From a virus (lineage: Duplodnaviria; Heunggongvirae; Uroviricota; Caudoviricetes), in the IMG/VR virus record IMGVR_UViG_3300009709_000002, positions 168,228-232,227 of that record: a stretch of 64,000 bases of DNA; one strand, written 5' to 3'. The translations under genes and the position numbers were made by a program. The notes under the pieces are model-generated. The model did not search any database. It was given only the letters and a program-made list of their open reading frames with translations, and was not told the origin of the DNA. Positions 1 to 64,000 of this stretch are shown here, piece by piece. Numbering within the stretch: position 1 is the first letter of the stretch; every line of letters starts with the position of its first letter.

Positions 1-48
1 CTTGCTCATTGGAATACGAGAAAGGTCGCTGACAGCAAAGCTCATTGA

Positions 49-351
49 TTATCCTTCGAGTTTGCCGAGAACGTCGGTTGACTTGATCAGGAAGACCTTT
101 TGGCGGTCACCAGCGTCAAGCTCAACAATTGCGGTCTTCAGCATGACGATAGTATCGCCAGGTTGAATCGGTGGGACTACGAGCTTACCAGTCTTGAAAT
201 CATGGACGCCAGGACCAACTGCGATCACCTTAGCGACGCTTGGCTTTTCCTTCAAGAAACCCGGAATGACGATGCCGCCTTTAGCGTGTTCATCTTTCTG
301 GTCTTGGTGAATCTGGACGTAGTCGTGGAGGGGTTTGAATGTGTATGTCAT
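49..351 (-). CDS. groES: GroES/Cpn10-family co-chaperonin
   Basis: FKPLHDYV..., mobile loop KGGIVIP, VIAVGPG and GDTIV motifs typical of Cpn10; AAGGA RBS. Confidence 0.9.
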   Translation of the reverse strand: MTYTFKPLHDYVQIHQDQKDEHAKGGIVIPGFLKEKPSVAKVIAVGPGVHDFKTGKLVVPPIQPGDTIVMLKTAIVELDAGDRQKVFLIKSTDVLGKLEG

Positions 352-369
352 TGTTATTCCTTATAGAGA

Positions 370-396
370 TAGAGGCGGGTATTTATTCCGCCTCTA
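370..396 (-). promoter_or_regulatory. Inverted repeat with late promoter ATAAATA in its loop, upstream of groES
   Basis: TAGAGGCGG-AATAAATAC-CCGCCTCTA on the minus strand. Confidence 0.65.
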
Positions 397-405
397 GACT
401 GAAAC

Positions 406-1482
406 TTAGACTACTACTTCGCCGCCTTCAATCTTGTCGAAACCAGCTTCATCGATTTCATCCGGCGTAGCCAGAATCGATTCGAATTTAGCTTGGTCGC
501 CCTTGATCTTCGGGTGGCTAAACATTTTGTTGACGAGTTCTTCACCAAGTTCCTTACGTTGGAACTTGATATCGCCTTCTGGCATCTTCAGTGTGTACCA
601 TGCACCACCTTGGACCACGATACCTTCTGCAATCATCAGCTCGAGTAGACCCGAGTACTTGTTCATGCCAGTGTCGTATGGTACAAGAATTTCAACCTTT
701 TGACCAAGCTTCGCAAAACGAGACTTGAAGGTTTCGATGTACATGCGAATACCAGAAACTTCACCTTCTTCCTTCAGCTTAAGACGTGTGATCAGAGCGA
801 TCTGCGAAGCCGAGTAACGAACAGCGTTGTTGATCTTCCACTTGCCTTCGCCTTCCAGCACGTCAGCAGGGTAAACCTGGTGAGTCGCTACGAAGGAGAT
901 ATTAAGTGATTTGATGCGCGAAACGACAGTACGCAGAAAGTGCTTCATCTGCTTTGCACGTTGACCTTGGTCACCCTTCTGTTCACCAGCGTTAAAGTGC
1001 TGGTTTTCAGATTCGGTCAACAGCATGTCGATCGAGTCCAGACAGATGAATACCTTTGGAGCATTCTCGTTGAACTTGCCGTATTCTTTCTCGTACTTCT
1101 TGATGAAGTCCGAAACGACAGTCACCACGTCTTGAATTGTAACGACAGAAATACCGAGGAACTTGTCTTCGGAAGTGGCGACGCCGATCTTACCAAGGTA
1201 ATCATGGTCGAGTGCGTTTTCTGAGTCAAGTGCTACAATGTAGGCACCGTCAGCCTGAGCCGCACACATGATGTTCGACAGAACGAACGATTTACCTGAG
1301 CCTGATGGACCAGCTAGAATGGTGACACGACCTTGCGGAACACCGCGGCGATAATCACCTGAAAGAATCTTGTTTGCCGCATAGTTCCCGGTGGTATACC
1401 AGTGGGAAGGCGGACGAAAGTCAGTTGTTACGTTTTCTAACTTTTCAAGTTGCTTTTTGAAGTCTTTAATAAAGGGAAGCAT
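406..1482 (-). CDS. uvsX: UvsX RecA-like recombinase
   Basis: Walker A GPSGSGKS, DSENA, Walker B ICLDS, KSRF; adjacent to SSB. Confidence 0.93.
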   Translation of the reverse strand: MLPFIKDFKKQLEKLENVTTDFRPPSHWYTTGNYAANKILSGDYRRGVPQGRVTILAGPSGSGKSFVLSNIMCAAQADGAYIVALDSENALDHDYLGKIGVATSEDKFLGISVVTIQDVVTVVSDFIKKYEKEYGKFNENAPKVFICLDSIDMLLTESENQHFNAGEQKGDQGQRAKQMKHFLRTVVSRIKSLNISFVATHQVYPADVLEGEGKWKINNAVRYSASQIALITRLKLKEEGEVSGIRMYIETFKSRFAKLGQKVEILVPYDTGMNKYSGLLELMIAEGIVVQGGAWYTLKMPEGDIKFQRKELGEELVNKMFSHPKIKGDQAKFESILATPDEIDEAGFDKIEGGEVVV

Positions 1483-1511
1483 TAATCGGCCTATGTATTA
1501 TAGGGTGAAGA

Positions 1512-1543
1512 GAACATAAGGCCACCTAAGTAGCCTTATGTTC
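1512..1543 (-). terminator. Stem-loop after SSB gene
   Basis: GAACATAAGGC / GCCTTATGTTC 11-bp inverted repeat; weak U-tract. Confidence 0.5.
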
Positions 1544-1561
1544 AATGTACTGCGAGGGAGA

Positions 1562-2470
1562 TTACGAAGCCGTGCGGTTACGCAGGCGAGCCAGGATGTC
1601 CTGAGCGCTCAGCTTCTGACCGTCACCTGCTGGTGCGGCTGGAGCTGATGGAGTTTCAGTTGCAGGTGCTTCAACCGTTTCCTTCGGTGCAGAGACCTTC
1701 TCATCGAGAGCTGCGCTACCTGTCGAAGCAGCAGGAGTCGATGTGGTCGAACCACCGCTCTTGTTGTCTTCATACGAACGACCGGTCATTTCTGCTTCGA
1801 TCATCGCTTCCATCGCTTCACGTTCGATCTTTGCGTAGCGGAACTTGCTCAGATCATACAGTTCAACGCGATCCAGGATTGCTGCATCAACCGGAGTTGC
1901 CTTGCGACGGAATTCCGAGTTGTCGTAAGAGGCGTATTCGCCTTGCTTCGACTTGATGATGCGGAAGTTGTAACCTTCCTGGAAGTCATACGGCATTGCG
2001 TCCAGGTCACCCGTGACGATACCAGCTTCAATCTTCTTGTACAGCTTCGGACCGATCGATACCAAGCGAACCGGATTTTCATCGGCCTTGATTGGGTACT
2101 CGAAGGGCGAGCTAACCACTACACCTTGACCGATGTAGTCAATCTTGCGCCAGTACTTCTTACCCATTGCCGTGTCGCCTTCATTGTAATGCTTTTGCGA
2201 CAGTTCGCAGCACGGGCATGCTTCACCATACATCTTCAAGCAAGCGATACGCTTCTTTTGACCGTTGATGACGAGTTCGTGGTACTTATTTTCGACCATG
2301 AAGCCAAGCGGATTGTCTTCATTCAGGTCAGGGAAGAAACGCCATTCTGCGATTGCGTCGGTATCCATCTTGTAGAACGGATAGAACTTATCCCAGAAAC
2401 CGGTGTTGCCTTCGGAGGAGGTGGACTTCTTGGAGAATGCTGCTTTGAGTTGTTCGAGAGATAATGCCAT
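1562..2470 (-). CDS. 32: T4 gp32-like single-stranded DNA-binding protein
   Basis: RFFPD, Zn-ligand C-x7-CPCC, GYNFRIIK..GEYASYDNSEF, low-complexity C-terminal tail. Confidence 0.9.
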   Translation of the reverse strand: MALSLEQLKAAFSKKSTSSEGNTGFWDKFYPFYKMDTDAIAEWRFFPDLNEDNPLGFMVENKYHELVINGQKKRIACLKMYGEACPCCELSQKHYNEGDTAMGKKYWRKIDYIGQGVVVSSPFEYPIKADENPVRLVSIGPKLYKKIEAGIVTGDLDAMPYDFQEGYNFRIIKSKQGEYASYDNSEFRRKATPVDAAILDRVELYDLSKFRYAKIEREAMEAMIEAEMTGRSYEDNKSGGSTTSTPAASTGSAALDEKVSAPKETVEAPATETPSAPAAPAGDGQKLSAQDILARLRNRTAS

Positions 2471-2550
2471 GATGCTTACTTCCTAACTTATTAACGTTGT
2501 TTGTGCTACACTTATTAACCTTGCCACGGCGTTGCACCGTTGACAGAGAC

Positions 2551-2588
2551 TATTTATACTAAACCAAATGAAGATTGATGTAAATTTT
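2551..2588 (-). promoter_or_regulatory. Overlapping early (TTTACA-17-TAGTAT) and late (TATAAATA) promoters for SSB
   Basis: TTTACA 2584-2579, TAGTAT 2561-2556, TATAAATA 2558-2551. Confidence 0.7.
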
Positions 2589-3057
2589 TAGTTTTCATCA
2601 GGAGATGAGAAATCAATGGATATTGTTCCTTGCTCCTAAAACGCTTCCAGTATTGCGGGTGCGAGAAATGCACATGCACGATACCAGCTTTTACACACGC
2701 CGAACGAGCCGTGTTTCCCAGAGCAATGACTTCGGACGGTTGCAGTCGGTCCACTATCGCCAGCAGATCAACTTTCGATCCATCATTGTTGAGTACGTTC
2801 AACCAGAAGAATTTCTCCTCTTGAAGATCTTCCAGCTCCATTTGCCAATTCAACCAACCAGAGCAAGCCCTAGTTGAACAGAATGGTTTTTGATCTGGAT
2901 CATTGATCGGATCAGAAGCTTGTTCACCTAAGATGAGGATATTTCCCCTCTTAAACAAACCAGCACCTGGTTGAGAAGTCGGACAAGATTCCGACGCTAA
3001 AGACATGCGGAGATTGACTCTCCGCTCTAAAGCTAGTTGCTTATCAACAGTTTTCAT
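2554..3057 (-). CDS. Uracil-DNA glycosylase-superfamily-like protein
   Basis: ILILGEQ, FFWLN, VIALGNTA and HPQYWKRF match UDG-superfamily motif order. Confidence 0.6.
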   Translation of the reverse strand: MKTVDKQLALERRVNLRMSLASESCPTSQPGAGLFKRGNILILGEQASDPINDPDQKPFCSTRACSGWLNWQMELEDLQEEKFFWLNVLNNDGSKVDLLAIVDRLQPSEVIALGNTARSACVKAGIVHVHFSHPQYWKRFRSKEQYPLISHLLMKTKNLHQSSFGLV

Positions 3058-3083
3058 CGCGGTTTGGTATTGCTAGAATGATG

Positions 3084-3118
3084 ATTGTATTACCGCTATC
3101 AACCGTTGTATATTTTAA
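3084..3118 (-). promoter_or_regulatory. Early-type promoter
   Basis: TTAAAA-TATACA-N17-TACAAT. Confidence 0.7.
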
Positions 3119-3124
3119 GATGAA

Positions 3125-3241
3125 TTACGCCGTGGTCGTTGTGTTCTCACTTTCGAACCACTTTTGCTCAAGGTAAGCCTCGGCAAAGTAAACGGCGTAG
3201 GACAGAGCGACGAAAGAGAGGAGTACAACGATGTTTTTCAT
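3125..3241 (-). CDS. 38-aa predicted membrane peptide (not in ORF track)
   Basis: MKNIVVLLSFVALSYAVYFAEAYLEQKWFESENTTTTA; AGGTG RBS; late promoter upstream. Confidence 0.65.
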   Translation of the reverse strand: MKNIVVLLSFVALSYAVYFAEAYLEQKWFESENTTTTA

Positions 3242-3252
3242 GATAGCACCTA

Positions 3253-3282
3253 ATAGTGGGAGGAAAGTCTCCCACTATTTAT
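3253..3282 (-). promoter_or_regulatory. Hairpin after terL overlapping late promoter ATAAATA
   Basis: AATAGTGGGAG / CTCCCACTATT stem; CATAAATA overlaps its 5' arm on the minus strand. Confidence 0.55.
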
Positions 3283-3284
3283 GC

Positions 3285-4835
3285 TTAGAACACGAATGGA
3301 ACCGGATCTCCACCACCATACTCATCTTCACCAGTCGAGTCAAGATCGTGATGGTAGAAGTCTCCTTCTGATTCATACAGCTTCGTGAAGACTTCTGGCT
3401 CATACTCTGACAGCTGCTTGATGATCTGTGCTACGATCAGCATCGCCGAGATCAAGTCATCATGTGCACCAAATTTTGCGGTGTAAGCTGCACCAGAACG
3501 AACGTACGTCTTCAGTTCCTTGATGAGCGGGCCAGAGTTGATGACCAAATTGTTCTTGGGCTTTTCAATCAACGTCTTCAATGTCTTACACGCGAGAGCC
3601 TTCGACTTACCTGAGGTGTTGATACCAAGCTTTTCACCGATCGAGACAAGCTCAGCTTCGTGTGGGAAGTGCTCATCATTGTTGAACAGTGCAGAGATAG
3701 CCGCACCAACCGAGTTGTTTTCAAATGACCAGTGAACACCTGGCGGCTTACCTGCGTGATTGCGATATGACAGCAACTTTTCGCAGATCCACTTTACCGC
3801 AGCGTAGAGCTCAGGTTCCTTGATGCGGTTTGAACGAAATTCAGCGATCTGGAACATCGTCTCAAGCTCAACTACCTGGATGACAGAGTAGTCTTTGTTC
3901 ATACCTTGAGCCACGTCGATACCCACAATGTAGGTCATCTTTGCCGATGGTTCCTTCCAGAACACGAAGCCGTGATCCTTCATGAATGGCTCTGCGAAAC
4001 GCAGATTTGCTAGCGTGATCGAGTTGATCAGCAAGTCATCTGAAGAAATGAATTCACACTCATATTCCTGCAGCCACTTTTCTTCACCGATCTTACGGAT
4101 CATCTCCTGCTTGTAGGTCTCAGTGCGCTCCGGGTGTTCATTCCATAGAACTTCAACCGGCACAAAACCATTTAGGCCAGACTCTGCTTCTCGCCAGATC
4201 TTGGCAAACAGGTCCATGTCGCCGTTAGGCGTGGAGGATATGATACAAGAACCACCAGTCGAGATCGTTGGCGCTAGTGAGGTCCACATTTCATCTTGGA
4301 TTCGATTCTGAACGAACGCCAACTCGTCAAGCATCAGCAGGGAGATCGAACGACCACGACCAGTGTTTTCAGTCGTTGCAGATGAAGTGATGGTAGAATC
4401 ATTGTCGAATTCAACTGAATGCTTGTTGAATGCCTTAGCTCCCGGCTTCAACCAGTCTGGAAGTTCTTCATAAGCGTAGCGGATGCGGTTCATAATGTCG
4501 ATCGCACCAGCGTTCTTGTTCGATGCAACCATGATGTACTTGTCGAAGTGGAAGCAAGCGAACCAAAGCAGATATGCTGCGATGACAGTTGACTTACCAA
4601 GCTGTCGGCCAGCTTTGACAACGCACCAACGATTTTCCTGGAAAGCGCGGATGCATCGAATCTGATAGTCAAACAGCTCAAGCTTCAGCTTTCCCTTCTT
4701 TGGGTGCTGAACGTACATGTAGTTGCTGATGAAGTAGACTGGATCCAGTCTACATCTTTTAAGCTCTTGTACCTGCCAAGCATTATACTCGGCTTCAGTA
4801 TTTGGCTTCTTGATTAACTCATTCTTATTTGTCAT
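3285..4835 (-). CDS. 17: Terminase large subunit (T4 gp17-like)
   Basis: GRQLGKS Walker A, LLMLDE Walker B, STPNG, RNase H-fold GIDVAQG and HDD; start moved to ATG 4835 (GGAG RBS). Confidence 0.95.
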   Translation of the reverse strand: MTNKNELIKKPNTEAEYNAWQVQELKRCRLDPVYFISNYMYVQHPKKGKLKLELFDYQIRCIRAFQENRWCVVKAGRQLGKSTVIAAYLLWFACFHFDKYIMVASNKNAGAIDIMNRIRYAYEELPDWLKPGAKAFNKHSVEFDNDSTITSSATTENTGRGRSISLLMLDELAFVQNRIQDEMWTSLAPTISTGGSCIISSTPNGDMDLFAKIWREAESGLNGFVPVEVLWNEHPERTETYKQEMIRKIGEEKWLQEYECEFISSDDLLINSITLANLRFAEPFMKDHGFVFWKEPSAKMTYIVGIDVAQGMNKDYSVIQVVELETMFQIAEFRSNRIKEPELYAAVKWICEKLLSYRNHAGKPPGVHWSFENNSVGAAISALFNNDEHFPHEAELVSIGEKLGINTSGKSKALACKTLKTLIEKPKNNLVINSGPLIKELKTYVRSGAAYTAKFGAHDDLISAMLIVAQIIKQLSEYEPEVFTKLYESEGDFYHHDLDSTGEDEYGGGDPVPFVF

Positions 4836-4919
4836 ATGGGTATGCTCCAAAGATTTCCATGGAGATATTTAGGTTTGAATTGATGATATTCTTGGAACCG
4901 CTTTAAATAATAAGTGGCC

Positions 4920-5675
4920 TTAGTCACCTTTCTTTAAGCTTAATTCGTCATCTTGAGCTTTCATGATTTGATCACGAAGTTTTTCTACGTAGCCATTATT
5001 GCGGAGTGCTTTAAAGACTAGATTTTCAAGGCTAAACTCACCACCGCTTTCCAAGCCAGCTCTACGAAAACGTGATAGTTTATCATTCAGCTCTTCTAAT
5101 GCCGTTGCATCATTAGCACCAGATTTAGTCAGATCGTCAATTTGATTAGCAAGCTCTTTGACTTTGTGTTTAATTTGTGATGCTTTATACTTGACATTAT
5201 GCTTGCTTGGAACCTTGATCCAGGCATTATTCTTGATAGAGAATGAGCCTGAATCGGTGATGCCAGTTTCATTGTCACCATCTTGTGCATAAAGCTCAAC
5301 TGGAAATCCATAGATCTCCATGTCATGACGTTCATTCCAAAGTGCTTTCTTGGCAAACAAACAATCATTGAAATTAAACTCTTTACAGTCTTCACAATTT
5401 ACTTTGCCAAGATCCAATATGACGTGAATGTCAATATCCGAAAGCTTGGTCCAATTGTAGTTAACATTGCTTCCAGTGAAGATAATGTCACTTACAGCGT
5501 CAGATGGTAGTTTCAAAGTCTCAATGAACTTATTTGCGATTCTTAAAAGAGCTGCATCAACCTTTGGCTTAAGCTCATAACCATTATGAAGTTTATCCCA
5601 AAGCGCTGGATTCAGCTCATCATGATACGCAAGCTTAAGCTCCATGTCGCTTTCAAGAAAGGTCTTGAATTTCAT
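4920..5675 (-). CDS. Pol-beta-superfamily nucleotidyltransferase with capsid-targeting-like N-terminus
   Basis: IIFTGS...SDIDIHV (GS-x-DxD) plus VELYAQ; starts MKFKTFLES. Confidence 0.7.
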   Translation of the reverse strand: MKFKTFLESDMELKLAYHDELNPALWDKLHNGYELKPKVDAALLRIANKFIETLKLPSDAVSDIIFTGSNVNYNWTKLSDIDIHVILDLGKVNCEDCKEFNFNDCLFAKKALWNERHDMEIYGFPVELYAQDGDNETGITDSGSFSIKNNAWIKVPSKHNVKYKASQIKHKVKELANQIDDLTKSGANDATALEELNDKLSRFRRAGLESGGEFSLENLVFKALRNNGYVEKLRDQIMKAQDDELSLKKGD

Positions 5676-6214
5676 TTCACTTCCTTAGCTTGAACGTCAA
5701 CGATCTGAGCTTGTTCAACTGTGTCAGCTTCCATCATCTGGCGAAGAATCGCGTTACGATCGGCGATAAAGACGTTCTGGTTAAGCGTCTGTGGAGTTCC
5801 TGCTTGCTGGGCGGCGATGCGCAGCTTACCGCGCTTGTACTTAGCATCGACACGAGAATTCGTTGCATTCAATGCAATGTTCAAATATTGCGCAGCAACT
5901 TCAGCGTTACGAGCAGCAAACTTCGGATCGACTTCTTGTGACATGCGTGACTGCTGGTTGAAAGCCGTCAATGCAGCGTCATGAATAGTTGCTAGCTGAC
6001 GATCCACTGCCAAATCATCTAGACGATCTTCACGAGCAATATCTTCAGACGTTAGCCCATCAACCTTACGTTCAATAGCTGTTCCTGTGCTCGGATCGAT
6101 CAAATCAGTCGATGGAGTCGTTGGATCAGTCTCTATGCCAAATACTGGAGTTGATCCGCTATCAATATTGAACACATCTTCAAGTGGATGCGAGTGTTCA
6201 GTTTCTTGACTCAT
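5672..6214 (-). CDS. Putative terminase small subunit
   Basis: Helical ~180 aa protein near terL with C-terminal NQNVFIADRN; AAGGAG RBS before ATG 6214; call is mostly positional. Confidence 0.45.
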   Translation of the reverse strand: MSQETEHSHPLEDVFNIDSGSTPVFGIETDPTTPSTDLIDPSTGTAIERKVDGLTSEDIAREDRLDDLAVDRQLATIHDAALTAFNQQSRMSQEVDPKFAARNAEVAAQYLNIALNATNSRVDAKYKRGKLRIAAQQAGTPQTLNQNVFIADRNAILRQMMEADTVEQAQIVDVQAKEVK

Positions 6215-6224
6215 CATCTTCTCC

Positions 6225-6647
6225 TTATTTCTTTTTTGTAAAGAGTTCATCTTGTGTCAGAACTCTAAATCGAATGTTAGCTTTTTCGCAATAAGCTCGT
6301 GCAGCTTCCCATTTAGCTTGATTGATTACGTAACTCACCTTCTCATAATTTGTCATTCTCTTGCTAATGACAGCTTGCTTGAGAGGTTTGATCTCAATCA
6401 TCTCGGTGATGATATTTCCATTCTTATCGCGATACTTAACGATAAAGTCAGGAATGTAGTTGCAGATTTTTTGCTTAACAGGATGGTAGTACTTGACATG
6501 AACCTCTTCAGAAGCCCACTCAATTACATTGGGATTTGTATCGCAGAAAGTCATAAATCTGGCTTCCCAAGAAGACAAGAATCTAATCTTGCTTGGATCA
6601 CCAACGTACTTCTCTGGATAAATGGGGGTGTATAAACCTTTGGCCAA
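6225..6647 (-). CDS. 4: Head completion nuclease (T4 gp4-like, TnsA-type PD-(D/E)XK)
   Basis: KYVGD..I.FLSSWE, WASEE, YIPDF, EIKP, NQAKWEAA. Confidence 0.9.
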   Translation of the reverse strand: MAKGLYTPIYPEKYVGDPSKIRFLSSWEARFMTFCDTNPNVIEWASEEVHVKYYHPVKQKICNYIPDFIVKYRDKNGNIITEMIEIKPLKQAVISKRMTNYEKVSYVINQAKWEAARAYCEKANIRFRVLTQDELFTKKK

Positions 6648-6691
6648 GACTTCCTCCTATGACTATTGGAGTATTTATCTTGGCCAGAGAT

Positions 6692-7897
6692 TTAACCAGT
6701 TGTGAAAGTATATTGCGGAGTACTGCTGTCACTAACGACAGATTCACCGCTATCTAAGCTTCCAGGAGGCGCCAGGTTAGATCCGTTTTGTACACTATTG
6801 AGAGTGAACTGCAGATTTGAATTCAACGTAGTTCCTGCGCTATTGATGACAGAAGCGTTATTGTAAGCAGAGATCGGGTTGTTGCCGGTTTGCCCAGACA
6901 GTCCCGATAATGCAGCTGGAAGCATAGTATTGCCGCCAGTGATAGCCGCAAGCTGGTCAGACGTCAAGTTACTACCCATCTGGCTTGAAAGAGCACCATT
7001 TGCTGCGGAGAATAGACCTGTCATGTTCGATCCAGTAGCACTTTGCGCCACTAGCACTCCAGCCTCAAGAAGTGAAGATGCGCCGCCATTAGCATTGCTA
7101 ACTCCGCCTGCTAGCAAGTCGGTGTTGCCCCATGAGTAAAGCGTGCTCTGAGCCACTGTCGTGCACTGAATTCCATCATAGTGGAACATCACCGTCATCG
7201 TGCTACCACCATTTTCTTCCATGCTTAGTTCATCAAAGTCAAATGATTCAATACGTGGGTTAGTAAAGATGAATCTGTTTGATGACGTACCATTACCGAA
7301 GACCTGCTCGATCGTGATGCTCGTTCCTTGCGCGTAGCCGTTCTTGTATGGAAGCGATGATGAAGACTTCGTAAAGCCGTTGTTCGTACCAACCCCGCCG
7401 GCGCCTTGACCAGACTGTGTGGCCATGTAAGCACTGAAGAACTCATTGACGCTGTTCCCAATTTCATCGAGGAATGTGACGCTCAGCGGTTCAAAGGTGA
7501 CGCTTGTTAGAACCTTAGAACGGAAGTTATAGAAGTTCACTTCCTGGTGATTGAATCTAACACGCGGCTTATCTACCGTGTGGACATAATAGTAGAAGTC
7601 ACGAGTCGCAAATCCAGAGAACAAGACTTTGAATAGGAACTTGAACTTTGGCTGGTGATTCACCAGGTCATTAGCATAACCGGTCGACGTCCAATCACCA
7701 GGTGTAGTAGAAACAGCTTCACCACCGCCAAGAGCTTGAGTCAATAGCGTGCTTGCATTCAGACCAGAGCCGCCTGACAATGAATCAACCGCTTGAGCAA
7801 AGAGATTTACAGCCCCGCCCGCGCTGGTTGCACCAAAACTATCTGTGACACCGGCATTAATGCCGATGCTATTAAGGGCTGTATCAATTATGCTCAT
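6692..7897 (-). CDS. Tail tube-fold protein (gp19/gp54-like) with S/G/N-rich extensions
   Basis: VDKP....EVNFYN......VTFEPLSVTFLD, FDFDEL, FHYD parallel the tube protein at 8454-9047. Confidence 0.65.
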   Translation of the reverse strand: MSIIDTALNSIGINAGVTDSFGATSAGGAVNLFAQAVDSLSGGSGLNASTLLTQALGGGEAVSTTPGDWTSTGYANDLVNHQPKFKFLFKVLFSGFATRDFYYYVHTVDKPRVRFNHQEVNFYNFRSKVLTSVTFEPLSVTFLDEIGNSVNEFFSAYMATQSGQGAGGVGTNNGFTKSSSSLPYKNGYAQGTSITIEQVFGNGTSSNRFIFTNPRIESFDFDELSMEENGGSTMTVMFHYDGIQCTTVAQSTLYSWGNTDLLAGGVSNANGGASSLLEAGVLVAQSATGSNMTGLFSAANGALSSQMGSNLTSDQLAAITGGNTMLPAALSGLSGQTGNNPISAYNNASVINSAGTTLNSNLQFTLNSVQNGSNLAPPGSLDSGESVVSDSSTPQYTFTTG

Positions 7898-7898
7898 T

Positions 7899-8375
7899 TT
7901 ATTCAGGCTTCAAAAGTTTCATTACTTCTTTGACAAATGCCACGGTATGCTTGTGAATGTGCTTACCCATGTGGATCTCACGCATTACAACTTCACCGTC
8001 TTTCATGATGTAATTCGTGCGCTTCTTTGACTTGATTTCGAAGGTGCGGTAAAGTGCACGAATCTTCTTGTCAAGCTCTCCACCCTTCACGATCTTGAGA
8101 GGCGCAAGCGAGTTAATTTCAAATTCACCGGAGTCAGTGCTATTGTCGAAGGTAATCATCAGGTGCTTACCCTTTTCAGTTTTCAGCACGCTCTTCGAGT
8201 TGCTAACACCATAGTACTTGTAATCCTTGCTACGTTTCAAATCACGAACATATCCACCTTTGTGATGGAAGATCATTTCAGCGATCTTGTCGATCATGGA
8301 ACGAGTCTTTTCAACCTCAGGATCTTCAATGATGTTCTTCTTAGATTCGGCCAAAAACTCTTTGAATGTCGTCAT
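7899..8375 (-). CDS. Putative internal head protein
   Basis: N-terminus MTTFKEFLAES resembles the T4 IP capsid-targeting sequence; basic; late promoter 8396-8402. Confidence 0.6.
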   Translation of the reverse strand: MTTFKEFLAESKKNIIEDPEVEKTRSMIDKIAEMIFHHKGGYVRDLKRSKDYKYYGVSNSKSVLKTEKGKHLMITFDNSTDSGEFEINSLAPLKIVKGGELDKKIRALYRTFEIKSKKRTNYIMKDGEVVMREIHMGKHIHKHTVAFVKEVMKLLKPE

Positions 8376-8403
8376 GCTTAATCTCCTTATGATGCTATTT
8401 ATG

Positions 8404-8433
8404 GAAAAGACAAAAGGGGCAAAATGCCCCTTT
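8404..8433 (-). terminator. Rho-independent terminator after tail tube gene
   Basis: AAAGGGGCA/TGCCCCTTT stem followed by T-rich tract on the minus strand. Confidence 0.75.
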
Positions 8434-8453
8434 GTATGAACTTAAGCCGAAGC

Positions 8454-9047
8454 TTAAGAGAGAAGACCGCCGATTGCGGAACCGCCGATATCTGGTGTAA
8501 GAACTTGACGAGCTTGGTCGAAACGAATCGTCAGAGAGATCGTTACCTTACCACCTTCTGCGTAGTCCAAGTCACCATATTCAACGTTCTGAATAAAGCA
8601 ACCTTCGCACAACCATGATTCAAGAACAGTTTCATTACCGTCAAGCATGTTCAGAGTAGTACCAAACTTGTATGACGATGCCGTCGCTTCAGTGTTCAGC
8701 CATGGGCCTGTAGCACCGATAAGACGCTGTTGCAGTTCAAGTTGAGCTTGAATAGCGTTTGAAGCCAAGTTCGTAACGTCATCTTCAAGCGTAAGTTGCA
8801 TAGGCTGGAATGAATGCTTACCAGCTACGTATGCACGCGAGTTGTATCGGTCAAGTTGAACTTCTTCAAATTCAAGTGACGGACGAGTCACTGTAATCAG
8901 CTGAAGTGAAAGATTAGTAGCCACACCAGCCGTAGAGCCGGTGGCGCCGCCCAGTCCGCTAAAAATCACGTTCCAGCGGTTCTTGTGCTTTGGGTGCAGG
9001 ATACCGTTACCCACACCGTAGATGCCTACTTGGGATAGTGTTGCCAT
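8454..9047 (-). CDS. 19: Tail tube protein (gp19-like)
   Basis: RPSLEFEEVQLDRYNSRAYVAGK, LTLEDD, GCFIQNVEYGDLDY, IRFD; late promoter 9107-9113. Confidence 0.85.
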   Translation of the reverse strand: MATLSQVGIYGVGNGILHPKHKNRWNVIFSGLGGATGSTAGVATNLSLQLITVTRPSLEFEEVQLDRYNSRAYVAGKHSFQPMQLTLEDDVTNLASNAIQAQLELQQRLIGATGPWLNTEATASSYKFGTTLNMLDGNETVLESWLCEGCFIQNVEYGDLDYAEGGKVTISLTIRFDQARQVLTPDIGGSAIGGLLS

Positions 9048-9136
9048 GTTAGAGTTTCTCCAGAAAGTCGACCGTCTGTGTTGTTACGGTGTAGTTTTGT
9101 ACGATGTATTTATTTAGATTGTCCATTTTTCAAACT

Positions 9137-9973
9137 TTAATCCACGGAGGTATTGATATCTTCGGTGTAAATTGGTGCAGAATTGTCAGGAACACCAGGA
9201 GTTACAATCACACCGCCCTCTGACGTCGGAGTAAGAGTCATGGAAGTGAATAGATCCGGAGAGTCAAACGGTTGAAGCACGCCATTTTCATCGTACTGAT
9301 TCAGCGTCAGACCTTCAAGATCACCGAAACGAATAGCGATACTTTGAATTAGCTGTTCACGCATTTCAGCCGGCGGTGATAACCAAGCTGGCATTCTGAA
9401 CTCTAGCGTCCAAGTAATGACGCGACGTTCAGTACCAAGAGGATAATTCTCTTCATTGTTGATGCCTTCCAAGTAAACGCTGGTGATCTTTGTCCAGTCG
9501 AATGGAGCATCATTACGCTGAACTTGCAAGTCATAGTCAAACAGAATCAAAATCTGCTCGAGAATCTGGAGCAGCTGATCGGTGTTTGACGCGTAGATAG
9601 CCAGCTCAAAATGCAAGTCATAAGGGATCGGCATTACACGACGAACAACCTTCAAATCGGTCGGGTAAACTCCACCTTGCTCTAAAACCGTGCGCTTATC
9701 CACGCCGTTCAATCCGCGAACACGATCTGGAGCCATCTCCATGTTAGTCATATAGCATGACATAATTGGAAGTGTAAATTGCTGGTTCTGAGTGTTACGA
9801 GCTCCAATTGAAGCTACCACTCTGTCCATTGAACCATAGACGATTGGAACTTGAATGAATTGTTCACAACCGCACTCATCTTTACCAGCCTGAACTTGAA
9901 GCCCAGCAAACAAATTAGCAAACATGACGATGTATTGCTTAAGCTGCTTGTTGTAGTAATATTGTCTAATCAT
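9137..9973 (-). CDS. 15: Tail sheath stabilizer / terminator (gp15-like)
   Basis: YYYNKQL...FANLF, VPIVYG, LPIMS, PIPY, QILEQILILF. Confidence 0.85.
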   Translation of the reverse strand: MIRQYYYNKQLKQYIVMFANLFAGLQVQAGKDECGCEQFIQVPIVYGSMDRVVASIGARNTQNQQFTLPIMSCYMTNMEMAPDRVRGLNGVDKRTVLEQGGVYPTDLKVVRRVMPIPYDLHFELAIYASNTDQLLQILEQILILFDYDLQVQRNDAPFDWTKITSVYLEGINNEENYPLGTERRVITWTLEFRMPAWLSPPAEMREQLIQSIAIRFGDLEGLTLNQYDENGVLQPFDSPDLFTSMTLTPTSEGGVIVTPGVPDNSAPIYTEDINTSVD

Positions 9974-9976
9974 GTC

Positions 9977-10894
9977 TTATACCAGTTGCGAAAGAAGCTT
10001 AATTGCTTTCTTCCATTGAGTTGGATTCTTTCTCTTCAGTGCTGCAAAGAATGGCGAGCGACGAGTGTAGGATATCTTCTCAAGGTCTGAGCCTTTTGGC
10101 GGTGTCGTTCCGTCTGCGTAAGTGAAGTGAGCTAGAGCTTTCTCTTTGTCATAATCCTTGACGTCAAACTCTTTTGACAAATCTTCTACACCTCTAAAAT
10201 ATGCAGCTTCTGACTTGATTTGAGGGTCAAATTCTACCGGTGAGTTGTAATAGTCATCACTGTTTTCATCAGTTAGATTGTCAGCAGCATAATCACTCTT
10301 CACATTATACTCATGGAACCTACGCAGCACCAAGAATTGAATCATGTGAGCAGTTTCATGGTCTACAACACCGATCAACGATGGCAGCTTATCGAGTAAG
10401 ACAGAATGAACACGATCAATATCTATGTGATCATCTAGCAACATTCCTGATTTCTTTAGTGAAAAGCTCATCGTCAGCGTAGCAGGATGAAAAGCACCAG
10501 ATGATGTAAGTGAGCTTTGCTGTGAAAGATCTATTTCAGCAATCACATGATCGTAGCTGTGAAGCTTTGACACGTCGGTGCCAAGCTTCTTCAGCTTATC
10601 CAGGTAGCGATCAGGAAGATCCGAGAAGTCAAGCTTGAACTCGTGCTCTTCAATCGTTGCTTTACCAACTTTCTCTGAATACTTGTCATCCGGAAGAGGT
10701 AGCTTATGCTTATAAGCTACCTTCTTTAGAAGCTGGTGAGCCGTATTAAAGTCTTTTCCTTCAAGATGCTCCTCAATTTTGTCTTTCGTGTAGGCTAGAT
10801 AAGTGTAGACCACAAAGTCCGTGATGTCTTTCAACAGTTTTGGAGGGTTCTGAATCAGGCCCTCTTTCAAAAATTGCTTGAATGTAACTTTCAT
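9977..10894 (-). CDS. Putative zincin metallopeptidase with capsid-targeting-like N-terminus
   Basis: HExxH (DHETAHMIQ) and downstream YYNSPVE; starts MKVTFKQFLKEG. Confidence 0.55.
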   Translation of the reverse strand: MKVTFKQFLKEGLIQNPPKLLKDITDFVVYTYLAYTKDKIEEHLEGKDFNTAHQLLKKVAYKHKLPLPDDKYSEKVGKATIEEHEFKLDFSDLPDRYLDKLKKLGTDVSKLHSYDHVIAEIDLSQQSSLTSSGAFHPATLTMSFSLKKSGMLLDDHIDIDRVHSVLLDKLPSLIGVVDHETAHMIQFLVLRRFHEYNVKSDYAADNLTDENSDDYYNSPVEFDPQIKSEAAYFRGVEDLSKEFDVKDYDKEKALAHFTYADGTTPPKGSDLEKISYTRRSPFFAALKRKNPTQWKKAIKLLSQLV

Positions 10895-12570
10895 TAGATC
10901 TTCTTATCGATGTTAAATCTTGTCTCAGATTCCAGCATGCCTTCAATCGTTGGCTTGTGTGAATCTGGCTTTCTTCTTCTATTGAATTCAACGATCGACC
11001 AACGTCCAGTCGTCTTATTGAACTGAAGTAGACGTTCTGGAGGACGTGAAGCTTTTGGAAGATAGTCATACGTCTGGCGGTGATAAGCACCATCTGCCAG
11101 ACCTGCGATATTCGGAAGCTGTGGGCCAGTCGTATATGGCGCTCCATTCGGTGGAATACCATCCGATGAATATGCATCACGACCGTCATAACCGCCTCGA
11201 GGGCCGAGAATTGGTTCGCCAGACTGAATATCTTGCGGATCACTACCAGTCTGTGGAACAGCATCCTTCATGATCTGCTCAATCTCTTCGGTAGCTTCAT
11301 AAGCTTGTTGATTCAACAGTGCACCACCAGCAAAGAAGTCAGAATCACTCTGAGCTGCGTTGACGCCATTGTTCTTTCCTGGAAGACCGAGAATGTCTTT
11401 GTGTTCTTGCGACGGTAGCACAGGTACAGCATAGAAGCGGAAGAGGTTAGGCTTCCAGTTGAATGTGTAACCTTCTGTGCTCCAGTTCGTGTCGGTAACT
11501 TCAAGCCACTTTCTCACAGGGCGCAGCTTCGTGTCATACTGAACTTCACCAGGCAGCTCAAGAATATCACCTACGATGACAGGTCTGCCGAGCAGCTGAA
11601 TCATCATTGGATAGCTAACAGTGAAGATGTATGATTCTGGTAGGTTGATACCAAACTTTGCCAGCTCAGTTTGAACGTCAAGCAGATCGTATGAAGCTTT
11701 CAGCATCGTCGACGTGCGGCAATATGCTCTGTCACGATTTTCGCGGAAGAAAGTATCCTGCACATTATCAAGTGACAGCTGGGTCGACTCGAGAAGTTGA
11801 AGCTGAACAATTTCCCAAGCAGAGTTAGTAGCCACACCATTGAAGAACAATGGAATGAAACGCCATTGATTGAACATGGCATCACTCTTGAAACCGACCG
11901 TCACCATATCTGGTGAGTCTGGAATTGCTACCACATCAACTCGGTGCCATCTACGTCCATCATCTGAAGCTTCAACTCTAATCTGAGTCACACGGTTTAG
12001 CGTATCTGCACCTTGCTTGATATTGATAGAGTTGATCTTCTTACGAACTGGCTCTGATGGAGCATAACGTTCTTGAGGAGTTCCAATGAGGTTCCAAGCC
12101 TTCTTAGTGCCGAAACTATAGCCAATGAAGGCTGGAGCTTCAGTTACGCCAGCGCCTTGCTGCACCGAACGCCAAGTGTTGGTATTGCCATTAAAAGCGT
12201 CGAGGATATTGAAACCAGATGGAGTTCCAGAGCACAATGGATAGCCAGAGCCAGTCTGGTCAATGTTAGATCCCTGATTGTGAACTCCAAGCAGAGGGAA
12301 CACATTTACTGGACCAGCTGCAGCTTGAAGTGCTTCAGCTTGAAGTGCAGCAATGTAGTCAGCTTCCGTCTGAGCACACTCAGATGTCGAGTAGTCCAGC
12401 GTTCCAATTGGAAGAGCTGGAATCGTGTAGTCAGTGCCTGACGTGTCATACGCAAAGTCTAAGATCGGCACACCATGCTCGCATACTCCAGTTTGAGTTG
12501 GAGCCGAATTTGGTGTGCCGGTCGGACGAGGACGCGGCGGGCAGTGTGGGCATTGTTGATAGTTTGCCAT
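10894..12570 (-). CDS. 14: Neck protein (gp14-like) with inserted discoidin/F5-8 type C-like domain
   Basis: FFRENRDRAY, LAKFGI, LGRP..VGDILELP; insert AFNGNTNTW...EASDDGRRW...WRF; lies between gp13 and gp15. Confidence 0.7.
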   Translation of the reverse strand: MANYQQCPHCPPRPRPTGTPNSAPTQTGVCEHGVPILDFAYDTSGTDYTIPALPIGTLDYSTSECAQTEADYIAALQAEALQAAAGPVNVFPLLGVHNQGSNIDQTGSGYPLCSGTPSGFNILDAFNGNTNTWRSVQQGAGVTEAPAFIGYSFGTKKAWNLIGTPQERYAPSEPVRKKINSINIKQGADTLNRVTQIRVEASDDGRRWHRVDVVAIPDSPDMVTVGFKSDAMFNQWRFIPLFFNGVATNSAWEIVQLQLLESTQLSLDNVQDTFFRENRDRAYCRTSTMLKASYDLLDVQTELAKFGINLPESYIFTVSYPMMIQLLGRPVIVGDILELPGEVQYDTKLRPVRKWLEVTDTNWSTEGYTFNWKPNLFRFYAVPVLPSQEHKDILGLPGKNNGVNAAQSDSDFFAGGALLNQQAYEATEEIEQIMKDAVPQTGSDPQDIQSGEPILGPRGGYDGRDAYSSDGIPPNGAPYTTGPQLPNIAGLADGAYHRQTYDYLPKASRPPERLLQFNKTTGRWSIVEFNRRRKPDSHKPTIEGMLESETRFNIDKKI

Positions 12571-12574
12571 TTGC

Positions 12575-14104
12575 TTAACCAATCACGAATGGTGCAAAGA
12601 AGGTACCTGGTCCGTTCTGGCCAACTTCGAAATCTTGAACTTGGCGTAGACAATCTTCTTGCAGACGTTGAGCTTCCGAGATCAAAGTATCTGCGTTCAA
12701 CTGCAGACCGCCTCCAGGACCAGGAAGAGTAGCGAACTTACCGCGAATCATCGCAAGGTACATCATCGCTTCTGATTTTGCCCACTGCTGGATCCATTGG
12801 CTAGTCCAACGATCAGCGATAAGCTCTTGTTCTAACTTTTCGCACGTTGCTTCAACGATGACACGCTCTGGGCTGACGAAGTTACGGTAGATTTCCATCT
12901 CACGAGTGGCTTCATTCCAGTTGTATGCAATTTCACCAGCAAAAATCTGCGTGTAAGTTTCAGACATAGCCGTGATCAGGTGGATCGAGACCAAGTCATA
13001 ACCAACGCCTGGAGCATAGAACTGGCTCATGAACGCCTGAGCGTAGATGTTATCTGGACCAAAGTTTACAAGACCAAGCATGTTCAGACGCCAGATTCTT
13101 GTAACGTCGACGATCGTGTTCGTACCTGTCGTTGGGTCATTCAAGTAGTACGTGCTTTGACCTGGCAGCATCTGCGTAATGAACATACGCTTGTTGTAGC
13201 CATTGTCTACACGGCGGCGAATTTCAGCGAGAGCTTTGTCAATCGCGATATTGAAGTGAGCATCTGTCAGTTCGACGCAAACAACCGGGAAGCCAAGCTG
13301 CATCTTCAGTGAATTGATCAAGCTCATACGAGCACCGCTCGACAAGTCAGTACCAACGCCTTGCTTCTTGTATGTTGGAAGACCGCCATCAGTTTCAACT
13401 GGGCGCCAGTAAGCACCAGACCAGATCTTTAGCGTCTTGGTTGTGGTGTTGTAAAAGAAATCGCCGAACTTTGGAAAGCCTGTTGGCAGACCTGTCCATG
13501 GGTAGCGTGGATCAGCTTCGGCTGCAACGGTCGTTTGTTCTGCAACAGATTTCCAGGTGGCACCATCCCATGAGAAGACCAGTCGCTGGTTTTCATCATA
13601 GTAGCACTGTCCCATGGTTGGGTTTTCAGGTGGGCCATAAAGCTTAGGAACATCCGACGCAAACGCCGAACTTGATGTCGTTTCAGGATATGAACGAACA
13701 CCGATCGTGTAGTATGTGTTGACATTCGAGATAATGTGAGCTGAACAGTAGTAGACCGAGTTAGGATCTAGGTTTGTCAGGCTCAGCGTAGCAGTTGTTG
13801 TGTCATTGTAGAAAGCTCCGATCACTACCGCTTGACCGATTCTGTCGCCTGGTGTAGCTAGATTAGCAGATGCGTTGTAAACGACGCCATCAGTCGGATA
13901 GTTCGATGGATTGATTTCCATCACGCTCGCAGTAATCAAGATGCCGTTGTAGGCGAGCGGTGACATAGTTGTCACAGGAGCAGTCACAACTGGAGGATTC
14001 CACGTGATAGTCCCGGTAGTTGGTGTCAGTCTAGTGAAATTGAGGGTAATGTCTTGACCTTCAGACCAGAGCGTATCGCCTGCATCTTGAGCAACTCTTG
14101 ACAT
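12575..14104 (-). CDS. 13: Neck protein (gp13-like) with N-terminal extension
   Basis: LGFPVVCVELT, RGKFATLPGPGGGLQLNA, C-terminal PFVIG. Confidence 0.85.
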   Translation of the reverse strand: MSRVAQDAGDTLWSEGQDITLNFTRLTPTTGTITWNPPVVTAPVTTMSPLAYNGILITASVMEINPSNYPTDGVVYNASANLATPGDRIGQAVVIGAFYNDTTTATLSLTNLDPNSVYYCSAHIISNVNTYYTIGVRSYPETTSSSAFASDVPKLYGPPENPTMGQCYYDENQRLVFSWDGATWKSVAEQTTVAAEADPRYPWTGLPTGFPKFGDFFYNTTTKTLKIWSGAYWRPVETDGGLPTYKKQGVGTDLSSGARMSLINSLKMQLGFPVVCVELTDAHFNIAIDKALAEIRRRVDNGYNKRMFITQMLPGQSTYYLNDPTTGTNTIVDVTRIWRLNMLGLVNFGPDNIYAQAFMSQFYAPGVGYDLVSIHLITAMSETYTQIFAGEIAYNWNEATREMEIYRNFVSPERVIVEATCEKLEQELIADRWTSQWIQQWAKSEAMMYLAMIRGKFATLPGPGGGLQLNADTLISEAQRLQEDCLRQVQDFEVGQNGPGTFFAPFVIG

Positions 14105-14122
14105 ATGGATCTCCATGAAATG

Positions 14123-14162
14123 TATTTAGATTTGATATTTATTCACAATCGTGACATAAATA
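14123..14162. promoter_or_regulatory. Divergent late promoters
   Basis: TAAATA on minus (14123-14128) and CATAAATA on plus (14155-14162). Confidence 0.65.
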
Positions 14163-14191
14163 CCAACTACATTTATGGGAAGTGAAGACAC

Positions 14192-15313
14192 ATGCTCTTA
14201 CAAGAACTATTAAGCATCATCGCCGAAAGAGATGCACAAGCGCTCCTCGAATCATATGGCAATCTCAAGAAGATTGATCCACAGCTGCTCAAAGCCTTCA
14301 TGATGCAAGACGGCAAGGTTGACAAAAACCTTGGTGAACATTCTGAAGTTGAAGTAAATCCAAAGATCACAGACTATCAGTCATTTGAAGATGCGTTTGT
14401 CGAAAGAGACGATACTGGCGTGATCGGCTTCATATTTGTAGTTGATGGCAAGCAAGCGATGTCAGTTGCACATATTGTCGATCTTGAAAATTCGCCAAAT
14501 CACAGAGATGAAAAGAAGATTCATGTTGGCGTGACTAAAGCATTTGCAGATCTTTTTGATGAAGACTATATTCAAAAACATTACATGACCAATATCATCA
14601 ATGCAGCTAATAGAGGATTTCCGGTCATTAATAGTCAATTTAGCCACGTGAGCAACATGGTTAGAAATTTCTTTGATGTTGTAGCTGATAAGAAGCTTAA
14701 GCTTGAAACTATTGAGGTAAAGACAGATTTTAAGCGTCTTGATAAACAAGCTAAACGTACACAGCTCAAGCGTGGTCACATTCCGCTGCCTGGTTATGAT
14801 AACAAGCTGTCAAAATCAGATGGTGCAGCATATAAGAGCTACCTCGAAAAACTGAAGACAAAGCTAGAAGCAAAATTAGATCAATTAAAGCGTGACAAAC
14901 TTAAGAACGCTACTACACCTGAAGAAATGGTGAAGATCGTAAAAGAAGATGGTTTCGGTGACAAAATCAAGTTCATGGGTTTCACTTATAAGCGAATTGC
15001 CTTTAGAGTAGATTATGATCACCTTCACAAAATCGCCCAGGGTAAAGGTGACGTTTGGTCAGAAAATAATTACGTTCAGTACACCGTTGAATGGGAAGAT
15101 AAGGCATATCAAAAGGTCCAAGAAGAGCTATGGGATCTTATGCCAACAAATCCTAGTAAAGTTGGTGAATCTGAAAAAGAAGAAGCACAAGAGCTATGGG
15201 ATGCTTGGGAAAGACTGCAAAAACGCAAGATTCCACCAAATAGCTTGAAAATCATTATCGGATTGAAGGGCGGTATCGCCTCACCAGTTGACATCAAATT
15301 GGAGAAAAACTAA
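14192..15313 (+). CDS. Hypothetical protein, paralog A, probable internal head protein
   Basis: Late promoter; MLLQELL...LLES leader; similar over its length to the next ORF. Confidence 0.6.
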   Translation: MLLQELLSIIAERDAQALLESYGNLKKIDPQLLKAFMMQDGKVDKNLGEHSEVEVNPKITDYQSFEDAFVERDDTGVIGFIFVVDGKQAMSVAHIVDLENSPNHRDEKKIHVGVTKAFADLFDEDYIQKHYMTNIINAANRGFPVINSQFSHVSNMVRNFFDVVADKKLKLETIEVKTDFKRLDKQAKRTQLKRGHIPLPGYDNKLSKSDGAAYKSYLEKLKTKLEAKLDQLKRDKLKNATTPEEMVKIVKEDGFGDKIKFMGFTYKRIAFRVDYDHLHKIAQGKGDVWSENNYVQYTVEWEDKAYQKVQEELWDLMPTNPSKVGESEKEEAQELWDAWERLQKRKIPPNSLKIIIGLKGGIASPVDIKLEKN

Positions 15314-16647
15314 TGGTGTTGTTAGAACTTTTGAAACTACAAGAACGCAGAATTGAAGCTCATCAAGAATTCCTAGAGTTCTTGTATGAGCACCTTGGAA
15401 ACTTGAACGTCATCGACAAGAGTCTCATTAAGATTCTCCGCAAACAGATGGCTGACACGTACTATGTTTCTCCTGGATCAAAACCAAATCAAGAACAATT
15501 CAAGATCGGTAAATATCTTGGAACAAATTCAACCGTTGATGAAGAACCAGCTCGAAATCCATCGCAAGTGATGAAAGCGATCATGGATGCTGAAAGCAAA
15601 GTGATCGCTGTTGTCATCAAGTATGGTGATAAGCAAGTCTGCGCCTTTGCTAGCCGGCATAAGACATTTGGCAAGCGCGGGCATAAAGATACTGATGATG
15701 ATTTGCATATTATCGTGTCACCAGATTTCTTTAATATTGTTGGTTCTGGAGCCGACTATACTAAGTCAATCACTAAACAAAAAATGGTGGCAGATCATCG
15801 CAATGGCAGCATTAAGAAACCAGTTAATGTAGTTGATGGTCACACTGTAAAGCATCTTCTTCAGGGCCATGGAGCCCAAACAAAATCATTCGATGATGTC
15901 GCTCTTAATAGTGCAAATGTAAAGAAAGTTCTAGCTTTCATTTTTGACAACGCTAAAGCTAATAACATGCAAGTGTCAATGCTGAATATTAGCAAAGATG
16001 AACAACGTCCAAAAACACAAGTAGATCGATCAAATGCGCGCCATGGCCGTATTCCATTCATGGTTCAAAAATCTTTGAAGAGCTATTCGCAAGAAGAGAA
16101 GCAAGAATATGAACGCTACACGCAAAGACTTATTAGCAAGTTTGCAGATCGTTTATCAAATTGGCGCTCAGAGAAAGCCGATAAGCAATCTCAAAAGTTC
16201 TCAAATCACGATGAACTGATTAAGCACATTTCAGCAGAAGGATTTCCAGAGAAAGTAAACTTTATGGGATATGTGTACCATAAAGAGCGTGTATCAATTG
16301 AATGGAATGATCTTGAAGCTAAGGCAAATAAAACGCTTACTGGTTACAAGGCAGCTAATCCAAGATCAGTGTATGACAACGTGCTATACAAAATTGATCG
16401 AAAAGCACCTTCATTTATAGCTCTTAGAAATCAAATGAGAGAACTTGCTGGTGGTATTCCTGAGCAAGATGACTCTGATCCACACGTAGCAGAAGCTCGT
16501 GATCAGTTTATTGCTGCTTACATGAGAAAGTACAAAAAGCTGGTTCCACCTGGTGACTTCATGGTTCACATGTCATTAATCGGTGGTGTAATCAAACCAA
16601 CAGATATCTCAATTTCTGAAGACAATGATTACGTAGAAACGTACTAA
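15313..16647 (+). CDS. Hypothetical protein, paralog B, probable internal head protein
   Basis: TAATG-coupled to paralog A; shared GNL..ID, G.IP, GF..K..FMG..Y, PP.......L.GG...P.DI blocks. Confidence 0.6.
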   Translation: MVLLELLKLQERRIEAHQEFLEFLYEHLGNLNVIDKSLIKILRKQMADTYYVSPGSKPNQEQFKIGKYLGTNSTVDEEPARNPSQVMKAIMDAESKVIAVVIKYGDKQVCAFASRHKTFGKRGHKDTDDDLHIIVSPDFFNIVGSGADYTKSITKQKMVADHRNGSIKKPVNVVDGHTVKHLLQGHGAQTKSFDDVALNSANVKKVLAFIFDNAKANNMQVSMLNISKDEQRPKTQVDRSNARHGRIPFMVQKSLKSYSQEEKQEYERYTQRLISKFADRLSNWRSEKADKQSQKFSNHDELIKHISAEGFPEKVNFMGYVYHKERVSIEWNDLEAKANKTLTGYKAANPRSVYDNVLYKIDRKAPSFIALRNQMRELAGGIPEQDDSDPHVAEARDQFIAAYMRKYKKLVPPGDFMVHMSLIGGVIKPTDISISEDNDYVETY

Positions 16648-16648
16648 C

Positions 16649-16675
16649 AAAAGGAGAGCCTAGGCTCTCCTTTTT
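16649..16675. terminator. Bidirectional terminator
   Basis: AAAAGGAGAGCC-TA-GGCTCTCCTTTTT between convergent genes. Confidence 0.85.
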
Positions 16676-16692
16676 CTTTACTTCAGATGAAC

Positions 16693-17751
16693 TTAACCGT
16701 CTAGTCGCTTATTGACTTGCTCAAGATACCACTGCCGAGCATGCTTCGAGATAGCTGACATCACTTCCTTCTCAGGCAATCCGCTAGCTGCGATCGTATC
16801 AGCTTCTTCCTTGTGGACGTCTTGTCCAACTGTCTTCAGGAATACTGGCGTGTTTTGAAGAGTTGCTTCAACCTTCGCAACATTTTCCATCTCGTCAAGC
16901 TTCTTTTCGAGACGGTGCTCAGTTACCAAAGCTTCTACCAGCGCACGAATGTTTTCGATCTTTTCAACGTCAACAGGAGCTAACGTCTTCACCTTCGTTT
17001 CACTGTGTTTTTCACCCTTGACCTTGAAGACCAGGTCGCTTACACGGAACGGTACGTGAGTCGTCGGATTAGCCGTCCAGACGATGCCTTCACCTACACC
17101 GAAGACGCCAAAATGCTTACCCACTGGGCATTCATTTTCAACTTCAAGTGTCAGCTCTGACAATTTGACAGATGCATATTCAGGCTTCGCGAAGTCAATG
17201 TGAATTTTGTATGTCTTGAACTTGTGAATGCAGAAGATCTGGTCATTCTTAGCCGTTTCACTACCATAGCCGTCAAAGACGTCACGAATCTGATGCGGAG
17301 CAAACCAGTAGCTATCTTCTTCAGTGCGCTTTACGCGAATGCCGAAGACCACAAACATCTTTGGAAGCCCGGTGATAGCCACGCCTTTCTGGATACTTTG
17401 ACCGCACCACTCACCGTAGATTGCCAAGTGATCACCAGGCTGGAAGTTTTCCAGACCATAGACGATACGCGCTGAGTTGACAAGGCCTCGAATTGCAGCT
17501 GCTTTAGCCTGAACAAAAGCAGCAAAACCAGCGTTATCAGATTCAGGAGTGATCACGTTGGTACGTGATTGAGCCCACAGCTCTCCATTGTCTGTGTCTA
17601 TTACTACTGCTGCGTTTGTGCCGTGCAACTTCACAGTACCAGTGAATTCAAGCTCAGGCAGTGGGATGCCATGATATGTACAGCGATCCTTGACAGAGCG
17701 GATCACGTTACGGAACTGTTCGATTGACGGATAAGAAATATGTTGAGCCAT
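16693..17751 (-). CDS. RNA ligase 2 family (Rnl2-like)
   Basis: Motif I KLHGTN, YGEWCG, FVVFGI, GEGIVW, FKVKGEKH. Confidence 0.88.
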   Translation of the reverse strand: MAQHISYPSIEQFRNVIRSVKDRCTYHGIPLPELEFTGTVKLHGTNAAVVIDTDNGELWAQSRTNVITPESDNAGFAAFVQAKAAAIRGLVNSARIVYGLENFQPGDHLAIYGEWCGQSIQKGVAITGLPKMFVVFGIRVKRTEEDSYWFAPHQIRDVFDGYGSETAKNDQIFCIHKFKTYKIHIDFAKPEYASVKLSELTLEVENECPVGKHFGVFGVGEGIVWTANPTTHVPFRVSDLVFKVKGEKHSETKVKTLAPVDVEKIENIRALVEALVTEHRLEKKLDEMENVAKVEATLQNTPVFLKTVGQDVHKEEADTIAASGLPEKEVMSAISKHARQWYLEQVNKRLDG

Positions 17752-17785
17752 GTTTCCCTCCTATTTTTCTCAATTTTGAGAAGTG

Positions 17786-17822
17786 ATTTTAAACCAACAT
17801 CAAAATTGTGGATATTTTTAAG
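17786..17822 (-). promoter_or_regulatory. Early-type promoter
   Basis: CTTAAAAA-TATCCA-N17-TAAAAT. Confidence 0.6.
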
Positions 17823-17826
17823 CAAA

Positions 17827-17853
17827 GAAAAAGCCGGCTAAGCCGGCTTTTTC
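17827..17853. terminator. Rho-independent terminator
   Basis: GAAAAAGCCGGC-TAA-GCCGGCTTTTTC. Confidence 0.85.
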
Positions 17854-17874
17854 AGAATGGAGCCTAGCGAACGT

Positions 17875-18477
17875 TTATGTGCTGTATCGCACGCTCTGAA
17901 CGGCGATGTTCAAGAAGCCGATTCTCGACCGGACATTTGGATTTTCCAGGTCATTGAGCAGCTTGCCGTGATCTTGACCCGAGGTTGCACCCCAAAGAGC
18001 CGAGACGAGATTTTCAACTAGCGACTCACGAGGATCATACTTGATCTTCAGAACTGCCGGGTGATGAGTGTCCAGCATCTCTTGCGCGATGCGACGACCT
18101 TCCGCTTTGTCAAAGTTTTCGTGCGGCTTGCAGATCGAGTAACCTACGTGCAGAATCTTTGCATCGTGATGGATGTTGAAAATCAGCGTGAGACCGCCGA
18201 GATTGTCATCAACCACAGTGTATTCATCTGGCACCGCTGTTTCGATAGCAATTTTCGGACGAGCGTAACGAACTACGCCAGTCGTCACCTTGTCTTGAAT
18301 TCTACCAAGACGCGGTCGTTCGGTGCCGAGAACAGCATGAACTTTGTCTTCCAGGTCAGAAACGAGCTCGATCTTGACTTCTTCATCCATGTAGTCAAGA
18401 GCATGTTCAATCGACTTATTGTCACCGAGTCGACCGAGAATTTCCTTCACGATCTTTGCTGCGTATGTATCTTTCAT
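17875..18477 (-). CDS. Hypothetical phage protein
   Basis: AAGGA RBS; contains G.S.C....NFD...G..IA motif common in small phage proteins. Confidence 0.7.
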   Translation of the reverse strand: MKDTYAAKIVKEILGRLGDNKSIEHALDYMDEEVKIELVSDLEDKVHAVLGTERPRLGRIQDKVTTGVVRYARPKIAIETAVPDEYTVVDDNLGGLTLIFNIHHDAKILHVGYSICKPHENFDKAEGRRIAQEMLDTHHPAVLKIKYDPRESLVENLVSALWGATSGQDHGKLLNDLENPNVRSRIGFLNIAVQSVRYST

Positions 18478-18509
18478 TTCCTTTTCAGCTGATGAAATTC
18501 AGCCGCCGG

Positions 18510-18923
18510 TTAGTGTTTGATTTGAAACTTCTGCTTATAACGCTCTGCCGCTCCAGGAACCGGAATGAAAGCTTCTTTCCGGAAATCCCAATTGTTTGTA
18601 GGATCTTTGCGCCGCGCGAACCAGTACTCAGGCCCAAACAAATATGCTGGAAGTGAACAGATATCTCCTACACCAAGAGACTTCCCATCGATCTTGTCAA
18701 TGACCAAGGTGTCATGACGACCAATTCCTACTGTGGGACGAATCAGATGGAAGTGTAATCCATTGATTTTTCGCTGAATCTCTAAATCCAGATCCACGTT
18801 GATAAGCCGTTTGAAGTGACCCTTGCGGCGGTAACAGTAGTACATGACGTACATCTTGTTGGTGACGAAAGGGTTGCTTGTAGAACGGACCAGTTGGTGT
18901 TCTGTTTGAGAGAGCGAATTCAC
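18510..18923 (-). CDS. Hypothetical protein
   Basis: GGAG RBS, GTG start, downstream of early promoter. Confidence 0.6.
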   Translation of the reverse strand: MNSLSQTEHQLVRSTSNPFVTNKMYVMYYCYRRKGHFKRLINVDLDLEIQRKINGLHFHLIRPTVGIGRHDTLVIDKIDGKSLGVGDICSLPAYLFGPEYWFARRKDPTNNWDFRKEAFIPVPGAAERYKQKFQIKH

Positions 18924-19008
18924 TATCTACTCCACACATCGATTGATAAACTTTGCCGACGAATGGAGCAAGGATTTTTCAGTTGTGTCCTTCCATCCGT
19001 TGATAGAG

Positions 19009-19044
19009 ATTATATTCAAGGACAATTTGTGTGTATATTTTAAG
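19009..19044 (-). promoter_or_regulatory. Early-type promoter
   Basis: CTTAAAA-TATACA-N17-TATAAT. Confidence 0.75.
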
Positions 19045-19103
19045 TGACACTTTTCCACAAGCCTAGAGATAAATACTTGCATTCCACCTTTCTTAGGCAT
19101 ACC

Positions 19104-20414
19104 ATGAGCTTCAAAAATTATCTCAATAAAGCTTTGAATGAAGCACCATTCGAGGATGAAGAAGACGATCCACATTCAGAAAAGAACCTTGGCGCTGGTA
19201 TTTACTGGGCAAAGAACACCTTCCTGCATGGTAGAGTTCATCGCATCAAATCCATCGAGCAAGCAGACTGGGATGAGCTAGTTTCTAAGTTTGGAGAGGA
19301 TGAAACTACAACATTCTATGCTGGCATCAATTTTCCAACTGAAGAAGCTTGGCATGGATTCTTCAGAGCTTACAAGAAGAATAAAGAATTCACGTCTAAA
19401 AATTACTTCTTAGCCTTCAAGCCAGAGCACAAAGCTGAAGCTGCTAAAGTAGCAACAAGAGCTGACCCTAATCACAGTAGCGCCAGCGTCTTCAGAAATA
19501 ATGAGCGTGATTACATGGAAGGTTATGCAGGTGTCGTTTTAGAGCTTGAAGCTAAACACGGTACTGCTCTAGATCTCGTAAAGCTATTTGATAGTAGATT
19601 TGCCGGACCGAATCGTGCTGGCCCTACCAAACTTGAAGCTGACGTGCTTCCACCTGACTTAGCTTTCAAAATCAAGAAGATCGTCTCCAAGCATATTCCG
19701 TTTGGGCATGAGATCAACAAGCATAATGTCAAAGAGCATTTCATGGCGATCAAACAGCTTGAGGGACGAACGCATGAGTTCAATCCCGAAAAGAGCTTTG
19801 ACCAAAAGAAGTACAACTACATCATCAACATGTACAGCAATTTTGATGATGAGATGCGTCACCATCTATTTGAGCTCGTTTCCAAGCTCAAGCTTGAGCC
19901 GCCATCAGCAGAATTCGTGAGAGAAGATCAGAAGAAGTGGTTTGTTGATCATGAGCTCGTCATTAAGCTCACGCTCAATCTTCCGTATGAGTATCTTGTC
20001 TACTATGATGAATTTACGCCAGCAGATCAAAAGAAAGCCGATACGATCATCAAAAAGCAGCTTGAGAAGCTAGACAAAGCCTACATGACAGAAATCGCAA
20101 AGCTGCCGAAGCCTCTTCATGAGCATGAATTCAAGATTGAACTACATGGCGTTCTTGAATATGCCGTGGCGATGGAGCAGTATCACCATGAGCTGACGTT
20201 CGCAGCGCACTTCAATCATTCAATTGGTGAACGTTATCGCATGCTTAACAGTCGTGAATATCTCAAGAAAATCAACTCTATGGATAATCAAGATGAGCAA
20301 CGACAAGCCATTAGAAAACATGGTGAGGAAGTTACTAGCATTCTCAATCAGATGCTTCACGTCAAAGAAAAGACAGTGAGAGACGTACTAGGACGAGCTA
20401 GTGCCTGGGATTGA
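19104..20414 (+). CDS. Hypothetical protein, probable internal head protein
   Basis: Late promoter GATAAATA 19068-19075; starts MSFKNYLNKALNEA. Confidence 0.65.
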   Translation: MSFKNYLNKALNEAPFEDEEDDPHSEKNLGAGIYWAKNTFLHGRVHRIKSIEQADWDELVSKFGEDETTTFYAGINFPTEEAWHGFFRAYKKNKEFTSKNYFLAFKPEHKAEAAKVATRADPNHSSASVFRNNERDYMEGYAGVVLELEAKHGTALDLVKLFDSRFAGPNRAGPTKLEADVLPPDLAFKIKKIVSKHIPFGHEINKHNVKEHFMAIKQLEGRTHEFNPEKSFDQKKYNYIINMYSNFDDEMRHHLFELVSKLKLEPPSAEFVREDQKKWFVDHELVIKLTLNLPYEYLVYYDEFTPADQKKADTIIKKQLEKLDKAYMTEIAKLPKPLHEHEFKIELHGVLEYAVAMEQYHHELTFAAHFNHSIGERYRMLNSREYLKKINSMDNQDEQRQAIRKHGEEVTSILNQMLHVKEKTVRDVLGRASAWD

Positions 20415-20443
20415 TAGTACCTATTAGTGCATAAAATGCAATA

Positions 20444-20472
20444 GAAAAAGGCCGCTAAAAGCGGCCTTTTTC
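20444..20472. terminator. Bidirectional terminator
   Basis: GAAAAAGGCCGC-TAAAA-GCGGCCTTTTTC. Confidence 0.85.
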
Positions 20473-20491
20473 ATTACTTTTACAACCTAAA

Positions 20492-22255
20492 TTAGGTCGA
20501 AGAGGTCAAACTTGCACCAGTCGATACAACGTTGATAGGGATGTAGATGAATTCAATCGCCTTTTCAGGTTGCAGTGCGATATCAACCCACAGCTGGTTG
20601 TTATCGATCGTCGTTGGCGTGTTGTTCGTGCTATCGCAAACTACGATGTAGTCATACAGACCACGACGAACCATGATGTCGTTCAGGTAGCTGTTGATCA
20701 TCTGTGAGATCGAAGCTTGAGTCTGAGCGTCGTTCAATTCGAACAGGTACGCGAACGCAGCCTTACGAATATCACGCTTGATCTTCGTCAGAAGACGCAT
20801 AACGTTAACACGATCCAGAGCCGATGACAGCGAAGCCGACGTCTTCTGACCGAACACCATGATACCGCTTCCTGGGAAGTACGGAATCGGGTTGATGCTG
20901 TTTGGCGTCTGATACAGAATGTCGCGTTGGCCTTGGTTCAGCGGAGTCGACACGAAAGTCGTTGCAGTACCGAGCGTACCAGTTACGTAACCGATGTCTG
21001 TTACACCTGACACCAGACCACGACGTGGACCAGCTGGTGGGAACCAAACTTCAGAAACGTTGTCGCTGTATGCGTACACAGACAGAGCGATACCTGACGC
21101 AGCTACGAATACGCTAACACCGTCAAGACCAGTTGCCATGCCGTATGGGTAGTAGTAAGCTACCGAGTCGTTGTTCTGACGAGCGATCGTGACAGCCCAA
21201 GTTGCCGTATCTTCTGGCGACAGGTAGTTTGGCGTGTCTGCGATAACAAACGCTTCATCATTGATCGAGTCATTAAGAGCCAACAGTTCATCGACGCATT
21301 CTGGGTAGCCTGGGCAAAGAATCAGGTTGTACTCATAAAGTTCCGAACGAACGTCTTGGTTCGAGTTGATTTCAGCCGACAGAGCCGTCGTAATCGTTAC
21401 ACGCTTAGCAGCATCATTTGCACCGAGTGGGTTAGAAACTGTGACGGCAGTGATAACTACTTGGAAAGTATCGCCAGCTACGAAAGCAGTAGAACCAGCA
21501 GTAATAGTAAACGAAACCAGACCATTGTTGTAAGGTGTACCTACTGTTGCGTTGCCTTGTGGACCAGATGCAAAACCAGAGACCGCGAATGTTGCTACGA
21601 ACGATGATGCATTACCTTGTGAAGCCCAAGTTACAGAACCGTCAACCACAGCAGTTCCAAGCGTGCTAGGAGCCGTCGCGCCTGAAGTACCTGCTACTAC
21701 GCACTTGTACAGGTAGCCGTTTGCCGTTACCAGAGCGCCAACCGTGTAAGCTGTCGAAGCGGCCCAAACAGTTGGAGTTGCGTTGCAAGTTGCTGTCCAA
21801 ACTTCAGCTTGAGCAGTAGCTTGATTAACCGTGAAGCCTGAAAGTGAACCGTTGCCTGTACCAGAATAAGCTGGAGTACCTGCGCTAAGTGTTGTTACAT
21901 CGCCGTCGGTCAAGTCTACGTCTGCACGTACAACGTACGCTACGTTACCCTGAGCCAAGAATTGGTTAAGTGCGAAGAGGCCATATTCGTTACGTGCGTC
22001 GCCGTTTAGCTGATTACCAGCCGTGTCGGTGCGGAAGTATGGAATGCCGTACAGCTGCGTCGATGTGTTGATCGACGTCACGGTACGAACTACCGAGTGT
22101 TCTTGAGTACCAAGAGCTGCAGTCACGCCGTCCGGTTGAAACTTATTCGCACGTGTTCCTACGAAGATCAAAGGAACCGTCGGCGCCGAAGCTGGGACGT
22201 AATAAGAATTATCAACGATTGTGACCGATACGCCTGGGCTAACTAGTGTTGCCAT
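20492..22255 (-). CDS. 18: Tail sheath protein (gp18-like)
   Basis: LVSPGVSV, WFPPAGPRRG, GQKT, DRVNVMRL, LFELND, KAIEFIYI; late promoter 22318-22324. Confidence 0.95.
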   Translation of the reverse strand: MATLVSPGVSVTIVDNSYYVPASAPTVPLIFVGTRANKFQPDGVTAALGTQEHSVVRTVTSINTSTQLYGIPYFRTDTAGNQLNGDARNEYGLFALNQFLAQGNVAYVVRADVDLTDGDVTTLSAGTPAYSGTGNGSLSGFTVNQATAQAEVWTATCNATPTVWAASTAYTVGALVTANGYLYKCVVAGTSGATAPSTLGTAVVDGSVTWASQGNASSFVATFAVSGFASGPQGNATVGTPYNNGLVSFTITAGSTAFVAGDTFQVVITAVTVSNPLGANDAAKRVTITTALSAEINSNQDVRSELYEYNLILCPGYPECVDELLALNDSINDEAFVIADTPNYLSPEDTATWAVTIARQNNDSVAYYYPYGMATGLDGVSVFVAASGIALSVYAYSDNVSEVWFPPAGPRRGLVSGVTDIGYVTGTLGTATTFVSTPLNQGQRDILYQTPNSINPIPYFPGSGIMVFGQKTSASLSSALDRVNVMRLLTKIKRDIRKAAFAYLFELNDAQTQASISQMINSYLNDIMVRRGLYDYIVVCDSTNNTPTTIDNNQLWVDIALQPEKAIEFIYIPINVVSTGASLTSST

Positions 22256-22377
22256 TTGTCTGTTCTCCTAAGGTGGAAATCTTTCAATGAGCCAAAGAAG
22301 GATCATTTTCATAGTTGTATTTATTGAAAAGACCATCCTGATGGAAATTCTTACCATCTTTTGTCGGAGAACACAAC

Positions 22378-22400
22378 AAAGGTGCTAAAAAGCACCTTTT
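22378..22400. terminator. Terminator after HNH gene
   Basis: AAAGGTGCT-AAA-AGCACCTTTT stem. Confidence 0.7.
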
Positions 22401-22419
22401 ATTTTAAGTCTAGTGTGAT

Positions 22420-23067
22420 TTACAGTACGGCGAGCATCTCAGCTAAGAGTATCTTTGCTTCTTCAGTTAGCTTTTGTTTCTTACTGAGATTGTCAACAGC
22501 GGGGATAACGCGTAGATTTTTGATATCGGCCATCACTTCTGGTGGAATCTTGTTTTTGAACCCAGTGATGATCGGAACAATATGGTCCAGATTTACACAA
22601 TCATCATGAAGATCAGGTCTTGAACGCTTTATACGAGTTGGATTCAACGTATCAATATTAGCTAGATACGTTTGATTTGAAATGTCACGAACAATCTTTG
22701 CATAATCATTCCACTCATTCAAATCATAATCTCTGCCAAATTTCTCCATGAACCCCGTCAAACATGTCTTCATACGTTTTTGTGGCCCACATACACCGCA
22801 AATAGAACGTTTGCTGAAGATGTTGTTCATCTTTGCCGTAAAAATGTGACCACATAGGCGACGGCGAACTTCAATTGAAGCATGAACTCCCTTCCATTCA
22901 GATTTGAATTCCTGAATGAAATCATATCCCATCTCATCAAGCCTAGACAGATACTTTGCTCGATTTTGTTCTCTAAGAGATGCTGTTCTGCAAGAAGCAC
23001 ATTCACCAATCTTATTTCCACTTGGTTTAGTGCAACCACAAGTTATGCATATGTATTTTGGATTCAT
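22420..23067 (-). CDS. HNH endonuclease with Zn-ribbon N-terminus (free-standing homing endonuclease-like)
   Basis: CxxC pairs; LDHIVP...NLRVIPAVDNLSK; AT-rich; start 23067 preferred because the promoter overlaps ATG 23085. Confidence 0.75.
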   Translation of the reverse strand: MNPKYICITCGCTKPSGNKIGECASCRTASLREQNRAKYLSRLDEMGYDFIQEFKSEWKGVHASIEVRRRLCGHIFTAKMNNIFSKRSICGVCGPQKRMKTCLTGFMEKFGRDYDLNEWNDYAKIVRDISNQTYLANIDTLNPTRIKRSRPDLHDDCVNLDHIVPIITGFKNKIPPEVMADIKNLRVIPAVDNLSKKQKLTEEAKILLAEMLAVL

Positions 23068-23073
23068 GAATGT

Positions 23074-23103
23074 ATTATATTTCATCTACATCATGAAGTA
23101 AAC
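23074..23103 (-). promoter_or_regulatory. T4 early-like promoter of HNH gene
   Basis: GTTTACT-N17-TATAAT. Confidence 0.75.
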
Positions 23104-23111
23104 CATTTGAC

Positions 23112-23141
23112 AAAAGAAAAGGGAGACAGAAGTCTCCCTTT
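23112..23141 (-). terminator. Terminator after major capsid gene
   Basis: AAAGGGAGAC/GTCTCCCTTT stem plus T-tract on the minus strand. Confidence 0.85.
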
Positions 23142-23217
23142 AAATTACAACTTATCTACAGCTATTAGGTGTTCGTTGCGCCGAAAGTATTGCTTCCGGC
23201 TAACACTAGTTTCGTAA

Positions 23218-24570
23218 TTAAACAAATACCAGGTTGTTTACAACGATTTTTCCATAATAGTCGGCGGAATTCGCAAGCGATGTGTTCGATGCGGTGAAGG
23301 TAGCCTTACCGTAACGAGTCAGCACTGCAAGTTGGTTGTTGTACGTTTGTGGGTCGATAACCGTGTTAGAAGTCATCAGCGGGATGTATGGGCAGTAGAA
23401 GTAACCTGCATCCGTTTCACCATTGCCACCCTTGTAACCGACCAGAACGATGTCCGACGTTGATGTTACAGTGCTGTTATCTACCGAAGCTTGCGCAACT
23501 GCAGCGAACGAAGCATTGAACAGGAACGAGTAAACCTTGATCGTGCCGTTCAGCGTACCAGCCAGGCGTGTGTTGTTCGGACCTTCGAACGAGCCAGAAA
23601 CAGCTGGTGCGAATACCGACTTAGCAGCCGATTGGAGAACTGAAACAACTTGCGGGGACACAACGATGAAGTTACCAGCACCGCGACGTGTCTTAGCAGC
23701 GATTTCGTTTGCGACCTTGTTGATCAGCACGCCCAGAACTGCATGGCGGTCACCAACATAGTGCGGAACACCCGTGAACGAACCGGACATGTCGAACGTT
23801 TCCGTTGCGCCAGCCAGCGTGATCAGGTCTGTAACGATTTCGTTGTCGATTTCGTGAACGATTTCAGCCGAAAGAGCCTGGGTGATTTCTGCTTCAAGAT
23901 CAAGGCCGTGCTGCGATGCCAAGTCTTGCATAGCTTCGATCGACCACTTGGCTTGCAAGCGACGTGTCTTAGCTTCAACTGCTTGACGCAGGATCTGGAT
24001 ACCCATTGCACGACCTGGGAACGATTCCATATCCAGCGTGTTACCACCGTTACCAGTCAGCGGAGCTGTGGTAAGGTCAAACGTTGCTGCTGGGGTGAAA
24101 GCACCACCGATCGAAACACCGGTAGTTGGGTCAAACGGTCCGCCTGCTTGCGATGGGTTTACACCACCTGCATAGAAACGGCGCATTTTCGATGCGTATG
24201 GTTGAACAGACGATGTGTTACCGAATGCTTCGTCGTTAACCGCGATATCACCACCTGGCGATTCTGTCGTCGTTGCGGAGTTCTTGTAAACAAGACGCAT
24301 CGAGAAGATCAGGCCTGTAGGACCGTTCATTGGCTGAACACCAACGAGTTCGGTAGCAACAGTACCAGGGATAATACGTCGAATCATCGGCAGTACGATC
24401 TTTTGGAACGAACCGATGTTACCTGCGGAAGTTACGTCAGCACCAGCAGTTTCAACCAGATACTTCTTCTGGTTTTCAAGCACTTGGTTGACGATGTTAG
24501 CACGGCGAGGATCAAGCCCATCAGTCAAGGCAGACTTGGTTCCTTCCCAATTTTCAAAAAGTTCCTTCAT
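23218..24570 (-). CDS. 23: Major capsid protein (gp23-like)
   Basis: ELVGVQPMNGPTGLIF, AKTRRLQAKWSIEAMQDL, TRRGAGNF, DAGYFYCPYIPL, TRYG. Confidence 0.97.
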   Translation of the reverse strand: MKELFENWEGTKSALTDGLDPRRANIVNQVLENQKKYLVETAGADVTSAGNIGSFQKIVLPMIRRIIPGTVATELVGVQPMNGPTGLIFSMRLVYKNSATTTESPGGDIAVNDEAFGNTSSVQPYASKMRRFYAGGVNPSQAGGPFDPTTGVSIGGAFTPAATFDLTTAPLTGNGGNTLDMESFPGRAMGIQILRQAVEAKTRRLQAKWSIEAMQDLASQHGLDLEAEITQALSAEIVHEIDNEIVTDLITLAGATETFDMSGSFTGVPHYVGDRHAVLGVLINKVANEIAAKTRRGAGNFIVVSPQVVSVLQSAAKSVFAPAVSGSFEGPNNTRLAGTLNGTIKVYSFLFNASFAAVAQASVDNSTVTSTSDIVLVGYKGGNGETDAGYFYCPYIPLMTSNTVIDPQTYNNQLAVLTRYGKATFTASNTSLANSADYYGKIVVNNLVFV

Positions 24571-24602
24571 GGCGTCTTAGCTCCTAGAATTGAAGGGATT
24601 GT

Positions 24603-25517
24603 TTACTTCAAGCCTGCCAGTTTGCGCATGCGCGAAACTTGGTCGTCTTGTTGCGTTTTTACTACTGCTGCGACATCTTCATTCAGCGGTACTTCATTAC
24701 CAGTTACCAGGTTGCCGGCCGGTGGCGTAGCAGCTGGAGTTGTGGATTCAGTTACCACTGGCTTCTTCGTTTGTTCAACTGAAGCTTCCTTGATAACGCG
24801 GCCGACGTAAACGCCGTATGCTTCATCAAGCTTTTCTGTTGCAACATTTTGAAGAAGAATCTTCATTTGTTCTTTTGCGATTCCACTGAGTGGAGCCAGA
24901 AGACCATCAAGCTTACCTTGACGTTGTTCTGCGAGCGCGGTACGTTCGATCTCTGCGAGACGTTGTTCTGCATCTGCCAGCTTATCGGTGGCTTCAGCAA
25001 GAGCACGTTCTGTCTTCGACGTATCATCCTTGCGGAACTTCTTGAACGTTTGTTCCATGGATTCGAAAATCTCACGGCCAAATTCAAGCTTCTTAACTTC
25101 TTCAATATCTTCGTGAAGTTCCGTCATCTCTTCGTCCAGGCGGACTTCGAGGAAGGCGTCGATCTTATCAACGAGTTGGTCGAGTTGTTCGCCGAGCTTA
25201 GTTGCGAGAGCTTCTTTCTCTTCAACAAGCTTTTCAGCAAATTCTACTTCCAGGTCGCGGAATTGATTGATGTCTTCTTTAAGCTCATCGAACTCTGCCT
25301 TCAGGAACGATTCGAGCTTAGCGTCGATCGATTCTGCCAGTTGTTCACGAGCCTTGACGAACTCTTCGGTCAGCTGCGTGCGAACCTCAACTTCTACAGC
25401 GGCGCGTTGTTCAGCCAAAAAGCTGTCCATCGATGCCTTGAACTGAGCTGAAATCTCAGCCTTAGTTTCTTCACTGAGAACGTCAGATTCAAGCAGTTTC
25501 TTCAGAATTTCATCCAT
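24603..25517 (-). CDS. 22: Prohead scaffold/core protein (gp22-like)
   Basis: Acidic coiled coil between protease and capsid; ends RMRKLAGLK; GGAG RBS before ATG 25517. Confidence 0.85.
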   Translation of the reverse strand: MDEILKKLLESDVLSEETKAEISAQFKASMDSFLAEQRAAVEVEVRTQLTEEFVKAREQLAESIDAKLESFLKAEFDELKEDINQFRDLEVEFAEKLVEEKEALATKLGEQLDQLVDKIDAFLEVRLDEEMTELHEDIEEVKKLEFGREIFESMEQTFKKFRKDDTSKTERALAEATDKLADAEQRLAEIERTALAEQRQGKLDGLLAPLSGIAKEQMKILLQNVATEKLDEAYGVYVGRVIKEASVEQTKKPVVTESTTPAATPPAGNLVTGNEVPLNEDVAAVVKTQQDDQVSRMRKLAGLK

Positions 25518-25566
25518 GCTTGTGTCTCCGTAAATGGTTGAAAATACATCCATTCTTTACAATGGA

Positions 25567-25665
25567 TATTTATACCTGGCCATCAAAAACTCATCTTTTT
25601 TGGCCTCTTTTCCTATGCATAAGGCTCAAGTTGATGTTCTTGAGCCTTAAGCGAAGGTATTTATA
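25567..25665 (-). promoter_or_regulatory. Two tandem TATAAATA late promoters with intervening hairpin
   Basis: TATAAATA at 25574-25567 and 25665-25658; AAGGCTCAAG/CTTGAGCCTT stem 25621-25648. Confidence 0.7.
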
Positions 25666-25699
25666 AGCTCGAAAGCTTAAAAATCTGGAAGAACTGGAA

Positions 25700-26026
25700 T
25701 TAGTCTTCTTTAGGAACGTCAGCTTCATCAGAGTAGAATGACAGATGCTTGTTCGTGTCATTATACAAGACGTATGCGTTGCCAAAACGTTTGACTTTTC
25801 CGTCATCAGCGAGGCCGAGTAGGTCAACCAGAGCTTCAATGATAGGGTCTTCATTCTTAATGAAAACAACCTTACCCTTCAGGCCTGGAATCAGCTTACG
25901 GTCGGAGTAGCCAACGTGAACACGCTTGAGTTCGAAAGACTCAGTGAGCGATGTAGCTGGAGCTGTCGTTTCTTTAACTTCATCAATGATGCCGAGCTTC
26001 TTGAAAATTTCTGCGAAATCTGACAT
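25700..26026 (-). CDS. Small head-cluster protein
   Basis: Between protease and scaffold; LTE site after a short leader. Confidence 0.6.
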   Translation of the reverse strand: MSDFAEIFKKLGIIDEVKETTAPATSLTESFELKRVHVGYSDRKLIPGLKGKVVFIKNEDPIIEALVDLLGLADDGKVKRFGNAYVLYNDTNKHLSFYSDEADVPKED

Positions 26027-26427
26027 TATTCGTCCTTCTTGTGCTTTGCGTCGAATTCTTGCTTCTTAGCGATGTCTTCGGCGTGCTTAGCAAAGTGAAT
26101 TGCTTCACCGTCCCAAGTTACAAAGCCATGAGCAATCTTCTTTGGTTCTGGATCATGCATGCTGAGACCTAGGAAATTAGCGAGAATGAACGCACCATTC
26201 TTCTTTTCATAAGTACCTTCAGATTCAATCACGAAGATGAAACCCTGTTGGTCCTTCAGGTCATGGACTTCTACAAGACCAAGCTTGTATGTTTTTGCTT
26301 CGCCATCACCCTTGCTAAGAGCCTCTGTTACTACAGGAGGAACAATTGCTTCTTTCTTAGCGGCGGTTGCGATGCGATGCTTAATGCCTGCAAGTTCCTG
26401 CAGGCGAACTGCCGTATCATCACTCAT
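26026..26427 (-). CDS. Small head-cluster protein
   Basis: RLQELAGI resembles the scaffold C-terminus; VTE site; weakly similar to 25700-26026. Confidence 0.6.
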   Translation of the reverse strand: MSDDTAVRLQELAGIKHRIATAAKKEAIVPPVVTEALSKGDGEAKTYKLGLVEVHDLKDQQGFIFVIESEGTYEKKNGAFILANFLGLSMHDPEPKKIAHGFVTWDGEAIHFAKHAEDIAKKQEFDAKHKKDE

Positions 26428-27065
26428 TATTCACCTTTGATTTGTTGGCCTGTCAGCTTTTCGAAGAAAGCAGCCAGTTCTTTCTTGAAGTACTTCTGTG
26501 CAGTTGGATCATGAATGACTGATTCAGCCAGAGTCATAACCTTCTTGTTGTCTTGCAAGCTTTCCATGACGTGGCCAGGGAATGCGTTTGGAGCAGATGG
26601 AGTTGCTACAATGTCAACTGTTACCAAGTTGAATTGCGAAACCACACCTTCGTTTACGTTACCAGATCCGCGTGACGATACACCAAGCTTACCACCAGCT
26701 TCCAGAATGGCCTTGACCATCTGTCCCATAGGGTGACCTTCAATAATACGTGCCTTACCGATAGCGTTAGAGCCATCCATGTACATTTCTGTAATGATGT
26801 GCGATACGTTCTTCAGGTCAATGCTAAGATTGTCAGGGTGGTTAAGTTCACCGTAAACGGTGATACCTTCTTTGATCTTGCGGTTGATGTCATTAACGGC
26901 AGAGCAAATTTCGGCAAGCGGGTATTTGCGTTGGTTACCATTCAGGACATCGGCTTGCATGAAAATACCAGACAAGTAAGAAGACTTACTCTTCTGGTTG
27001 TCTTCAATGATAACATTAGCTACTGCCGGGTGAATGCTTTCGATAAGAACTAGCTCTTTAGCCAT
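26427..27065 (-). CDS. 21: Prohead protease (gp21-like)
   Basis: GIFMQAD..NGNQR.YP, GELNHP, GVSSRGSG, DIVATPSAP; late promoter 27097-27103. Confidence 0.95.
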   Translation of the reverse strand: MAKELVLIESIHPAVANVIIEDNQKSKSSYLSGIFMQADVLNGNQRKYPLAEICSAVNDINRKIKEGITVYGELNHPDNLSIDLKNVSHIITEMYMDGSNAIGKARIIEGHPMGQMVKAILEAGGKLGVSSRGSGNVNEGVVSQFNLVTVDIVATPSAPNAFPGHVMESLQDNKKVMTLAESVIHDPTAQKYFKKELAAFFEKLTGQQIKGE

Positions 27066-27143
27066 AATGTTCTCTCCTGTTCAATTATGATGAAGCTATT
27101 TATCGCTATCACTTCACCATAATTGAATTTGCGGAGAATTTAC

Positions 27144-28874
27144 TTATTTTCCTTCATCTTTGTCCTTAGAGCTTGGCGTTTCCGCTTCAGTTCCTTCGGC
27201 TTCAGTGTTTGTATCTTCCTTGTCCTTATCTTTGTCCTCGGACGTATCTTCAGACGTTGAACCTTCCGACTCGGAACCTTCACCTTGAGTATCTTCACCT
27301 TCTGGAGTTTCACTTTCTGACTCCTCTCCTTCCGGTTCCTCACCCTTCGGCTTCTCTGTTTCCTTCTCGTAGTTGTCATAATCATCCGACACCTTGATGT
27401 CTGGACGGCCTTCTTGCCACTTCTTGTCGTACATCATGCGGACTGCATCAAGACCTGGAGCAATACCATCATCTGGAATGTTGCGTTCTTGCTTCAGAAG
27501 CGCTTCATTCATCTTGATGTCATCTTCCGTATAATTCAAGTAGCGGATCAGACCGTAACGTGCTGAGATCGACTCGATGTCCTTGACGCTGCTGTAGATG
27601 CTCATCAGCTTTTCATCAACTTCAGCTTGCTTGTAGATGTCGAAGTCTTGTGGCGCTGGAAGCTCGATGCGGAACAAGAATGGATCAATGTTGATACCAG
27701 CCGCCTTCAAGTATGCCTTGAAGTGAGTATCGAAGGTGCGATTGATCTTCGATTGAAGACGTGAAACGAAATTAGCGAAACGAAGTTCCTCAATGTAAGC
27801 TACACCAACCTTACCATCTGAAACTTGACCGCCTTGATCCGAGCTACCACGCATGTATGATGATGGAATACGTAGGCCTTGAAGCAGCTTGTTTTGGAAG
27901 TAGTTCAAGTCAGAGATCTCACCGAGATTTTCACCGCCGGAGAGTGTTTCAACGCGTGAGCCACGACCGTTTGCAGATTGAGCGAAGAAGTAATCTTCAG
28001 TCATCGACATTGGGTTGTAGACCGAATCGATCTTTTCCTGACCACCAGATTCATTCGGAACACGCTTTTGGCGAACTTCATTCTTGATCGACTCAAGGTA
28101 TGACTTCACACGCTGTGGCGGCATGTTACCAGTGTCGATAAAGAACACACGACGCTCTGGAGCACGAACGATACGATAGATGATGACAGAATCTTCAAGC
28201 AGCGTCAAGTGACGATATGCCTTGACGACCGGGAAGAGCACCGATTCACCAAACGGGCCAGATTCACCCATGCCGCTCGACAGAGAGAAGTGGATGATAC
28301 CAGCTGCTGGAACGATTTCAACGTCGCCAAACGCGCCCTTGTCATTCTTAGCGCCAGTGCGAAGGTGATAGTGTGTTGCGCGGTTCGTTTCCTTATCCAG
28401 CACGACACCAATGATGTCTCGCGGATCAAGATACATCCACTTCTTGAAGTCGGATGTTTTACGGAAGAAGCAATCACCGTACTTTATAACAACACGTGCA
28501 ATGTCGAACACGATGTGGTTCAAGTCTTGAACTTCACACCAGTGACGAAGAGCTGCACGAACTAACTCGGTGATATTTTGGTCAACAGAACGGCTCACTT
28601 CATTTTGATAGTTGATGTCAAATGGAAGATGAGTCTTAGTGTTCTTGTTTGTCATTTCTTCGGCGATCGTATCTAGCGCTCGAGCGACAAATACGTCTGA
28701 GTCCATGCCTACGTACTGAGTGTACTTAGAGGCACGAGAAGACGCGCCCTTCATAACCTTCGTGTACCACGAGAAGTTATTGAAGAACTTTGTTTCCTCT
28801 GGACTAGCGTTGTATGTCGTCTTTACCGGAGCCGGTTTGACAATACGCCAATAGTCTGTGAAAATTCCAGCCAT
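27144..28874 (-). CDS. 20: Portal protein (gp20-like) with acidic C-terminal tail
   Basis: LLEDSVIIYRIVRAPERRVFFIDTGNMP, EDYFF, GGENLGEISD; late promoter 28906-28912. Confidence 0.96.
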   Translation of the reverse strand: MAGIFTDYWRIVKPAPVKTTYNASPEETKFFNNFSWYTKVMKGASSRASKYTQYVGMDSDVFVARALDTIAEEMTNKNTKTHLPFDINYQNEVSRSVDQNITELVRAALRHWCEVQDLNHIVFDIARVVIKYGDCFFRKTSDFKKWMYLDPRDIIGVVLDKETNRATHYHLRTGAKNDKGAFGDVEIVPAAGIIHFSLSSGMGESGPFGESVLFPVVKAYRHLTLLEDSVIIYRIVRAPERRVFFIDTGNMPPQRVKSYLESIKNEVRQKRVPNESGGQEKIDSVYNPMSMTEDYFFAQSANGRGSRVETLSGGENLGEISDLNYFQNKLLQGLRIPSSYMRGSSDQGGQVSDGKVGVAYIEELRFANFVSRLQSKINRTFDTHFKAYLKAAGINIDPFLFRIELPAPQDFDIYKQAEVDEKLMSIYSSVKDIESISARYGLIRYLNYTEDDIKMNEALLKQERNIPDDGIAPGLDAVRMMYDKKWQEGRPDIKVSDDYDNYEKETEKPKGEEPEGEESESETPEGEDTQGEGSESEGSTSEDTSEDKDKDKEDTNTEAEGTEAETPSSKDKDEGK

Positions 28875-28931
28875 GTAGATATTCTCTATTAAGTTGTGAT
28901 GGGTTTATTTATGGACCCACCAAGAATGGCA

Positions 28932-31676
28932 TTAATTTGAAACCGCAGTTTCTCGACGTGTTCCTGGAGCTTTTTGGCTATCAGGAACGATACTCTTGTT
29001 TCTACCGCTCGTGTTTTGTGCAATCATCGCCAAAAGTTGAGTCTGTTTTTGCAGCTCAACGTTCGAGCCACCATCAACATCCGATGCATTGTAAACCGGT
29101 GTGCCGTTGCTATCAGTGTCTACCGTCGTTGATCCACCCATTCCATTCACTGCATTTGTCACTGGCGAAGTATCAACTGATCCACCAATACGATTGTTAG
29201 CCCATGAAAGCAAGCCACCAGCAGTTCCAGTCTTATTGAACAACGCTGCGTTGCTCTTATAAGCATCTGCACTGACTAACGATCTAAGCGGCGTATTTGG
29301 ATTTGCGCTTAGAACAGCTTTAGCACCACCTGGGCCAAGCAGGTGAGCCAGGTACATTCCGCCACCAGTTGTTGCACCAGTAGCACGCTGACCGTCACGA
29401 ATGTAGAAAGCTCCCATGATCGCCGACAGTCGTTGATCACTCTTCAAAGCTAGCAGCTGTGAGCTTGTCATTCCATTGACGTTCACACCAGCCTGAGCGC
29501 CATACTTCTTGATTGTTTCGAGCCACGTGCCATCAGTAAATTGGAACAAGCCAGAAGCAGATGAGTTAGGGTTTCTAGCATTTGATTTACCACCAGACTC
29601 TTGGCTTGCGATGTTTGCTAGAATGCTTGGATCAACACCTGTAAGCTTCGCAGCTTCAGCGATACTTCCAGCCAAACCTTGACGGCTAGCGAGGTATGAA
29701 CTTTCGCCGCTGTTCAGGTTTGATGAATACAACCCGAGAGTTGCGCCTACGCCAACAGTACTACTTGCAGCGCCAAGAGCGAATCGACCAGCCGTCATAA
29801 GACCAGCTCGAATACCTCCAGTTGCTGCAGCTCCAGCGGCTGCTCCGGCTGCACCTTCTGCAGCTCCAGCTGCTCCGGCTGCCGCTGCTCCTCCACCTGC
29901 CATCAATCCTCTAGCGATAGCTAACGCTTTTGAGCCGCCCTTCATGATCAAATCTTTACCGATCAGACCGAGAATAACCTCGCCAAGACCCATAGCGAAT
30001 TGTGCAGCAGAATTGTGAGTGATCGTGTTGAACGTATCTACCGTGTCACGAGCAGCCATCATCGCCTTTGAGAATGCATCTGTTGCTTGCACAGCCTGAT
30101 CCAAGCCATCTAGCTGAGCTTTCGTCATGTTTGCAAGATTAGATTGCGCGTCGCTTCCATTAAGCTGCTTAATACCAGCGCCTGTCATGTCTTTTGTAAG
30201 ATCTTTTAATCCACCAGCTTGATTCATGTATGTATTAAAAGCATAACGATCAAACCCATTGCTGCCAGGACGATTTAAAAATTGAGCTCTAGCATTGTTA
30301 ATGTCTAAAAGCGCTTGTTTGCCTTCTTTGCTATCAGTAATTTTTCTGACAGTGTCATTGTCACCAATACCAGCTGCGTTAACGGCCGGTTGTATTGTTT
30401 TAATCGCTGCCGCTAGCTTGGGATCATTTGGCGAAGCTTTTTGAAGCATTGCAAGAGCATTTTGATAATTGAGCGCCTGCGTTTGCATGCCCTGAAGGTC
30501 AGTATTTTCAGGATTAGTAATTTCACTGACCTTCTTATTGAAGTCAGTCAATTGCTCATTGCTCATGCCCATGAGACGTTCATTTTCTACACGAGCTTTG
30601 ATTTCATCAGCGACTACACCAACTTGTTTCTTTCCAAGCCCAAGAATGCGTCCTTGTACAACTTCATCCTGAGCTTGCAGTGCGATCAAATCAGCATATT
30701 GATCATAACTGTCACCGAAGATTTTTGCAAAGTCTTTGTACTGATTTTGCAACTTCTTCATTTGATCTTGGCCAGAAGCGCTAAGAACATTAACACCCAT
30801 GCTTTGGATGACACCAGCAAAGTTCGCCGTCGCCTTCTTAGCGTCCTTGCCTAAGAACTCAAGACCTTTCGAAGCTTCATTCAGGTAGTCGCCAAAGTTC
30901 TTTACGCCTTCAGCGCCACCGCCAAGCTGGAGAACGATGTCTCTGTGCTTGCTGACGATCTCTGCATATTCTTCAAACGTGAGGTTCAGCTTCAAAGCTG
31001 ATGTTTGAAGCTCCATGAAGGTGCCTTGTAGACCGACGCGGCTGATAGCAACCCACTCGTCGATACCTTGGCTCATGGCCTTCTTCATCGCCTTTAGACC
31101 TTCGGTCACAGACGCGTATCGAGAGATGTTTTCTGCTAGCTTGCTCTTAACACCTTCAAGAGTCTTGGACAGCTTGTCATTAGCGGTTGCGGCCTGCAGA
31201 GTTCTGTCTGTGTAGACCTTGAGGGCCTCTGTAGCTTCTATGATGGTTTCGGCGTGCTTGTGATTCTTGATACCAAGCTGACGCAACTCTTCAATGTAAG
31301 CGCGCTTTGTCGCGAATTCTTTACCGCTTTGAGCTGTAACACGAGCACCATACTTGGCATAATCGGCGTGAAGACGATCCATGCCTTTCTTTTGAGCCTT
31401 GGCGACACGCTCAGCGATATCTTCCTGGTGATTGATCGCGGCCGACAAGTCTTTAAGATTCTTGATCAGGCTTAGCTGTTCATCGTTAAAGATTTTTGTC
31501 GACTTCAGCTGCTGCTTCATTTGCTCAAGCAGCTTTTCAGCACCAAACTTTGACAGTTTATCAAGAGCGTCATTCAGTCTGGTCGCTGAACGCTGAGCTT
31601 CTAGATTAGACTTGGCGAGTTGGTTGAAAACAGCGTCAATTCTACTTAGTGCTGTCTTATCGCTGTTATCGGCCAT
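28932..31676 (-). CDS. Tape measure protein with C-terminal lytic transglycosylase domain
   Basis: Long A/Q/K-rich helical region; IASQESGG..NARNPNSSASGLFQF..GTW; YLAHLLG. Confidence 0.8.
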   Translation of the reverse strand: MADNSDKTALSRIDAVFNQLAKSNLEAQRSATRLNDALDKLSKFGAEKLLEQMKQQLKSTKIFNDEQLSLIKNLKDLSAAINHQEDIAERVAKAQKKGMDRLHADYAKYGARVTAQSGKEFATKRAYIEELRQLGIKNHKHAETIIEATEALKVYTDRTLQAATANDKLSKTLEGVKSKLAENISRYASVTEGLKAMKKAMSQGIDEWVAISRVGLQGTFMELQTSALKLNLTFEEYAEIVSKHRDIVLQLGGGAEGVKNFGDYLNEASKGLEFLGKDAKKATANFAGVIQSMGVNVLSASGQDQMKKLQNQYKDFAKIFGDSYDQYADLIALQAQDEVVQGRILGLGKKQVGVVADEIKARVENERLMGMSNEQLTDFNKKVSEITNPENTDLQGMQTQALNYQNALAMLQKASPNDPKLAAAIKTIQPAVNAAGIGDNDTVRKITDSKEGKQALLDINNARAQFLNRPGSNGFDRYAFNTYMNQAGGLKDLTKDMTGAGIKQLNGSDAQSNLANMTKAQLDGLDQAVQATDAFSKAMMAARDTVDTFNTITHNSAAQFAMGLGEVILGLIGKDLIMKGGSKALAIARGLMAGGGAAAAGAAGAAEGAAGAAAGAAATGGIRAGLMTAGRFALGAASSTVGVGATLGLYSSNLNSGESSYLASRQGLAGSIAEAAKLTGVDPSILANIASQESGGKSNARNPNSSASGLFQFTDGTWLETIKKYGAQAGVNVNGMTSSQLLALKSDQRLSAIMGAFYIRDGQRATGATTGGGMYLAHLLGPGGAKAVLSANPNTPLRSLVSADAYKSNAALFNKTGTAGGLLSWANNRIGGSVDTSPVTNAVNGMGGSTTVDTDSNGTPVYNASDVDGGSNVELQKQTQLLAMIAQNTSGRNKSIVPDSQKAPGTRRETAVSN

Positions 31677-31697
31677 TTTTCAAGTTCCTATTTTGTC

Positions 31698-31743
31698 ATA
31701 AATACAGTTGTCGCACAAATGCGGACTATCTTCTTTATTTATA
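31698..31743. promoter_or_regulatory. Face-to-face late promoters
   Basis: ATAAATA plus 31698-31704; TATAAATA minus 31743-31736. Confidence 0.65.
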
Positions 31744-31751
31744 GGCTTGTC

Positions 31752-32165
31752 ATGTTATCTCCAGAGGCACGGTCGTTATCAGCACTGCTAAATGAAGCAT
31801 GGCTAGAAGACGCCTACAAAGAAAATCGCGGAATGATGGTATTGTCGCTGAAAGATCAGCTAGGAATGAGAGGCCTCATCCTTGATCTTGATAGCTTACC
31901 ATCACAGCCGCTACCGTTCAAAGAAATTTTCATCAAGTGGATATTGAAGGTCAACCAACCTAGAATAGAAGCTGGCGAAAAGCCCCTCGTTACGGTTGAG
32001 CTAGCTCTGAAATGTCCTCTTTGGAAAGCCATTGATCCTCCTTTCATTAGCGTAAAGCTGACAAAGGAAGCAATGTTCAAGAAACCAAAGCCAACCATCA
32101 GAAGTATCGGCTCTAAGCCATCGATGGGAAGCATAAATAGTAACATGCCAAAACCTTCAAAATAA
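31752..32165 (+). CDS. Hypothetical protein
   Basis: ORF downstream of late promoter; start 31752 preferred over 31719. Confidence 0.55.
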   Translation: MLSPEARSLSALLNEAWLEDAYKENRGMMVLSLKDQLGMRGLILDLDSLPSQPLPFKEIFIKWILKVNQPRIEAGEKPLVTVELALKCPLWKAIDPPFISVKLTKEAMFKKPKPTIRSIGSKPSMGSINSNMPKPSK

Positions 32166-32189
32166 TCGAAGCATCATACCAGAGGTCAT

Positions 32190-33023
32190 ATGAATCCACT
32201 ATTAGCAAAAGTAAAGCTCCCAGGTCGAGTTTTCCAATTTCCATCAAAAGGTCTTTTCTACGGTCCAGGCATCTTTGCTCCGCACGTAAAAGATGGTGAA
32301 GTTGAGGTGAAGCCGATGTCAGCTCTCACTGAGTTGAAGCTTCGCTCGCCAGATCTTTTATTCTCCGGTAGAGCCTTGGTAGAAGTTTGTGCTGAGTGCG
32401 TACCAGACATTCTGCAACCTAACAAGCTCGTCACAAAAGACGTTGACGCATTATTCTGTTTCCTGAAGGTTTCGACCTATGGAAGCATCATGAACATTTC
32501 ATCGATCCACCGTTGTCCAGATGCGAAAATCCACCAGTATGACATCAACCTGGAAACCATCATCGGTTCTCCAAACAATGCGTCACTGGATAGCCGTGAT
32601 GTAACATACAGAGTGACGCTGTCAAATGGTCAACGTGTAAAGCTGCGTCCAGTTTCTTTTGAAGATTCACTGAAGTTGAATCACATTCGCCAGGATCTTC
32701 AGCGTGGTTTCGAAACGTCAGGTAATCGTGATCCAGCGAACGCAGAAGTTGAAAAGCTGCTGTTGGTCGATCTGCTGTCAGTTATTGAAGGTGTAGAGGC
32801 TCAGATTGAAGGGACGGAATCCACGACTTTGATTACTGACCGCAAGTTGCTTGAAGAATGGGCTAGACAACTACAACGTAAGTGGATCGATGAGCTATCA
32901 GCTCAAGCAGTACGTGCTGATGAGTGGGGCTACTCAATGAAGACGAAGCTGAAGTGCAAGGACTGCGGAGAGGAATACGTACACGACATCGAGGTAGACC
33001 CGATAAATTTTTTCTTCGGGTAA
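32190..33023 (+). CDS. gp26-like baseplate hub / tail assembly chaperone
   Basis: LPG..FPSKG.FY, PMSA.TE, DVDAL, CxxC motifs, ends NFFFG; late promoter 32133-32139. Confidence 0.75.
   Translation: MNPLLAKVKLPGRVFQFPSKGLFYGPGIFAPHVKDGEVEVKPMSALTELKLRSPDLLFSGRALVEVCAECVPDILQPNKLVTKDVDALFCFLKVSTYGSIMNISSIHRCPDAKIHQYDINLETIIGSPNNASLDSRDVTYRVTLSNGQRVKLRPVSFEDSLKLNHIRQDLQRGFETSGNRDPANAEVEKLLLVDLLSVIEGVEAQIEGTESTTLITDRKLLEEWARQLQRKWIDELSAQAVRADEWGYSMKTKLKCKDCGEEYVHDIEVDPINFFFG
33005..33014 (+). other. Putative -1 ribosomal frameshift site
   Basis: Overlapping in-frame heptamers A_AAT_TTT and T_TTT_TTC just before the stop; -1 frame open to 33256. Confidence 0.65.
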
Positions 33024-33256
33024 TCGGATCAGGTGATCAAGCAGTAATCGCCGAGATGATGCGTGCTTTCACGTCAGCAAACGAGCAGCTGATAAACTTA
33101 CTCATTCAGCTGCAGTACTACATGAGAGGCTCTATGTCAAGAGATGACGTTTGGGCTCTTACTCCTTCTGAGAGAGATCTCTACTTGGAGTTCATCAATA
33201 AGCGATTCAAAGAAGCCGGTGAGATGATAAAGAAGCAGATTCCTGTCTTCTTATAA
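33005..33256 (+). CDS. gp51-like C-terminal extension (in -1 frame)
   Basis: L.YYMRG.MS.DDVW.LTP.ER..Y..FI motif; may alternatively start at ATG 33056/33059 with weak RBS. Confidence 0.7.
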   Translation, partial: KFFLRVIGSGDQAVIAEMMRAFTSANEQLINLLIQLQYYMRGSMSRDDVWALTPSERDLYLEFINKRFKEAGEMIKKQIPVFL

Positions 33257-33273
33257 AGCCCGAAAGCCAATGA

Positions 33274-33302
33274 AACAAAGCCCGCAAATCGCGGGCTTTG
33301 TT
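33274..33302. terminator. Stem-loop terminator
   Basis: AACAAAGCCCGC-AAATC-GCGGGCTTTGTT. Confidence 0.75.
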
Positions 33303-33304
33303 GA

Positions 33305-33900
33305 ATGTCACGCCAGTGACATATCTGTTAGCTAAAATGCTACCAGTCCATTTGATCTAACTGGCGATTGCCTGCGGCATCGCTCGCTTCGCGAAGTTTT
33401 TCTTTTTCTGTGTGGCGGCGAAGCCGATCTATGAAAAGCTTTTCTATCATATTACGCTTTTCAAGCATAAACTTGCGCCGGCTAGGGCGCTGACAAAAGT
33501 CCCCAAGGACTACTTCTTCACACTCTAGGACCTAAGTCCAGCCAGCCCAGGTTACGCTTTACCTGGCAACCCTCACGGGTTTCGTGTGATCCGCATACGT
33601 AGACGCATTCCTAAGAGAGCTATAAGAAGTAATTTGCTCTCCTACCGCAAAGTTGTTTAAGCTTTGCATCTGGGAAATTTATTTGTTAGCTTACACTAGC
33701 AAATTCTGGCGAACTGCAAGGGACATGCAGCAGATTCTTCTAAACGAGACTTTTCTTTTTCCCGATCCGTACCAGAGGCCTTTTCAAATCATTGCAACAA
33801 ATGAAGTGATGGTCCCACAGGGCACAGATCTGTGGGTGGCCAAGCGTGCAGGTTAATGACTCCATGCAAGCCGATATTTTTTGACGAGGTTGCGTGTTCT
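33305..33900 (+). ncRNA. Large structured non-coding element (ncRNA or origin, unresolved)
   Basis: ~600 nt without a credible ORF; more than 10 stems; G-U pairs favour the plus strand. Confidence 0.5.
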
Positions 33901-33920
33901 GTGCCGGTGTTACTTACTAC

Positions 33921-34328
33921 TTATTCTTCAACCGGAACTTCAGAACCTTCAAGCTCGAAAAGAACGAATGTGAGAGCGCTACTACCGCTACCGATCGTGC
34001 TGACCAGAATTACTGCAAGATTTTCCATGCTAGTTTCATAGACGAGAGTTGGTTCAATAACTCCAGCGTCATCAGCATTGAACACCGTGATGCCAACATC
34101 CAGCTCAAGCTCATCGTTGCCGTTGACTACATCTTCAAACAAGACGGACCAGAAGGCCGCATTGCGTGGAAATGATGTGGTGAGTGTGAGCTGAGGAGTA
34201 GTTTCGCCAGAAGGATCATTGACGAATTCTGCATGTTCTAGCGATTCATTCAGACCATCAACGAATCCTTGAAAGTAGTCGCTAGTACCTTCAGACAGCT
34301 TGAACGTGTATTTGACTTGAGTAGACAT
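33921..34328 (-). CDS. Acidic hypothetical protein
   Basis: ORF directly abutting upstream gene in the operon. Confidence 0.7.
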   Translation of the reverse strand: MSTQVKYTFKLSEGTSDYFQGFVDGLNESLEHAEFVNDPSGETTPQLTLTTSFPRNAAFWSVLFEDVVNGNDELELDVGITVFNADDAGVIEPTLVYETSMENLAVILVSTIGSGSSALTFVLFELEGSEVPVEE

Positions 34329-34625
34329 TTAGGCTTCCTGATTTTCTTCGATGAATTCTGCTTTTTCCATGGCGACGTTCTGACCTTTGAAGGTCTTCTT
34401 GAGCGTTTGGTACATGGATCGTTTCGTGCCGGGGAGATTGATGAGCTGACCTGAGGAGATCTTGACATTCTCAACCTTACCATCTTCCGTAACATTGAGC
34501 ATTTTGCGGGCGCGGTTTTCGATCTCAAAATACTGATGATCGATCGCCGGTTTACCTTCCGCGTCTACTTGGTTCGCCGCTTGACGAACCAGCTTACGCA
34601 TAAGCTTTGCTTTCTTTGCGTTCAT
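34329..34625 (-). CDS. Hypothetical protein
   Basis: Basic N-terminus MNAKKAKLMRK; operon context. Confidence 0.7.
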   Translation of the reverse strand: MNAKKAKLMRKLVRQAANQVDAEGKPAIDHQYFEIENRARKMLNVTEDGKVENVKISSGQLINLPGTKRSMYQTLKKTFKGQNVAMEKAEFIEENQEA

Positions 34626-34646
34626 ATGTCTTATGTATGAGTTAAG

Positions 34647-35249
34647 TTACTGCTTGAGTTTCCACCAATCTACATCTGCTAAAGCAACATCAAGCTCGAA
34701 AATCGTGATGAAGTAAATACTACCATCATCCTGTTCTCTAACCATCAAAACTTGCTGCTTCGTACCTTGCGGCAGCTTCGGCTTAGTGCTAACACCGTCT
34801 TTCTCTGTCCATGATGTGGCACAGAAGGTTTTTGAACGATTGAACTTGAAGATAAGCAGCGGAATTTTCTTGAGCTTTTCAGCATCGCCTTCTGCCTGCT
34901 TCATCCAACCTTCAATCTTGGAACCTGTCAGCAGGTACTCAAGATCATCAATCGTCTTGTAAAACTTGCACTCTAGGGAGAATGGGAATTTCCAACCCTC
35001 TGACTTGAGTACATCGGATTCATTGGACGGAACAACGTCGCCGATGAACAAGGTCATTGCTTCGATCGAAAAATTTTCGAGCATCTTAGCATTCTGACCA
35101 CCGAGAATAGCACCTGAGGATTGCGAACGACGAAACTTCATGGGCGCAAGAACTGTTGAAAGTTTCTTGGCGATTGAATTTTCAAAGCCTGAACCTTTGG
35201 CTTTTGAATTGACGCGTTTTTTCTTTACTTCTGGTGTAGTTTCTGTCAT
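34647..35249 (-). CDS. Holliday junction resolvase-like PD-(D/E)XK nuclease (Hjc/T5 D14-type)
   Basis: NSKAKGSGFE..IAK.L, SGA..GG, GD, ECK, PLLIFKFNR; next to gp46/47. Confidence 0.75.
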   Translation of the reverse strand: MTETTPEVKKKRVNSKAKGSGFENSIAKKLSTVLAPMKFRRSQSSGAILGGQNAKMLENFSIEAMTLFIGDVVPSNESDVLKSEGWKFPFSLECKFYKTIDDLEYLLTGSKIEGWMKQAEGDAEKLKKIPLLIFKFNRSKTFCATSWTEKDGVSTKPKLPQGTKQQVLMVREQDDGSIYFITIFELDVALADVDWWKLKQ

Positions 35250-35250
35250 A

Positions 35251-35338
35251 TTGTGGTGCTCCTATTTGTATGGCAAATATTTATGGAGCACCACAAAAGC
35301 AGTAAAATGATTCTATTTCAGGCGGCCATGTTTGTAAA
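35251..35338 (-). promoter_or_regulatory. Early promoter plus RBS-sequestering hairpin containing a late promoter
   Basis: TTTACA-N17-TAGAAT (35338-35310); TTGTGGTGCTCC...GGAGCACCACAA 12-bp stem enclosing ATAAATA. Confidence 0.8.
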
Positions 35339-35358
35339 TTTTACATCAAGGAGTTCAC

Positions 35359-37101
35359 CTAGTTATCGATTTGCATCAGCTGCGAGAAACCACCATCTTT
35401 TCTCACGGCGATGGTCTTATCACACCGTCCTTCGAACTCTGGTCGGTGTGAGATGATGTAAATGCAGATACTGTCATCCCAAGCCTTCGTTTTCAGCAGG
35501 TGTATCAATGCATCAATGCAGTTGGTGTCCAAGCTACCACCATCGACCTCATCTGTGAACAGAACATTGACTCTAGAGTGCAAGTACGTCAATGTGTCAC
35601 GGAACGCTAAGCAGAGAGAAAGATTTAATCGTTTCTTCTCACCGTTAGAGAGGTTGCCGTGATCTAGAGATCGGTTGTACTGTGAGATCTCACACGACAT
35701 ATCAGGCATGAAGTTAACAATGTGCGGCAGGTTCAACTTTTGCGTGTAGTAGCCGATGCGTTTATTCAAGAATGGAATGTTCTTGGAGATGATGTCTTTA
35801 CGAATGAACGAATTTTTGTCGGTCAGCAGCTTCACCAGTACTTGCTGGTGGTTAAGCAACCTTACAAGTTCATCCAGAGCGGCATAATCGATCTTGATCT
35901 CACCCTCATTGACTAGAGCGTTGAGAGCTTCGACGTGAGGATTGTCTTGGTTAGCCAGCTCGATCATCTTAGCGTTCAGCGTATCTGTGCTAGCTTTGAT
36001 CTTTAGCAGCTCTGAAAGATCATTGTGCTTGATCTTCCCTTCAATAGCTTCGATCTCATCATTGATTCGATCTACTTCAATCTCATTGTTCGTCAAGCTT
36101 GCGAAGATAATTTCTCGTTCAGAGACTTTCACAGCGATCTTTTCACGAAGCTCAGCGATCTTAGCTTCAGTGTCTTCAAACTTTTGCAAGCAGTACGGAC
36201 ACTTTGCCTCGATCAGGTGGCCAAGCTCATCAGATAGCTTCTGCAGCTCTTTCTTACGAGCATCATTATCAGTCTTCTGAGTGCGAACTTCCTGCTTCAA
36301 CGGTGAAAGTTTCGTCGTGAGCTTCTTTAGCTCTACGTGAAGAGCTTCCTCAGCGTCAAGATCGATCCCAGCGATGCGATCAAGCTTCGCTTGAATTTCC
36401 ATCAGCTGCGCATCACGGGTCATCGTCCAACGTTTAACCCGCTCTTTTGCTTCATCTACGTGACGGTGATATGTCTTGTTCTGAAGTTCTTGCTGAGCAA
36501 TCAACGTCTTCTGCATGTCGATAGCTCGTTCTGTCAGGCCGATTTCACGCTTCTGAGCGTTTGCCTTACGAGACAACGTAGTGATGCGGAGCAGCTCTTC
36601 GATCAAATTACGTTGTTCACCGACGCCAAGATCCAAGAATGGACGAGCGTTACCGTTGAACATAACCACTAGTGAGAATAACTGGAATGACATTCCAAAT
36701 ACTTCTTCAACCTTGTCATTGAAGTTGACGATCGAGTCAGGCGTAATGTCAACACCATTTTCCCAAAGTTGAACAGAATTACGATCGCCTCGAGTGCGAC
36801 GGACGATGTACTCATCTTCACCTTTTGCAAAGTAAAGATTGACTTCCATCGTTGTATTTTTCTTCTCATTCGTGCGGTTGATCAACTTATCCTTGCTCAC
36901 GCCAGATGGAATCTTGTCATAGAGAGCGTAGGAGATAGCCGAAATAACCGTCGTCTTACCAGACCCAGAGGATCCACCTTCGTCAAGGTTTTCACCGAGA
37001 ATGAAGTTGGTTCCTGGAGTCTTTAGATCTACTTCCGTCATCAAATTGCCGAAGCTCATGAAGTTGCGGAATGTTACTTTTTCAAAAATTATATGCTTCA
37101 T
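35359..37101 (-). CDS. 46: Recombination ATPase gp46 (SbcC/Rad50-like)
   Basis: FRNFMSFGN, GSGKTT, CPYC Zn hook, LSNGEKKR signature, FTDE, ISH. Confidence 0.95.
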   Translation of the reverse strand: MKHIIFEKVTFRNFMSFGNLMTEVDLKTPGTNFILGENLDEGGSSGSGKTTVISAISYALYDKIPSGVSKDKLINRTNEKKNTTMEVNLYFAKGEDEYIVRRTRGDRNSVQLWENGVDITPDSIVNFNDKVEEVFGMSFQLFSLVVMFNGNARPFLDLGVGEQRNLIEELLRITTLSRKANAQKREIGLTERAIDMQKTLIAQQELQNKTYHRHVDEAKERVKRWTMTRDAQLMEIQAKLDRIAGIDLDAEEALHVELKKLTTKLSPLKQEVRTQKTDNDARKKELQKLSDELGHLIEAKCPYCLQKFEDTEAKIAELREKIAVKVSEREIIFASLTNNEIEVDRINDEIEAIEGKIKHNDLSELLKIKASTDTLNAKMIELANQDNPHVEALNALVNEGEIKIDYAALDELVRLLNHQQVLVKLLTDKNSFIRKDIISKNIPFLNKRIGYYTQKLNLPHIVNFMPDMSCEISQYNRSLDHGNLSNGEKKRLNLSLCLAFRDTLTYLHSRVNVLFTDEVDGGSLDTNCIDALIHLLKTKAWDDSICIYIISHRPEFEGRCDKTIAVRKDGGFSQLMQIDN

Positions 37102-38180
37102 TCATCCGTTCCTGCGTCTGACGGCAGCAGCTTGTAAAGCTCGATAAGCATGTTCACGTCGATGTTCTTCAACGTTTTATCGTCTTTCATACCGCTGAGG
37201 GCAGCAACGACAAGCTCATCGATCGTGGCACCACCGTCTAAGTTTTCACTAACCTTGGCATTATCACCCTCAAGCAGACCTTGCTTTGCTTCACGATCTT
37301 CCTCGAGGATAAAATCACGTAGGTCATATGTCGAAACCATCGCATCACGAAGCTCTTGAGCTTCAGAGTAAGCGAGGTCGATGTCGATGACGCATTTTAC
37401 CTTCATGCCGCTAACTGGTGCCCAGTTGTTGGCCATTACATCTGAAAGATTGACCTTCAGGTACTTCGGGCACGCTTCCCAGTCGATGAACGAGACGACA
37501 TTCTCAAGCACTTCATATACGCACATGCCACGTTGGAAATCACCAGCATCACCGAAGTCCATCGGGAAGGTGTTGCCGATGTAGACGACGTTGTCTTTGG
37601 CTTGGCGCTTGTGGAAGTGCCCTGAGAAAATTTGATTGGGTCCTGGGAACAGCTTATGGTCTGGGCCATGCTCTAAAATAGTGTTGTAGCCCGTAACAAA
37701 GAAGTTCTGAAACTCGAAGTGACCAGCAAAAGCCCAAAGATCATTGTACTGAATGAGATCTTTGTACTCGTGATCGAACAAGTACGGTGAGAACAAGATA
37801 TTGTCGATGACTTGTGGTTTGTCAATGACAGTAAAGTTCTTCAGCTCTCCGAACATGCGGACAGAGTGAACGTCGCGAGTGGTGCGACGGTGTAAGTCAT
37901 GGTTGCCAACGATAAAGAAGATCGGAATGTCTAGCTGGTCTAGCATCACCAGCCCTTCATACGAGTAGTCCATCGTTTCAATGTTGATGGCTGAACGAGA
38001 TTCGAACCAATCACCAAGGAAGGCTAGGTGTGTGACGTCACCAATTCTGCGAACTTCATCACAAAACCACTTAATGAAGTTCAAACAGTCTTGATTGTGT
38101 ACTTTTGAGTTGTTTCGCTTGCCGAAATGAATGTCGGTCATCATGGCAAGCTTTTTGATTTCTGACGGCTTCTTAAGCAT
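37098..38180 (-). CDS. 47: Recombination nuclease gp47 (SbcD/Mre11-like)
   Basis: DIHFG, GDWF, GNHD, GHFE, GHFH; start probably ATG 38180. Confidence 0.93.
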   Translation of the reverse strand: MLKKPSEIKKLAMMTDIHFGKRNNSKVHNQDCLNFIKWFCDEVRRIGDVTHLAFLGDWFESRSAINIETMDYSYEGLVMLDQLDIPIFFIVGNHDLHRRTTRDVHSVRMFGELKNFTVIDKPQVIDNILFSPYLFDHEYKDLIQYNDLWAFAGHFEFQNFFVTGYNTILEHGPDHKLFPGPNQIFSGHFHKRQAKDNVVYIGNTFPMDFGDAGDFQRGMCVYEVLENVVSFIDWEACPKYLKVNLSDVMANNWAPVSGMKVKCVIDIDLAYSEAQELRDAMVSTYDLRDFILEEDREAKQGLLEGDNAKVSENLDGGATIDELVVAALSGMKDDKTLKNIDVNMLIELYKLLPSDAGTDE

Positions 38181-38496
38181 CGGGAGCGTGTCTGTCCAAT
38201 TCACGAATGAACTTATCGTATGCATCGATGAGTACGTCGGCTTGAGCCTGAAGGTTTTCAGCCTCTCGACGCTTCAGAAGAGCTTCATCACGCTTACGCA
38301 TAGCATCTGCTCTAATTCTTTCGGCGTTAATTTTTAAGCTGTTGTATTCATCTTTTGACATATTTGGGTCTATCGTTATAGTTGTTGGGTTGCTCCAGCC
38401 AAACCAATCTTCACAGGGCAGTGGGCCGCCTCTTTCTCGCCGCATTATGGCAAGTTGTTCACGGCACCATCGTGGTTCATCATCAAGAACTGACAT
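38173..38496 (-). CDS. Hypothetical protein
   Basis: Fills the gap between gp55 and gp47. Confidence 0.6.
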   Translation of the reverse strand: MSVLDDEPRWCREQLAIMRRERGGPLPCEDWFGWSNPTTITIDPNMSKDEYNSLKINAERIRADAMRKRDEALLKRREAENLQAQADVLIDAYDKFIRELDRHAPDA

Positions 38497-38499
38497 GAC

Positions 38500-39108
38500 T
38501 TAGTCATTCATCGGTTCTTCAAAGTTGAAATACTCTGTGACTGCTTTTGCATCTACTGTTCCAAGCAGCGCTGCTTTTTCAGCATCAGCAATCGCTTTTT
38601 GTTCAGCTTCATTTTTAACACGTTCTTTAGCATCAACGATGTTCTGCTTCATTTCTTCAAACTCAGTCTTGTATTCACCGCCATCAGCTTGTTCGCGGGC
38701 AGCGTCTGCAAAATTATAGCTTGGGTTTTCGCCGAGGTCGATGAGAAGTTCATCACGAATGCGACGGTGCTTCTTCTCATGATTCAAGAACTGCAGGAAG
38801 GTATTGTTGATGCAGGTGGTGTAGAACGAGAATGGATTGTCTGAGCGTTCAGGATCAAACTTGAGAGCATTTTGGCATAGGTTGGCCAAAGCTTCACAGA
38901 TCATATCCTCTTTGAATGAGTACCCAGAGAAGCAAGGACGTTGTGCATACTTACGAGTCAACGTCATCAGCATCACTGCAAGTTCATTCGTTATGCGATT
39001 CAACTTCTTGCAGCGAATAACCTCAGGGAGAAGTTTCGCGTTTGTCAGGTAATACTTGCCGACAAATTCCGGCGTATTTGGGTTTTTGGCCCGCTTGGCT
39101 GCTTTCAT
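38500..39108 (-). CDS. 55: Late sigma factor (gp55-like)
   Basis: YLTNAKLL, FSGYSFKEDM, FDPERSDNPFSFYT, F...EKK; T4 gene order 55-47-46. Confidence 0.9.
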   Translation of the reverse strand: MKAAKRAKNPNTPEFVGKYYLTNAKLLPEVIRCKKLNRITNELAVMLMTLTRKYAQRPCFSGYSFKEDMICEALANLCQNALKFDPERSDNPFSFYTTCINNTFLQFLNHEKKHRRIRDELLIDLGENPSYNFADAAREQADGGEYKTEFEEMKQNIVDAKERVKNEAEQKAIADAEKAALLGTVDAKAVTEYFNFEEPMND

Positions 39109-39172
39109 GTAAATCTCTTATAACGTATTGCGGTGAGTGCACAATGCATCTCCTGTTGTTTAGACAAGTACG

Positions 39173-39205
39173 ATAGTATCATACATTCAACAAGAGGTGA
39201 ATTTT
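39173..39205 (-). promoter_or_regulatory. Early-type promoter for gp55 operon
   Basis: AAAA-TTCACC-N17-TACTAT. Confidence 0.55.
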
Positions 39206-39266
39206 TCGACATAGATCAGGAAATAAATAGACCTGTACCAATAGTTATTTATTCTTGCCAGAGACC

Positions 39267-39932
39267 ATGAAACTAGACGAAATTTTACGCATTAGCGAAG
39301 ATCAGGAAGAAAAGAATGAGAAGCTACTTGCCGTGGTCTACGGAGGTAGGTTTGAACCTTTCCACAAGGGTCACTACGCTGTTTACAAGCACCTTAAGCA
39401 CATGTTTGATCCTGAAAGCGTCTGGATCGCGACATCTGACAAGACGAATTTTAGCAAGCACAACGGCGACATTTCGCCATTCAACTTTCAAGAAAAGAAA
39501 GAGCTGATGCTTCGTCTGTTTAGAATGGAAGAGGATAAAATCGTGAAGTGCTCTAACCCAGCTTTCAATCCACGAGAAATCTTTGAGCGCTATGATAATG
39601 CTCCGCTTGTCTACGTAGCAGTAGTAGGTGAAAAGGACGTTGAGCGCTACAAGGCTGCCAAGTTCTTTAAGCCATATCCGACGGTGAATGGTGGTCATGC
39701 TCTTCCGTTCAATGAAGCTAAAGATGGGCTGAAGACGTTGGCTGAGAAAGTTGGTTACTACCTGCCGATCAAGAAACAGTCTGGTGGCATTTCAGGCACG
39801 GAAGTTCGTGAAAAGCTTCTTGAAGCAGCCGATGATGATCACAAGCTTCACGAGCTGTTCAAAGAATTTTTCGGCCACTATGATGAGATCGCCAAAGATT
39901 TGATCATCAGCAAGCTTAAGGAAGTAAAGTGA
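39267..39932 (+). CDS. HIGH-superfamily nucleotidyltransferase (cytidyltransferase-like)
   Basis: GGRFEPFHKGH, PF.F.EK, VGEKD..R, ISGTEVR; late promoter 39223-39229. Confidence 0.8.
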   Translation: MKLDEILRISEDQEEKNEKLLAVVYGGRFEPFHKGHYAVYKHLKHMFDPESVWIATSDKTNFSKHNGDISPFNFQEKKELMLRLFRMEEDKIVKCSNPAFNPREIFERYDNAPLVYVAVVGEKDVERYKAAKFFKPYPTVNGGHALPFNEAKDGLKTLAEKVGYYLPIKKQSGGISGTEVREKLLEAADDDHKLHELFKEFFGHYDEIAKDLIISKLKEVK

Positions 39933-41089
39933 GCGTACCAGGACTAAATGACCCAACTAACACGTATTATGACGCGTATTCGATTCCTGTAAGTGGATTC
40001 TCAATTCCGTCACAATTTGATACGTACACTCCTGATAATCAGAATGATTACCAGTGCCGTGTCGTCTTAGTCCCTAATCCTAAGAAGGGTGCTACGGCTT
40101 GGACGATGAATGGAAAGTTCATTACGATCGGAGTTTATCGTGATCAGGGCAGAGCTAGCGGTCGTAATGGTCAGCTTGCCGCTCAATCATGGTCTCGTTC
40201 AGGAACTACGCTAACTTTCATTACGCAGACACCGCATGGATTGTCGGTTGGTGATAATTGTGACTTCTACAATATCAATGTTGCAACCTTCAACACCAAC
40301 GTAGTGACGGTGATCGACAATTACACTTTCACTATTAGAGCGTTCAATACTGGTAGTGCATCTGGTGGCACAAGCGCTATTTGCTGGCCATCGAAGATCG
40401 TTGATTACAATGATGATTACATCGTCTTTCGTCTGCTGCCGTCATTTCAGCTGGTGACCTACGCAACGATTGAAAGCATCTTTGCTGCGACAGCTCCGTC
40501 AGTAACGACGAATACCGTGTCGATGTATGACATCACAAAATCGAGCTACACGCAGCTGCCTAACCAGAAGTCTGAAAACTTCAACTATGATTTAACCACG
40601 TCGATCACCGCGAATGCAGATTCAGATGTGGTAGTGCTGTACAATCAGCAATTTGATGCTAACGGAAACCCACTGCTGTTAACTTACCAGGATAATGGCC
40701 AGCCAACGCTCAACACGAACATGAACTCCGTGACGGATAACGCACAGATTTTCTACCGTGATACGATTGATAACCTGGCGGCAAACAGCCGGGTGTTTGT
40801 GTATGACTTCTATGGATTAGATATCAATGATCCAACACGCGGTCCATACTTCAATCCAGCTTTAGTTTATCGCAATCCGAATGCAACTAGCTTGATTGGA
40901 AACTTCGCCTATGCGCAAAGCGCAGCTGGCACTCCGCTTTACAGCGGCTATTTGCAAGATGAATTTGGCAACTTGGCAATCGGCATTCAAACGAATAATG
41001 CATTAATCGTTAGAAAGCAAATTTTACCAGTGGCCCTTGATTCATTCAATAAGCCTATAAAGCAACCAACAACGATTTTAGGAGTTTAA
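39929..41089 (+). CDS. Putative virion structural protein
   Basis: Beta-rich; T.T.TPHGLSVGD...VIDNYTFTI module common in phage structural proteins. Confidence 0.6.
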   Translation: MSVPGLNDPTNTYYDAYSIPVSGFSIPSQFDTYTPDNQNDYQCRVVLVPNPKKGATAWTMNGKFITIGVYRDQGRASGRNGQLAAQSWSRSGTTLTFITQTPHGLSVGDNCDFYNINVATFNTNVVTVIDNYTFTIRAFNTGSASGGTSAICWPSKIVDYNDDYIVFRLLPSFQLVTYATIESIFAATAPSVTTNTVSMYDITKSSYTQLPNQKSENFNYDLTTSITANADSDVVVLYNQQFDANGNPLLLTYQDNGQPTLNTNMNSVTDNAQIFYRDTIDNLAANSRVFVYDFYGLDINDPTRGPYFNPALVYRNPNATSLIGNFAYAQSAAGTPLYSGYLQDEFGNLAIGIQTNNALIVRKQILPVALDSFNKPIKQPTTILGV

Positions 41090-41090
41090 C

Positions 41091-42218
41091 ATGAGTGTAC
41101 TTGACGGACTTACAAGCAATCTGACTAATAATGTAGCGTCATATGCTCAAAATGCAGCCAGCAATTTGGTGAATCAAGCCAATAATATCGTGACGCTGCC
41201 TACGATCAATGTTACTGCTAAGGCTCCAGCCGCAACGGTTAACACTTACAAAGTTGCGATTCAAGGCCCGACTGGTACGGTCATTTTTGAATCTTCTGTA
41301 CCGCTGTCAGAAGAACGAACCGCTACGTATCAAGGATTTGATATTACGCACTTGCCGACGGAAATTCCAGCATACAAAAATACCAGCAGCAGAAAGTTTT
41401 CAATCACTGGTAAATTTGTCTCTAGAAACACAGCTGAAGCGACGGCTAACTCTGGCTATCTTGACATGATTCGCTCGTGGCTTTTACCAGATTATGGAAA
41501 TTCTGGCGCTACGCCACCTATTTTGCATCTTTATGGCTACAAGAACAACCATATTACCGGCGTTCAGTGCATTTTAAAGAACTATTCATTCATTTTCCCG
41601 GATGATGTAGATTACATTTACACCGGCAGTAATCCGATGCCAGTTATTGGTATGGTGACGCTTTCACTGGATGAAGTGTTTTCTCCTGAGCAGATTACTG
41701 AAGGCGCTTGGAAAATTAAACCGCCAACAGTAAATCGTCCGCCAGACGCGTTCGGAAATGGTGATTCAACATTTGGCTCAAGCAGCGGTGGTTTAAGCCT
41801 GGGAGGCATTACATTGGGGCAGATTATTCCAGTTGCTACAGCTCTTGTGACTGCGGCGAAAGGTGGTGTAGCTGGTAGTCAAGCACTTAGCTCATTGGCT
41901 GGATACGCTCTGAGCAGCGCTGGATCTTTGATCGGTTCAAATCCTGCCGTTCAATCTTTTGTTTCAACAGCATCATCGACGATTAAATCAGCTGTTACAA
42001 CGGCAGAAGGCACGGTGCAGGGAGCATTAAATAGTGCTACCCAAAGTATTGTCGGATTCACGCAGAGCATTGGATCATCCACGAGCAATTCAGCAATATC
42101 TTCAAGCATGGCCCCAATTAGTTTTGGTGCTGGTGGCGCACCGTCTGGTAGCGGGTCAAATTCTTTTGGCTTCACAACTGGAAGTTATACAGCTGATTCA
42201 ACTACTACGAGCTTCTAA
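41091..42218 (+). CDS. Baseplate/tube initiator (gp48-like) with S/G-rich tail
   Basis: AYKNTSSRKFSI, PDYG...PPILHLYGY, FPDDVDYI. Confidence 0.65.
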   Translation: MSVLDGLTSNLTNNVASYAQNAASNLVNQANNIVTLPTINVTAKAPAATVNTYKVAIQGPTGTVIFESSVPLSEERTATYQGFDITHLPTEIPAYKNTSSRKFSITGKFVSRNTAEATANSGYLDMIRSWLLPDYGNSGATPPILHLYGYKNNHITGVQCILKNYSFIFPDDVDYIYTGSNPMPVIGMVTLSLDEVFSPEQITEGAWKIKPPTVNRPPDAFGNGDSTFGSSSGGLSLGGITLGQIIPVATALVTAAKGGVAGSQALSSLAGYALSSAGSLIGSNPAVQSFVSTASSTIKSAVTTAEGTVQGALNSATQSIVGFTQSIGSSTSNSAISSSMAPISFGAGGAPSGSGSNSFGFTTGSYTADSTTTSF

Positions 42219-42220
42219 TT

Positions 42221-42604
42221 ATGACAGTCGCAACATCAACCGGAACTGACGTAACAGTTCTAAATTCTACTTACAATAAGAAGAATGGTCGTTACGTGCT
42301 CGGCGGCACCACTGAAGTTTCAGCGTGGGCCATTGAGTGGTGGGAGAAAAATCAAATGACGCCTGACGTCACTGATTTTGCATATGTTATGGAAAAGAAA
42401 TATGAAGGTAGACCAGATATTCTTGGGTATGTATTTTACGGTGATCCGCTATTGTGGTGGATCATTTGCCAATATAATGCCATCCTTGATCCTGTCGCTG
42501 AACTGGTTGAGGGAAAGATTCTGTTGATTCCACAAGCAGCTCGAATCACACAATCTGCAACTACGGTACAAACTGGCGGCGTAGCATCGACCGCTATTTA
42601 CTAA
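42221..42604 (+). CDS. 53: Baseplate wedge protein (gp53/LysM-like)
   Basis: RPDILGYVFYGDPLLWWII..YN...DP....G..L.IP. Confidence 0.8.
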   Translation: MTVATSTGTDVTVLNSTYNKKNGRYVLGGTTEVSAWAIEWWEKNQMTPDVTDFAYVMEKKYEGRPDILGYVFYGDPLLWWIICQYNAILDPVAELVEGKILLIPQAARITQSATTVQTGGVASTAIY

Positions 42605-42623
42605 GACTTATAAGAGATATTAT

Positions 42624-44483
42624 ATGGCAACGCCAGCAAATGAATTAGATAGATACGCATCTTACACGTATTATTTTGAGCTGTACGCAGCTGCGATTGT
42701 TGATGATTTGTATCAATATGAATTCATTGACAATTCAAAGGTTGGTACGACCAGAACATCTCCGAATGGGAACCTGATTCTCAATTCACGGTGTGACGCG
42801 TTTCAAAATATTGAAGATGTCCACAATTACATTACGAGCCCATTAACTGGCGTGGTCTCAATGTCCGGTTCTCCAGCTGGTTGTGTAATGACAATTAGAG
42901 AGCCAAATGGATTTAGCTTCGTAGATAAACTTCAGCAGGTTGTTCAAATGAACAACGTACTAGCTTTAGCTAATCTTAACTTTGCTCTTAAGACCATGTT
43001 TGTTGGACGCACGCCTACAAATGTAATCGAACAGAGAATGGACCTGCCATTATTGATGATGTCACTAACAAACATCGAAATGGAATTCACGAATGAAGGT
43101 TCTATCTATACTCTGAGCTTTGTTCAACTTGTTGGTTTTGATGCTCATAAAGATCACAATGACGCTGTTGTCACTGACATGACAGCAGCTCTTGGTACTG
43201 TTTCTCGCTCAATTAGCTTTACTGGTCGAACAATTCAAGAAGCTGTTACAAACTTTCAAACCAATTTGAATGGAATGTACACCTCTTACTACAATGAGAG
43301 CGGTACAAATAAGCAATCACGCCCAATCGTCTACCAAGTAAATATCGATCCAGATATTTCTGGAGCTCTAGACAGTGTAAATAAAGACTACTTTGGGTCA
43401 AATGCTCCGGCAAGATTTGCATATGAGCCTGGCACTAAGGTTGCGGCCATCTTGCATGATATTCTATCTCACTGTTCAGCGCTTAACACCACATTAGTTG
43501 GAGATAATGGGACGACAGATCCAGATATTCTCATCAATAAAAAGGTGCCATTTGTCAGATCGTCATTGCAGCTTCAAGCTACGCAAGCGCTGATTACTTA
43601 TCAGATATCGCTCTATAATGCACTGACGGTGTCACAAAATGATCAGAATTCAAGTGTTCATCAATATGTATTTGATTATTACTTTGCTGATCCAGGTAAA
43701 AACGTTGATGTGCTTCACATGGATTTAAAAGTCAATTATGGTAGCCTGAATATGGCTATCAGTCAAGGTAATTACTCGATGCATGATAAAGCGACGAATG
43801 CATCAGGCACTCTTCCATCCAATGATCCAAAGTATTACGCTGGCAACTTATTAACTCCAAATGCTAGCATTGATCAACTACTTAAGAGCGGATTAGTAGG
43901 CACGTCATATTTTAACGGTCTTCAAAATGACGTTGCAATTATGCCGTTTGTGACTCCAAGAGAGCAAGAAGGTTATGTCACAATTCCAAATGATCAATTG
44001 GCGTCAGCTAGATTAGCTACTAAAGCAATTGTGGACGCATTTGTTGGATATGGCATTACATTGACACTTCAAATTCGCGGCCACCTTGATCTGTTGATGT
44101 TACAAGGCAATTACCCAAACAATCAAAAGACAGATTTGCTAAATGTTGGCTGTTTCATGAAGGTCAATATCTTCAATGAGACGCAAGATCCTACTACCGG
44201 CCAAGTTACAAAACAACCATTCTTCTATACTGGTTGGTATAGAGTATTGACGATTGAAAATGTATTCTCAGGTGGCATATTCACCCAGAATATCACAATG
44301 ATGGCGGTCGAAGATCCGAATCAAACGTCGACTAATAATGCCACGACTGCAAGTAACGCCACAAGTACTACAACTCCGACTCCAACGGCTGTAGCTGTGC
44401 CAAGCGTATCTCCTTCAGCATCGAGCAATACTTACAACTTCAATACCACTGCTTCAACAACTAACAAGTACAACTTTCAATAA
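42624..44483 (+). CDS. Baseplate hub protein (gp27-like)
   Basis: Lies between gp53 and spike; N.LD.YASYTY start; YTGWYRVLTIENVFSGGIFTQ. Confidence 0.6.
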   Translation: MATPANELDRYASYTYYFELYAAAIVDDLYQYEFIDNSKVGTTRTSPNGNLILNSRCDAFQNIEDVHNYITSPLTGVVSMSGSPAGCVMTIREPNGFSFVDKLQQVVQMNNVLALANLNFALKTMFVGRTPTNVIEQRMDLPLLMMSLTNIEMEFTNEGSIYTLSFVQLVGFDAHKDHNDAVVTDMTAALGTVSRSISFTGRTIQEAVTNFQTNLNGMYTSYYNESGTNKQSRPIVYQVNIDPDISGALDSVNKDYFGSNAPARFAYEPGTKVAAILHDILSHCSALNTTLVGDNGTTDPDILINKKVPFVRSSLQLQATQALITYQISLYNALTVSQNDQNSSVHQYVFDYYFADPGKNVDVLHMDLKVNYGSLNMAISQGNYSMHDKATNASGTLPSNDPKYYAGNLLTPNASIDQLLKSGLVGTSYFNGLQNDVAIMPFVTPREQEGYVTIPNDQLASARLATKAIVDAFVGYGITLTLQIRGHLDLLMLQGNYPNNQKTDLLNVGCFMKVNIFNETQDPTTGQVTKQPFFYTGWYRVLTIENVFSGGIFTQNITMMAVEDPNQTSTNNATTASNATSTTTPTPTAVAVPSVSPSASSNTYNFNTTASTTNKYNFQ

Positions 44484-44491
44484 GACATAAT

Positions 44492-46009
44492 ATGACTCAA
44501 GGGATCGGTAAACATCTTGGTATGACGGTTGGCATTGTAAAGAATAATGCTGATCCAGGTCAGCATGGCCGTCTTCAGATTTACATTCCGTCTATTGATA
44601 GCGATAGCTTCCAGACGGCTGATTTGCCATGGGCGACATACGTTTCTCCATTTGGTGGTACAACCGCTAACGCTCAGGTCGGTAGAACTTCAGATGCTGT
44701 GGAAGGCGCGTCAGCTTATGGATTTTGGGCTATTCCTCAAAATGGAGCACAGGTGCTCGTCGGCTTCATTAATGGAAATCCAAAGATGCGTTTTTGGATT
44801 GGTTGCGTTTATATGCCTGAGCTTAATCGCACAATGCCGCAAGCTCTTGATGGTGTTAAAACAGAGATTGATGAATCAGGTCAATACCCTCAATCAAGCA
44901 TCTCATACATGGTTAACAACCTCAATGCGGCTGGATTAGGCCCAGGTTCAGCTAATTATGCAACGCGAGGTTGGGAACGTTCAATTTCTTATCCAGCTAA
45001 TGGAAATGCTGCTAAGAACACGAATAATGGGTATGCTCCAAAGCCGCTAGATAAATCCAAGTCAGAATCTCAGATGTTTTCAATGACGACGCCTGGCCGT
45101 CATTACTTCTTAATGTCTGATGTTGATGCTCAATGCCGTGTTCGTTTAAGAACAACCGCTGGTTCTCAAGTCATTTTTGATGACACAAATGAACGCATTT
45201 ACATCTCGACAGCTAAAGGCACTAACTACATTGAGATGGATGAGACGAATGGTAAGATCTATGTCTACTCTGATTCAAAGGTTAACGTCAGAGCAAAGAA
45301 TGACATTAACTTCTACTCCGATTCAAACATCAACATTGTTGCTAAGAAGCGCGTAAACATTCAATCTGAAACTCGTGGAGTGAAGATTCAATCGAATAAT
45401 ACGCTTCAACTAGTGTCTGGTGGAGGTGACGTTAACCTCAGCGCAGGCTGTGGCATCAACCTGAAGACGTCTGGCGGAAGTGCAGCTCCAGCCGTTGGTG
45501 CTTCAACAACTTCCAAGCCTGGTGGCGTAGGTCTACTTCGTGATTTTGCTGAGGCAGCTGGAACATCATCTGGCGGAATCAAGCTTGACGCAAATGGCCC
45601 GGTAGAGATTACAACGCAAAAAGCACTTACTGCGAACGCTCAGGCTGCTATCACGATGATGACATCTGGCACGTTAGCTTTCATCAGCAGCGCTGGTTCT
45701 ACACTTCAGCTTGGTGGTTCTACAACGATCTCAAGCCCAGCCGCTATGGGTATTAAGACACCAGCTTTCAATGTGGATGCTGGAAGCTTTGGTTTCGTAG
45801 CGATTGATCCTATCTCAGGGCCGCTGCCGATTCAATCGACGTCTGGAGTTTCTGTCAACAGCTCAAATACTCCATCTATTTCTTCTGCTCCTGCTGCATC
45901 TAGCGATACAATTTCGAGCTTCATGGTAAGGCCTGATCATGAATCTTGGAAGCGTGATGAAGATGAAGCCTTGTGCAAGACGCCAAGAAATCCACTTTGG
46001 CAGCCGTAA
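44492..46009 (+). CDS. 5: Baseplate spike (gp5/VgrG-like OB-fold plus beta-helix, no lysozyme domain seen)
   Basis: GIVKNNADP..HGRLQIYIP, LPWA, P..GAQVLV.F, repeated beta strands, C-terminal PDHESW.R. Confidence 0.8.
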   Translation: MTQGIGKHLGMTVGIVKNNADPGQHGRLQIYIPSIDSDSFQTADLPWATYVSPFGGTTANAQVGRTSDAVEGASAYGFWAIPQNGAQVLVGFINGNPKMRFWIGCVYMPELNRTMPQALDGVKTEIDESGQYPQSSISYMVNNLNAAGLGPGSANYATRGWERSISYPANGNAAKNTNNGYAPKPLDKSKSESQMFSMTTPGRHYFLMSDVDAQCRVRLRTTAGSQVIFDDTNERIYISTAKGTNYIEMDETNGKIYVYSDSKVNVRAKNDINFYSDSNINIVAKKRVNIQSETRGVKIQSNNTLQLVSGGGDVNLSAGCGINLKTSGGSAAPAVGASTTSKPGGVGLLRDFAEAAGTSSGGIKLDANGPVEITTQKALTANAQAAITMMTSGTLAFISSAGSTLQLGGSTTISSPAAMGIKTPAFNVDAGSFGFVAIDPISGPLPIQSTSGVSVNSSNTPSISSAPAASSDTISSFMVRPDHESWKRDEDEALCKTPRNPLWQP

Positions 46010-46030
46010 TCATTTGCATAAATAAGTACT

Positions 46031-46402
46031 ATGAAAATTTTCTACCAAGGTTTTAGCACCAAGAGCTATGAAGCATCAGGCGGTGATTTCGTCACGCTTA
46101 ATCTTGATGCCATTGATGATGACTTGCTTAATCAAATCTTCACCGTTAAAGGTGAGCGAGTCAACATGCCCGATTGGGGCACAAGAATTCCGCTTCTAAC
46201 GTTTGAACTTAATGACGTGTATAGTCAGCAAGTTATCCGCGAAGATTTAACTAGCGTCTTCAATGCTGATCCTCGAGTAGAACTTGTAGCTCTCGACATC
46301 ATCACAGCAACTGATGATCACGGATTGATCGCTGCGTGCAAGATCAATTACATCGAGTTTCAAGTGACCAAAGATTTGAATATTGAAATTACCTCACAAT
46401 AA
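46031..46402 (+). CDS. 25: Baseplate wedge gp25-like
   Basis: DLLNQIFT.KGERV.MPDWGT, DPRV; late promoter 46018-46024. Confidence 0.88.
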   Translation: MKIFYQGFSTKSYEASGGDFVTLNLDAIDDDLLNQIFTVKGERVNMPDWGTRIPLLTFELNDVYSQQVIREDLTSVFNADPRVELVALDIITATDDHGLIAACKINYIEFQVTKDLNIEITSQ

Positions 46403-46414
46403 CAGGCTATTGTA

Positions 46415-49400
46415 ATGACATCAGCAACCTCGCTAAACGCGGCCGAAACCTGGGACCAAGTCTACCAAGCGTTTCAGCAAGTCAATTTCGTTTCATATGA
46501 CTACAATGCTGTCAAGCAGTCTCTTCTGGATTATCTGAAGTTCTACTATCCAGAAAACTTCAATGACTATATTGAATCTTCACAGCTAATTGCGATCATC
46601 GAAACGTTTGCTTACATCGCCGAACAGCACGCGTATCGTATTGACATGTCGATCCATGAAAATATGATCGACACTGCCGCCCGTAAGCAAAGCATCTTGC
46701 GTCTGGCTAAGCTGGTCTCATATACTGCAACTCGTAATATCCCGCTGCGTGGTTTTGTCAAGATCACCAGCGTTAGTTCGTCACAAGTGCTTTATGACTC
46801 GCAGAATAACGCACTTTCGAACAAGACGATTAACTGGAATGATCCAAACAACGCGCTTTGGAAAGAGCAGTTTATGGTCATCATGAACGCTGCAATGACT
46901 CAGCCATTTGGCTCACCATTTAAGTCATTCCAGATCGATGACACCGTTTTTCAACAGTATGAATTTCAGAATGTACTGGAAAGTGATTCAGCGAGCACTT
47001 CATTCACAAATGGTTGTCTGCCAGTAAAAACGACGATCGCTGGCTCAACCGTGCTATTTGAGCTTGTTCCAGCCGATGTAGACTCGGACACAGTGTTTGA
47101 ACGTACGCCATCCCTTAGCGAATACTTCACCATGCTGTATGCTGATGATGGTTTTGGCGATGGTTCCATGACGACCGGCTTCTTGATGTACATCAAGCAA
47201 GGCACAATGAACCGTGTTCCATATATCTTCACGGTGCCAATTCCTAATCAGTCAGTGAACATTACGTTGAACAACATCAATGATGCTGACGTTTGGGTAC
47301 AGGAAGTTGACGCTACAGGAACTCTTATCAATGAGTGGCAAGCGGTTGACACGGTTGCTGGACAGAATCTTCAGTTCAATGTTAATGCCAACTTGAACCA
47401 GTATGAGATTGAATCCCTTGAAGATGACCAGATTCGTCTGATCTTTGGTGACGGTGACTTCTCCAACATTCCAACTGGTTACTTCAACTTCTGGGTTCGT
47501 CAGTCTACCAGCGGTTCATTGGTACTTCAGCAGAGCCAGATGACCAACCAGACAGTTACGTTTGCTTATACATCTTCTCTTGGAAACACAGAAAGCATAA
47601 CGCTGACGTACTCACTGACAGCAGCTCTTCAAAACTCATCAGAGTCTGAAGACATTGAGCACATTCGAACAGCAGCTCCAGCTACGTACTACTCGCAAAA
47701 CCGCATGGTGAATGGTCAGGATTACAACTCATTCGTGCTAAAGGATCCATCGATTCTTCGCGTAATGGCTGTAAACCGAACGTTTGCTGGTCAGCCAAAG
47801 TATATCAACTGGAATGATGCTTCAGGTACATATCAGAACGTGAAGATCTTTGGTAACGATCTGCGCATGTACTATGACATTAGCTCAACCGTGACGACAG
47901 AATCGCTTTCATCGCGCGTTCTTATCGACCAAGTGCTTGAGCCTATGCTTAGCGATCCAGGTGTCTACAACATGCTGGCCTACGCTTACAATCAGTCAGC
48001 TGCTCCATTGAACCTTGCTTATGTTCGTCCAAGAACAACATTCATTGAAGATTCTACAATCGGTATCCAAGAGAAGACAGCAATTCAAGGTGCGCTCGAC
48101 CGCCACTGGTACGGTGAACCAGACACGATCGTTTACTTGGCGTCGGACTACACGACGACTAACACAGCAACGCTTCCAAGCAAGTATTACGCCGTCGTAA
48201 ACTCTGACACTGACCACTTGATCTATGATATGAACCTTCCATTGGTTCTGCAAAATACGACAAATGGTACTTATGCTCCGCTCAATATCACGCCGAATAA
48301 CGTGTCTGGCATCCAGAACACTGTCATGCGTCAGCTGCAGTTTGGTATTGGTTTCAATCCTATCAGAGCATTCCAGACGACTGGTATTTACATCAACAGC
48401 GGGTCTGTAACTACAATCAACTCAGCAGATTCAATTGCCAACTCAAGCATCAATCAAAGCACGGCAATCAATGAAATTCTAACGGTTGAAATTACAGATA
48501 GCGATGGTACATTCACCGTGTATAGTAGCGTCAATGGTTACTATGGTAGCGGAACGATTGGCCAGATCTACACAAATGGTAAGATCTCCTTCATCATCGG
48601 TTCGCCATCAGGCGTAACACCAAGCGAGTATGTTACCGGCGATGCATTCATCATCACGATCTCAAACGCTGGTGGTGTTTACAACGCGACAAATATCGCT
48701 AGAGCAAACCTGGTTGGTCTGTTCACGATCATCCCTGAATCACAGATCACCAGCACCACGATCACCGATCCATACAACCCGGCAGATCCTGTAGACAATT
48801 GGATCATCATGGTTGAACGTGTAGATGATAGCAGCGGTAACTTGCTGTACTGGATCGTTACGCAGCGCAATTTTGAGCTTGTAGTTGAAAGCCCGACTAC
48901 TAACTTCTGGTTCGATAACAGCACGACGATCGTTGATCCAGACACGCTGCTTCCTGTAGTTGATCAGGTTAGAATCTTGAAGTCAAACTTGAACGTAACG
49001 GGATTGCAAGCAATCGGAACTGACCAGATCTACAATGTTGCGGGTAAGGTGAACTATGACAATGGCGACGTAAACATCAACGCGCTGCAGGTTACGGCTA
49101 ATGATGCTCAAGGCACCAACACGGACGGTCAAGGTCTGCTAGCAAATCCTTACCAGTTCTTGAATTTCATCGGACCAAATGATTATGTCTACTTCACGAC
49201 CGACACAACTACTGGCAATTTGGTTCCAGTCGTTGCCACCGCTTACATTGAAGGACTGACATACACTGACAACGTTTCAGGCATCTACACGAGAAAGCCT
49301 GGCCGTGATATGCTTGACTTCATGTGGCAGCACTTTACGGCAAGCGATAGTTTGATTGATCCATCACCTTCAAACATCGTTGACATGTACGTGCTGACTC

Positions 49401-49924
49401 GTGGTTACTACTCGCAGATGCAAAACTACGTGAACGGCGTGCTTTCTGCTCCTCCGACAGCTCCAACATCGCTGGATCTTCGCACAACGTATGCATCGCT
49501 GATCGAGAGCAAGATGCTTTCAGACACGGTTGTAATGCACTCGGCTAACATTAAGATGTTGTTCGGTAACCAAGCTGACCCTCAGCTTCAAGCTACCTTC
49601 AAGATCGTGAAATCTGCTAGCTCGTCATTGACAGATGACCAAGTTCGTATTCAAGCGCTTGATGTAATTCAAAACTACTTCACGGTTGATAAGTGGACAT
49701 TTGGTCAGACGTTTTATGCAACCGATCTGTGCTCGCAGATCCACCAGACGTTTGGTTCTGACGTAGCATCTGTTGTACTGGTGCCAAACTTCCCGAACAA
49801 CTACTTCGGTGATTTGTACACGATCACGGCTGGTTCGGATGAGGTCTTTATTAGCTGCGCTCAATTGAGCAACGTGCAGATCATTCAGGATCTTAACAGC
49901 ACTACTCTGAAGCAAAAGTCGTAA
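46415..49924 (+). CDS. 6: Baseplate wedge gp6-like
   Basis: YPENFNDYIESS, TAARKQSILRLAKLVSY, FGDG.F..IP, AP.TYYSQNRMV..QDY. Confidence 0.88.
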   Translation: MTSATSLNAAETWDQVYQAFQQVNFVSYDYNAVKQSLLDYLKFYYPENFNDYIESSQLIAIIETFAYIAEQHAYRIDMSIHENMIDTAARKQSILRLAKLVSYTATRNIPLRGFVKITSVSSSQVLYDSQNNALSNKTINWNDPNNALWKEQFMVIMNAAMTQPFGSPFKSFQIDDTVFQQYEFQNVLESDSASTSFTNGCLPVKTTIAGSTVLFELVPADVDSDTVFERTPSLSEYFTMLYADDGFGDGSMTTGFLMYIKQGTMNRVPYIFTVPIPNQSVNITLNNINDADVWVQEVDATGTLINEWQAVDTVAGQNLQFNVNANLNQYEIESLEDDQIRLIFGDGDFSNIPTGYFNFWVRQSTSGSLVLQQSQMTNQTVTFAYTSSLGNTESITLTYSLTAALQNSSESEDIEHIRTAAPATYYSQNRMVNGQDYNSFVLKDPSILRVMAVNRTFAGQPKYINWNDASGTYQNVKIFGNDLRMYYDISSTVTTESLSSRVLIDQVLEPMLSDPGVYNMLAYAYNQSAAPLNLAYVRPRTTFIEDSTIGIQEKTAIQGALDRHWYGEPDTIVYLASDYTTTNTATLPSKYYAVVNSDTDHLIYDMNLPLVLQNTTNGTYAPLNITPNNVSGIQNTVMRQLQFGIGFNPIRAFQTTGIYINSGSVTTINSADSIANSSINQSTAINEILTVEITDSDGTFTVYSSVNGYYGSGTIGQIYTNGKISFIIGSPSGVTPSEYVTGDAFIITISNAGGVYNATNIARANLVGLFTIIPESQITSTTITDPYNPADPVDNWIIMVERVDDSSGNLLYWIVTQRNFELVVESPTTNFWFDNSTTIVDPDTLLPVVDQVRILKSNLNVTGLQAIGTDQIYNVAGKVNYDNGDVNINALQVTANDAQGTNTDGQGLLANPYQFLNFIGPNDYVYFTTDTTTGNLVPVVATAYIEGLTYTDNVSGIYTRKPGRDMLDFMWQHFTASDSLIDPSPSNIVDMYVLTRGYYSQMQNYVNGVLSAPPTAPTSLDLRTTYASLIESKMLSDTVVMHSANIKMLFGNQADPQLQATFKIVKSASSSLTDDQVRIQALDVIQNYFTVDKWTFGQTFYATDLCSQIHQTFGSDVASVVLVPNFPNNYFGDLYTITAGSDEVFISCAQLSNVQIIQDLNSTTLKQKS

Positions 49925-49944
49925 GTCAAAAGTAGGCCATTTCT

Positions 49945-49979
49945 TATCGCTAGACTATGGAATAAATAGTCTAGCGATA
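49945..49979 (+). promoter_or_regulatory. 14-bp perfect inverted repeat with late promoter in loop
   Basis: TATCGCTAGACTAT-GGAATAA-ATAGTCTAGCGATA; ATAAATA at 49962-49968. Confidence 0.7.
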
Positions 49980-50008
49980 CCTCATTAACAAATAGGCTCA
50001 AGCAGATA

Positions 50009-53000
50009 ATGGCTGACTTACAGAAAAAATCAATAGATCTTTCGACACTTCTCCCAAAGCGTTATCGTGATAAGACGATTAACACGTTGATGAGAAATGT
50101 CTTTAACAAACAACTAACCAAGAATGAATCGCAGCCGCTCTTTGGTTATGTTGGCGATCAATCGGTCGCAGCAGCTGGTGACATCTATATTCAAGAGCCA
50201 ACTGCAGAACGCCAGATCAATCAGCTTACTCCATTAGTTTATTCACAGCAAGCAACCGTAGAAAATGTCTGGGGCTGGCAAGACCTGCTTCAAAAGCTTG
50301 TAATCTCTGGTGTCGACTACGACACGATCAGCAATTGGTGTAATTCGACGAGCTTTAACTTTGCTCCGCCAATTGACTTGGACAAATTTTGTAACTTCAA
50401 TGAATATCTGTGGATCGGCAACTGGATCTTGAATAGTCCAGGTCTGCCGTATGAGACGCTAGGTATCCCGGTTGCTGCAGTGCAAGCTGCTCTTGCACGC
50501 TCCAACCCAACAGCTATCGCAGAATACTACGTCATTGGACGTGGCACGCTTGACTCAAATGGAAATCCTGTTGCTCCAATTCCAACGTTGACCTCATGGT
50601 CAGATTGGGCATTGTGCAACCTGTGGGTTCACCGTGAAGATGTGATCAGCTTCTACAACAACTTTTCTGGCGTTATCAGCTTCACAGAGATTTCGCAGGC
50701 TACTCGTCCAATCATCGAGTACACTAGCACGATCAAGCTCAACACGTTCGTGAACTCAAGCGGCGCACCAGCTGACGCAGGAACCGCTGGCGGTGTGGTC
50801 AAGAATCGCACGAACCAACCTCCGATGTTTGACCTGTACTACAATGATGGTACGCATACGAACACAGCTTCATCTACTTTCTACTACGTAGAAAGTTCTA
50901 CAGCGCCGGTTGACACGGTCATCGGTCGACGCCTTCTCATTGATACGCTTGATGAGTTCACTTTCGGTCATTCGTTGCAAAATCCAACGACTGGCGAAAT
51001 GCTGTACTACAAGGTTTATGAGAACAACGCGTTCCAGCTGCAGACAATTTGGCAAGCTGGTCCTGAAATGTCGACTAGCTACGTGCAGTATGACCAAACC
51101 GGCAATATGTTGAATGCTGATAAGATCAACAATTTTGCCAACTACTACTGGACGGGAGCTTCTGTTTCTCCGTCGAATCTACCGTCATACAACCAAGCTG
51201 GTAATCCTGAGTACTACGTTATTGACGTAAGTGGTACTAGCGATTGGGCAAAGTACAATTTCTGGGTTCACGTTTCTACGCTAAAGCGTTCTGACTTGAA
51301 GTTCTACATTCAAGCTACGCAACCGATCATTGAGCTTAATGCTCTGTTCGAAGCGTCGTTGCTTGAGCAAAAATCTTCTTTCAACCAGATTCCGCTGGTG
51401 CAGAAGTATGTCTACGATCAGACGACTGTGGGATACGCGCCTATTCCAGACTCAAACTATCCAACGCTGAATGACACCTACTTAGGTGGTGTGATTCTGG
51501 CTCGAGTAGCAGATCTTGGACCGCTCGCAGATGTCATCAACAACACGAGTGAAATTCAATCTCAGTGCCTGACGATTAATGATGAAGTCTATATTCAAGG
51601 TTTGCTGAGCGGATACTACAGCTTCAGCGTAGACGGTCAACCGCTGCCCTTCGCTCCGGTAGCTCCGTCATTCACGGGCACTGGAAATGGCACAGCTTCC
51701 TCATTCGTTACGAACACAGCGACACTAGCTCCACAGGTTCTGACTCTAACAGCAACATCAGCTACTACATTCAGCGTAGAAAGCACCGTTTTGACGAACC
51801 TGCCAGAGTTGACGGTTAATGAAACTTATACAGGCATCAACGGACTCACGTTTGTTGTGCTTGACGGTACTATTCCGTTTGAGGTTGGTGATGCTTTCGC
51901 TATTCCATTCAAGACCACGCTTTATACGAGTGGAAATCTGTATGCGAAACAGCAAGAAGTTTACAAGACCTGCACGCTAGCAACTGACATTCTTTCATCA
52001 GCAACTTCACAAGTCATCGTTCCAGCAGACGTTACGCTGAAGAATGGTTGCTGGGAAGTTCCACCGCAGTTCATGTGGAACGTCGTCAATGAGACTCGTG
52101 CTCAGGTTGGCCAAGGTGATTTGTTCAATCACTTTGCATCGATCATTCAAGATCAGGCTGGTCTCATCGGTGAATATGCTGGTTCAAACAACTGGCGTCA
52201 ACTTACCAACAAGAATTACGGTCTTGGCGGTACTATCAAGCAATTTGATGGTCGTTTTAGCTTGCTTATCGGCATGCTGCTTCAAGAAAATATCACCGTC
52301 AACTCATTGGTAGATTTCGCTCAGCAGAATTATGAGCAGATGCTTGCTCAGATCACGTCATATGCCGAAAACATTCTGCCAGGCTTGATCGCGACCGGAA
52401 CAGTGGTTCTTCCAAATGGAACAGACGATATCGATCCAAACATCGTTAGCGCGTTCAAGAAGTACTATCAAGCAACTACCACGCTTCCAGCCGCTAACAC
52501 AAACACGACTCTTGATGCCAACATCGCAGAGCTGTTTTATGACACGACTTCAGCGATCTCAAATGTAGTTGTTACGCTGCCGTATCTTGGCCTGCTGCCT
52601 GCAGTACAGCCTTCCAAGTCGTTTGACGGCAATTTGAACATGAATGTCATCGTTCACCATGACGGCCATGAAACTCAGATTCAAAGCGTCAATACTGATC
52701 TTCTGAAGCGTATCGTTCAAAAGTCATTCATCCGCTCGAACGGCCAGCAAACTCCAGGTATCATTGGAGGTTTGACCTACCCGTCACACCCGTTTGCAGG
52801 TCAGTACTGGTATGACACTACGACGAATCAGCTATTCTTCTATGATGTAGTGTCGGACACCGGTGAGCTTCCAGCAACTGCACCATATGGCGGCTATTCA
52901 TACAACCGTCAGACCAATGAACTCTGGCAGTTCAATGGTGCTGTGTGGACGAACGTTGGTAGCCAAGTTATCGTGCTGGCAGATCCATGGACAAATGTTC

Positions 53001-56000
53001 CTATCGACCAGGTCATCAATAACCTGACGTTGGCGATCGAGCAAGAGCTGTATGAGAATTGCCCGCCACGTAACATTGTGCTGGATACTACAGCTCTTCA
53101 ACAGAATCCTGATTACACGACCTTCATGCAAAGTGCATTTGAAAGCTTTGGTGTGAAGCACAATGTCACGGATGTTTACGGAAGCTCATTTGACCAGACA
53201 AATCCATTCACGTGGAATTATTCACAAGCTTCCATCAACGGAGTTCCATCTGGAACGGCTACTTGGCAAGGTATCTACAAAGCGTTCTATGGTACTTCAC
53301 GCCCAGATTTGAATCCATGGCTGCTGTGTGGTTACTCGACTGAAGCTGCTTTCTTGGACGCTCTCATTCTGAATGGAATTATTCCAGCTGGAACAACCAC
53401 GTTCACGACTTCAATGTGGCCAGCAGTCTCTACCTTTGTTCTCACGATCAGACAGAATGCAGGTCAAACTACAGCTGTAAGCGTCAATCAAGCAACCGGT
53501 GCACTTCTCCCACCATACGGAACGACTACACAAAACTTGACGCACGTCGTGCCAACTGGTATCGCTAATCGTTATGTCTTTGGTCAAAACGGTCCTATCG
53601 AGATGGTGTGGAAGACCACGACAGATTATCTCTACGGCCAAGTCAAGACATATTTCCAACTTGACCCGATGGGCTTCGTGGATAAGACATGGGGCGATGC
53701 AACCACCACGGTAGATGGTTACTCGATCGACAAGTATCTTGGCCGTAAGCTCGCGCCAAGCGATATCGTGCTACACGGAACTTTGCTGAATTCTGTTAGC
53801 TCACAATCATGGGTGACGTATGAAGCTATGTCGCTTCCAGAATACCCAATGACGTATACGTCTGAGGTCGTCAGCCGCATTGATGGTATCATCAAGCTTA
53901 CTGGAACAAACTTCACGACTCCGGTGTTTGTTAACATTGCAAATGGTTACCAAGATGCCTTCATTAAGATCACCTACACGCCGAATCGTATCGGCTTCAA
54001 CTGGGGTGATACTTACACGGCGGTGATTGATACGTTTGCTGCGATTACTACATCATACGTTCCACAGTCATACTACTACTCGGAAGGCTTCAATCAGCTG
54101 TTCGTGCAGTACATGCGCTCTTACAGCAGCGACATCGTCATTTCGACAGATACGGCTTACTTGAAAGATTGGTCGATTAAGCTTGGCTATCGCTTCGGCG
54201 GATTGATTAACTCTGATGTGCTGTCGATGACGATTGACGGTGCAGCGATCGCGACAAAGAATTATACCGTCTTCCTGAAAGAAAATAAGTTCACAAGCAG
54301 CAATTGGTTGAATGCTCTTCGTGTTCAACTTGTTCAGCGTGGTACGTCAAAGAATGTCAATGGTAGCCAAGTTCCTGCGAAAGGAGCTGCTGGTACTCAG
54401 CCTGGTGATGACTGGGTCTACCGTATCGATACTTACAATCCTAACCGCACTGAACTATCGTGGTACACGTATGATACGTCAGGCGCTAGCTATGAATTCA
54501 TGGCGCAAGGCGGAACAGTTACGACTGATGAATGGACTCGTTATCAAGTTGTGGCAAACACGATGACGTTCAAGGCTCCGTTCTTGGTGACAGGTCTGCA
54601 AAACTTGATCACTTTCCTGTTTGGCTACGCTGATTATCTTGCTGCTCAAGGTTGGTTGTTCAATGATCCTAACAATCAGCTGCTGAATTCAGCTGGACAG
54701 CCGCTTGGTTGGACCACTACTATTGAGGCGTTCATTAGCCAACAGTATGAAGGCGCGACCGCTGGCTCAGCCGTTAACTTGAATCCATTCTCACAAAATG
54801 TTTGGTTCCAGACAGAGACTGGGGTTGTTTCAAACCTGACCGGCAGAATTGGTCTGGAAACAGAAGCGATTCCAGCTATTCTCGACGTGAATAGTCAACA
54901 GATTCCGTCTTCAGAAATGCGTGTATTCCGTGATGAAGCTCTTACACAGATCGTGTTTGATACGCCTCCTTACATTATCCACTTGCTGACCAGTGAATAT
55001 GAGAATGTGGTTGCATTTGATCAATATGGTGCAGATGATGTGCTGATCTATGATCCATTCCTTGGCCAGATCATCAGCCGATTCTTCTTGACAGGTCAAC
55101 GTCAGCTTAATTTCAATGGTCGCCTTTCATATGGTGGACAGTATTTGTCTGATGGGCAGATGCGCCAAAACATGGAGGCAGCCGTTGAAAAGATTCTAAC
55201 GTTGTATGACACTGATTTGATGGTGACTAACGCACCTGAAACTGCGCACGCTCGCGGGTTGCTTGGTTACCAAGCTCCATCATACTTCACGCAACGCGGA
55301 TCAAGCGATATGACAGCATTCCGCTTCTGGCAAGGTATGATCTCTAACAAGGGAACAAACCTGTCGGTTGATGCGTACATCAATTCTTCCAAGTTCAAGA
55401 CTTATGAAATTGATGAATACTGGGCTTACAAGGTTGCAACGTATGGTGACGCAAACGGAATCGTCAAGACTGAAATCAAAGTTCAGCCAGATGATTTCAC
55501 GTCTGAGCTTACTAACTATCTGATCATTGAATCAGATGAGGTAGCTAATGCTACGGCGTATGAAAATGGAACTGCAACCACGATTTATGCAGCTTCGACA
55601 TCATACAACATGACTGCACCATACACTGGTGGTGGATCAATTCCGATCATGCCAACGGATGAAACAAGATGGTTCAGCTATGAAGACGTAGGCACGCTTC
55701 CATACTTTGAAGCACGCTTGATGAATGAAATCACGATCATTCCAGACTCACTTGACAAGATTTATGAGCTGAGAGATTCTAGAGGAAATCTGATTCGTGC
55801 AGATGCAATTGAAATTGTTGCGAATGACGGAACAAACTATGAGATTGGAAATTACGTGCCAGCGCCTACACCTACGCCGACACCAACCCCAACTCCTACA
55901 CCAACCCCGACGCCTGCTCCAACTCCAACCCCGACGGTTGCTATTCGTCCGGCTTGGTATAACGAGCTGGCTGGCTCACAATCTTTGTTCTACCCGATTG

Positions 56001-57112
56001 TGATCAATGGAGTGACGTACACGGTTCCGCCTACAGGTCCAAATTCAACTACACCATGGTCGCTGACACCGGTGCCTATCAACACGCCTGGTGATACGTA
56101 CTCATTGTTGAATTTGGCGGTTGTTGATTCTAACACGCTTACTGTTGAAGCAACCCAACCATCGTCTTGGACCCTGACAAATGCTCCGCCGTATTCAGCG
56201 ACGTTTACTCCAGCTCAGCTTCCGTACACTTCAGTGTACGCTGACACAGAGATGACGATTGACATGACGAATGGATCTGGCGCAGTTACGATCACCGGTA
56301 CTTATGCAGATAGCTCTACGATTACAGGCGTCATTAACTTGACGACGAGCTACACGCCAACACCGACGCCAACCCCGACTCCTACGCCAACCCCGACTCC
56401 TACGCCAACCCCGACTCCTACGCCGGTGTATTCATACAATTTTGTGCATCCGAACACCACGGTAATCACGGTTGTTCCCCCTGGCACAGGAACAGGCTCT
56501 AGCTCACCGGCAGCTCCAAGCTTCCAAGCTACTGACAGCACAGGCTTCAACAATATTGCTCAATATCCTGGTGGTTCCACGAGTGTTGGTTGGAATCCAG
56601 CGTATGTAATTGCTGGCAACCCAATCACAATCCCATCTGGTTCTGCTGCTGATCCAGATACGTTGTGGGGAACTATCACGCAAGAATATCCAGCGGGGGC
56701 AACGGCTTTTGCTAACGTGATCAACTACAATATTGGTGGATTCACTGGAACTATCACTGTAAATGCTGTGGTGAATAGAGCTTTCACTAATGTTAGCGAT
56801 GCGATCTCATGGTATCAGTCTGAAGGTTGGACAACGGATATTGATAGTTTCTGGGCAGAACAAACATCTCAGCTTAAATCCGCTGGCGTTTATACTGGCA
56901 CGAACCAATGTATGTGTATGCCACTATTTGGTAGCTTCAACGTACAGTTCAATGATAATGGATCATATCCGGTGACTGGAATGGGTGCTAGCAACACTGC
57001 AACAAATGTTTCACTTTGGGGAATGAACAATGACGTCTACCAAGGCGGAAATCAATACACGACTTGGATTACAGCTCCATCTGTTCTCATCGAGCGAGTT
57101 CAAACCAACTAA
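50009..57112 (+). CDS. Giant baseplate-associated structural protein (2367 aa) ending in two PT-linked modules
   Basis: Follows gp6; ERQINQL.P, F.PPIDLDKF.NF..Y.W, FWQGMI..KGT, EYWAYKVA.YG. Confidence 0.75.
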   Translation: MADLQKKSIDLSTLLPKRYRDKTINTLMRNVFNKQLTKNESQPLFGYVGDQSVAAAGDIYIQEPTAERQINQLTPLVYSQQATVENVWGWQDLLQKLVISGVDYDTISNWCNSTSFNFAPPIDLDKFCNFNEYLWIGNWILNSPGLPYETLGIPVAAVQAALARSNPTAIAEYYVIGRGTLDSNGNPVAPIPTLTSWSDWALCNLWVHREDVISFYNNFSGVISFTEISQATRPIIEYTSTIKLNTFVNSSGAPADAGTAGGVVKNRTNQPPMFDLYYNDGTHTNTASSTFYYVESSTAPVDTVIGRRLLIDTLDEFTFGHSLQNPTTGEMLYYKVYENNAFQLQTIWQAGPEMSTSYVQYDQTGNMLNADKINNFANYYWTGASVSPSNLPSYNQAGNPEYYVIDVSGTSDWAKYNFWVHVSTLKRSDLKFYIQATQPIIELNALFEASLLEQKSSFNQIPLVQKYVYDQTTVGYAPIPDSNYPTLNDTYLGGVILARVADLGPLADVINNTSEIQSQCLTINDEVYIQGLLSGYYSFSVDGQPLPFAPVAPSFTGTGNGTASSFVTNTATLAPQVLTLTATSATTFSVESTVLTNLPELTVNETYTGINGLTFVVLDGTIPFEVGDAFAIPFKTTLYTSGNLYAKQQEVYKTCTLATDILSSATSQVIVPADVTLKNGCWEVPPQFMWNVVNETRAQVGQGDLFNHFASIIQDQAGLIGEYAGSNNWRQLTNKNYGLGGTIKQFDGRFSLLIGMLLQENITVNSLVDFAQQNYEQMLAQITSYAENILPGLIATGTVVLPNGTDDIDPNIVSAFKKYYQATTTLPAANTNTTLDANIAELFYDTTSAISNVVVTLPYLGLLPAVQPSKSFDGNLNMNVIVHHDGHETQIQSVNTDLLKRIVQKSFIRSNGQQTPGIIGGLTYPSHPFAGQYWYDTTTNQLFFYDVVSDTGELPATAPYGGYSYNRQTNELWQFNGAVWTNVGSQVIVLADPWTNVPIDQVINNLTLAIEQELYENCPPRNIVLDTTALQQNPDYTTFMQSAFESFGVKHNVTDVYGSSFDQTNPFTWNYSQASINGVPSGTATWQGIYKAFYGTSRPDLNPWLLCGYSTEAAFLDALILNGIIPAGTTTFTTSMWPAVSTFVLTIRQNAGQTTAVSVNQATGALLPPYGTTTQNLTHVVPTGIANRYVFGQNGPIEMVWKTTTDYLYGQVKTYFQLDPMGFVDKTWGDATTTVDGYSIDKYLGRKLAPSDIVLHGTLLNSVSSQSWVTYEAMSLPEYPMTYTSEVVSRIDGIIKLTGTNFTTPVFVNIANGYQDAFIKITYTPNRIGFNWGDTYTAVIDTFAAITTSYVPQSYYYSEGFNQLFVQYMRSYSSDIVISTDTAYLKDWSIKLGYRFGGLINSDVLSMTIDGAAIATKNYTVFLKENKFTSSNWLNALRVQLVQRGTSKNVNGSQVPAKGAAGTQPGDDWVYRIDTYNPNRTELSWYTYDTSGASYEFMAQGGTVTTDEWTRYQVVANTMTFKAPFLVTGLQNLITFLFGYADYLAAQGWLFNDPNNQLLNSAGQPLGWTTTIEAFISQQYEGATAGSAVNLNPFSQNVWFQTETGVVSNLTGRIGLETEAIPAILDVNSQQIPSSEMRVFRDEALTQIVFDTPPYIIHLLTSEYENVVAFDQYGADDVLIYDPFLGQIISRFFLTGQRQLNFNGRLSYGGQYLSDGQMRQNMEAAVEKILTLYDTDLMVTNAPETAHARGLLGYQAPSYFTQRGSSDMTAFRFWQGMISNKGTNLSVDAYINSSKFKTYEIDEYWAYKVATYGDANGIVKTEIKVQPDDFTSELTNYLIIESDEVANATAYENGTATTIYAASTSYNMTAPYTGGGSIPIMPTDETRWFSYEDVGTLPYFEARLMNEITIIPDSLDKIYELRDSRGNLIRADAIEIVANDGTNYEIGNYVPAPTPTPTPTPTPTPTPTPAPTPTPTVAIRPAWYNELAGSQSLFYPIVINGVTYTVPPTGPNSTTPWSLTPVPINTPGDTYSLLNLAVVDSNTLTVEATQPSSWTLTNAPPYSATFTPAQLPYTSVYADTEMTIDMTNGSGAVTITGTYADSSTITGVINLTTSYTPTPTPTPTPTPTPTPTPTPTPTPVYSYNFVHPNTTVITVVPPGTGTGSSSPAAPSFQATDSTGFNNIAQYPGGSTSVGWNPAYVIAGNPITIPSGSAADPDTLWGTITQEYPAGATAFANVINYNIGGFTGTITVNAVVNRAFTNVSDAISWYQSEGWTTDIDSFWAEQTSQLKSAGVYTGTNQCMCMPLFGSFNVQFNDNGSYPVTGMGASNTATNVSLWGMNNDVYQGGNQYTTWITAPSVLIERVQTN
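55859..55935 (+). repeat. Pro-Thr linker 1
   Basis: PAP(TP)n with degenerate codons. Confidence 0.9.
56354..56425 (+). repeat. Pro-Thr linker 2 with three perfect 18-nt repeats
   Basis: ACGCCAACCCCGACTCCT x3 at 56366-56419. Confidence 0.9.
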
Positions 57113-57122
57113 AAGGTCAAAA

Positions 57123-57201
57123 GTTCCGCTGAGGCTGGCAGGATAAATATTGTTTTGATAGAGGAGAAGGTTCACTTCTCCTCTTCTAACAATTGCGGAA
57201 C
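57123..57201 (+). promoter_or_regulatory. Nested hairpin with internal late promoter, ending just before the next start codon
   Basis: GTTCCGC/GCGGAAC, ATTGTT/AACAAT, AGAGGAGAAG/CTTCTCCTCT; ATAAATA at 57143-57149. Confidence 0.7.
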
Positions 57202-57203
57202 AT

Positions 57204-60056
57204 ATGACAGATACGACAATTCCTGGTGTAGATGGTTCATTCAGTGATCCAGGCTTCAAAAAGCTTAACGCATCTACCATCCAGCTCACCAATCCTAATT
57301 TTGTAGGTCAGGCGATCAAAGTTCGCTGTTATGGTCCTGCTGCCAATGTGTATAGCCCGGTCAAGATGTATAACTACGTTGATAACACGCAGGTTATCAA
57401 CAATGCTATACTGTGGGATCCTGCTCGTGGAATCCACCATCCGGAAGCAGTTCAGATCGTTGATGTCAAAACTGCCCGTGACCCAGCTCATTACAACGCA
57501 CGCCTAGATGCAGCCGGGACAAACACCGATGATCCTACGCGAGTCTGGGGTTTAGATCAAGTTGGTAAGGTGTGGTGGAACACTGCCAATCTAGACTGGA
57601 AGCCTTATTACGATGTTCAGCTCATGCCTAGCGTGTTTGACAGAACAGCACTTTGGGGTGCTTTAGCTGACTATTCATCAGTTGAACTTTATGAGTGGAT
57701 CAAATCTCCGGTTGCACCAGCTAACTACATTGGAAGTGCCCTAAATCTTGCAGACAATAGCGTTCCAGCATTCGTAAACACCGTTAGTAGAACTCGCACT
57801 TGGTACATTCGTCCTATTGCGTGGCGATTCTCAACGAGCCCGATGTCTACGCCAAGAACATTCCTGGCATCATCGCCAGCTAACTTGTATTTGAGTGAAA
57901 CAGCAGTTGGTCCGGCTACAGCAACGCTTCTAACTGGGCGGCTGTCAAGCTACGGTCTAGCAACTGGCTCAAAGTTCTCTCTTGCTTCATATAGCTCAAC
58001 GTCAAAAACAGATGCAACCTGCAACAATGTAACAGGTTTAGCTGTTGCGACGAGTGATGAAAATTTCTTAGCAGGTTCATCAACAAGCTACACTGCGCCA
58101 GCTCTGCACCCTTCTGCCTACTTCTCAAACATGGCTGTCACCGTGTATGACAATGCCACGTTTAGCGGTAATGCAAGCAATTTTGGCGCGATCAAATTCA
58201 ACAATGTAGTAGATTCAAACCAGATCACCTGGATCATCGTAACATGCCCAAATAGCGGTGTGACTTCCAAAGTTCAAGTCACAGCAAGCAGCTTTACCAC
58301 CGGCACTCAAGTCTCTTACAAGTTTCCTGAACTTGGCATAATGATTGCGGGTACCGCACTACAAGGATCGAATGATACTTGGGCAAATGCAGGCACTCTT
58401 ACACCATCACAGCTTATTGAGCAACTTTCGGCTATCTTCGGTAGCCCATTGCATGATGTTGTCATGCGTTCAACCATCGATGTCAATATTCTGGCTCAAT
58501 TTTATGATGCTGGAACACATGCGGTTGTTCAAGAGCTTGAAGATGCTAACAGCGATTCTCTCATTGGCAATCCATTACAGGCCACAAGCGTTTATAACGG
58601 CTGGGTTGCCTGGAATGATCCAACAAACTTGTCATCCGATCCATATGCGCCTTACAATCAATGGCAGCCCCTGATCGGTGCGTATGTTAACGCAACTGAT
58701 TCGCTTCCAATGCTTTCGGATGCGATCACTGCAGACATCAACACGCCATTCACTACAAGAGCTGGGACCATTATCAACCAGTTTCAAGAGATCTGGAGCA
58801 ATTGGACGTCATTGGATATGACGACGACTTCAGCTCGCTACTACCAGTCACCAGTTCCATTTTCACTTTCTGTGAATGACGTAACGGTGACTAATGGAGT
58901 TGCTTATCCAACGACTCCAACGTTCAATGGCCCAGTTAACTTCTTCGTAGCTAACTTCTCATTCCCGCTGTCACTGTCAGCGCAGGCGGCTAACGCTTCG
59001 GTATTCGTGAATGGTTACAAGATCACTTCAGCTAATTGGAATATTGTAACGTCTGGTCAGACTATCTTCTTTAACGTTACCAACGTCAATACCGGCGACT
59101 TGATCACAATTCAGATTCCTGGCTACCAACCTACATCTGCACAGCTTGCCTATGATCCAACAGCAGAAGATGCTGATCCATTAGTGCTTACGCAATATGC
59201 GATCGATTATCCGCATGTTGTTGAAAGTGTACGATCGGTTCTTGGAAACCAAACTACTTCAGTTTACTACTTCTGGGTAAAAGGTAAGTGCTCATTGGCG
59301 AACGCTAACAAGAGCATGTCGATCAACCAAGCTGCTAGCCTGCTAGCCACGAACACAGATGTCTATTCAATTCTTCAGATCATGAAGTACTATGATCAAT
59401 TGAATGCTCGCCCAAATCGTTACAGCATGCTTACTGTAAAGGGTCTTGAGCAATACGTTCGACAGACAGACACTTACAAGCTTCGTGTAACGACAGATGA
59501 AGCAGTACGAAACACCGACAAGAATATGACCTTGAAGAACGTTCACACAGAGTGGAAACTTCTTCGTGCAAAGCAATCAACGGTCATTCCAAAGAATCTT
59601 TGGGACTTGCTGACTGATTCTGTTTGTGGTCAAAATGCTATTGGTCAACCAATTCCATCACAGCTTTACCAAGCGTATGATGACAGAAACGGAACTTCGA
59701 CTCGTTATGGTTTCAACACTGGCCAAATCCTAGTTGATAGCTCAATCGCGATCAACACGATTACCTACACGATTCAGAATACGACGATCAATAAATATGA
59801 TAGCAACTATAATGCAACGCCGGATTACATCTCATATCCAGGCTTTGATATGTCGCAGTTGAGCACATACTTTGCTACTCCAGCTAGCTCTCGTCAATTC
59901 TTGACAAATGTTTGGCTTAACGCGACTCCTCGACAGATCAATGAAATCTTCTTTGCAGTACTAGAAGATGCTCTTACGGTGAATTATGAAGTTACCGACT
60001 TCTTCAAGACATCCATGATCGCAATGCAAGAAGTCCAAATCGTAAACGGGAGCTAA
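57204..60056 (+). CDS. Baseplate structural protein, probable C-terminal part of the giant protein
   Basis: WDPARG, DPA.YN, W...QVGKVWW, YEW, YYFWVK, HTEWKLLR, FFKTS. Confidence 0.75.
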   Translation: MTDTTIPGVDGSFSDPGFKKLNASTIQLTNPNFVGQAIKVRCYGPAANVYSPVKMYNYVDNTQVINNAILWDPARGIHHPEAVQIVDVKTARDPAHYNARLDAAGTNTDDPTRVWGLDQVGKVWWNTANLDWKPYYDVQLMPSVFDRTALWGALADYSSVELYEWIKSPVAPANYIGSALNLADNSVPAFVNTVSRTRTWYIRPIAWRFSTSPMSTPRTFLASSPANLYLSETAVGPATATLLTGRLSSYGLATGSKFSLASYSSTSKTDATCNNVTGLAVATSDENFLAGSSTSYTAPALHPSAYFSNMAVTVYDNATFSGNASNFGAIKFNNVVDSNQITWIIVTCPNSGVTSKVQVTASSFTTGTQVSYKFPELGIMIAGTALQGSNDTWANAGTLTPSQLIEQLSAIFGSPLHDVVMRSTIDVNILAQFYDAGTHAVVQELEDANSDSLIGNPLQATSVYNGWVAWNDPTNLSSDPYAPYNQWQPLIGAYVNATDSLPMLSDAITADINTPFTTRAGTIINQFQEIWSNWTSLDMTTTSARYYQSPVPFSLSVNDVTVTNGVAYPTTPTFNGPVNFFVANFSFPLSLSAQAANASVFVNGYKITSANWNIVTSGQTIFFNVTNVNTGDLITIQIPGYQPTSAQLAYDPTAEDADPLVLTQYAIDYPHVVESVRSVLGNQTTSVYYFWVKGKCSLANANKSMSINQAASLLATNTDVYSILQIMKYYDQLNARPNRYSMLTVKGLEQYVRQTDTYKLRVTTDEAVRNTDKNMTLKNVHTEWKLLRAKQSTVIPKNLWDLLTDSVCGQNAIGQPIPSQLYQAYDDRNGTSTRYGFNTGQILVDSSIAINTITYTIQNTTINKYDSNYNATPDYISYPGFDMSQLSTYFATPASSRQFLTNVWLNATPRQINEIFFAVLEDALTVNYEVTDFFKTSMIAMQEVQIVNGS

Positions 60057-60059
60057 CAA

Positions 60060-62678
60060 GTGGCAGTAGTAAACAACGACACGCAGCTATTAGAATCACT
60101 GTCGGCCTACATCAATGACGTAAAGCCATACCACTCTAAGCTCATTCAGATGACCACGACGCTTCAGTTCACTGACGCGTTCACAGCTTCATGCGCTGAT
60201 AATCTTAGCACAAACATCTACCTTCAAAACATCTGGACAAGAGATGACACTGTTGGTGGATGGCGTATGTATAACTTCTCAGGCGGCACGCAGAATGACG
60301 CTACCTACGTTATTCCAGCTACAGTCTATCCACGCTTCTCGATAAATGACTCACTGAATTCAAATCAAATGCCGCTCGGTACAGACCCAGCCACCGTTGA
60401 TTTGACAGACGCAAACAATGACGGCATTCCTGACAGTGAAGAGCCATGGTCAGGATTGCCTGGCTATGCTTCTCACCAGCTTGGATCGAACACGATTCCA
60501 GTATCAGCTCCTGTTGTTAGCGTTTCACGTGTTATTACCGGCGTAGAGCAAGAACCAGGTGGAACTGGCACATTCTTTGACGGTGGTTGGTTCCTAGATG
60601 GATCTCATACCTTCAATTCAACCGCAGCAAGCAATTATCTTGACGGAACGTGGACGCTTGACGGATCCAAGACTCTCAACCCTACAATCTATCCGTGTAC
60701 AATTCAGTATGACTTGGCTTTGGTTGTAGAAGGTGTTGCAGAAACCTTCGCATTTGGTGATGTTGTTCCACAGATCACAATCAACGGAAGTATCTTCACT
60801 GGTTCGATTATTGCTCTTTCAGCAACTTCATTCTTGTTGAAAGATGCGCATTTGGTTGCGCCAATTGCGCCATACACTATCTCAGCTGCTGATACTGACG
60901 TTTTCTCAAATCTACAAGCTGCTCTCAATTCTGGTGCTAATGTACTTCCAATGATAGGATCGTACATCAACTACATCACTCCGGCGCCAGCGGTAAGCAC
61001 AGTTTACGTTCAAACCGGTCGTTATGCAGTTCCGTTCCACCAAGGTTCACGCGTTCGAGTGAACGGTGAATACATGGATTTTGGTATTGAGTATGTAGTT
61101 GATCACACTCGTGGCTTCATTCAGTTTATGCCTGGTAGATTCCCGGCGCCAACTGATCACGTTGACATCAATTACTTCATCAGTGATAAGCTGTTTTTCA
61201 AGTACACCACGCCATTCGCAGCAAGTACAAGTTCTAGTAATCCGAGAGATTCATTCACGATCACACTTGATTCGACTCAAGCTCTTGGTTACACTGTTGC
61301 GTTCAACAATGCAGACGGAAATACTGGCAAGGGCGTTCTCAATGACATCATTATTCCGGTTGCAGCAGATGGCACGGTCTTCACGATTACCGCATTAACA
61401 CCGCTGTATTTCCAAGTTCAACAAACAGCGCCTGTCATGGGACCAATTACTTACGCAACGTTCGGTGTGCCATATTCGGCAAACCAAATGACGACAGGCG
61501 TAAGCAACTACATTGATGGTACTTGGAAGCTTAATGGTGCAAGAAGCCTGAATGCCTTCCCTTCACTTCTTGCATTCACGATTGACGGATCTTGGATTGA
61601 TTACTACCTGACGCAGGACGGCAACAATTATGACTCATTCACGCTAAATCTGCCCTTCTTCACGCAGATTAGCGCGCCGATTGACGCCACGGATTACTTG
61701 CCAGACCTGAGCATCCAAACTGAACGCGGCTACATCACCGAGCAATATGACCCGGCTGCTGCACTTCACGATGGTATGCAATTCTCGACGTTTGGTCAAG
61801 TTCTCATGCAAGAGACGACCGTTCCAACTGGCCAACAGCTGGAATACACGTTCGTATTCAACTCTATTCCTCCGCTGAACACCTACATTGAATTTAGAGT
61901 AGAACAAGCTGGCCAATACAATCAGATCGCTAACGCATCTTTCGATGAACGCATTGAGTTCAAAGAACTCATTCGTCTTTACGATTGTATGTGCGCTACG
62001 TCGATGAACGTAACTGGTGAGTGGTACACTACACAGATCAACTTGGACAATGCTCCGTGGGCAGCTACTAACGCGTCGATGTATCCAGCTCTGCCACAAG
62101 CTGTGATTACGCAACCTACTCCACCAACACCGCAGATTCCAAGATTGCCAGGCATCTACAAGATGCGACTGTTTGATCCGGTATGCTTCGATAACTCGAA
62201 CACCGGATATGAAGCGTTCCCGTATGACACAGATCGCTACGAGACGGATGATTGCTCTGGCGTTGCAACTGATCAAGCTGGAAACAATGTCTTCACGTAC
62301 ATTTCAGATGACTTCTACCTGACTGTCACAGAAGGTGGTGCTAACACTGTGATTCACAATGTTATGCTCCACCCAGAAGCTAACTTCTATGAAGAACCAG
62401 AGCAAGTCAATAATCTGTACATTCACTATGCTGGTCAGTACATCATTGATAGCGTGGTGGTGCTTAATGGTGACCAAGTAATCACGCCAGATACTTTGGT
62501 TGTAGGAACTCACGTGGTTCAAGTAAGCTTCAACACCGCTCGTTCATTCAGCGTTTGGATTGAAGCAGATACCACCACATTGAATCCGCCAGAAGGTGAT
62601 TACACTGAGCAATTCTATGATGGTTCCTTCAATTATGATGGCACCCGCGCATTTGAAGAATACAACCCAGCGCCTTAA
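60060..62678 (+). CDS. Baseplate/tail structural protein with DG.W.LDG repeats
   Basis: YINDVKPYHSKL start; four aromatic-DG repeats. Confidence 0.7.
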   Translation: MAVVNNDTQLLESLSAYINDVKPYHSKLIQMTTTLQFTDAFTASCADNLSTNIYLQNIWTRDDTVGGWRMYNFSGGTQNDATYVIPATVYPRFSINDSLNSNQMPLGTDPATVDLTDANNDGIPDSEEPWSGLPGYASHQLGSNTIPVSAPVVSVSRVITGVEQEPGGTGTFFDGGWFLDGSHTFNSTAASNYLDGTWTLDGSKTLNPTIYPCTIQYDLALVVEGVAETFAFGDVVPQITINGSIFTGSIIALSATSFLLKDAHLVAPIAPYTISAADTDVFSNLQAALNSGANVLPMIGSYINYITPAPAVSTVYVQTGRYAVPFHQGSRVRVNGEYMDFGIEYVVDHTRGFIQFMPGRFPAPTDHVDINYFISDKLFFKYTTPFAASTSSSNPRDSFTITLDSTQALGYTVAFNNADGNTGKGVLNDIIIPVAADGTVFTITALTPLYFQVQQTAPVMGPITYATFGVPYSANQMTTGVSNYIDGTWKLNGARSLNAFPSLLAFTIDGSWIDYYLTQDGNNYDSFTLNLPFFTQISAPIDATDYLPDLSIQTERGYITEQYDPAAALHDGMQFSTFGQVLMQETTVPTGQQLEYTFVFNSIPPLNTYIEFRVEQAGQYNQIANASFDERIEFKELIRLYDCMCATSMNVTGEWYTTQINLDNAPWAATNASMYPALPQAVITQPTPPTPQIPRLPGIYKMRLFDPVCFDNSNTGYEAFPYDTDRYETDDCSGVATDQAGNNVFTYISDDFYLTVTEGGANTVIHNVMLHPEANFYEEPEQVNNLYIHYAGQYIIDSVVVLNGDQVITPDTLVVGTHVVQVSFNTARSFSVWIEADTTTLNPPEGDYTEQFYDGSFNYDGTRAFEEYNPAP

Positions 62679-62716
62679 GCAATAAATACTCACATCATTA
62701 TTCAACAGGATTTTAA

Positions 62717-63292
62717 ATGAAAGCACGTTCTTTTATGCGACCAAAAATTGAAGGACACGTAACGATCGTGGATAAAGACACGGGCGAAGTTGTTCTCAGC
62801 AAGAAAAATGCGGTTCACCCGCAAAACATGGCTACCGCTATTTCTCGTGCACTGTCGCAAAGCTCGAATGGATACATCTACACGCTCGCTCTTGGCAATG
62901 GCGGAACGTTCTATAACTCAGCTAACCAGTTGAATTATCGTCCACCTAACACTATCGGCGCTGCAACTCTCTACAATGAGACGTATTCAGAGCAAGTTGA
63001 TGCGAACGCAAACGGTACGCCACAGGGCAACTCGGTGATCGCTGCTCAGTCTCCTTCACCAGCTATCACGTCGATCATCGTAGTGACTATGGAGCTTAGC
63101 TCAGTTGAACCAGCTGGCCAAGCAACTTCAGACAATTCAACAACAGAGCCAAATTCACTTTACACGTTCGATGAACTTGGCTTGCTGACTCAAGATGGTT
63201 TGCTTTTGACTCACATGATTTTCAACCCGATTGAAAAGACCGCTAACCGTGCATTCTTGATTACTTACACGATTACAGTAAGCGTGAGCTAA
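62717..63292 (+). CDS. Baseplate/tail-fibre attachment protein
   Basis: GHV.I.D..TGEV...K.NA, GNGG, FDELGL, TH.IF.PI.K..NR...I.YT; late promoter 62682-62688. Confidence 0.65.
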   Translation: MKARSFMRPKIEGHVTIVDKDTGEVVLSKKNAVHPQNMATAISRALSQSSNGYIYTLALGNGGTFYNSANQLNYRPPNTIGAATLYNETYSEQVDANANGTPQGNSVIAAQSPSPAITSIIVVTMELSSVEPAGQATSDNSTTEPNSLYTFDELGLLTQDGLLLTHMIFNPIEKTANRAFLITYTITVSVS

Positions 63293-63293
63293 C

Positions 63294-64000
63294 ATGGCAA
63301 ATTTAACTCCAGTCCCAGGTTGGGATCCAGTTCCTGAACTTGAAGTCACCACAAAAGTGCTTGGTGGGCCTGGTGGGCCTGCGAATACTCAAGCTCAAGC
63401 ACTTCTTGATAGAACTGAACTTATTGCTCAAGGAACTGCAACAACGGCTGCGCCGTTAACAGGCGCTGAAGTTGCGTCATTAAGCCAAGGAGGTGGAATT
63501 GTTAGCGCTACGTTATCAACAATCTTAACCTGGCTTAAAAATGCTTTGATGACTAGAGCAAACAATCTATCAGATTTGACAAATGTCGCAACGGCAAGAA
63601 CAAATCTTGCGCTAGGCACTGTAGCAACGCTGAATACGGTACCTGTTGCAAATGGTGGTACTGGTCAAACAGCTGCTAGTGGCACTACTCTCGATGCAAT
63701 CTCTGGATTCTCTGGAACCGGTTATGTTCAACGTACTGGCGCCGGAGCTTATAATTTTGTAACAACACCATACACGCTTCCACCAACTACAACTTCAACG
63801 CTTGGTGGTATGATCACTGGTAATGGATTGTCTGTCGCGGCTGGTAATGTAAGCGTTAATACTGGTGCTGGTTTGACAACTTCAGCAGGAGCTGTGGTAG
63901 TAAATGCTGGTGCTGGCATTACTATCGCTGGTGGTCAGGTTACAGTTACAGGTGTCAGCGCAAAATCACTTACTGGCGCAAGTAGTAGCGCCATGAGCTA
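63294..64000 (+). CDS. Tail fibre protein, N-terminal part (runs off window; not in ORF track)
   Basis: MANLTPVPGW...LGGPGGPANTQAQALLDRT, NNLSDL...ARTNL.LG, VANGGTG, G/V-rich shaft repeats. Confidence 0.85.
   Translation, partial: MANLTPVPGWDPVPELEVTTKVLGGPGGPANTQAQALLDRTELIAQGTATTAAPLTGAEVASLSQGGGIVSATLSTILTWLKNALMTRANNLSDLTNVATARTNLALGTVATLNTVPVANGGTGQTAASGTTLDAISGFSGTGYVQRTGAGAYNFVTTPYTLPPTTTSTLGGMITGNGLSVAAGNVSVNTGAGLTTSAGAVVVNAGAGITIAGGQVTVTGVSAKSLTGASSSAMS

Follow-up and report, generated by a model that had tools for sequence, protein, structure and literature searches.

Probable ordinary fission of a giant baseplate-region gene in an uncultivated jumbo phage, with later gain of a shuffled C-terminal module

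Introduction

Phage genes for tail fibers and baseplates undergo fission and fusion, as well as modular exchange of their C-terminal domains, and Ig-like decoration or adhesion domains occur on phage virion proteins. Interrupted coding sequences are also known in phages, i.e., the gene 60 of phage T4, which is read by translational bypass, and genes that carry self-splicing introns. In bypass of the T4 gene 60 type the take-off and landing codons match, a stop follows the take-off codon, the gap is non-coding and about 50 nt long, and there is a take-off hairpin.

The described genes that most closely resemble the locus analyzed here are ORF361 of RsoM2USA and ORF325 of XacN1, which belong to the same family (phrog_10938) and occupy the same position, downstream of a gp6-like wedge gene. 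The product of RsoM2USA ORF361 (2541 aa), termed "Structural protein," is given among the SDS-PAGE bands of purified virions (PMC8504454), and by analogy the proteins encoded at our locus may also be present in the virion. XacN1 ORF325 too has Pro/Thr/Ser-rich linkers with small modules, but these are at its extreme C-terminus, whereas in the phage studied here the gene is in two pieces, the first of which carries a foreign C-terminal cassette at what appears to be a former internal linker. A literature search, which was not exhaustive, found no description of this split site or of the cassette in the family.

Results

Two Adjacent ORFs Correspond to Consecutive Parts of One Giant Protein

The locus is on the plus strand of a 64,000-nt stretch of phage DNA (the window). 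It consists of two ORFs in different frames with a 91-nt spacer between them, i.e., ORF A (50009-57112; 2367 aa, with a TAA stop at 57110-57112) and ORF B (57204-60056; 950 aa), which has its ATG at 57204 and begins MTDTTIPGVDGSF.... ORF A lies directly downstream of genes for a hub (gp5-like), a small wedge and a gp6-like wedge protein, the last of which (46415-49924) matched phrog_10646, baseplate wedge subunit, with an E value of 1.1e-244. Both ORFs belong to phrog_10938 by profile match, and they do not form one continuous ORF. The match of ORF A (E = 3.8e-92) had its best stretch at profile positions 1138-1609 of 3324, while that of ORF B (E = 5e-16) was at positions 1816-1937, downstream of it. 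Similarly, residues 1801-1943 of ORF A aligned to residues 1553-1669 of RsoM2USA_361, and residues 21-175 of ORF B to residues 1682-1834, the latter with 42% identity. The ORF A core (residues 1-1951; 50009-55861) covers the first two thirds, from the N-terminus, of a giant virion structural protein of the Rak2/XacN1/RsoM2USA type. ORF B, which in addition to the matches above has stand-alone orthologues in L003, P0277 and P0278, appears to be what was once the C-terminal third of the giant ancestor, and has become a separate gene. A megablast search of 54800-58300 against phage records gave no match, and a metagenome scan with ORF B found no relative.

The layout was as a first-pass annotation of the sequence had described it. 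After ...YEIGNYVP, ORF A switches into a PT linker, a first module, a second PT linker, a second module and the TAA stop, after which ORF B starts; Pro codons flank the interval at 55856-61 (GTG CCA) and 57219-24 (ATT CCT).

The Closest Relatives Share the Split and Lack the Cassette

The end of A and the start of B were fused in one protein in 118 of the 120 listed homologues (2500-3900 aa), single ORFs spanning both being found in RsoM2USA (RsoM2USA_361; 2540 aa), XacN1 (ORF325; 3313 aa) and L004 (3793 aa). The nearest outgroup, P0158, is likewise a fused protein, of 2894 aa, in which the end of A is at about residue 1951 and the start of B at about residue 1965. The expectation that the orthologues would be one gene therefore held for distant relatives, but not for the closest ones. 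L003 has a 1953-aa ORF ending ...TGVFTPPASS at its stop, a 90-nt spacer and a 950-aa ORF, and P0156 (1954 aa) and P0157 (1955 aa) stop at the same place as the ORF A core; none of the three has the cassette. P0277 and P0278 are stand-alone B proteins matching P0156 and P0157, respectively, and their source contigs are of equal size; in these two cases the split was read at the protein level, with gene adjacency and the presence of a spacer taken from the protein lengths and the equal-sized contigs. The first-pass annotation had proposed that the gene was split by the cassette, but orthologues divided at the same place without one (L003, P0156/P0277 and P0157/P0278) contradict this, as does the phylogeny.

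In the tree, the fused P0158 fell outside a single clade containing all four split forms (support 100/99), within which the window protein was sister to the cassette-free P0157 (100/99) and L003 was sister to P0156 (100/100). The topology implies one fission first, with a single gain of the cassette later, on the window branch, at what would then have been the new C-terminus of ORF A, an order obtained by parsimony (two events versus three) from four split lineages only. The other features found were those of a fission: the outgroup orthologues were fused, the two halves were collinear with the fused protein, and sister lineages had the same split, each half being kept there as a long intact ORF (57-70% identity).

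An opposite order can be envisaged, in which the cassette, stop and spacer were inserted once, splitting the fused gene, after which the cassette was precisely deleted in the relatives. The cassette does start exactly where the homology of ORF A to its relatives stops, and the short Pro-rich tails in which the cassette-free relatives end (TPPASS, TPPTSGA and LIPSS) could be remnants of its linker. However, the tree would demand one gain and two independent in-frame losses (one in P0157 and one in L003/P0156), the spacer is common to the relatives and conserved there without the cassette, and none of the 120 listed family members has the cassette. We consider this order of events improbable.

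The Cassette Is Related to Parts of Other Phage Virion Proteins

The cassette is composed of PT linker 1 (PAPTPTPT...; 55859-55936), module 1 (about 138 aa; 55937-56353), PT linker 2 (56354-56425) and module 2 (228 aa; 56426-57112, including the stop of ORF A). A six-frame scan of the 360-kb genome found two PT runs only, both inside the cassette. For module 1, AlphaFold predicted a β-sandwich with pLDDT values mostly between 71 and 94 (residues 1-138 of the block). The best fold matches (Z = 5-6.2) were to Rib, S-layer, intimin, adhesin and phage-fiber Ig-like domains, and were to the generic Ig-like fold only (best Z = 6.2; Foldseek E of 0.03 or worse), with scores in the non-specific range. 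The model allows module 1 to be assigned with confidence as a β-sandwich, and as a putative Ig-like domain; it is like the Ig-like decoration domains in this respect, but matches no Pfam Ig family. Module 2 was predicted to have a mixed α/β structure. It had no match to any Pfam (E up to 1) or PHROG family, to any fold (Foldseek against PDB and BFVD, or a wide VIA-align search) or in the ESM Atlas, and a PDB sequence search with the cassette modules gave no specific identity. The C-terminus of module 2 (...VLIERVQTN) resembles the end of P0006.

P0006 in fact contains the whole cassette at its C-terminus (residues 586-967; 41% identity, E = 3.7e-56), where it sits behind an unrelated phrog_3430 virion-protein body. 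In P0013, module 1 is present twice, together with module 2, while P0014, P0071 and P0119 contain module 1 only. Relatives are rare, i.e., about five clusters among 1.84 billion representative proteins; a metagenome scan with a three-sequence alignment of the cassette found no relative, and a viral-contig scan with P0006 found none. Because the cassette or its modules occur in these five proteins, but in 0/120 of the listed homologues of the giant protein, and because the rest of the genome has no PT linkers, sequence homology establishes the cassette as a shuffled C-terminal unit common to other phage virion proteins.

Two further identities for the cassette were rejected. An intein does not fit a segment with its own stop at the end, and no Pfam family was found in ORF A (E up to 0.01). 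A 67-nt diverged patch (56451-56519, in run X2) was considered as the target of a diversity-generating retroelement, but there was no template repeat and no reverse transcriptase; neither a second copy of the cassette DNA nor an RVT_1 match was found in the 360-kb genome.

The Spacer between ORFs A and B Looks Regulatory

The spacer (57113-57203) is homologous to that of L003 (8160-8249), which has both the ATAAATA motif and the hairpin described below. The two were identical at 16/32 positions from the stop to the motif, and at 54/65 positions from the motif to the ATG, i.e., 83%, compared with 67-68% in the flanking coding DNA. The spacer fold had a predicted energy of -34.7 kcal/mol (z = -4.35). 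There were no copies of it elsewhere in the genome, and no sign that it is a mobile regulatory cassette.

The ATAAATA motif (57143-57149) is located 61 nt upstream of the start codon of ORF B. In the genome as a whole, 75 of its 108 occurrences were in the sense orientation and no more than 120 nt upstream of a crude ORF, compared with an expected 7.6, an enrichment of about tenfold. The usual distance was -20 to -50 (48/75 cases), so that the copy at ORF B, at -61, is farther out, upstream of the hairpin; from these data it is a plausible promoter of ORF B. The hairpin (57160-57184) has a 10-bp stem, AGAGGAGAAG / CTTCTCCTCT, and a 5-nt loop. L003 retains the stem, with one compensatory pair change from A-T to G-C. 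This hairpin may serve ORF A as a terminator or attenuator, form a stem in the 5'-UTR of the ORF B message, or do both. A scan for generic sigma-70 promoters and terminators called nothing at the spacer or hairpin. Because of the enrichment of ATAAATA, the conservation from motif to ATG and the compensatory change in the hairpin, the spacer looks regulatory. The evidence favors what the first-pass annotation had mentioned as a simpler alternative, i.e., plain fission with a new late promoter.

Contigs from Other Studies Span the Cassette

Since the window comes from a metagenome-assembled virus record, assembly across PT repeats is difficult, and the contigs of the source run break inside PT linker 2 (at 56395), it might be argued that the stop and spacer represent an assembly or sequencing error, or that A and B are parts of a dying pseudogene. 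However, two other studies yielded contigs, about 8% diverged, that bridge the A core, the cassette and the spacer or ORF B (X2 record 9, covering 54500-57459, and X3 record 21, covering 55663-57206), and the cassette architecture is therefore real. Artefact or decay is also difficult to reconcile with the same split in four lineages with long intact ORFs, or with a putative regulatory part of the spacer that is better conserved than coding DNA. This explanation is scarcely credible. Strain differences in the run contigs numbered 574.

None of the contigs of four DNA runs joined ~55860 to ~57222. Because contigs drop rare variants, this result shows the unjoined form only. The only joints seen in these contigs were between or within PT repeats.

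The Proposed Guide Loop Is Not Conserved

It had also been proposed that a splice, ribosome jump or recombination, guided by the loop of the intergenic hairpin, joins ...NYVP to GVDGSF..., producing a protein of about 2900 aa as well as the cassette-tipped form. This join would indeed be in frame, and the product would have the size of the nearest fused relative (2894 aa). The complementarities on which the idea was based are also present: GCTGGCAGGA (57134-57143), which abuts the ATAAATA motif, can pair with TGCCAGC at the 5' junction (55857-63; 7 nt) and with TCCTG at the 3' junction (57221-25; 5 nt). The statement that this guide is unpaired in the loop was borne out in part, in that the centroid structure leaves most of it open, whereas the minimum-energy fold pairs part of it. 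Both pairings could not form at once, because the two complementary stretches share 2 nt within GCTGGCAGGA.

To estimate how often such complementarity would arise by chance, we made 5000 dinucleotide-preserving shuffles of the spacer per setting, and scored those with a 7-mer complementary to the 5' junction and a nearby 5-mer complementary to the 3' junction. With the junctions fixed, matches were rare: windows of ±6, ±10 and ±15 nt around the junctions gave them in 0.2%, 0.6% and 2.3% of shuffles, respectively. However, when the junctions could be anywhere in the unconserved linker, which was the freedom actually available when the match was noticed, 25% of shuffles did as well. Moreover, GCTGGCAGGA is absent from L003, which has GTTAGGAGAA in that region, and the part of the spacer that contains it is the least conserved (50% identity to L003).

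Several other results argue against a join. Relatives are split at the same site, with stop-rich spacers and no cassette to remove. Searching Rfam with 55600-57500 on both strands (E up to 1) gave 0 matches to an intron or other RNA family; a group I or group II intron was rejected on this basis, and also because the interval continues ORF A in frame. At the junctions there was no repeat or target duplication other than the PT repeats. Finally, the 1363 nt that would be skipped code for a two-domain protein unit that is conserved and has homologues elsewhere, and a coding interval of this kind is unlike the intervening sequences of known recoding and splicing systems. With the guide not conserved in L003, no Rfam match and relatives split without the cassette, we have abandoned hairpin-guided joining as an explanation of the locus, its probability being close to nil. 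It seems just as improbable that 55862-57224 is skipped via the spacer loop in even a minority of the transcripts or genomes, or by a minority of the ribosomes, restoring a protein of about 2894 aa alongside the cassette-tipped form.

Discussion

Comparative sequence analysis establishes that the gene is split and how the split is distributed phylogenetically, that the spacer is homologous to its counterpart, and that the cassette is shared as a module. The locus is very probably the result of ordinary gene fission, followed by capture of a C-terminal module. The ancestor would have had one giant gene, encoding a virion structural protein of the baseplate region (about 2500-3900 aa), as in jumbo phages like Rak2, XacN1 and RsoM2USA. 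In a small clade, represented by the window phage, L003 and the phages of P0156 and P0157, this gene would have broken in a poorly conserved, length-variable linker into a gene A of about 1953 aa and a gene B of about 930-950 aa, with a spacer of about 90 nt between them providing the promoter-like ATAAATA, the conserved hairpin and a new ATG. Later, and only in the window lineage, the free C-terminus of A would have been extended in frame by the PT-linked cassette. A and B would be translated into two separate polypeptides, which would still assemble together in the baseplate, with ATAAATA driving B, and the hairpin ending or attenuating A transcripts and/or stabilizing the B message. The cassette would be a surface-exposed tip for binding or decoration.

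More tentatively, and with somewhat less than even confidence, we suggest that a new C-terminus was exposed by the fission at the periphery of the baseplate, and that a rare, shuffled adhesin tip then docked there. If so, host recognition in the window phage runs through a former internal linker.

These findings matter little beyond this phage group. They do provide a clean, datable example of fission of a giant baseplate-region protein after which the new end gained a shuffled C-terminal module, and suggest that the length-variable linker of this giant family is a spot that tolerates breaks and insertions. They also flag the uncharacterized two-module cassette as a candidate tip for host binding or decoration, and dispose of a tempting hypothesis of recoding or RNA guidance.

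The likeness to T4 gene 60 and to introns is superficial, i.e., a coding sequence interrupted by a segment with a hairpin, where an in-frame join is arithmetically possible. A bypass of the T4 gene 60 type was rejected: the codons do not match (CCA versus CCT), the next codon is GCG rather than a stop, and the gap, at 1363 nt, encodes a 414-aa unit that is conserved and has its own stop at the end. Unlike those systems, the relatives here have the split without the interval. The resemblance is instead to the fission and modular exchange seen in tail-fiber and baseplate genes, in that the break appears to have occurred in a variable linker, with a new start and a putative promoter for the downstream half, and that a linker-joined C-terminal module, common to unrelated virion proteins, appears to have been captured.

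Results

The virus record containing the window, an uncultivated jumbo phage, is 360,227 bp long with direct terminal repeats at its ends. A gp5-like hub gene (44492-46009; Phage_base_V, E 4.7e-13), a small ORF (46031-46402) and a gp6-like baseplate wedge gene (46415-49924; phrog_10646, E 1.1e-244) precede ORF A (50009-57112; 2367 aa), which is followed, after a 91-nt spacer and in a different reading frame, by ORF B (57204-60056; 950 aa). Both matched phrog_10938, a "virion structural protein" profile of 3324 positions; because the matches lie at positions 1138-1609 (best stretch of ORF A) and 1816-1937 (ORF B), the two ORFs correspond to consecutive parts of the profile. Immediately 3' of ORF B is an 872-aa ORF (60060-62678, + strand) with no Pfam or PHROG match; at this place the Ralstonia phage RsoM2USA has a 395-aa ORF, then the tail sheath gene.

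Past ...YEIGNYVP, ORF A runs into a cassette comprising PT linker 1 (55859-55936), a module of ~138 aa, PT linker 2 (56354-56425), a 228-aa module and a TAA stop. No other PT run occurs in any of the six frames of the genome. The same architecture, ~8% diverged, was found in soil-metagenome contigs of two other studies, i.e., X2 record 9 (covering 54500-56451 and 56519-57459), X3 record 21 (55663-57206) and shorter pieces from X4, including 57022-57275. An assembly artefact is thereby ruled out, and the arrangement holds stably across a group of strains. PT linker 2 is polymorphic in length and an assembly weak point; it differs among strains by inserted 6-nt units (CCAACC/CCAACG), and the contigs of the source run break within it, at 56395.

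In distant relatives there is one continuous gene: RsoM2USA ORF361 (2540 aa), Xanthomonas phage XacN1 ORF325 (3313 aa) and a 3793-aa ORF on an IMG/VR contig (L004). PMC8504454 lists RsoM2USA ORF361 as a structural protein and names it among the virion gel bands; PMC5852040 covers the XacN1 structural genes. Residues 1801-1943 of ORF A align to 1553-1669 of RsoM2USA_361, and residues 21-175 of ORF B to 1682-1834, so that the break falls in an unconserved 12-residue stretch of that protein. Querying 5.8 billion proteins with ORF A residues 1450-1951 gave 133 matches, and on each of the 120 listed the end of the A core (residues 1-1951) and the start of ORF B were placed by BLASTP. Both lay in one polypeptide in 118 of the 120, the ORF B C-terminus also being present in 110 of these and absent from the other eight, and two proteins, P0156 (1954 aa) and P0157 (1955 aa), ended where the A core ends. 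None of the 120 carried the cassette. Among them the distance between A-core end and ORF B start ranged from -76 to +264 residues relative to the window, and the break site is thus a length-variable linker. Additional inserts, some of 130-260 aa, occur at this site in several fused relatives, and the linker is an insertion hot spot of the giant-protein family. Variation in linker length or inserts was seen in P0159, P0163, P0171, P0173 and P0254-P0274.

The first-pass annotation had the giant gene apparently split by the cassette. However, an IMG/VR contig, L003, encodes a 1953-aa ORF ending ...HYETGVFTPPASS*, then a 90-nt spacer, then a 950-aa ORF 61% identical to ORF B. In a search with ORF B restricted to proteins of similar length, stand-alone forms occurred only in the window's own cluster, P0277 (950 aa), P0278 (929 aa) and one fragment on a 3.9-kb contig. 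The longest contig of P0277 (28,930 nt) equals that of P0156, and the longest of P0278 (42,761 nt) that of P0157, suggesting that the halves are adjacent in both pairs. L003, P0156 and P0157 thus share the split site but lack the cassette, the very outcome that the annotation had named as refuting its claim; its simpler alternative, plain gene fission, is borne out.

The A core was used for a maximum-likelihood tree with 10 rows: the four split forms, P0158 (2894 aa, 57-60% identity, the nearest fused relative among the 120) and five more fused relatives that ranked high in the list; the remaining 112 homologues of the list were not included. The tree was (P0158 fused, ((window, P0157) 100/99, (L003, P0156) 100/100) 100/99). 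The most parsimonious account has the gene split once, at the root of the split clade, and the cassette gained once, on the branch to the window; that the cassette itself caused the split is less parsimonious, as it additionally requires two independent, precise cassette losses on this tree.

With the cassette as query, HMMER run exhaustively against 1.84 billion representative proteins gave 264 matches (E up to 0.001). Among the best 150, all but five aligned to the PT linker region only; the genuine relatives were P0006, P0013, P0014, P0071 and P0119. P0006 (967 aa; cluster members on contigs up to 133,866 nt) carries the entire linker-module 1-linker-module 2 unit at its C-terminus (residues 586-967; 41% identity, E 3.7e-56), and shares the end ...VLIERVQTN. 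Its body belongs to another family (phrog_3430, "virion structural protein", E 7.7e-174), with no counterpart in the window phage's genome. P0013 (747 aa, on a 326,938-nt contig) has two tandem copies of module 1 before module 2, so the modules duplicate as well as shuffle; P0014, P0071 and P0119 have module 1 without module 2. Being shared with otherwise unrelated proteins such as P0006, the cassette is a C-terminal unit that is shuffled among phage virion proteins. An Atlas search with the cassette gave zero matches.

In an AlphaFold model of the cassette (six-row alignment as input; mean pLDDT 67.5), module 1 forms a confidently predicted beta-sandwich and module 2 a mixed alpha/beta fold of lower confidence. 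For module 1 the fold searches matched nothing more specific than generic Ig-like folds (best Z 6.2; Foldseek E at least 0.03 in PDB, 5.4e-3 in BFVD), and for module 2, Foldseek against PDB and BFVD included, they gave no clear match. In the X2 strain a 67-nt patch at the start of module 2 (56451-56519) is of equal length and too diverged to align, with flanks ~92% identical to the window; it falls in or beside a low-confidence loop region of the model (cassette residues 178-223). When a DGR was sought as its source, neither a template repeat nor a reverse transcriptase was found.

The spacers of the window and L003 are homologous. From the ATAAATA motif to the ATG they are 83% identical (54/65), against 67-68% for 600 nt of flanking coding DNA on each side (411/600 and 403/600) and 50% (16/32) from stop codon to ATAAATA, the part containing GCTGGCAGGA. 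ATAAATA occurs genome-wide in 108 copies, e.g., at ~360-400 (-), 49950-49975 (+) and 57143-57149 (+) of the window; 75 lie within 120 nt sense-upstream of a crudely called ORF (7.6 expected), at a median of 36 nt from the start codon. By its placement it is a strongly positioned, promoter-like motif; it stands at -47 of ORF A and -61 of ORF B, and may drive the latter. In many spacers short inverted repeats flank it, so that it could lie in a hairpin loop, e.g., GAGGCGG-AATAAATA-CCCGCCTC, and a perfect hairpin of at least 7 bp lies within 25 nt after 10 of the 108 copies.

The GCTGGCAGGA loop had also been proposed to guide a splice, bypass or recombination joining ...NYVP to GVDGSF.... All the sequence details given in the annotation were correct. 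Complementarity between loop and junctions is present, but the matching stretches are short, share 2 nt of the loop and are not conserved. They recurred in 0.2-2.3% of shuffles with the junctions fixed to ±6 to ±15 nt, and in 25% with junctions anywhere in the unconserved linker. The outer stem closing the loop (TTCCGC...GCGGAA) has no counterpart in L003; a 10-bp hairpin at 57160-57184 is kept there, with one compensatory A-T to G-C change. The spacer is single-copy in the genome, no Rfam family matched the region, and no repeats besides the PT repeats flank the interval between the junctions. No contig of the DNA runs joins ~55860 to ~57222, which we did not count as evidence. Bypass is known from T4 gene 60; here, joining by any of the three routes finds no support. 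Readthrough cannot fuse the ORFs either, since their frames differ and the L003 spacer, read in frame, is full of stop codons.

Discussion

The locus reflects ordinary gene fission, then cassette capture in the window lineage. A giant baseplate-region virion gene broke in a variable linker, in a fission common to a small clade, and the window lineage then captured a shuffled, PT-linked C-terminal cassette on ORF A. The products of ORF A and ORF B presumably still co-assemble. Ig-like domains occur on phages, and the modelled fold class and position of the cassette suggest that it might serve as an adhesin or decoration, perhaps binding the host.

The ATAAATA motif resembles the T4 late promoter, TATAAATA. 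Linker-joined modules have a parallel in XacN1 ORF325, whose last ~330 residues consist of Pro/Thr/Ser-rich linkers between small Cys-containing repeated modules, yet in XacN1 they form the very C-terminal end of a fused protein.
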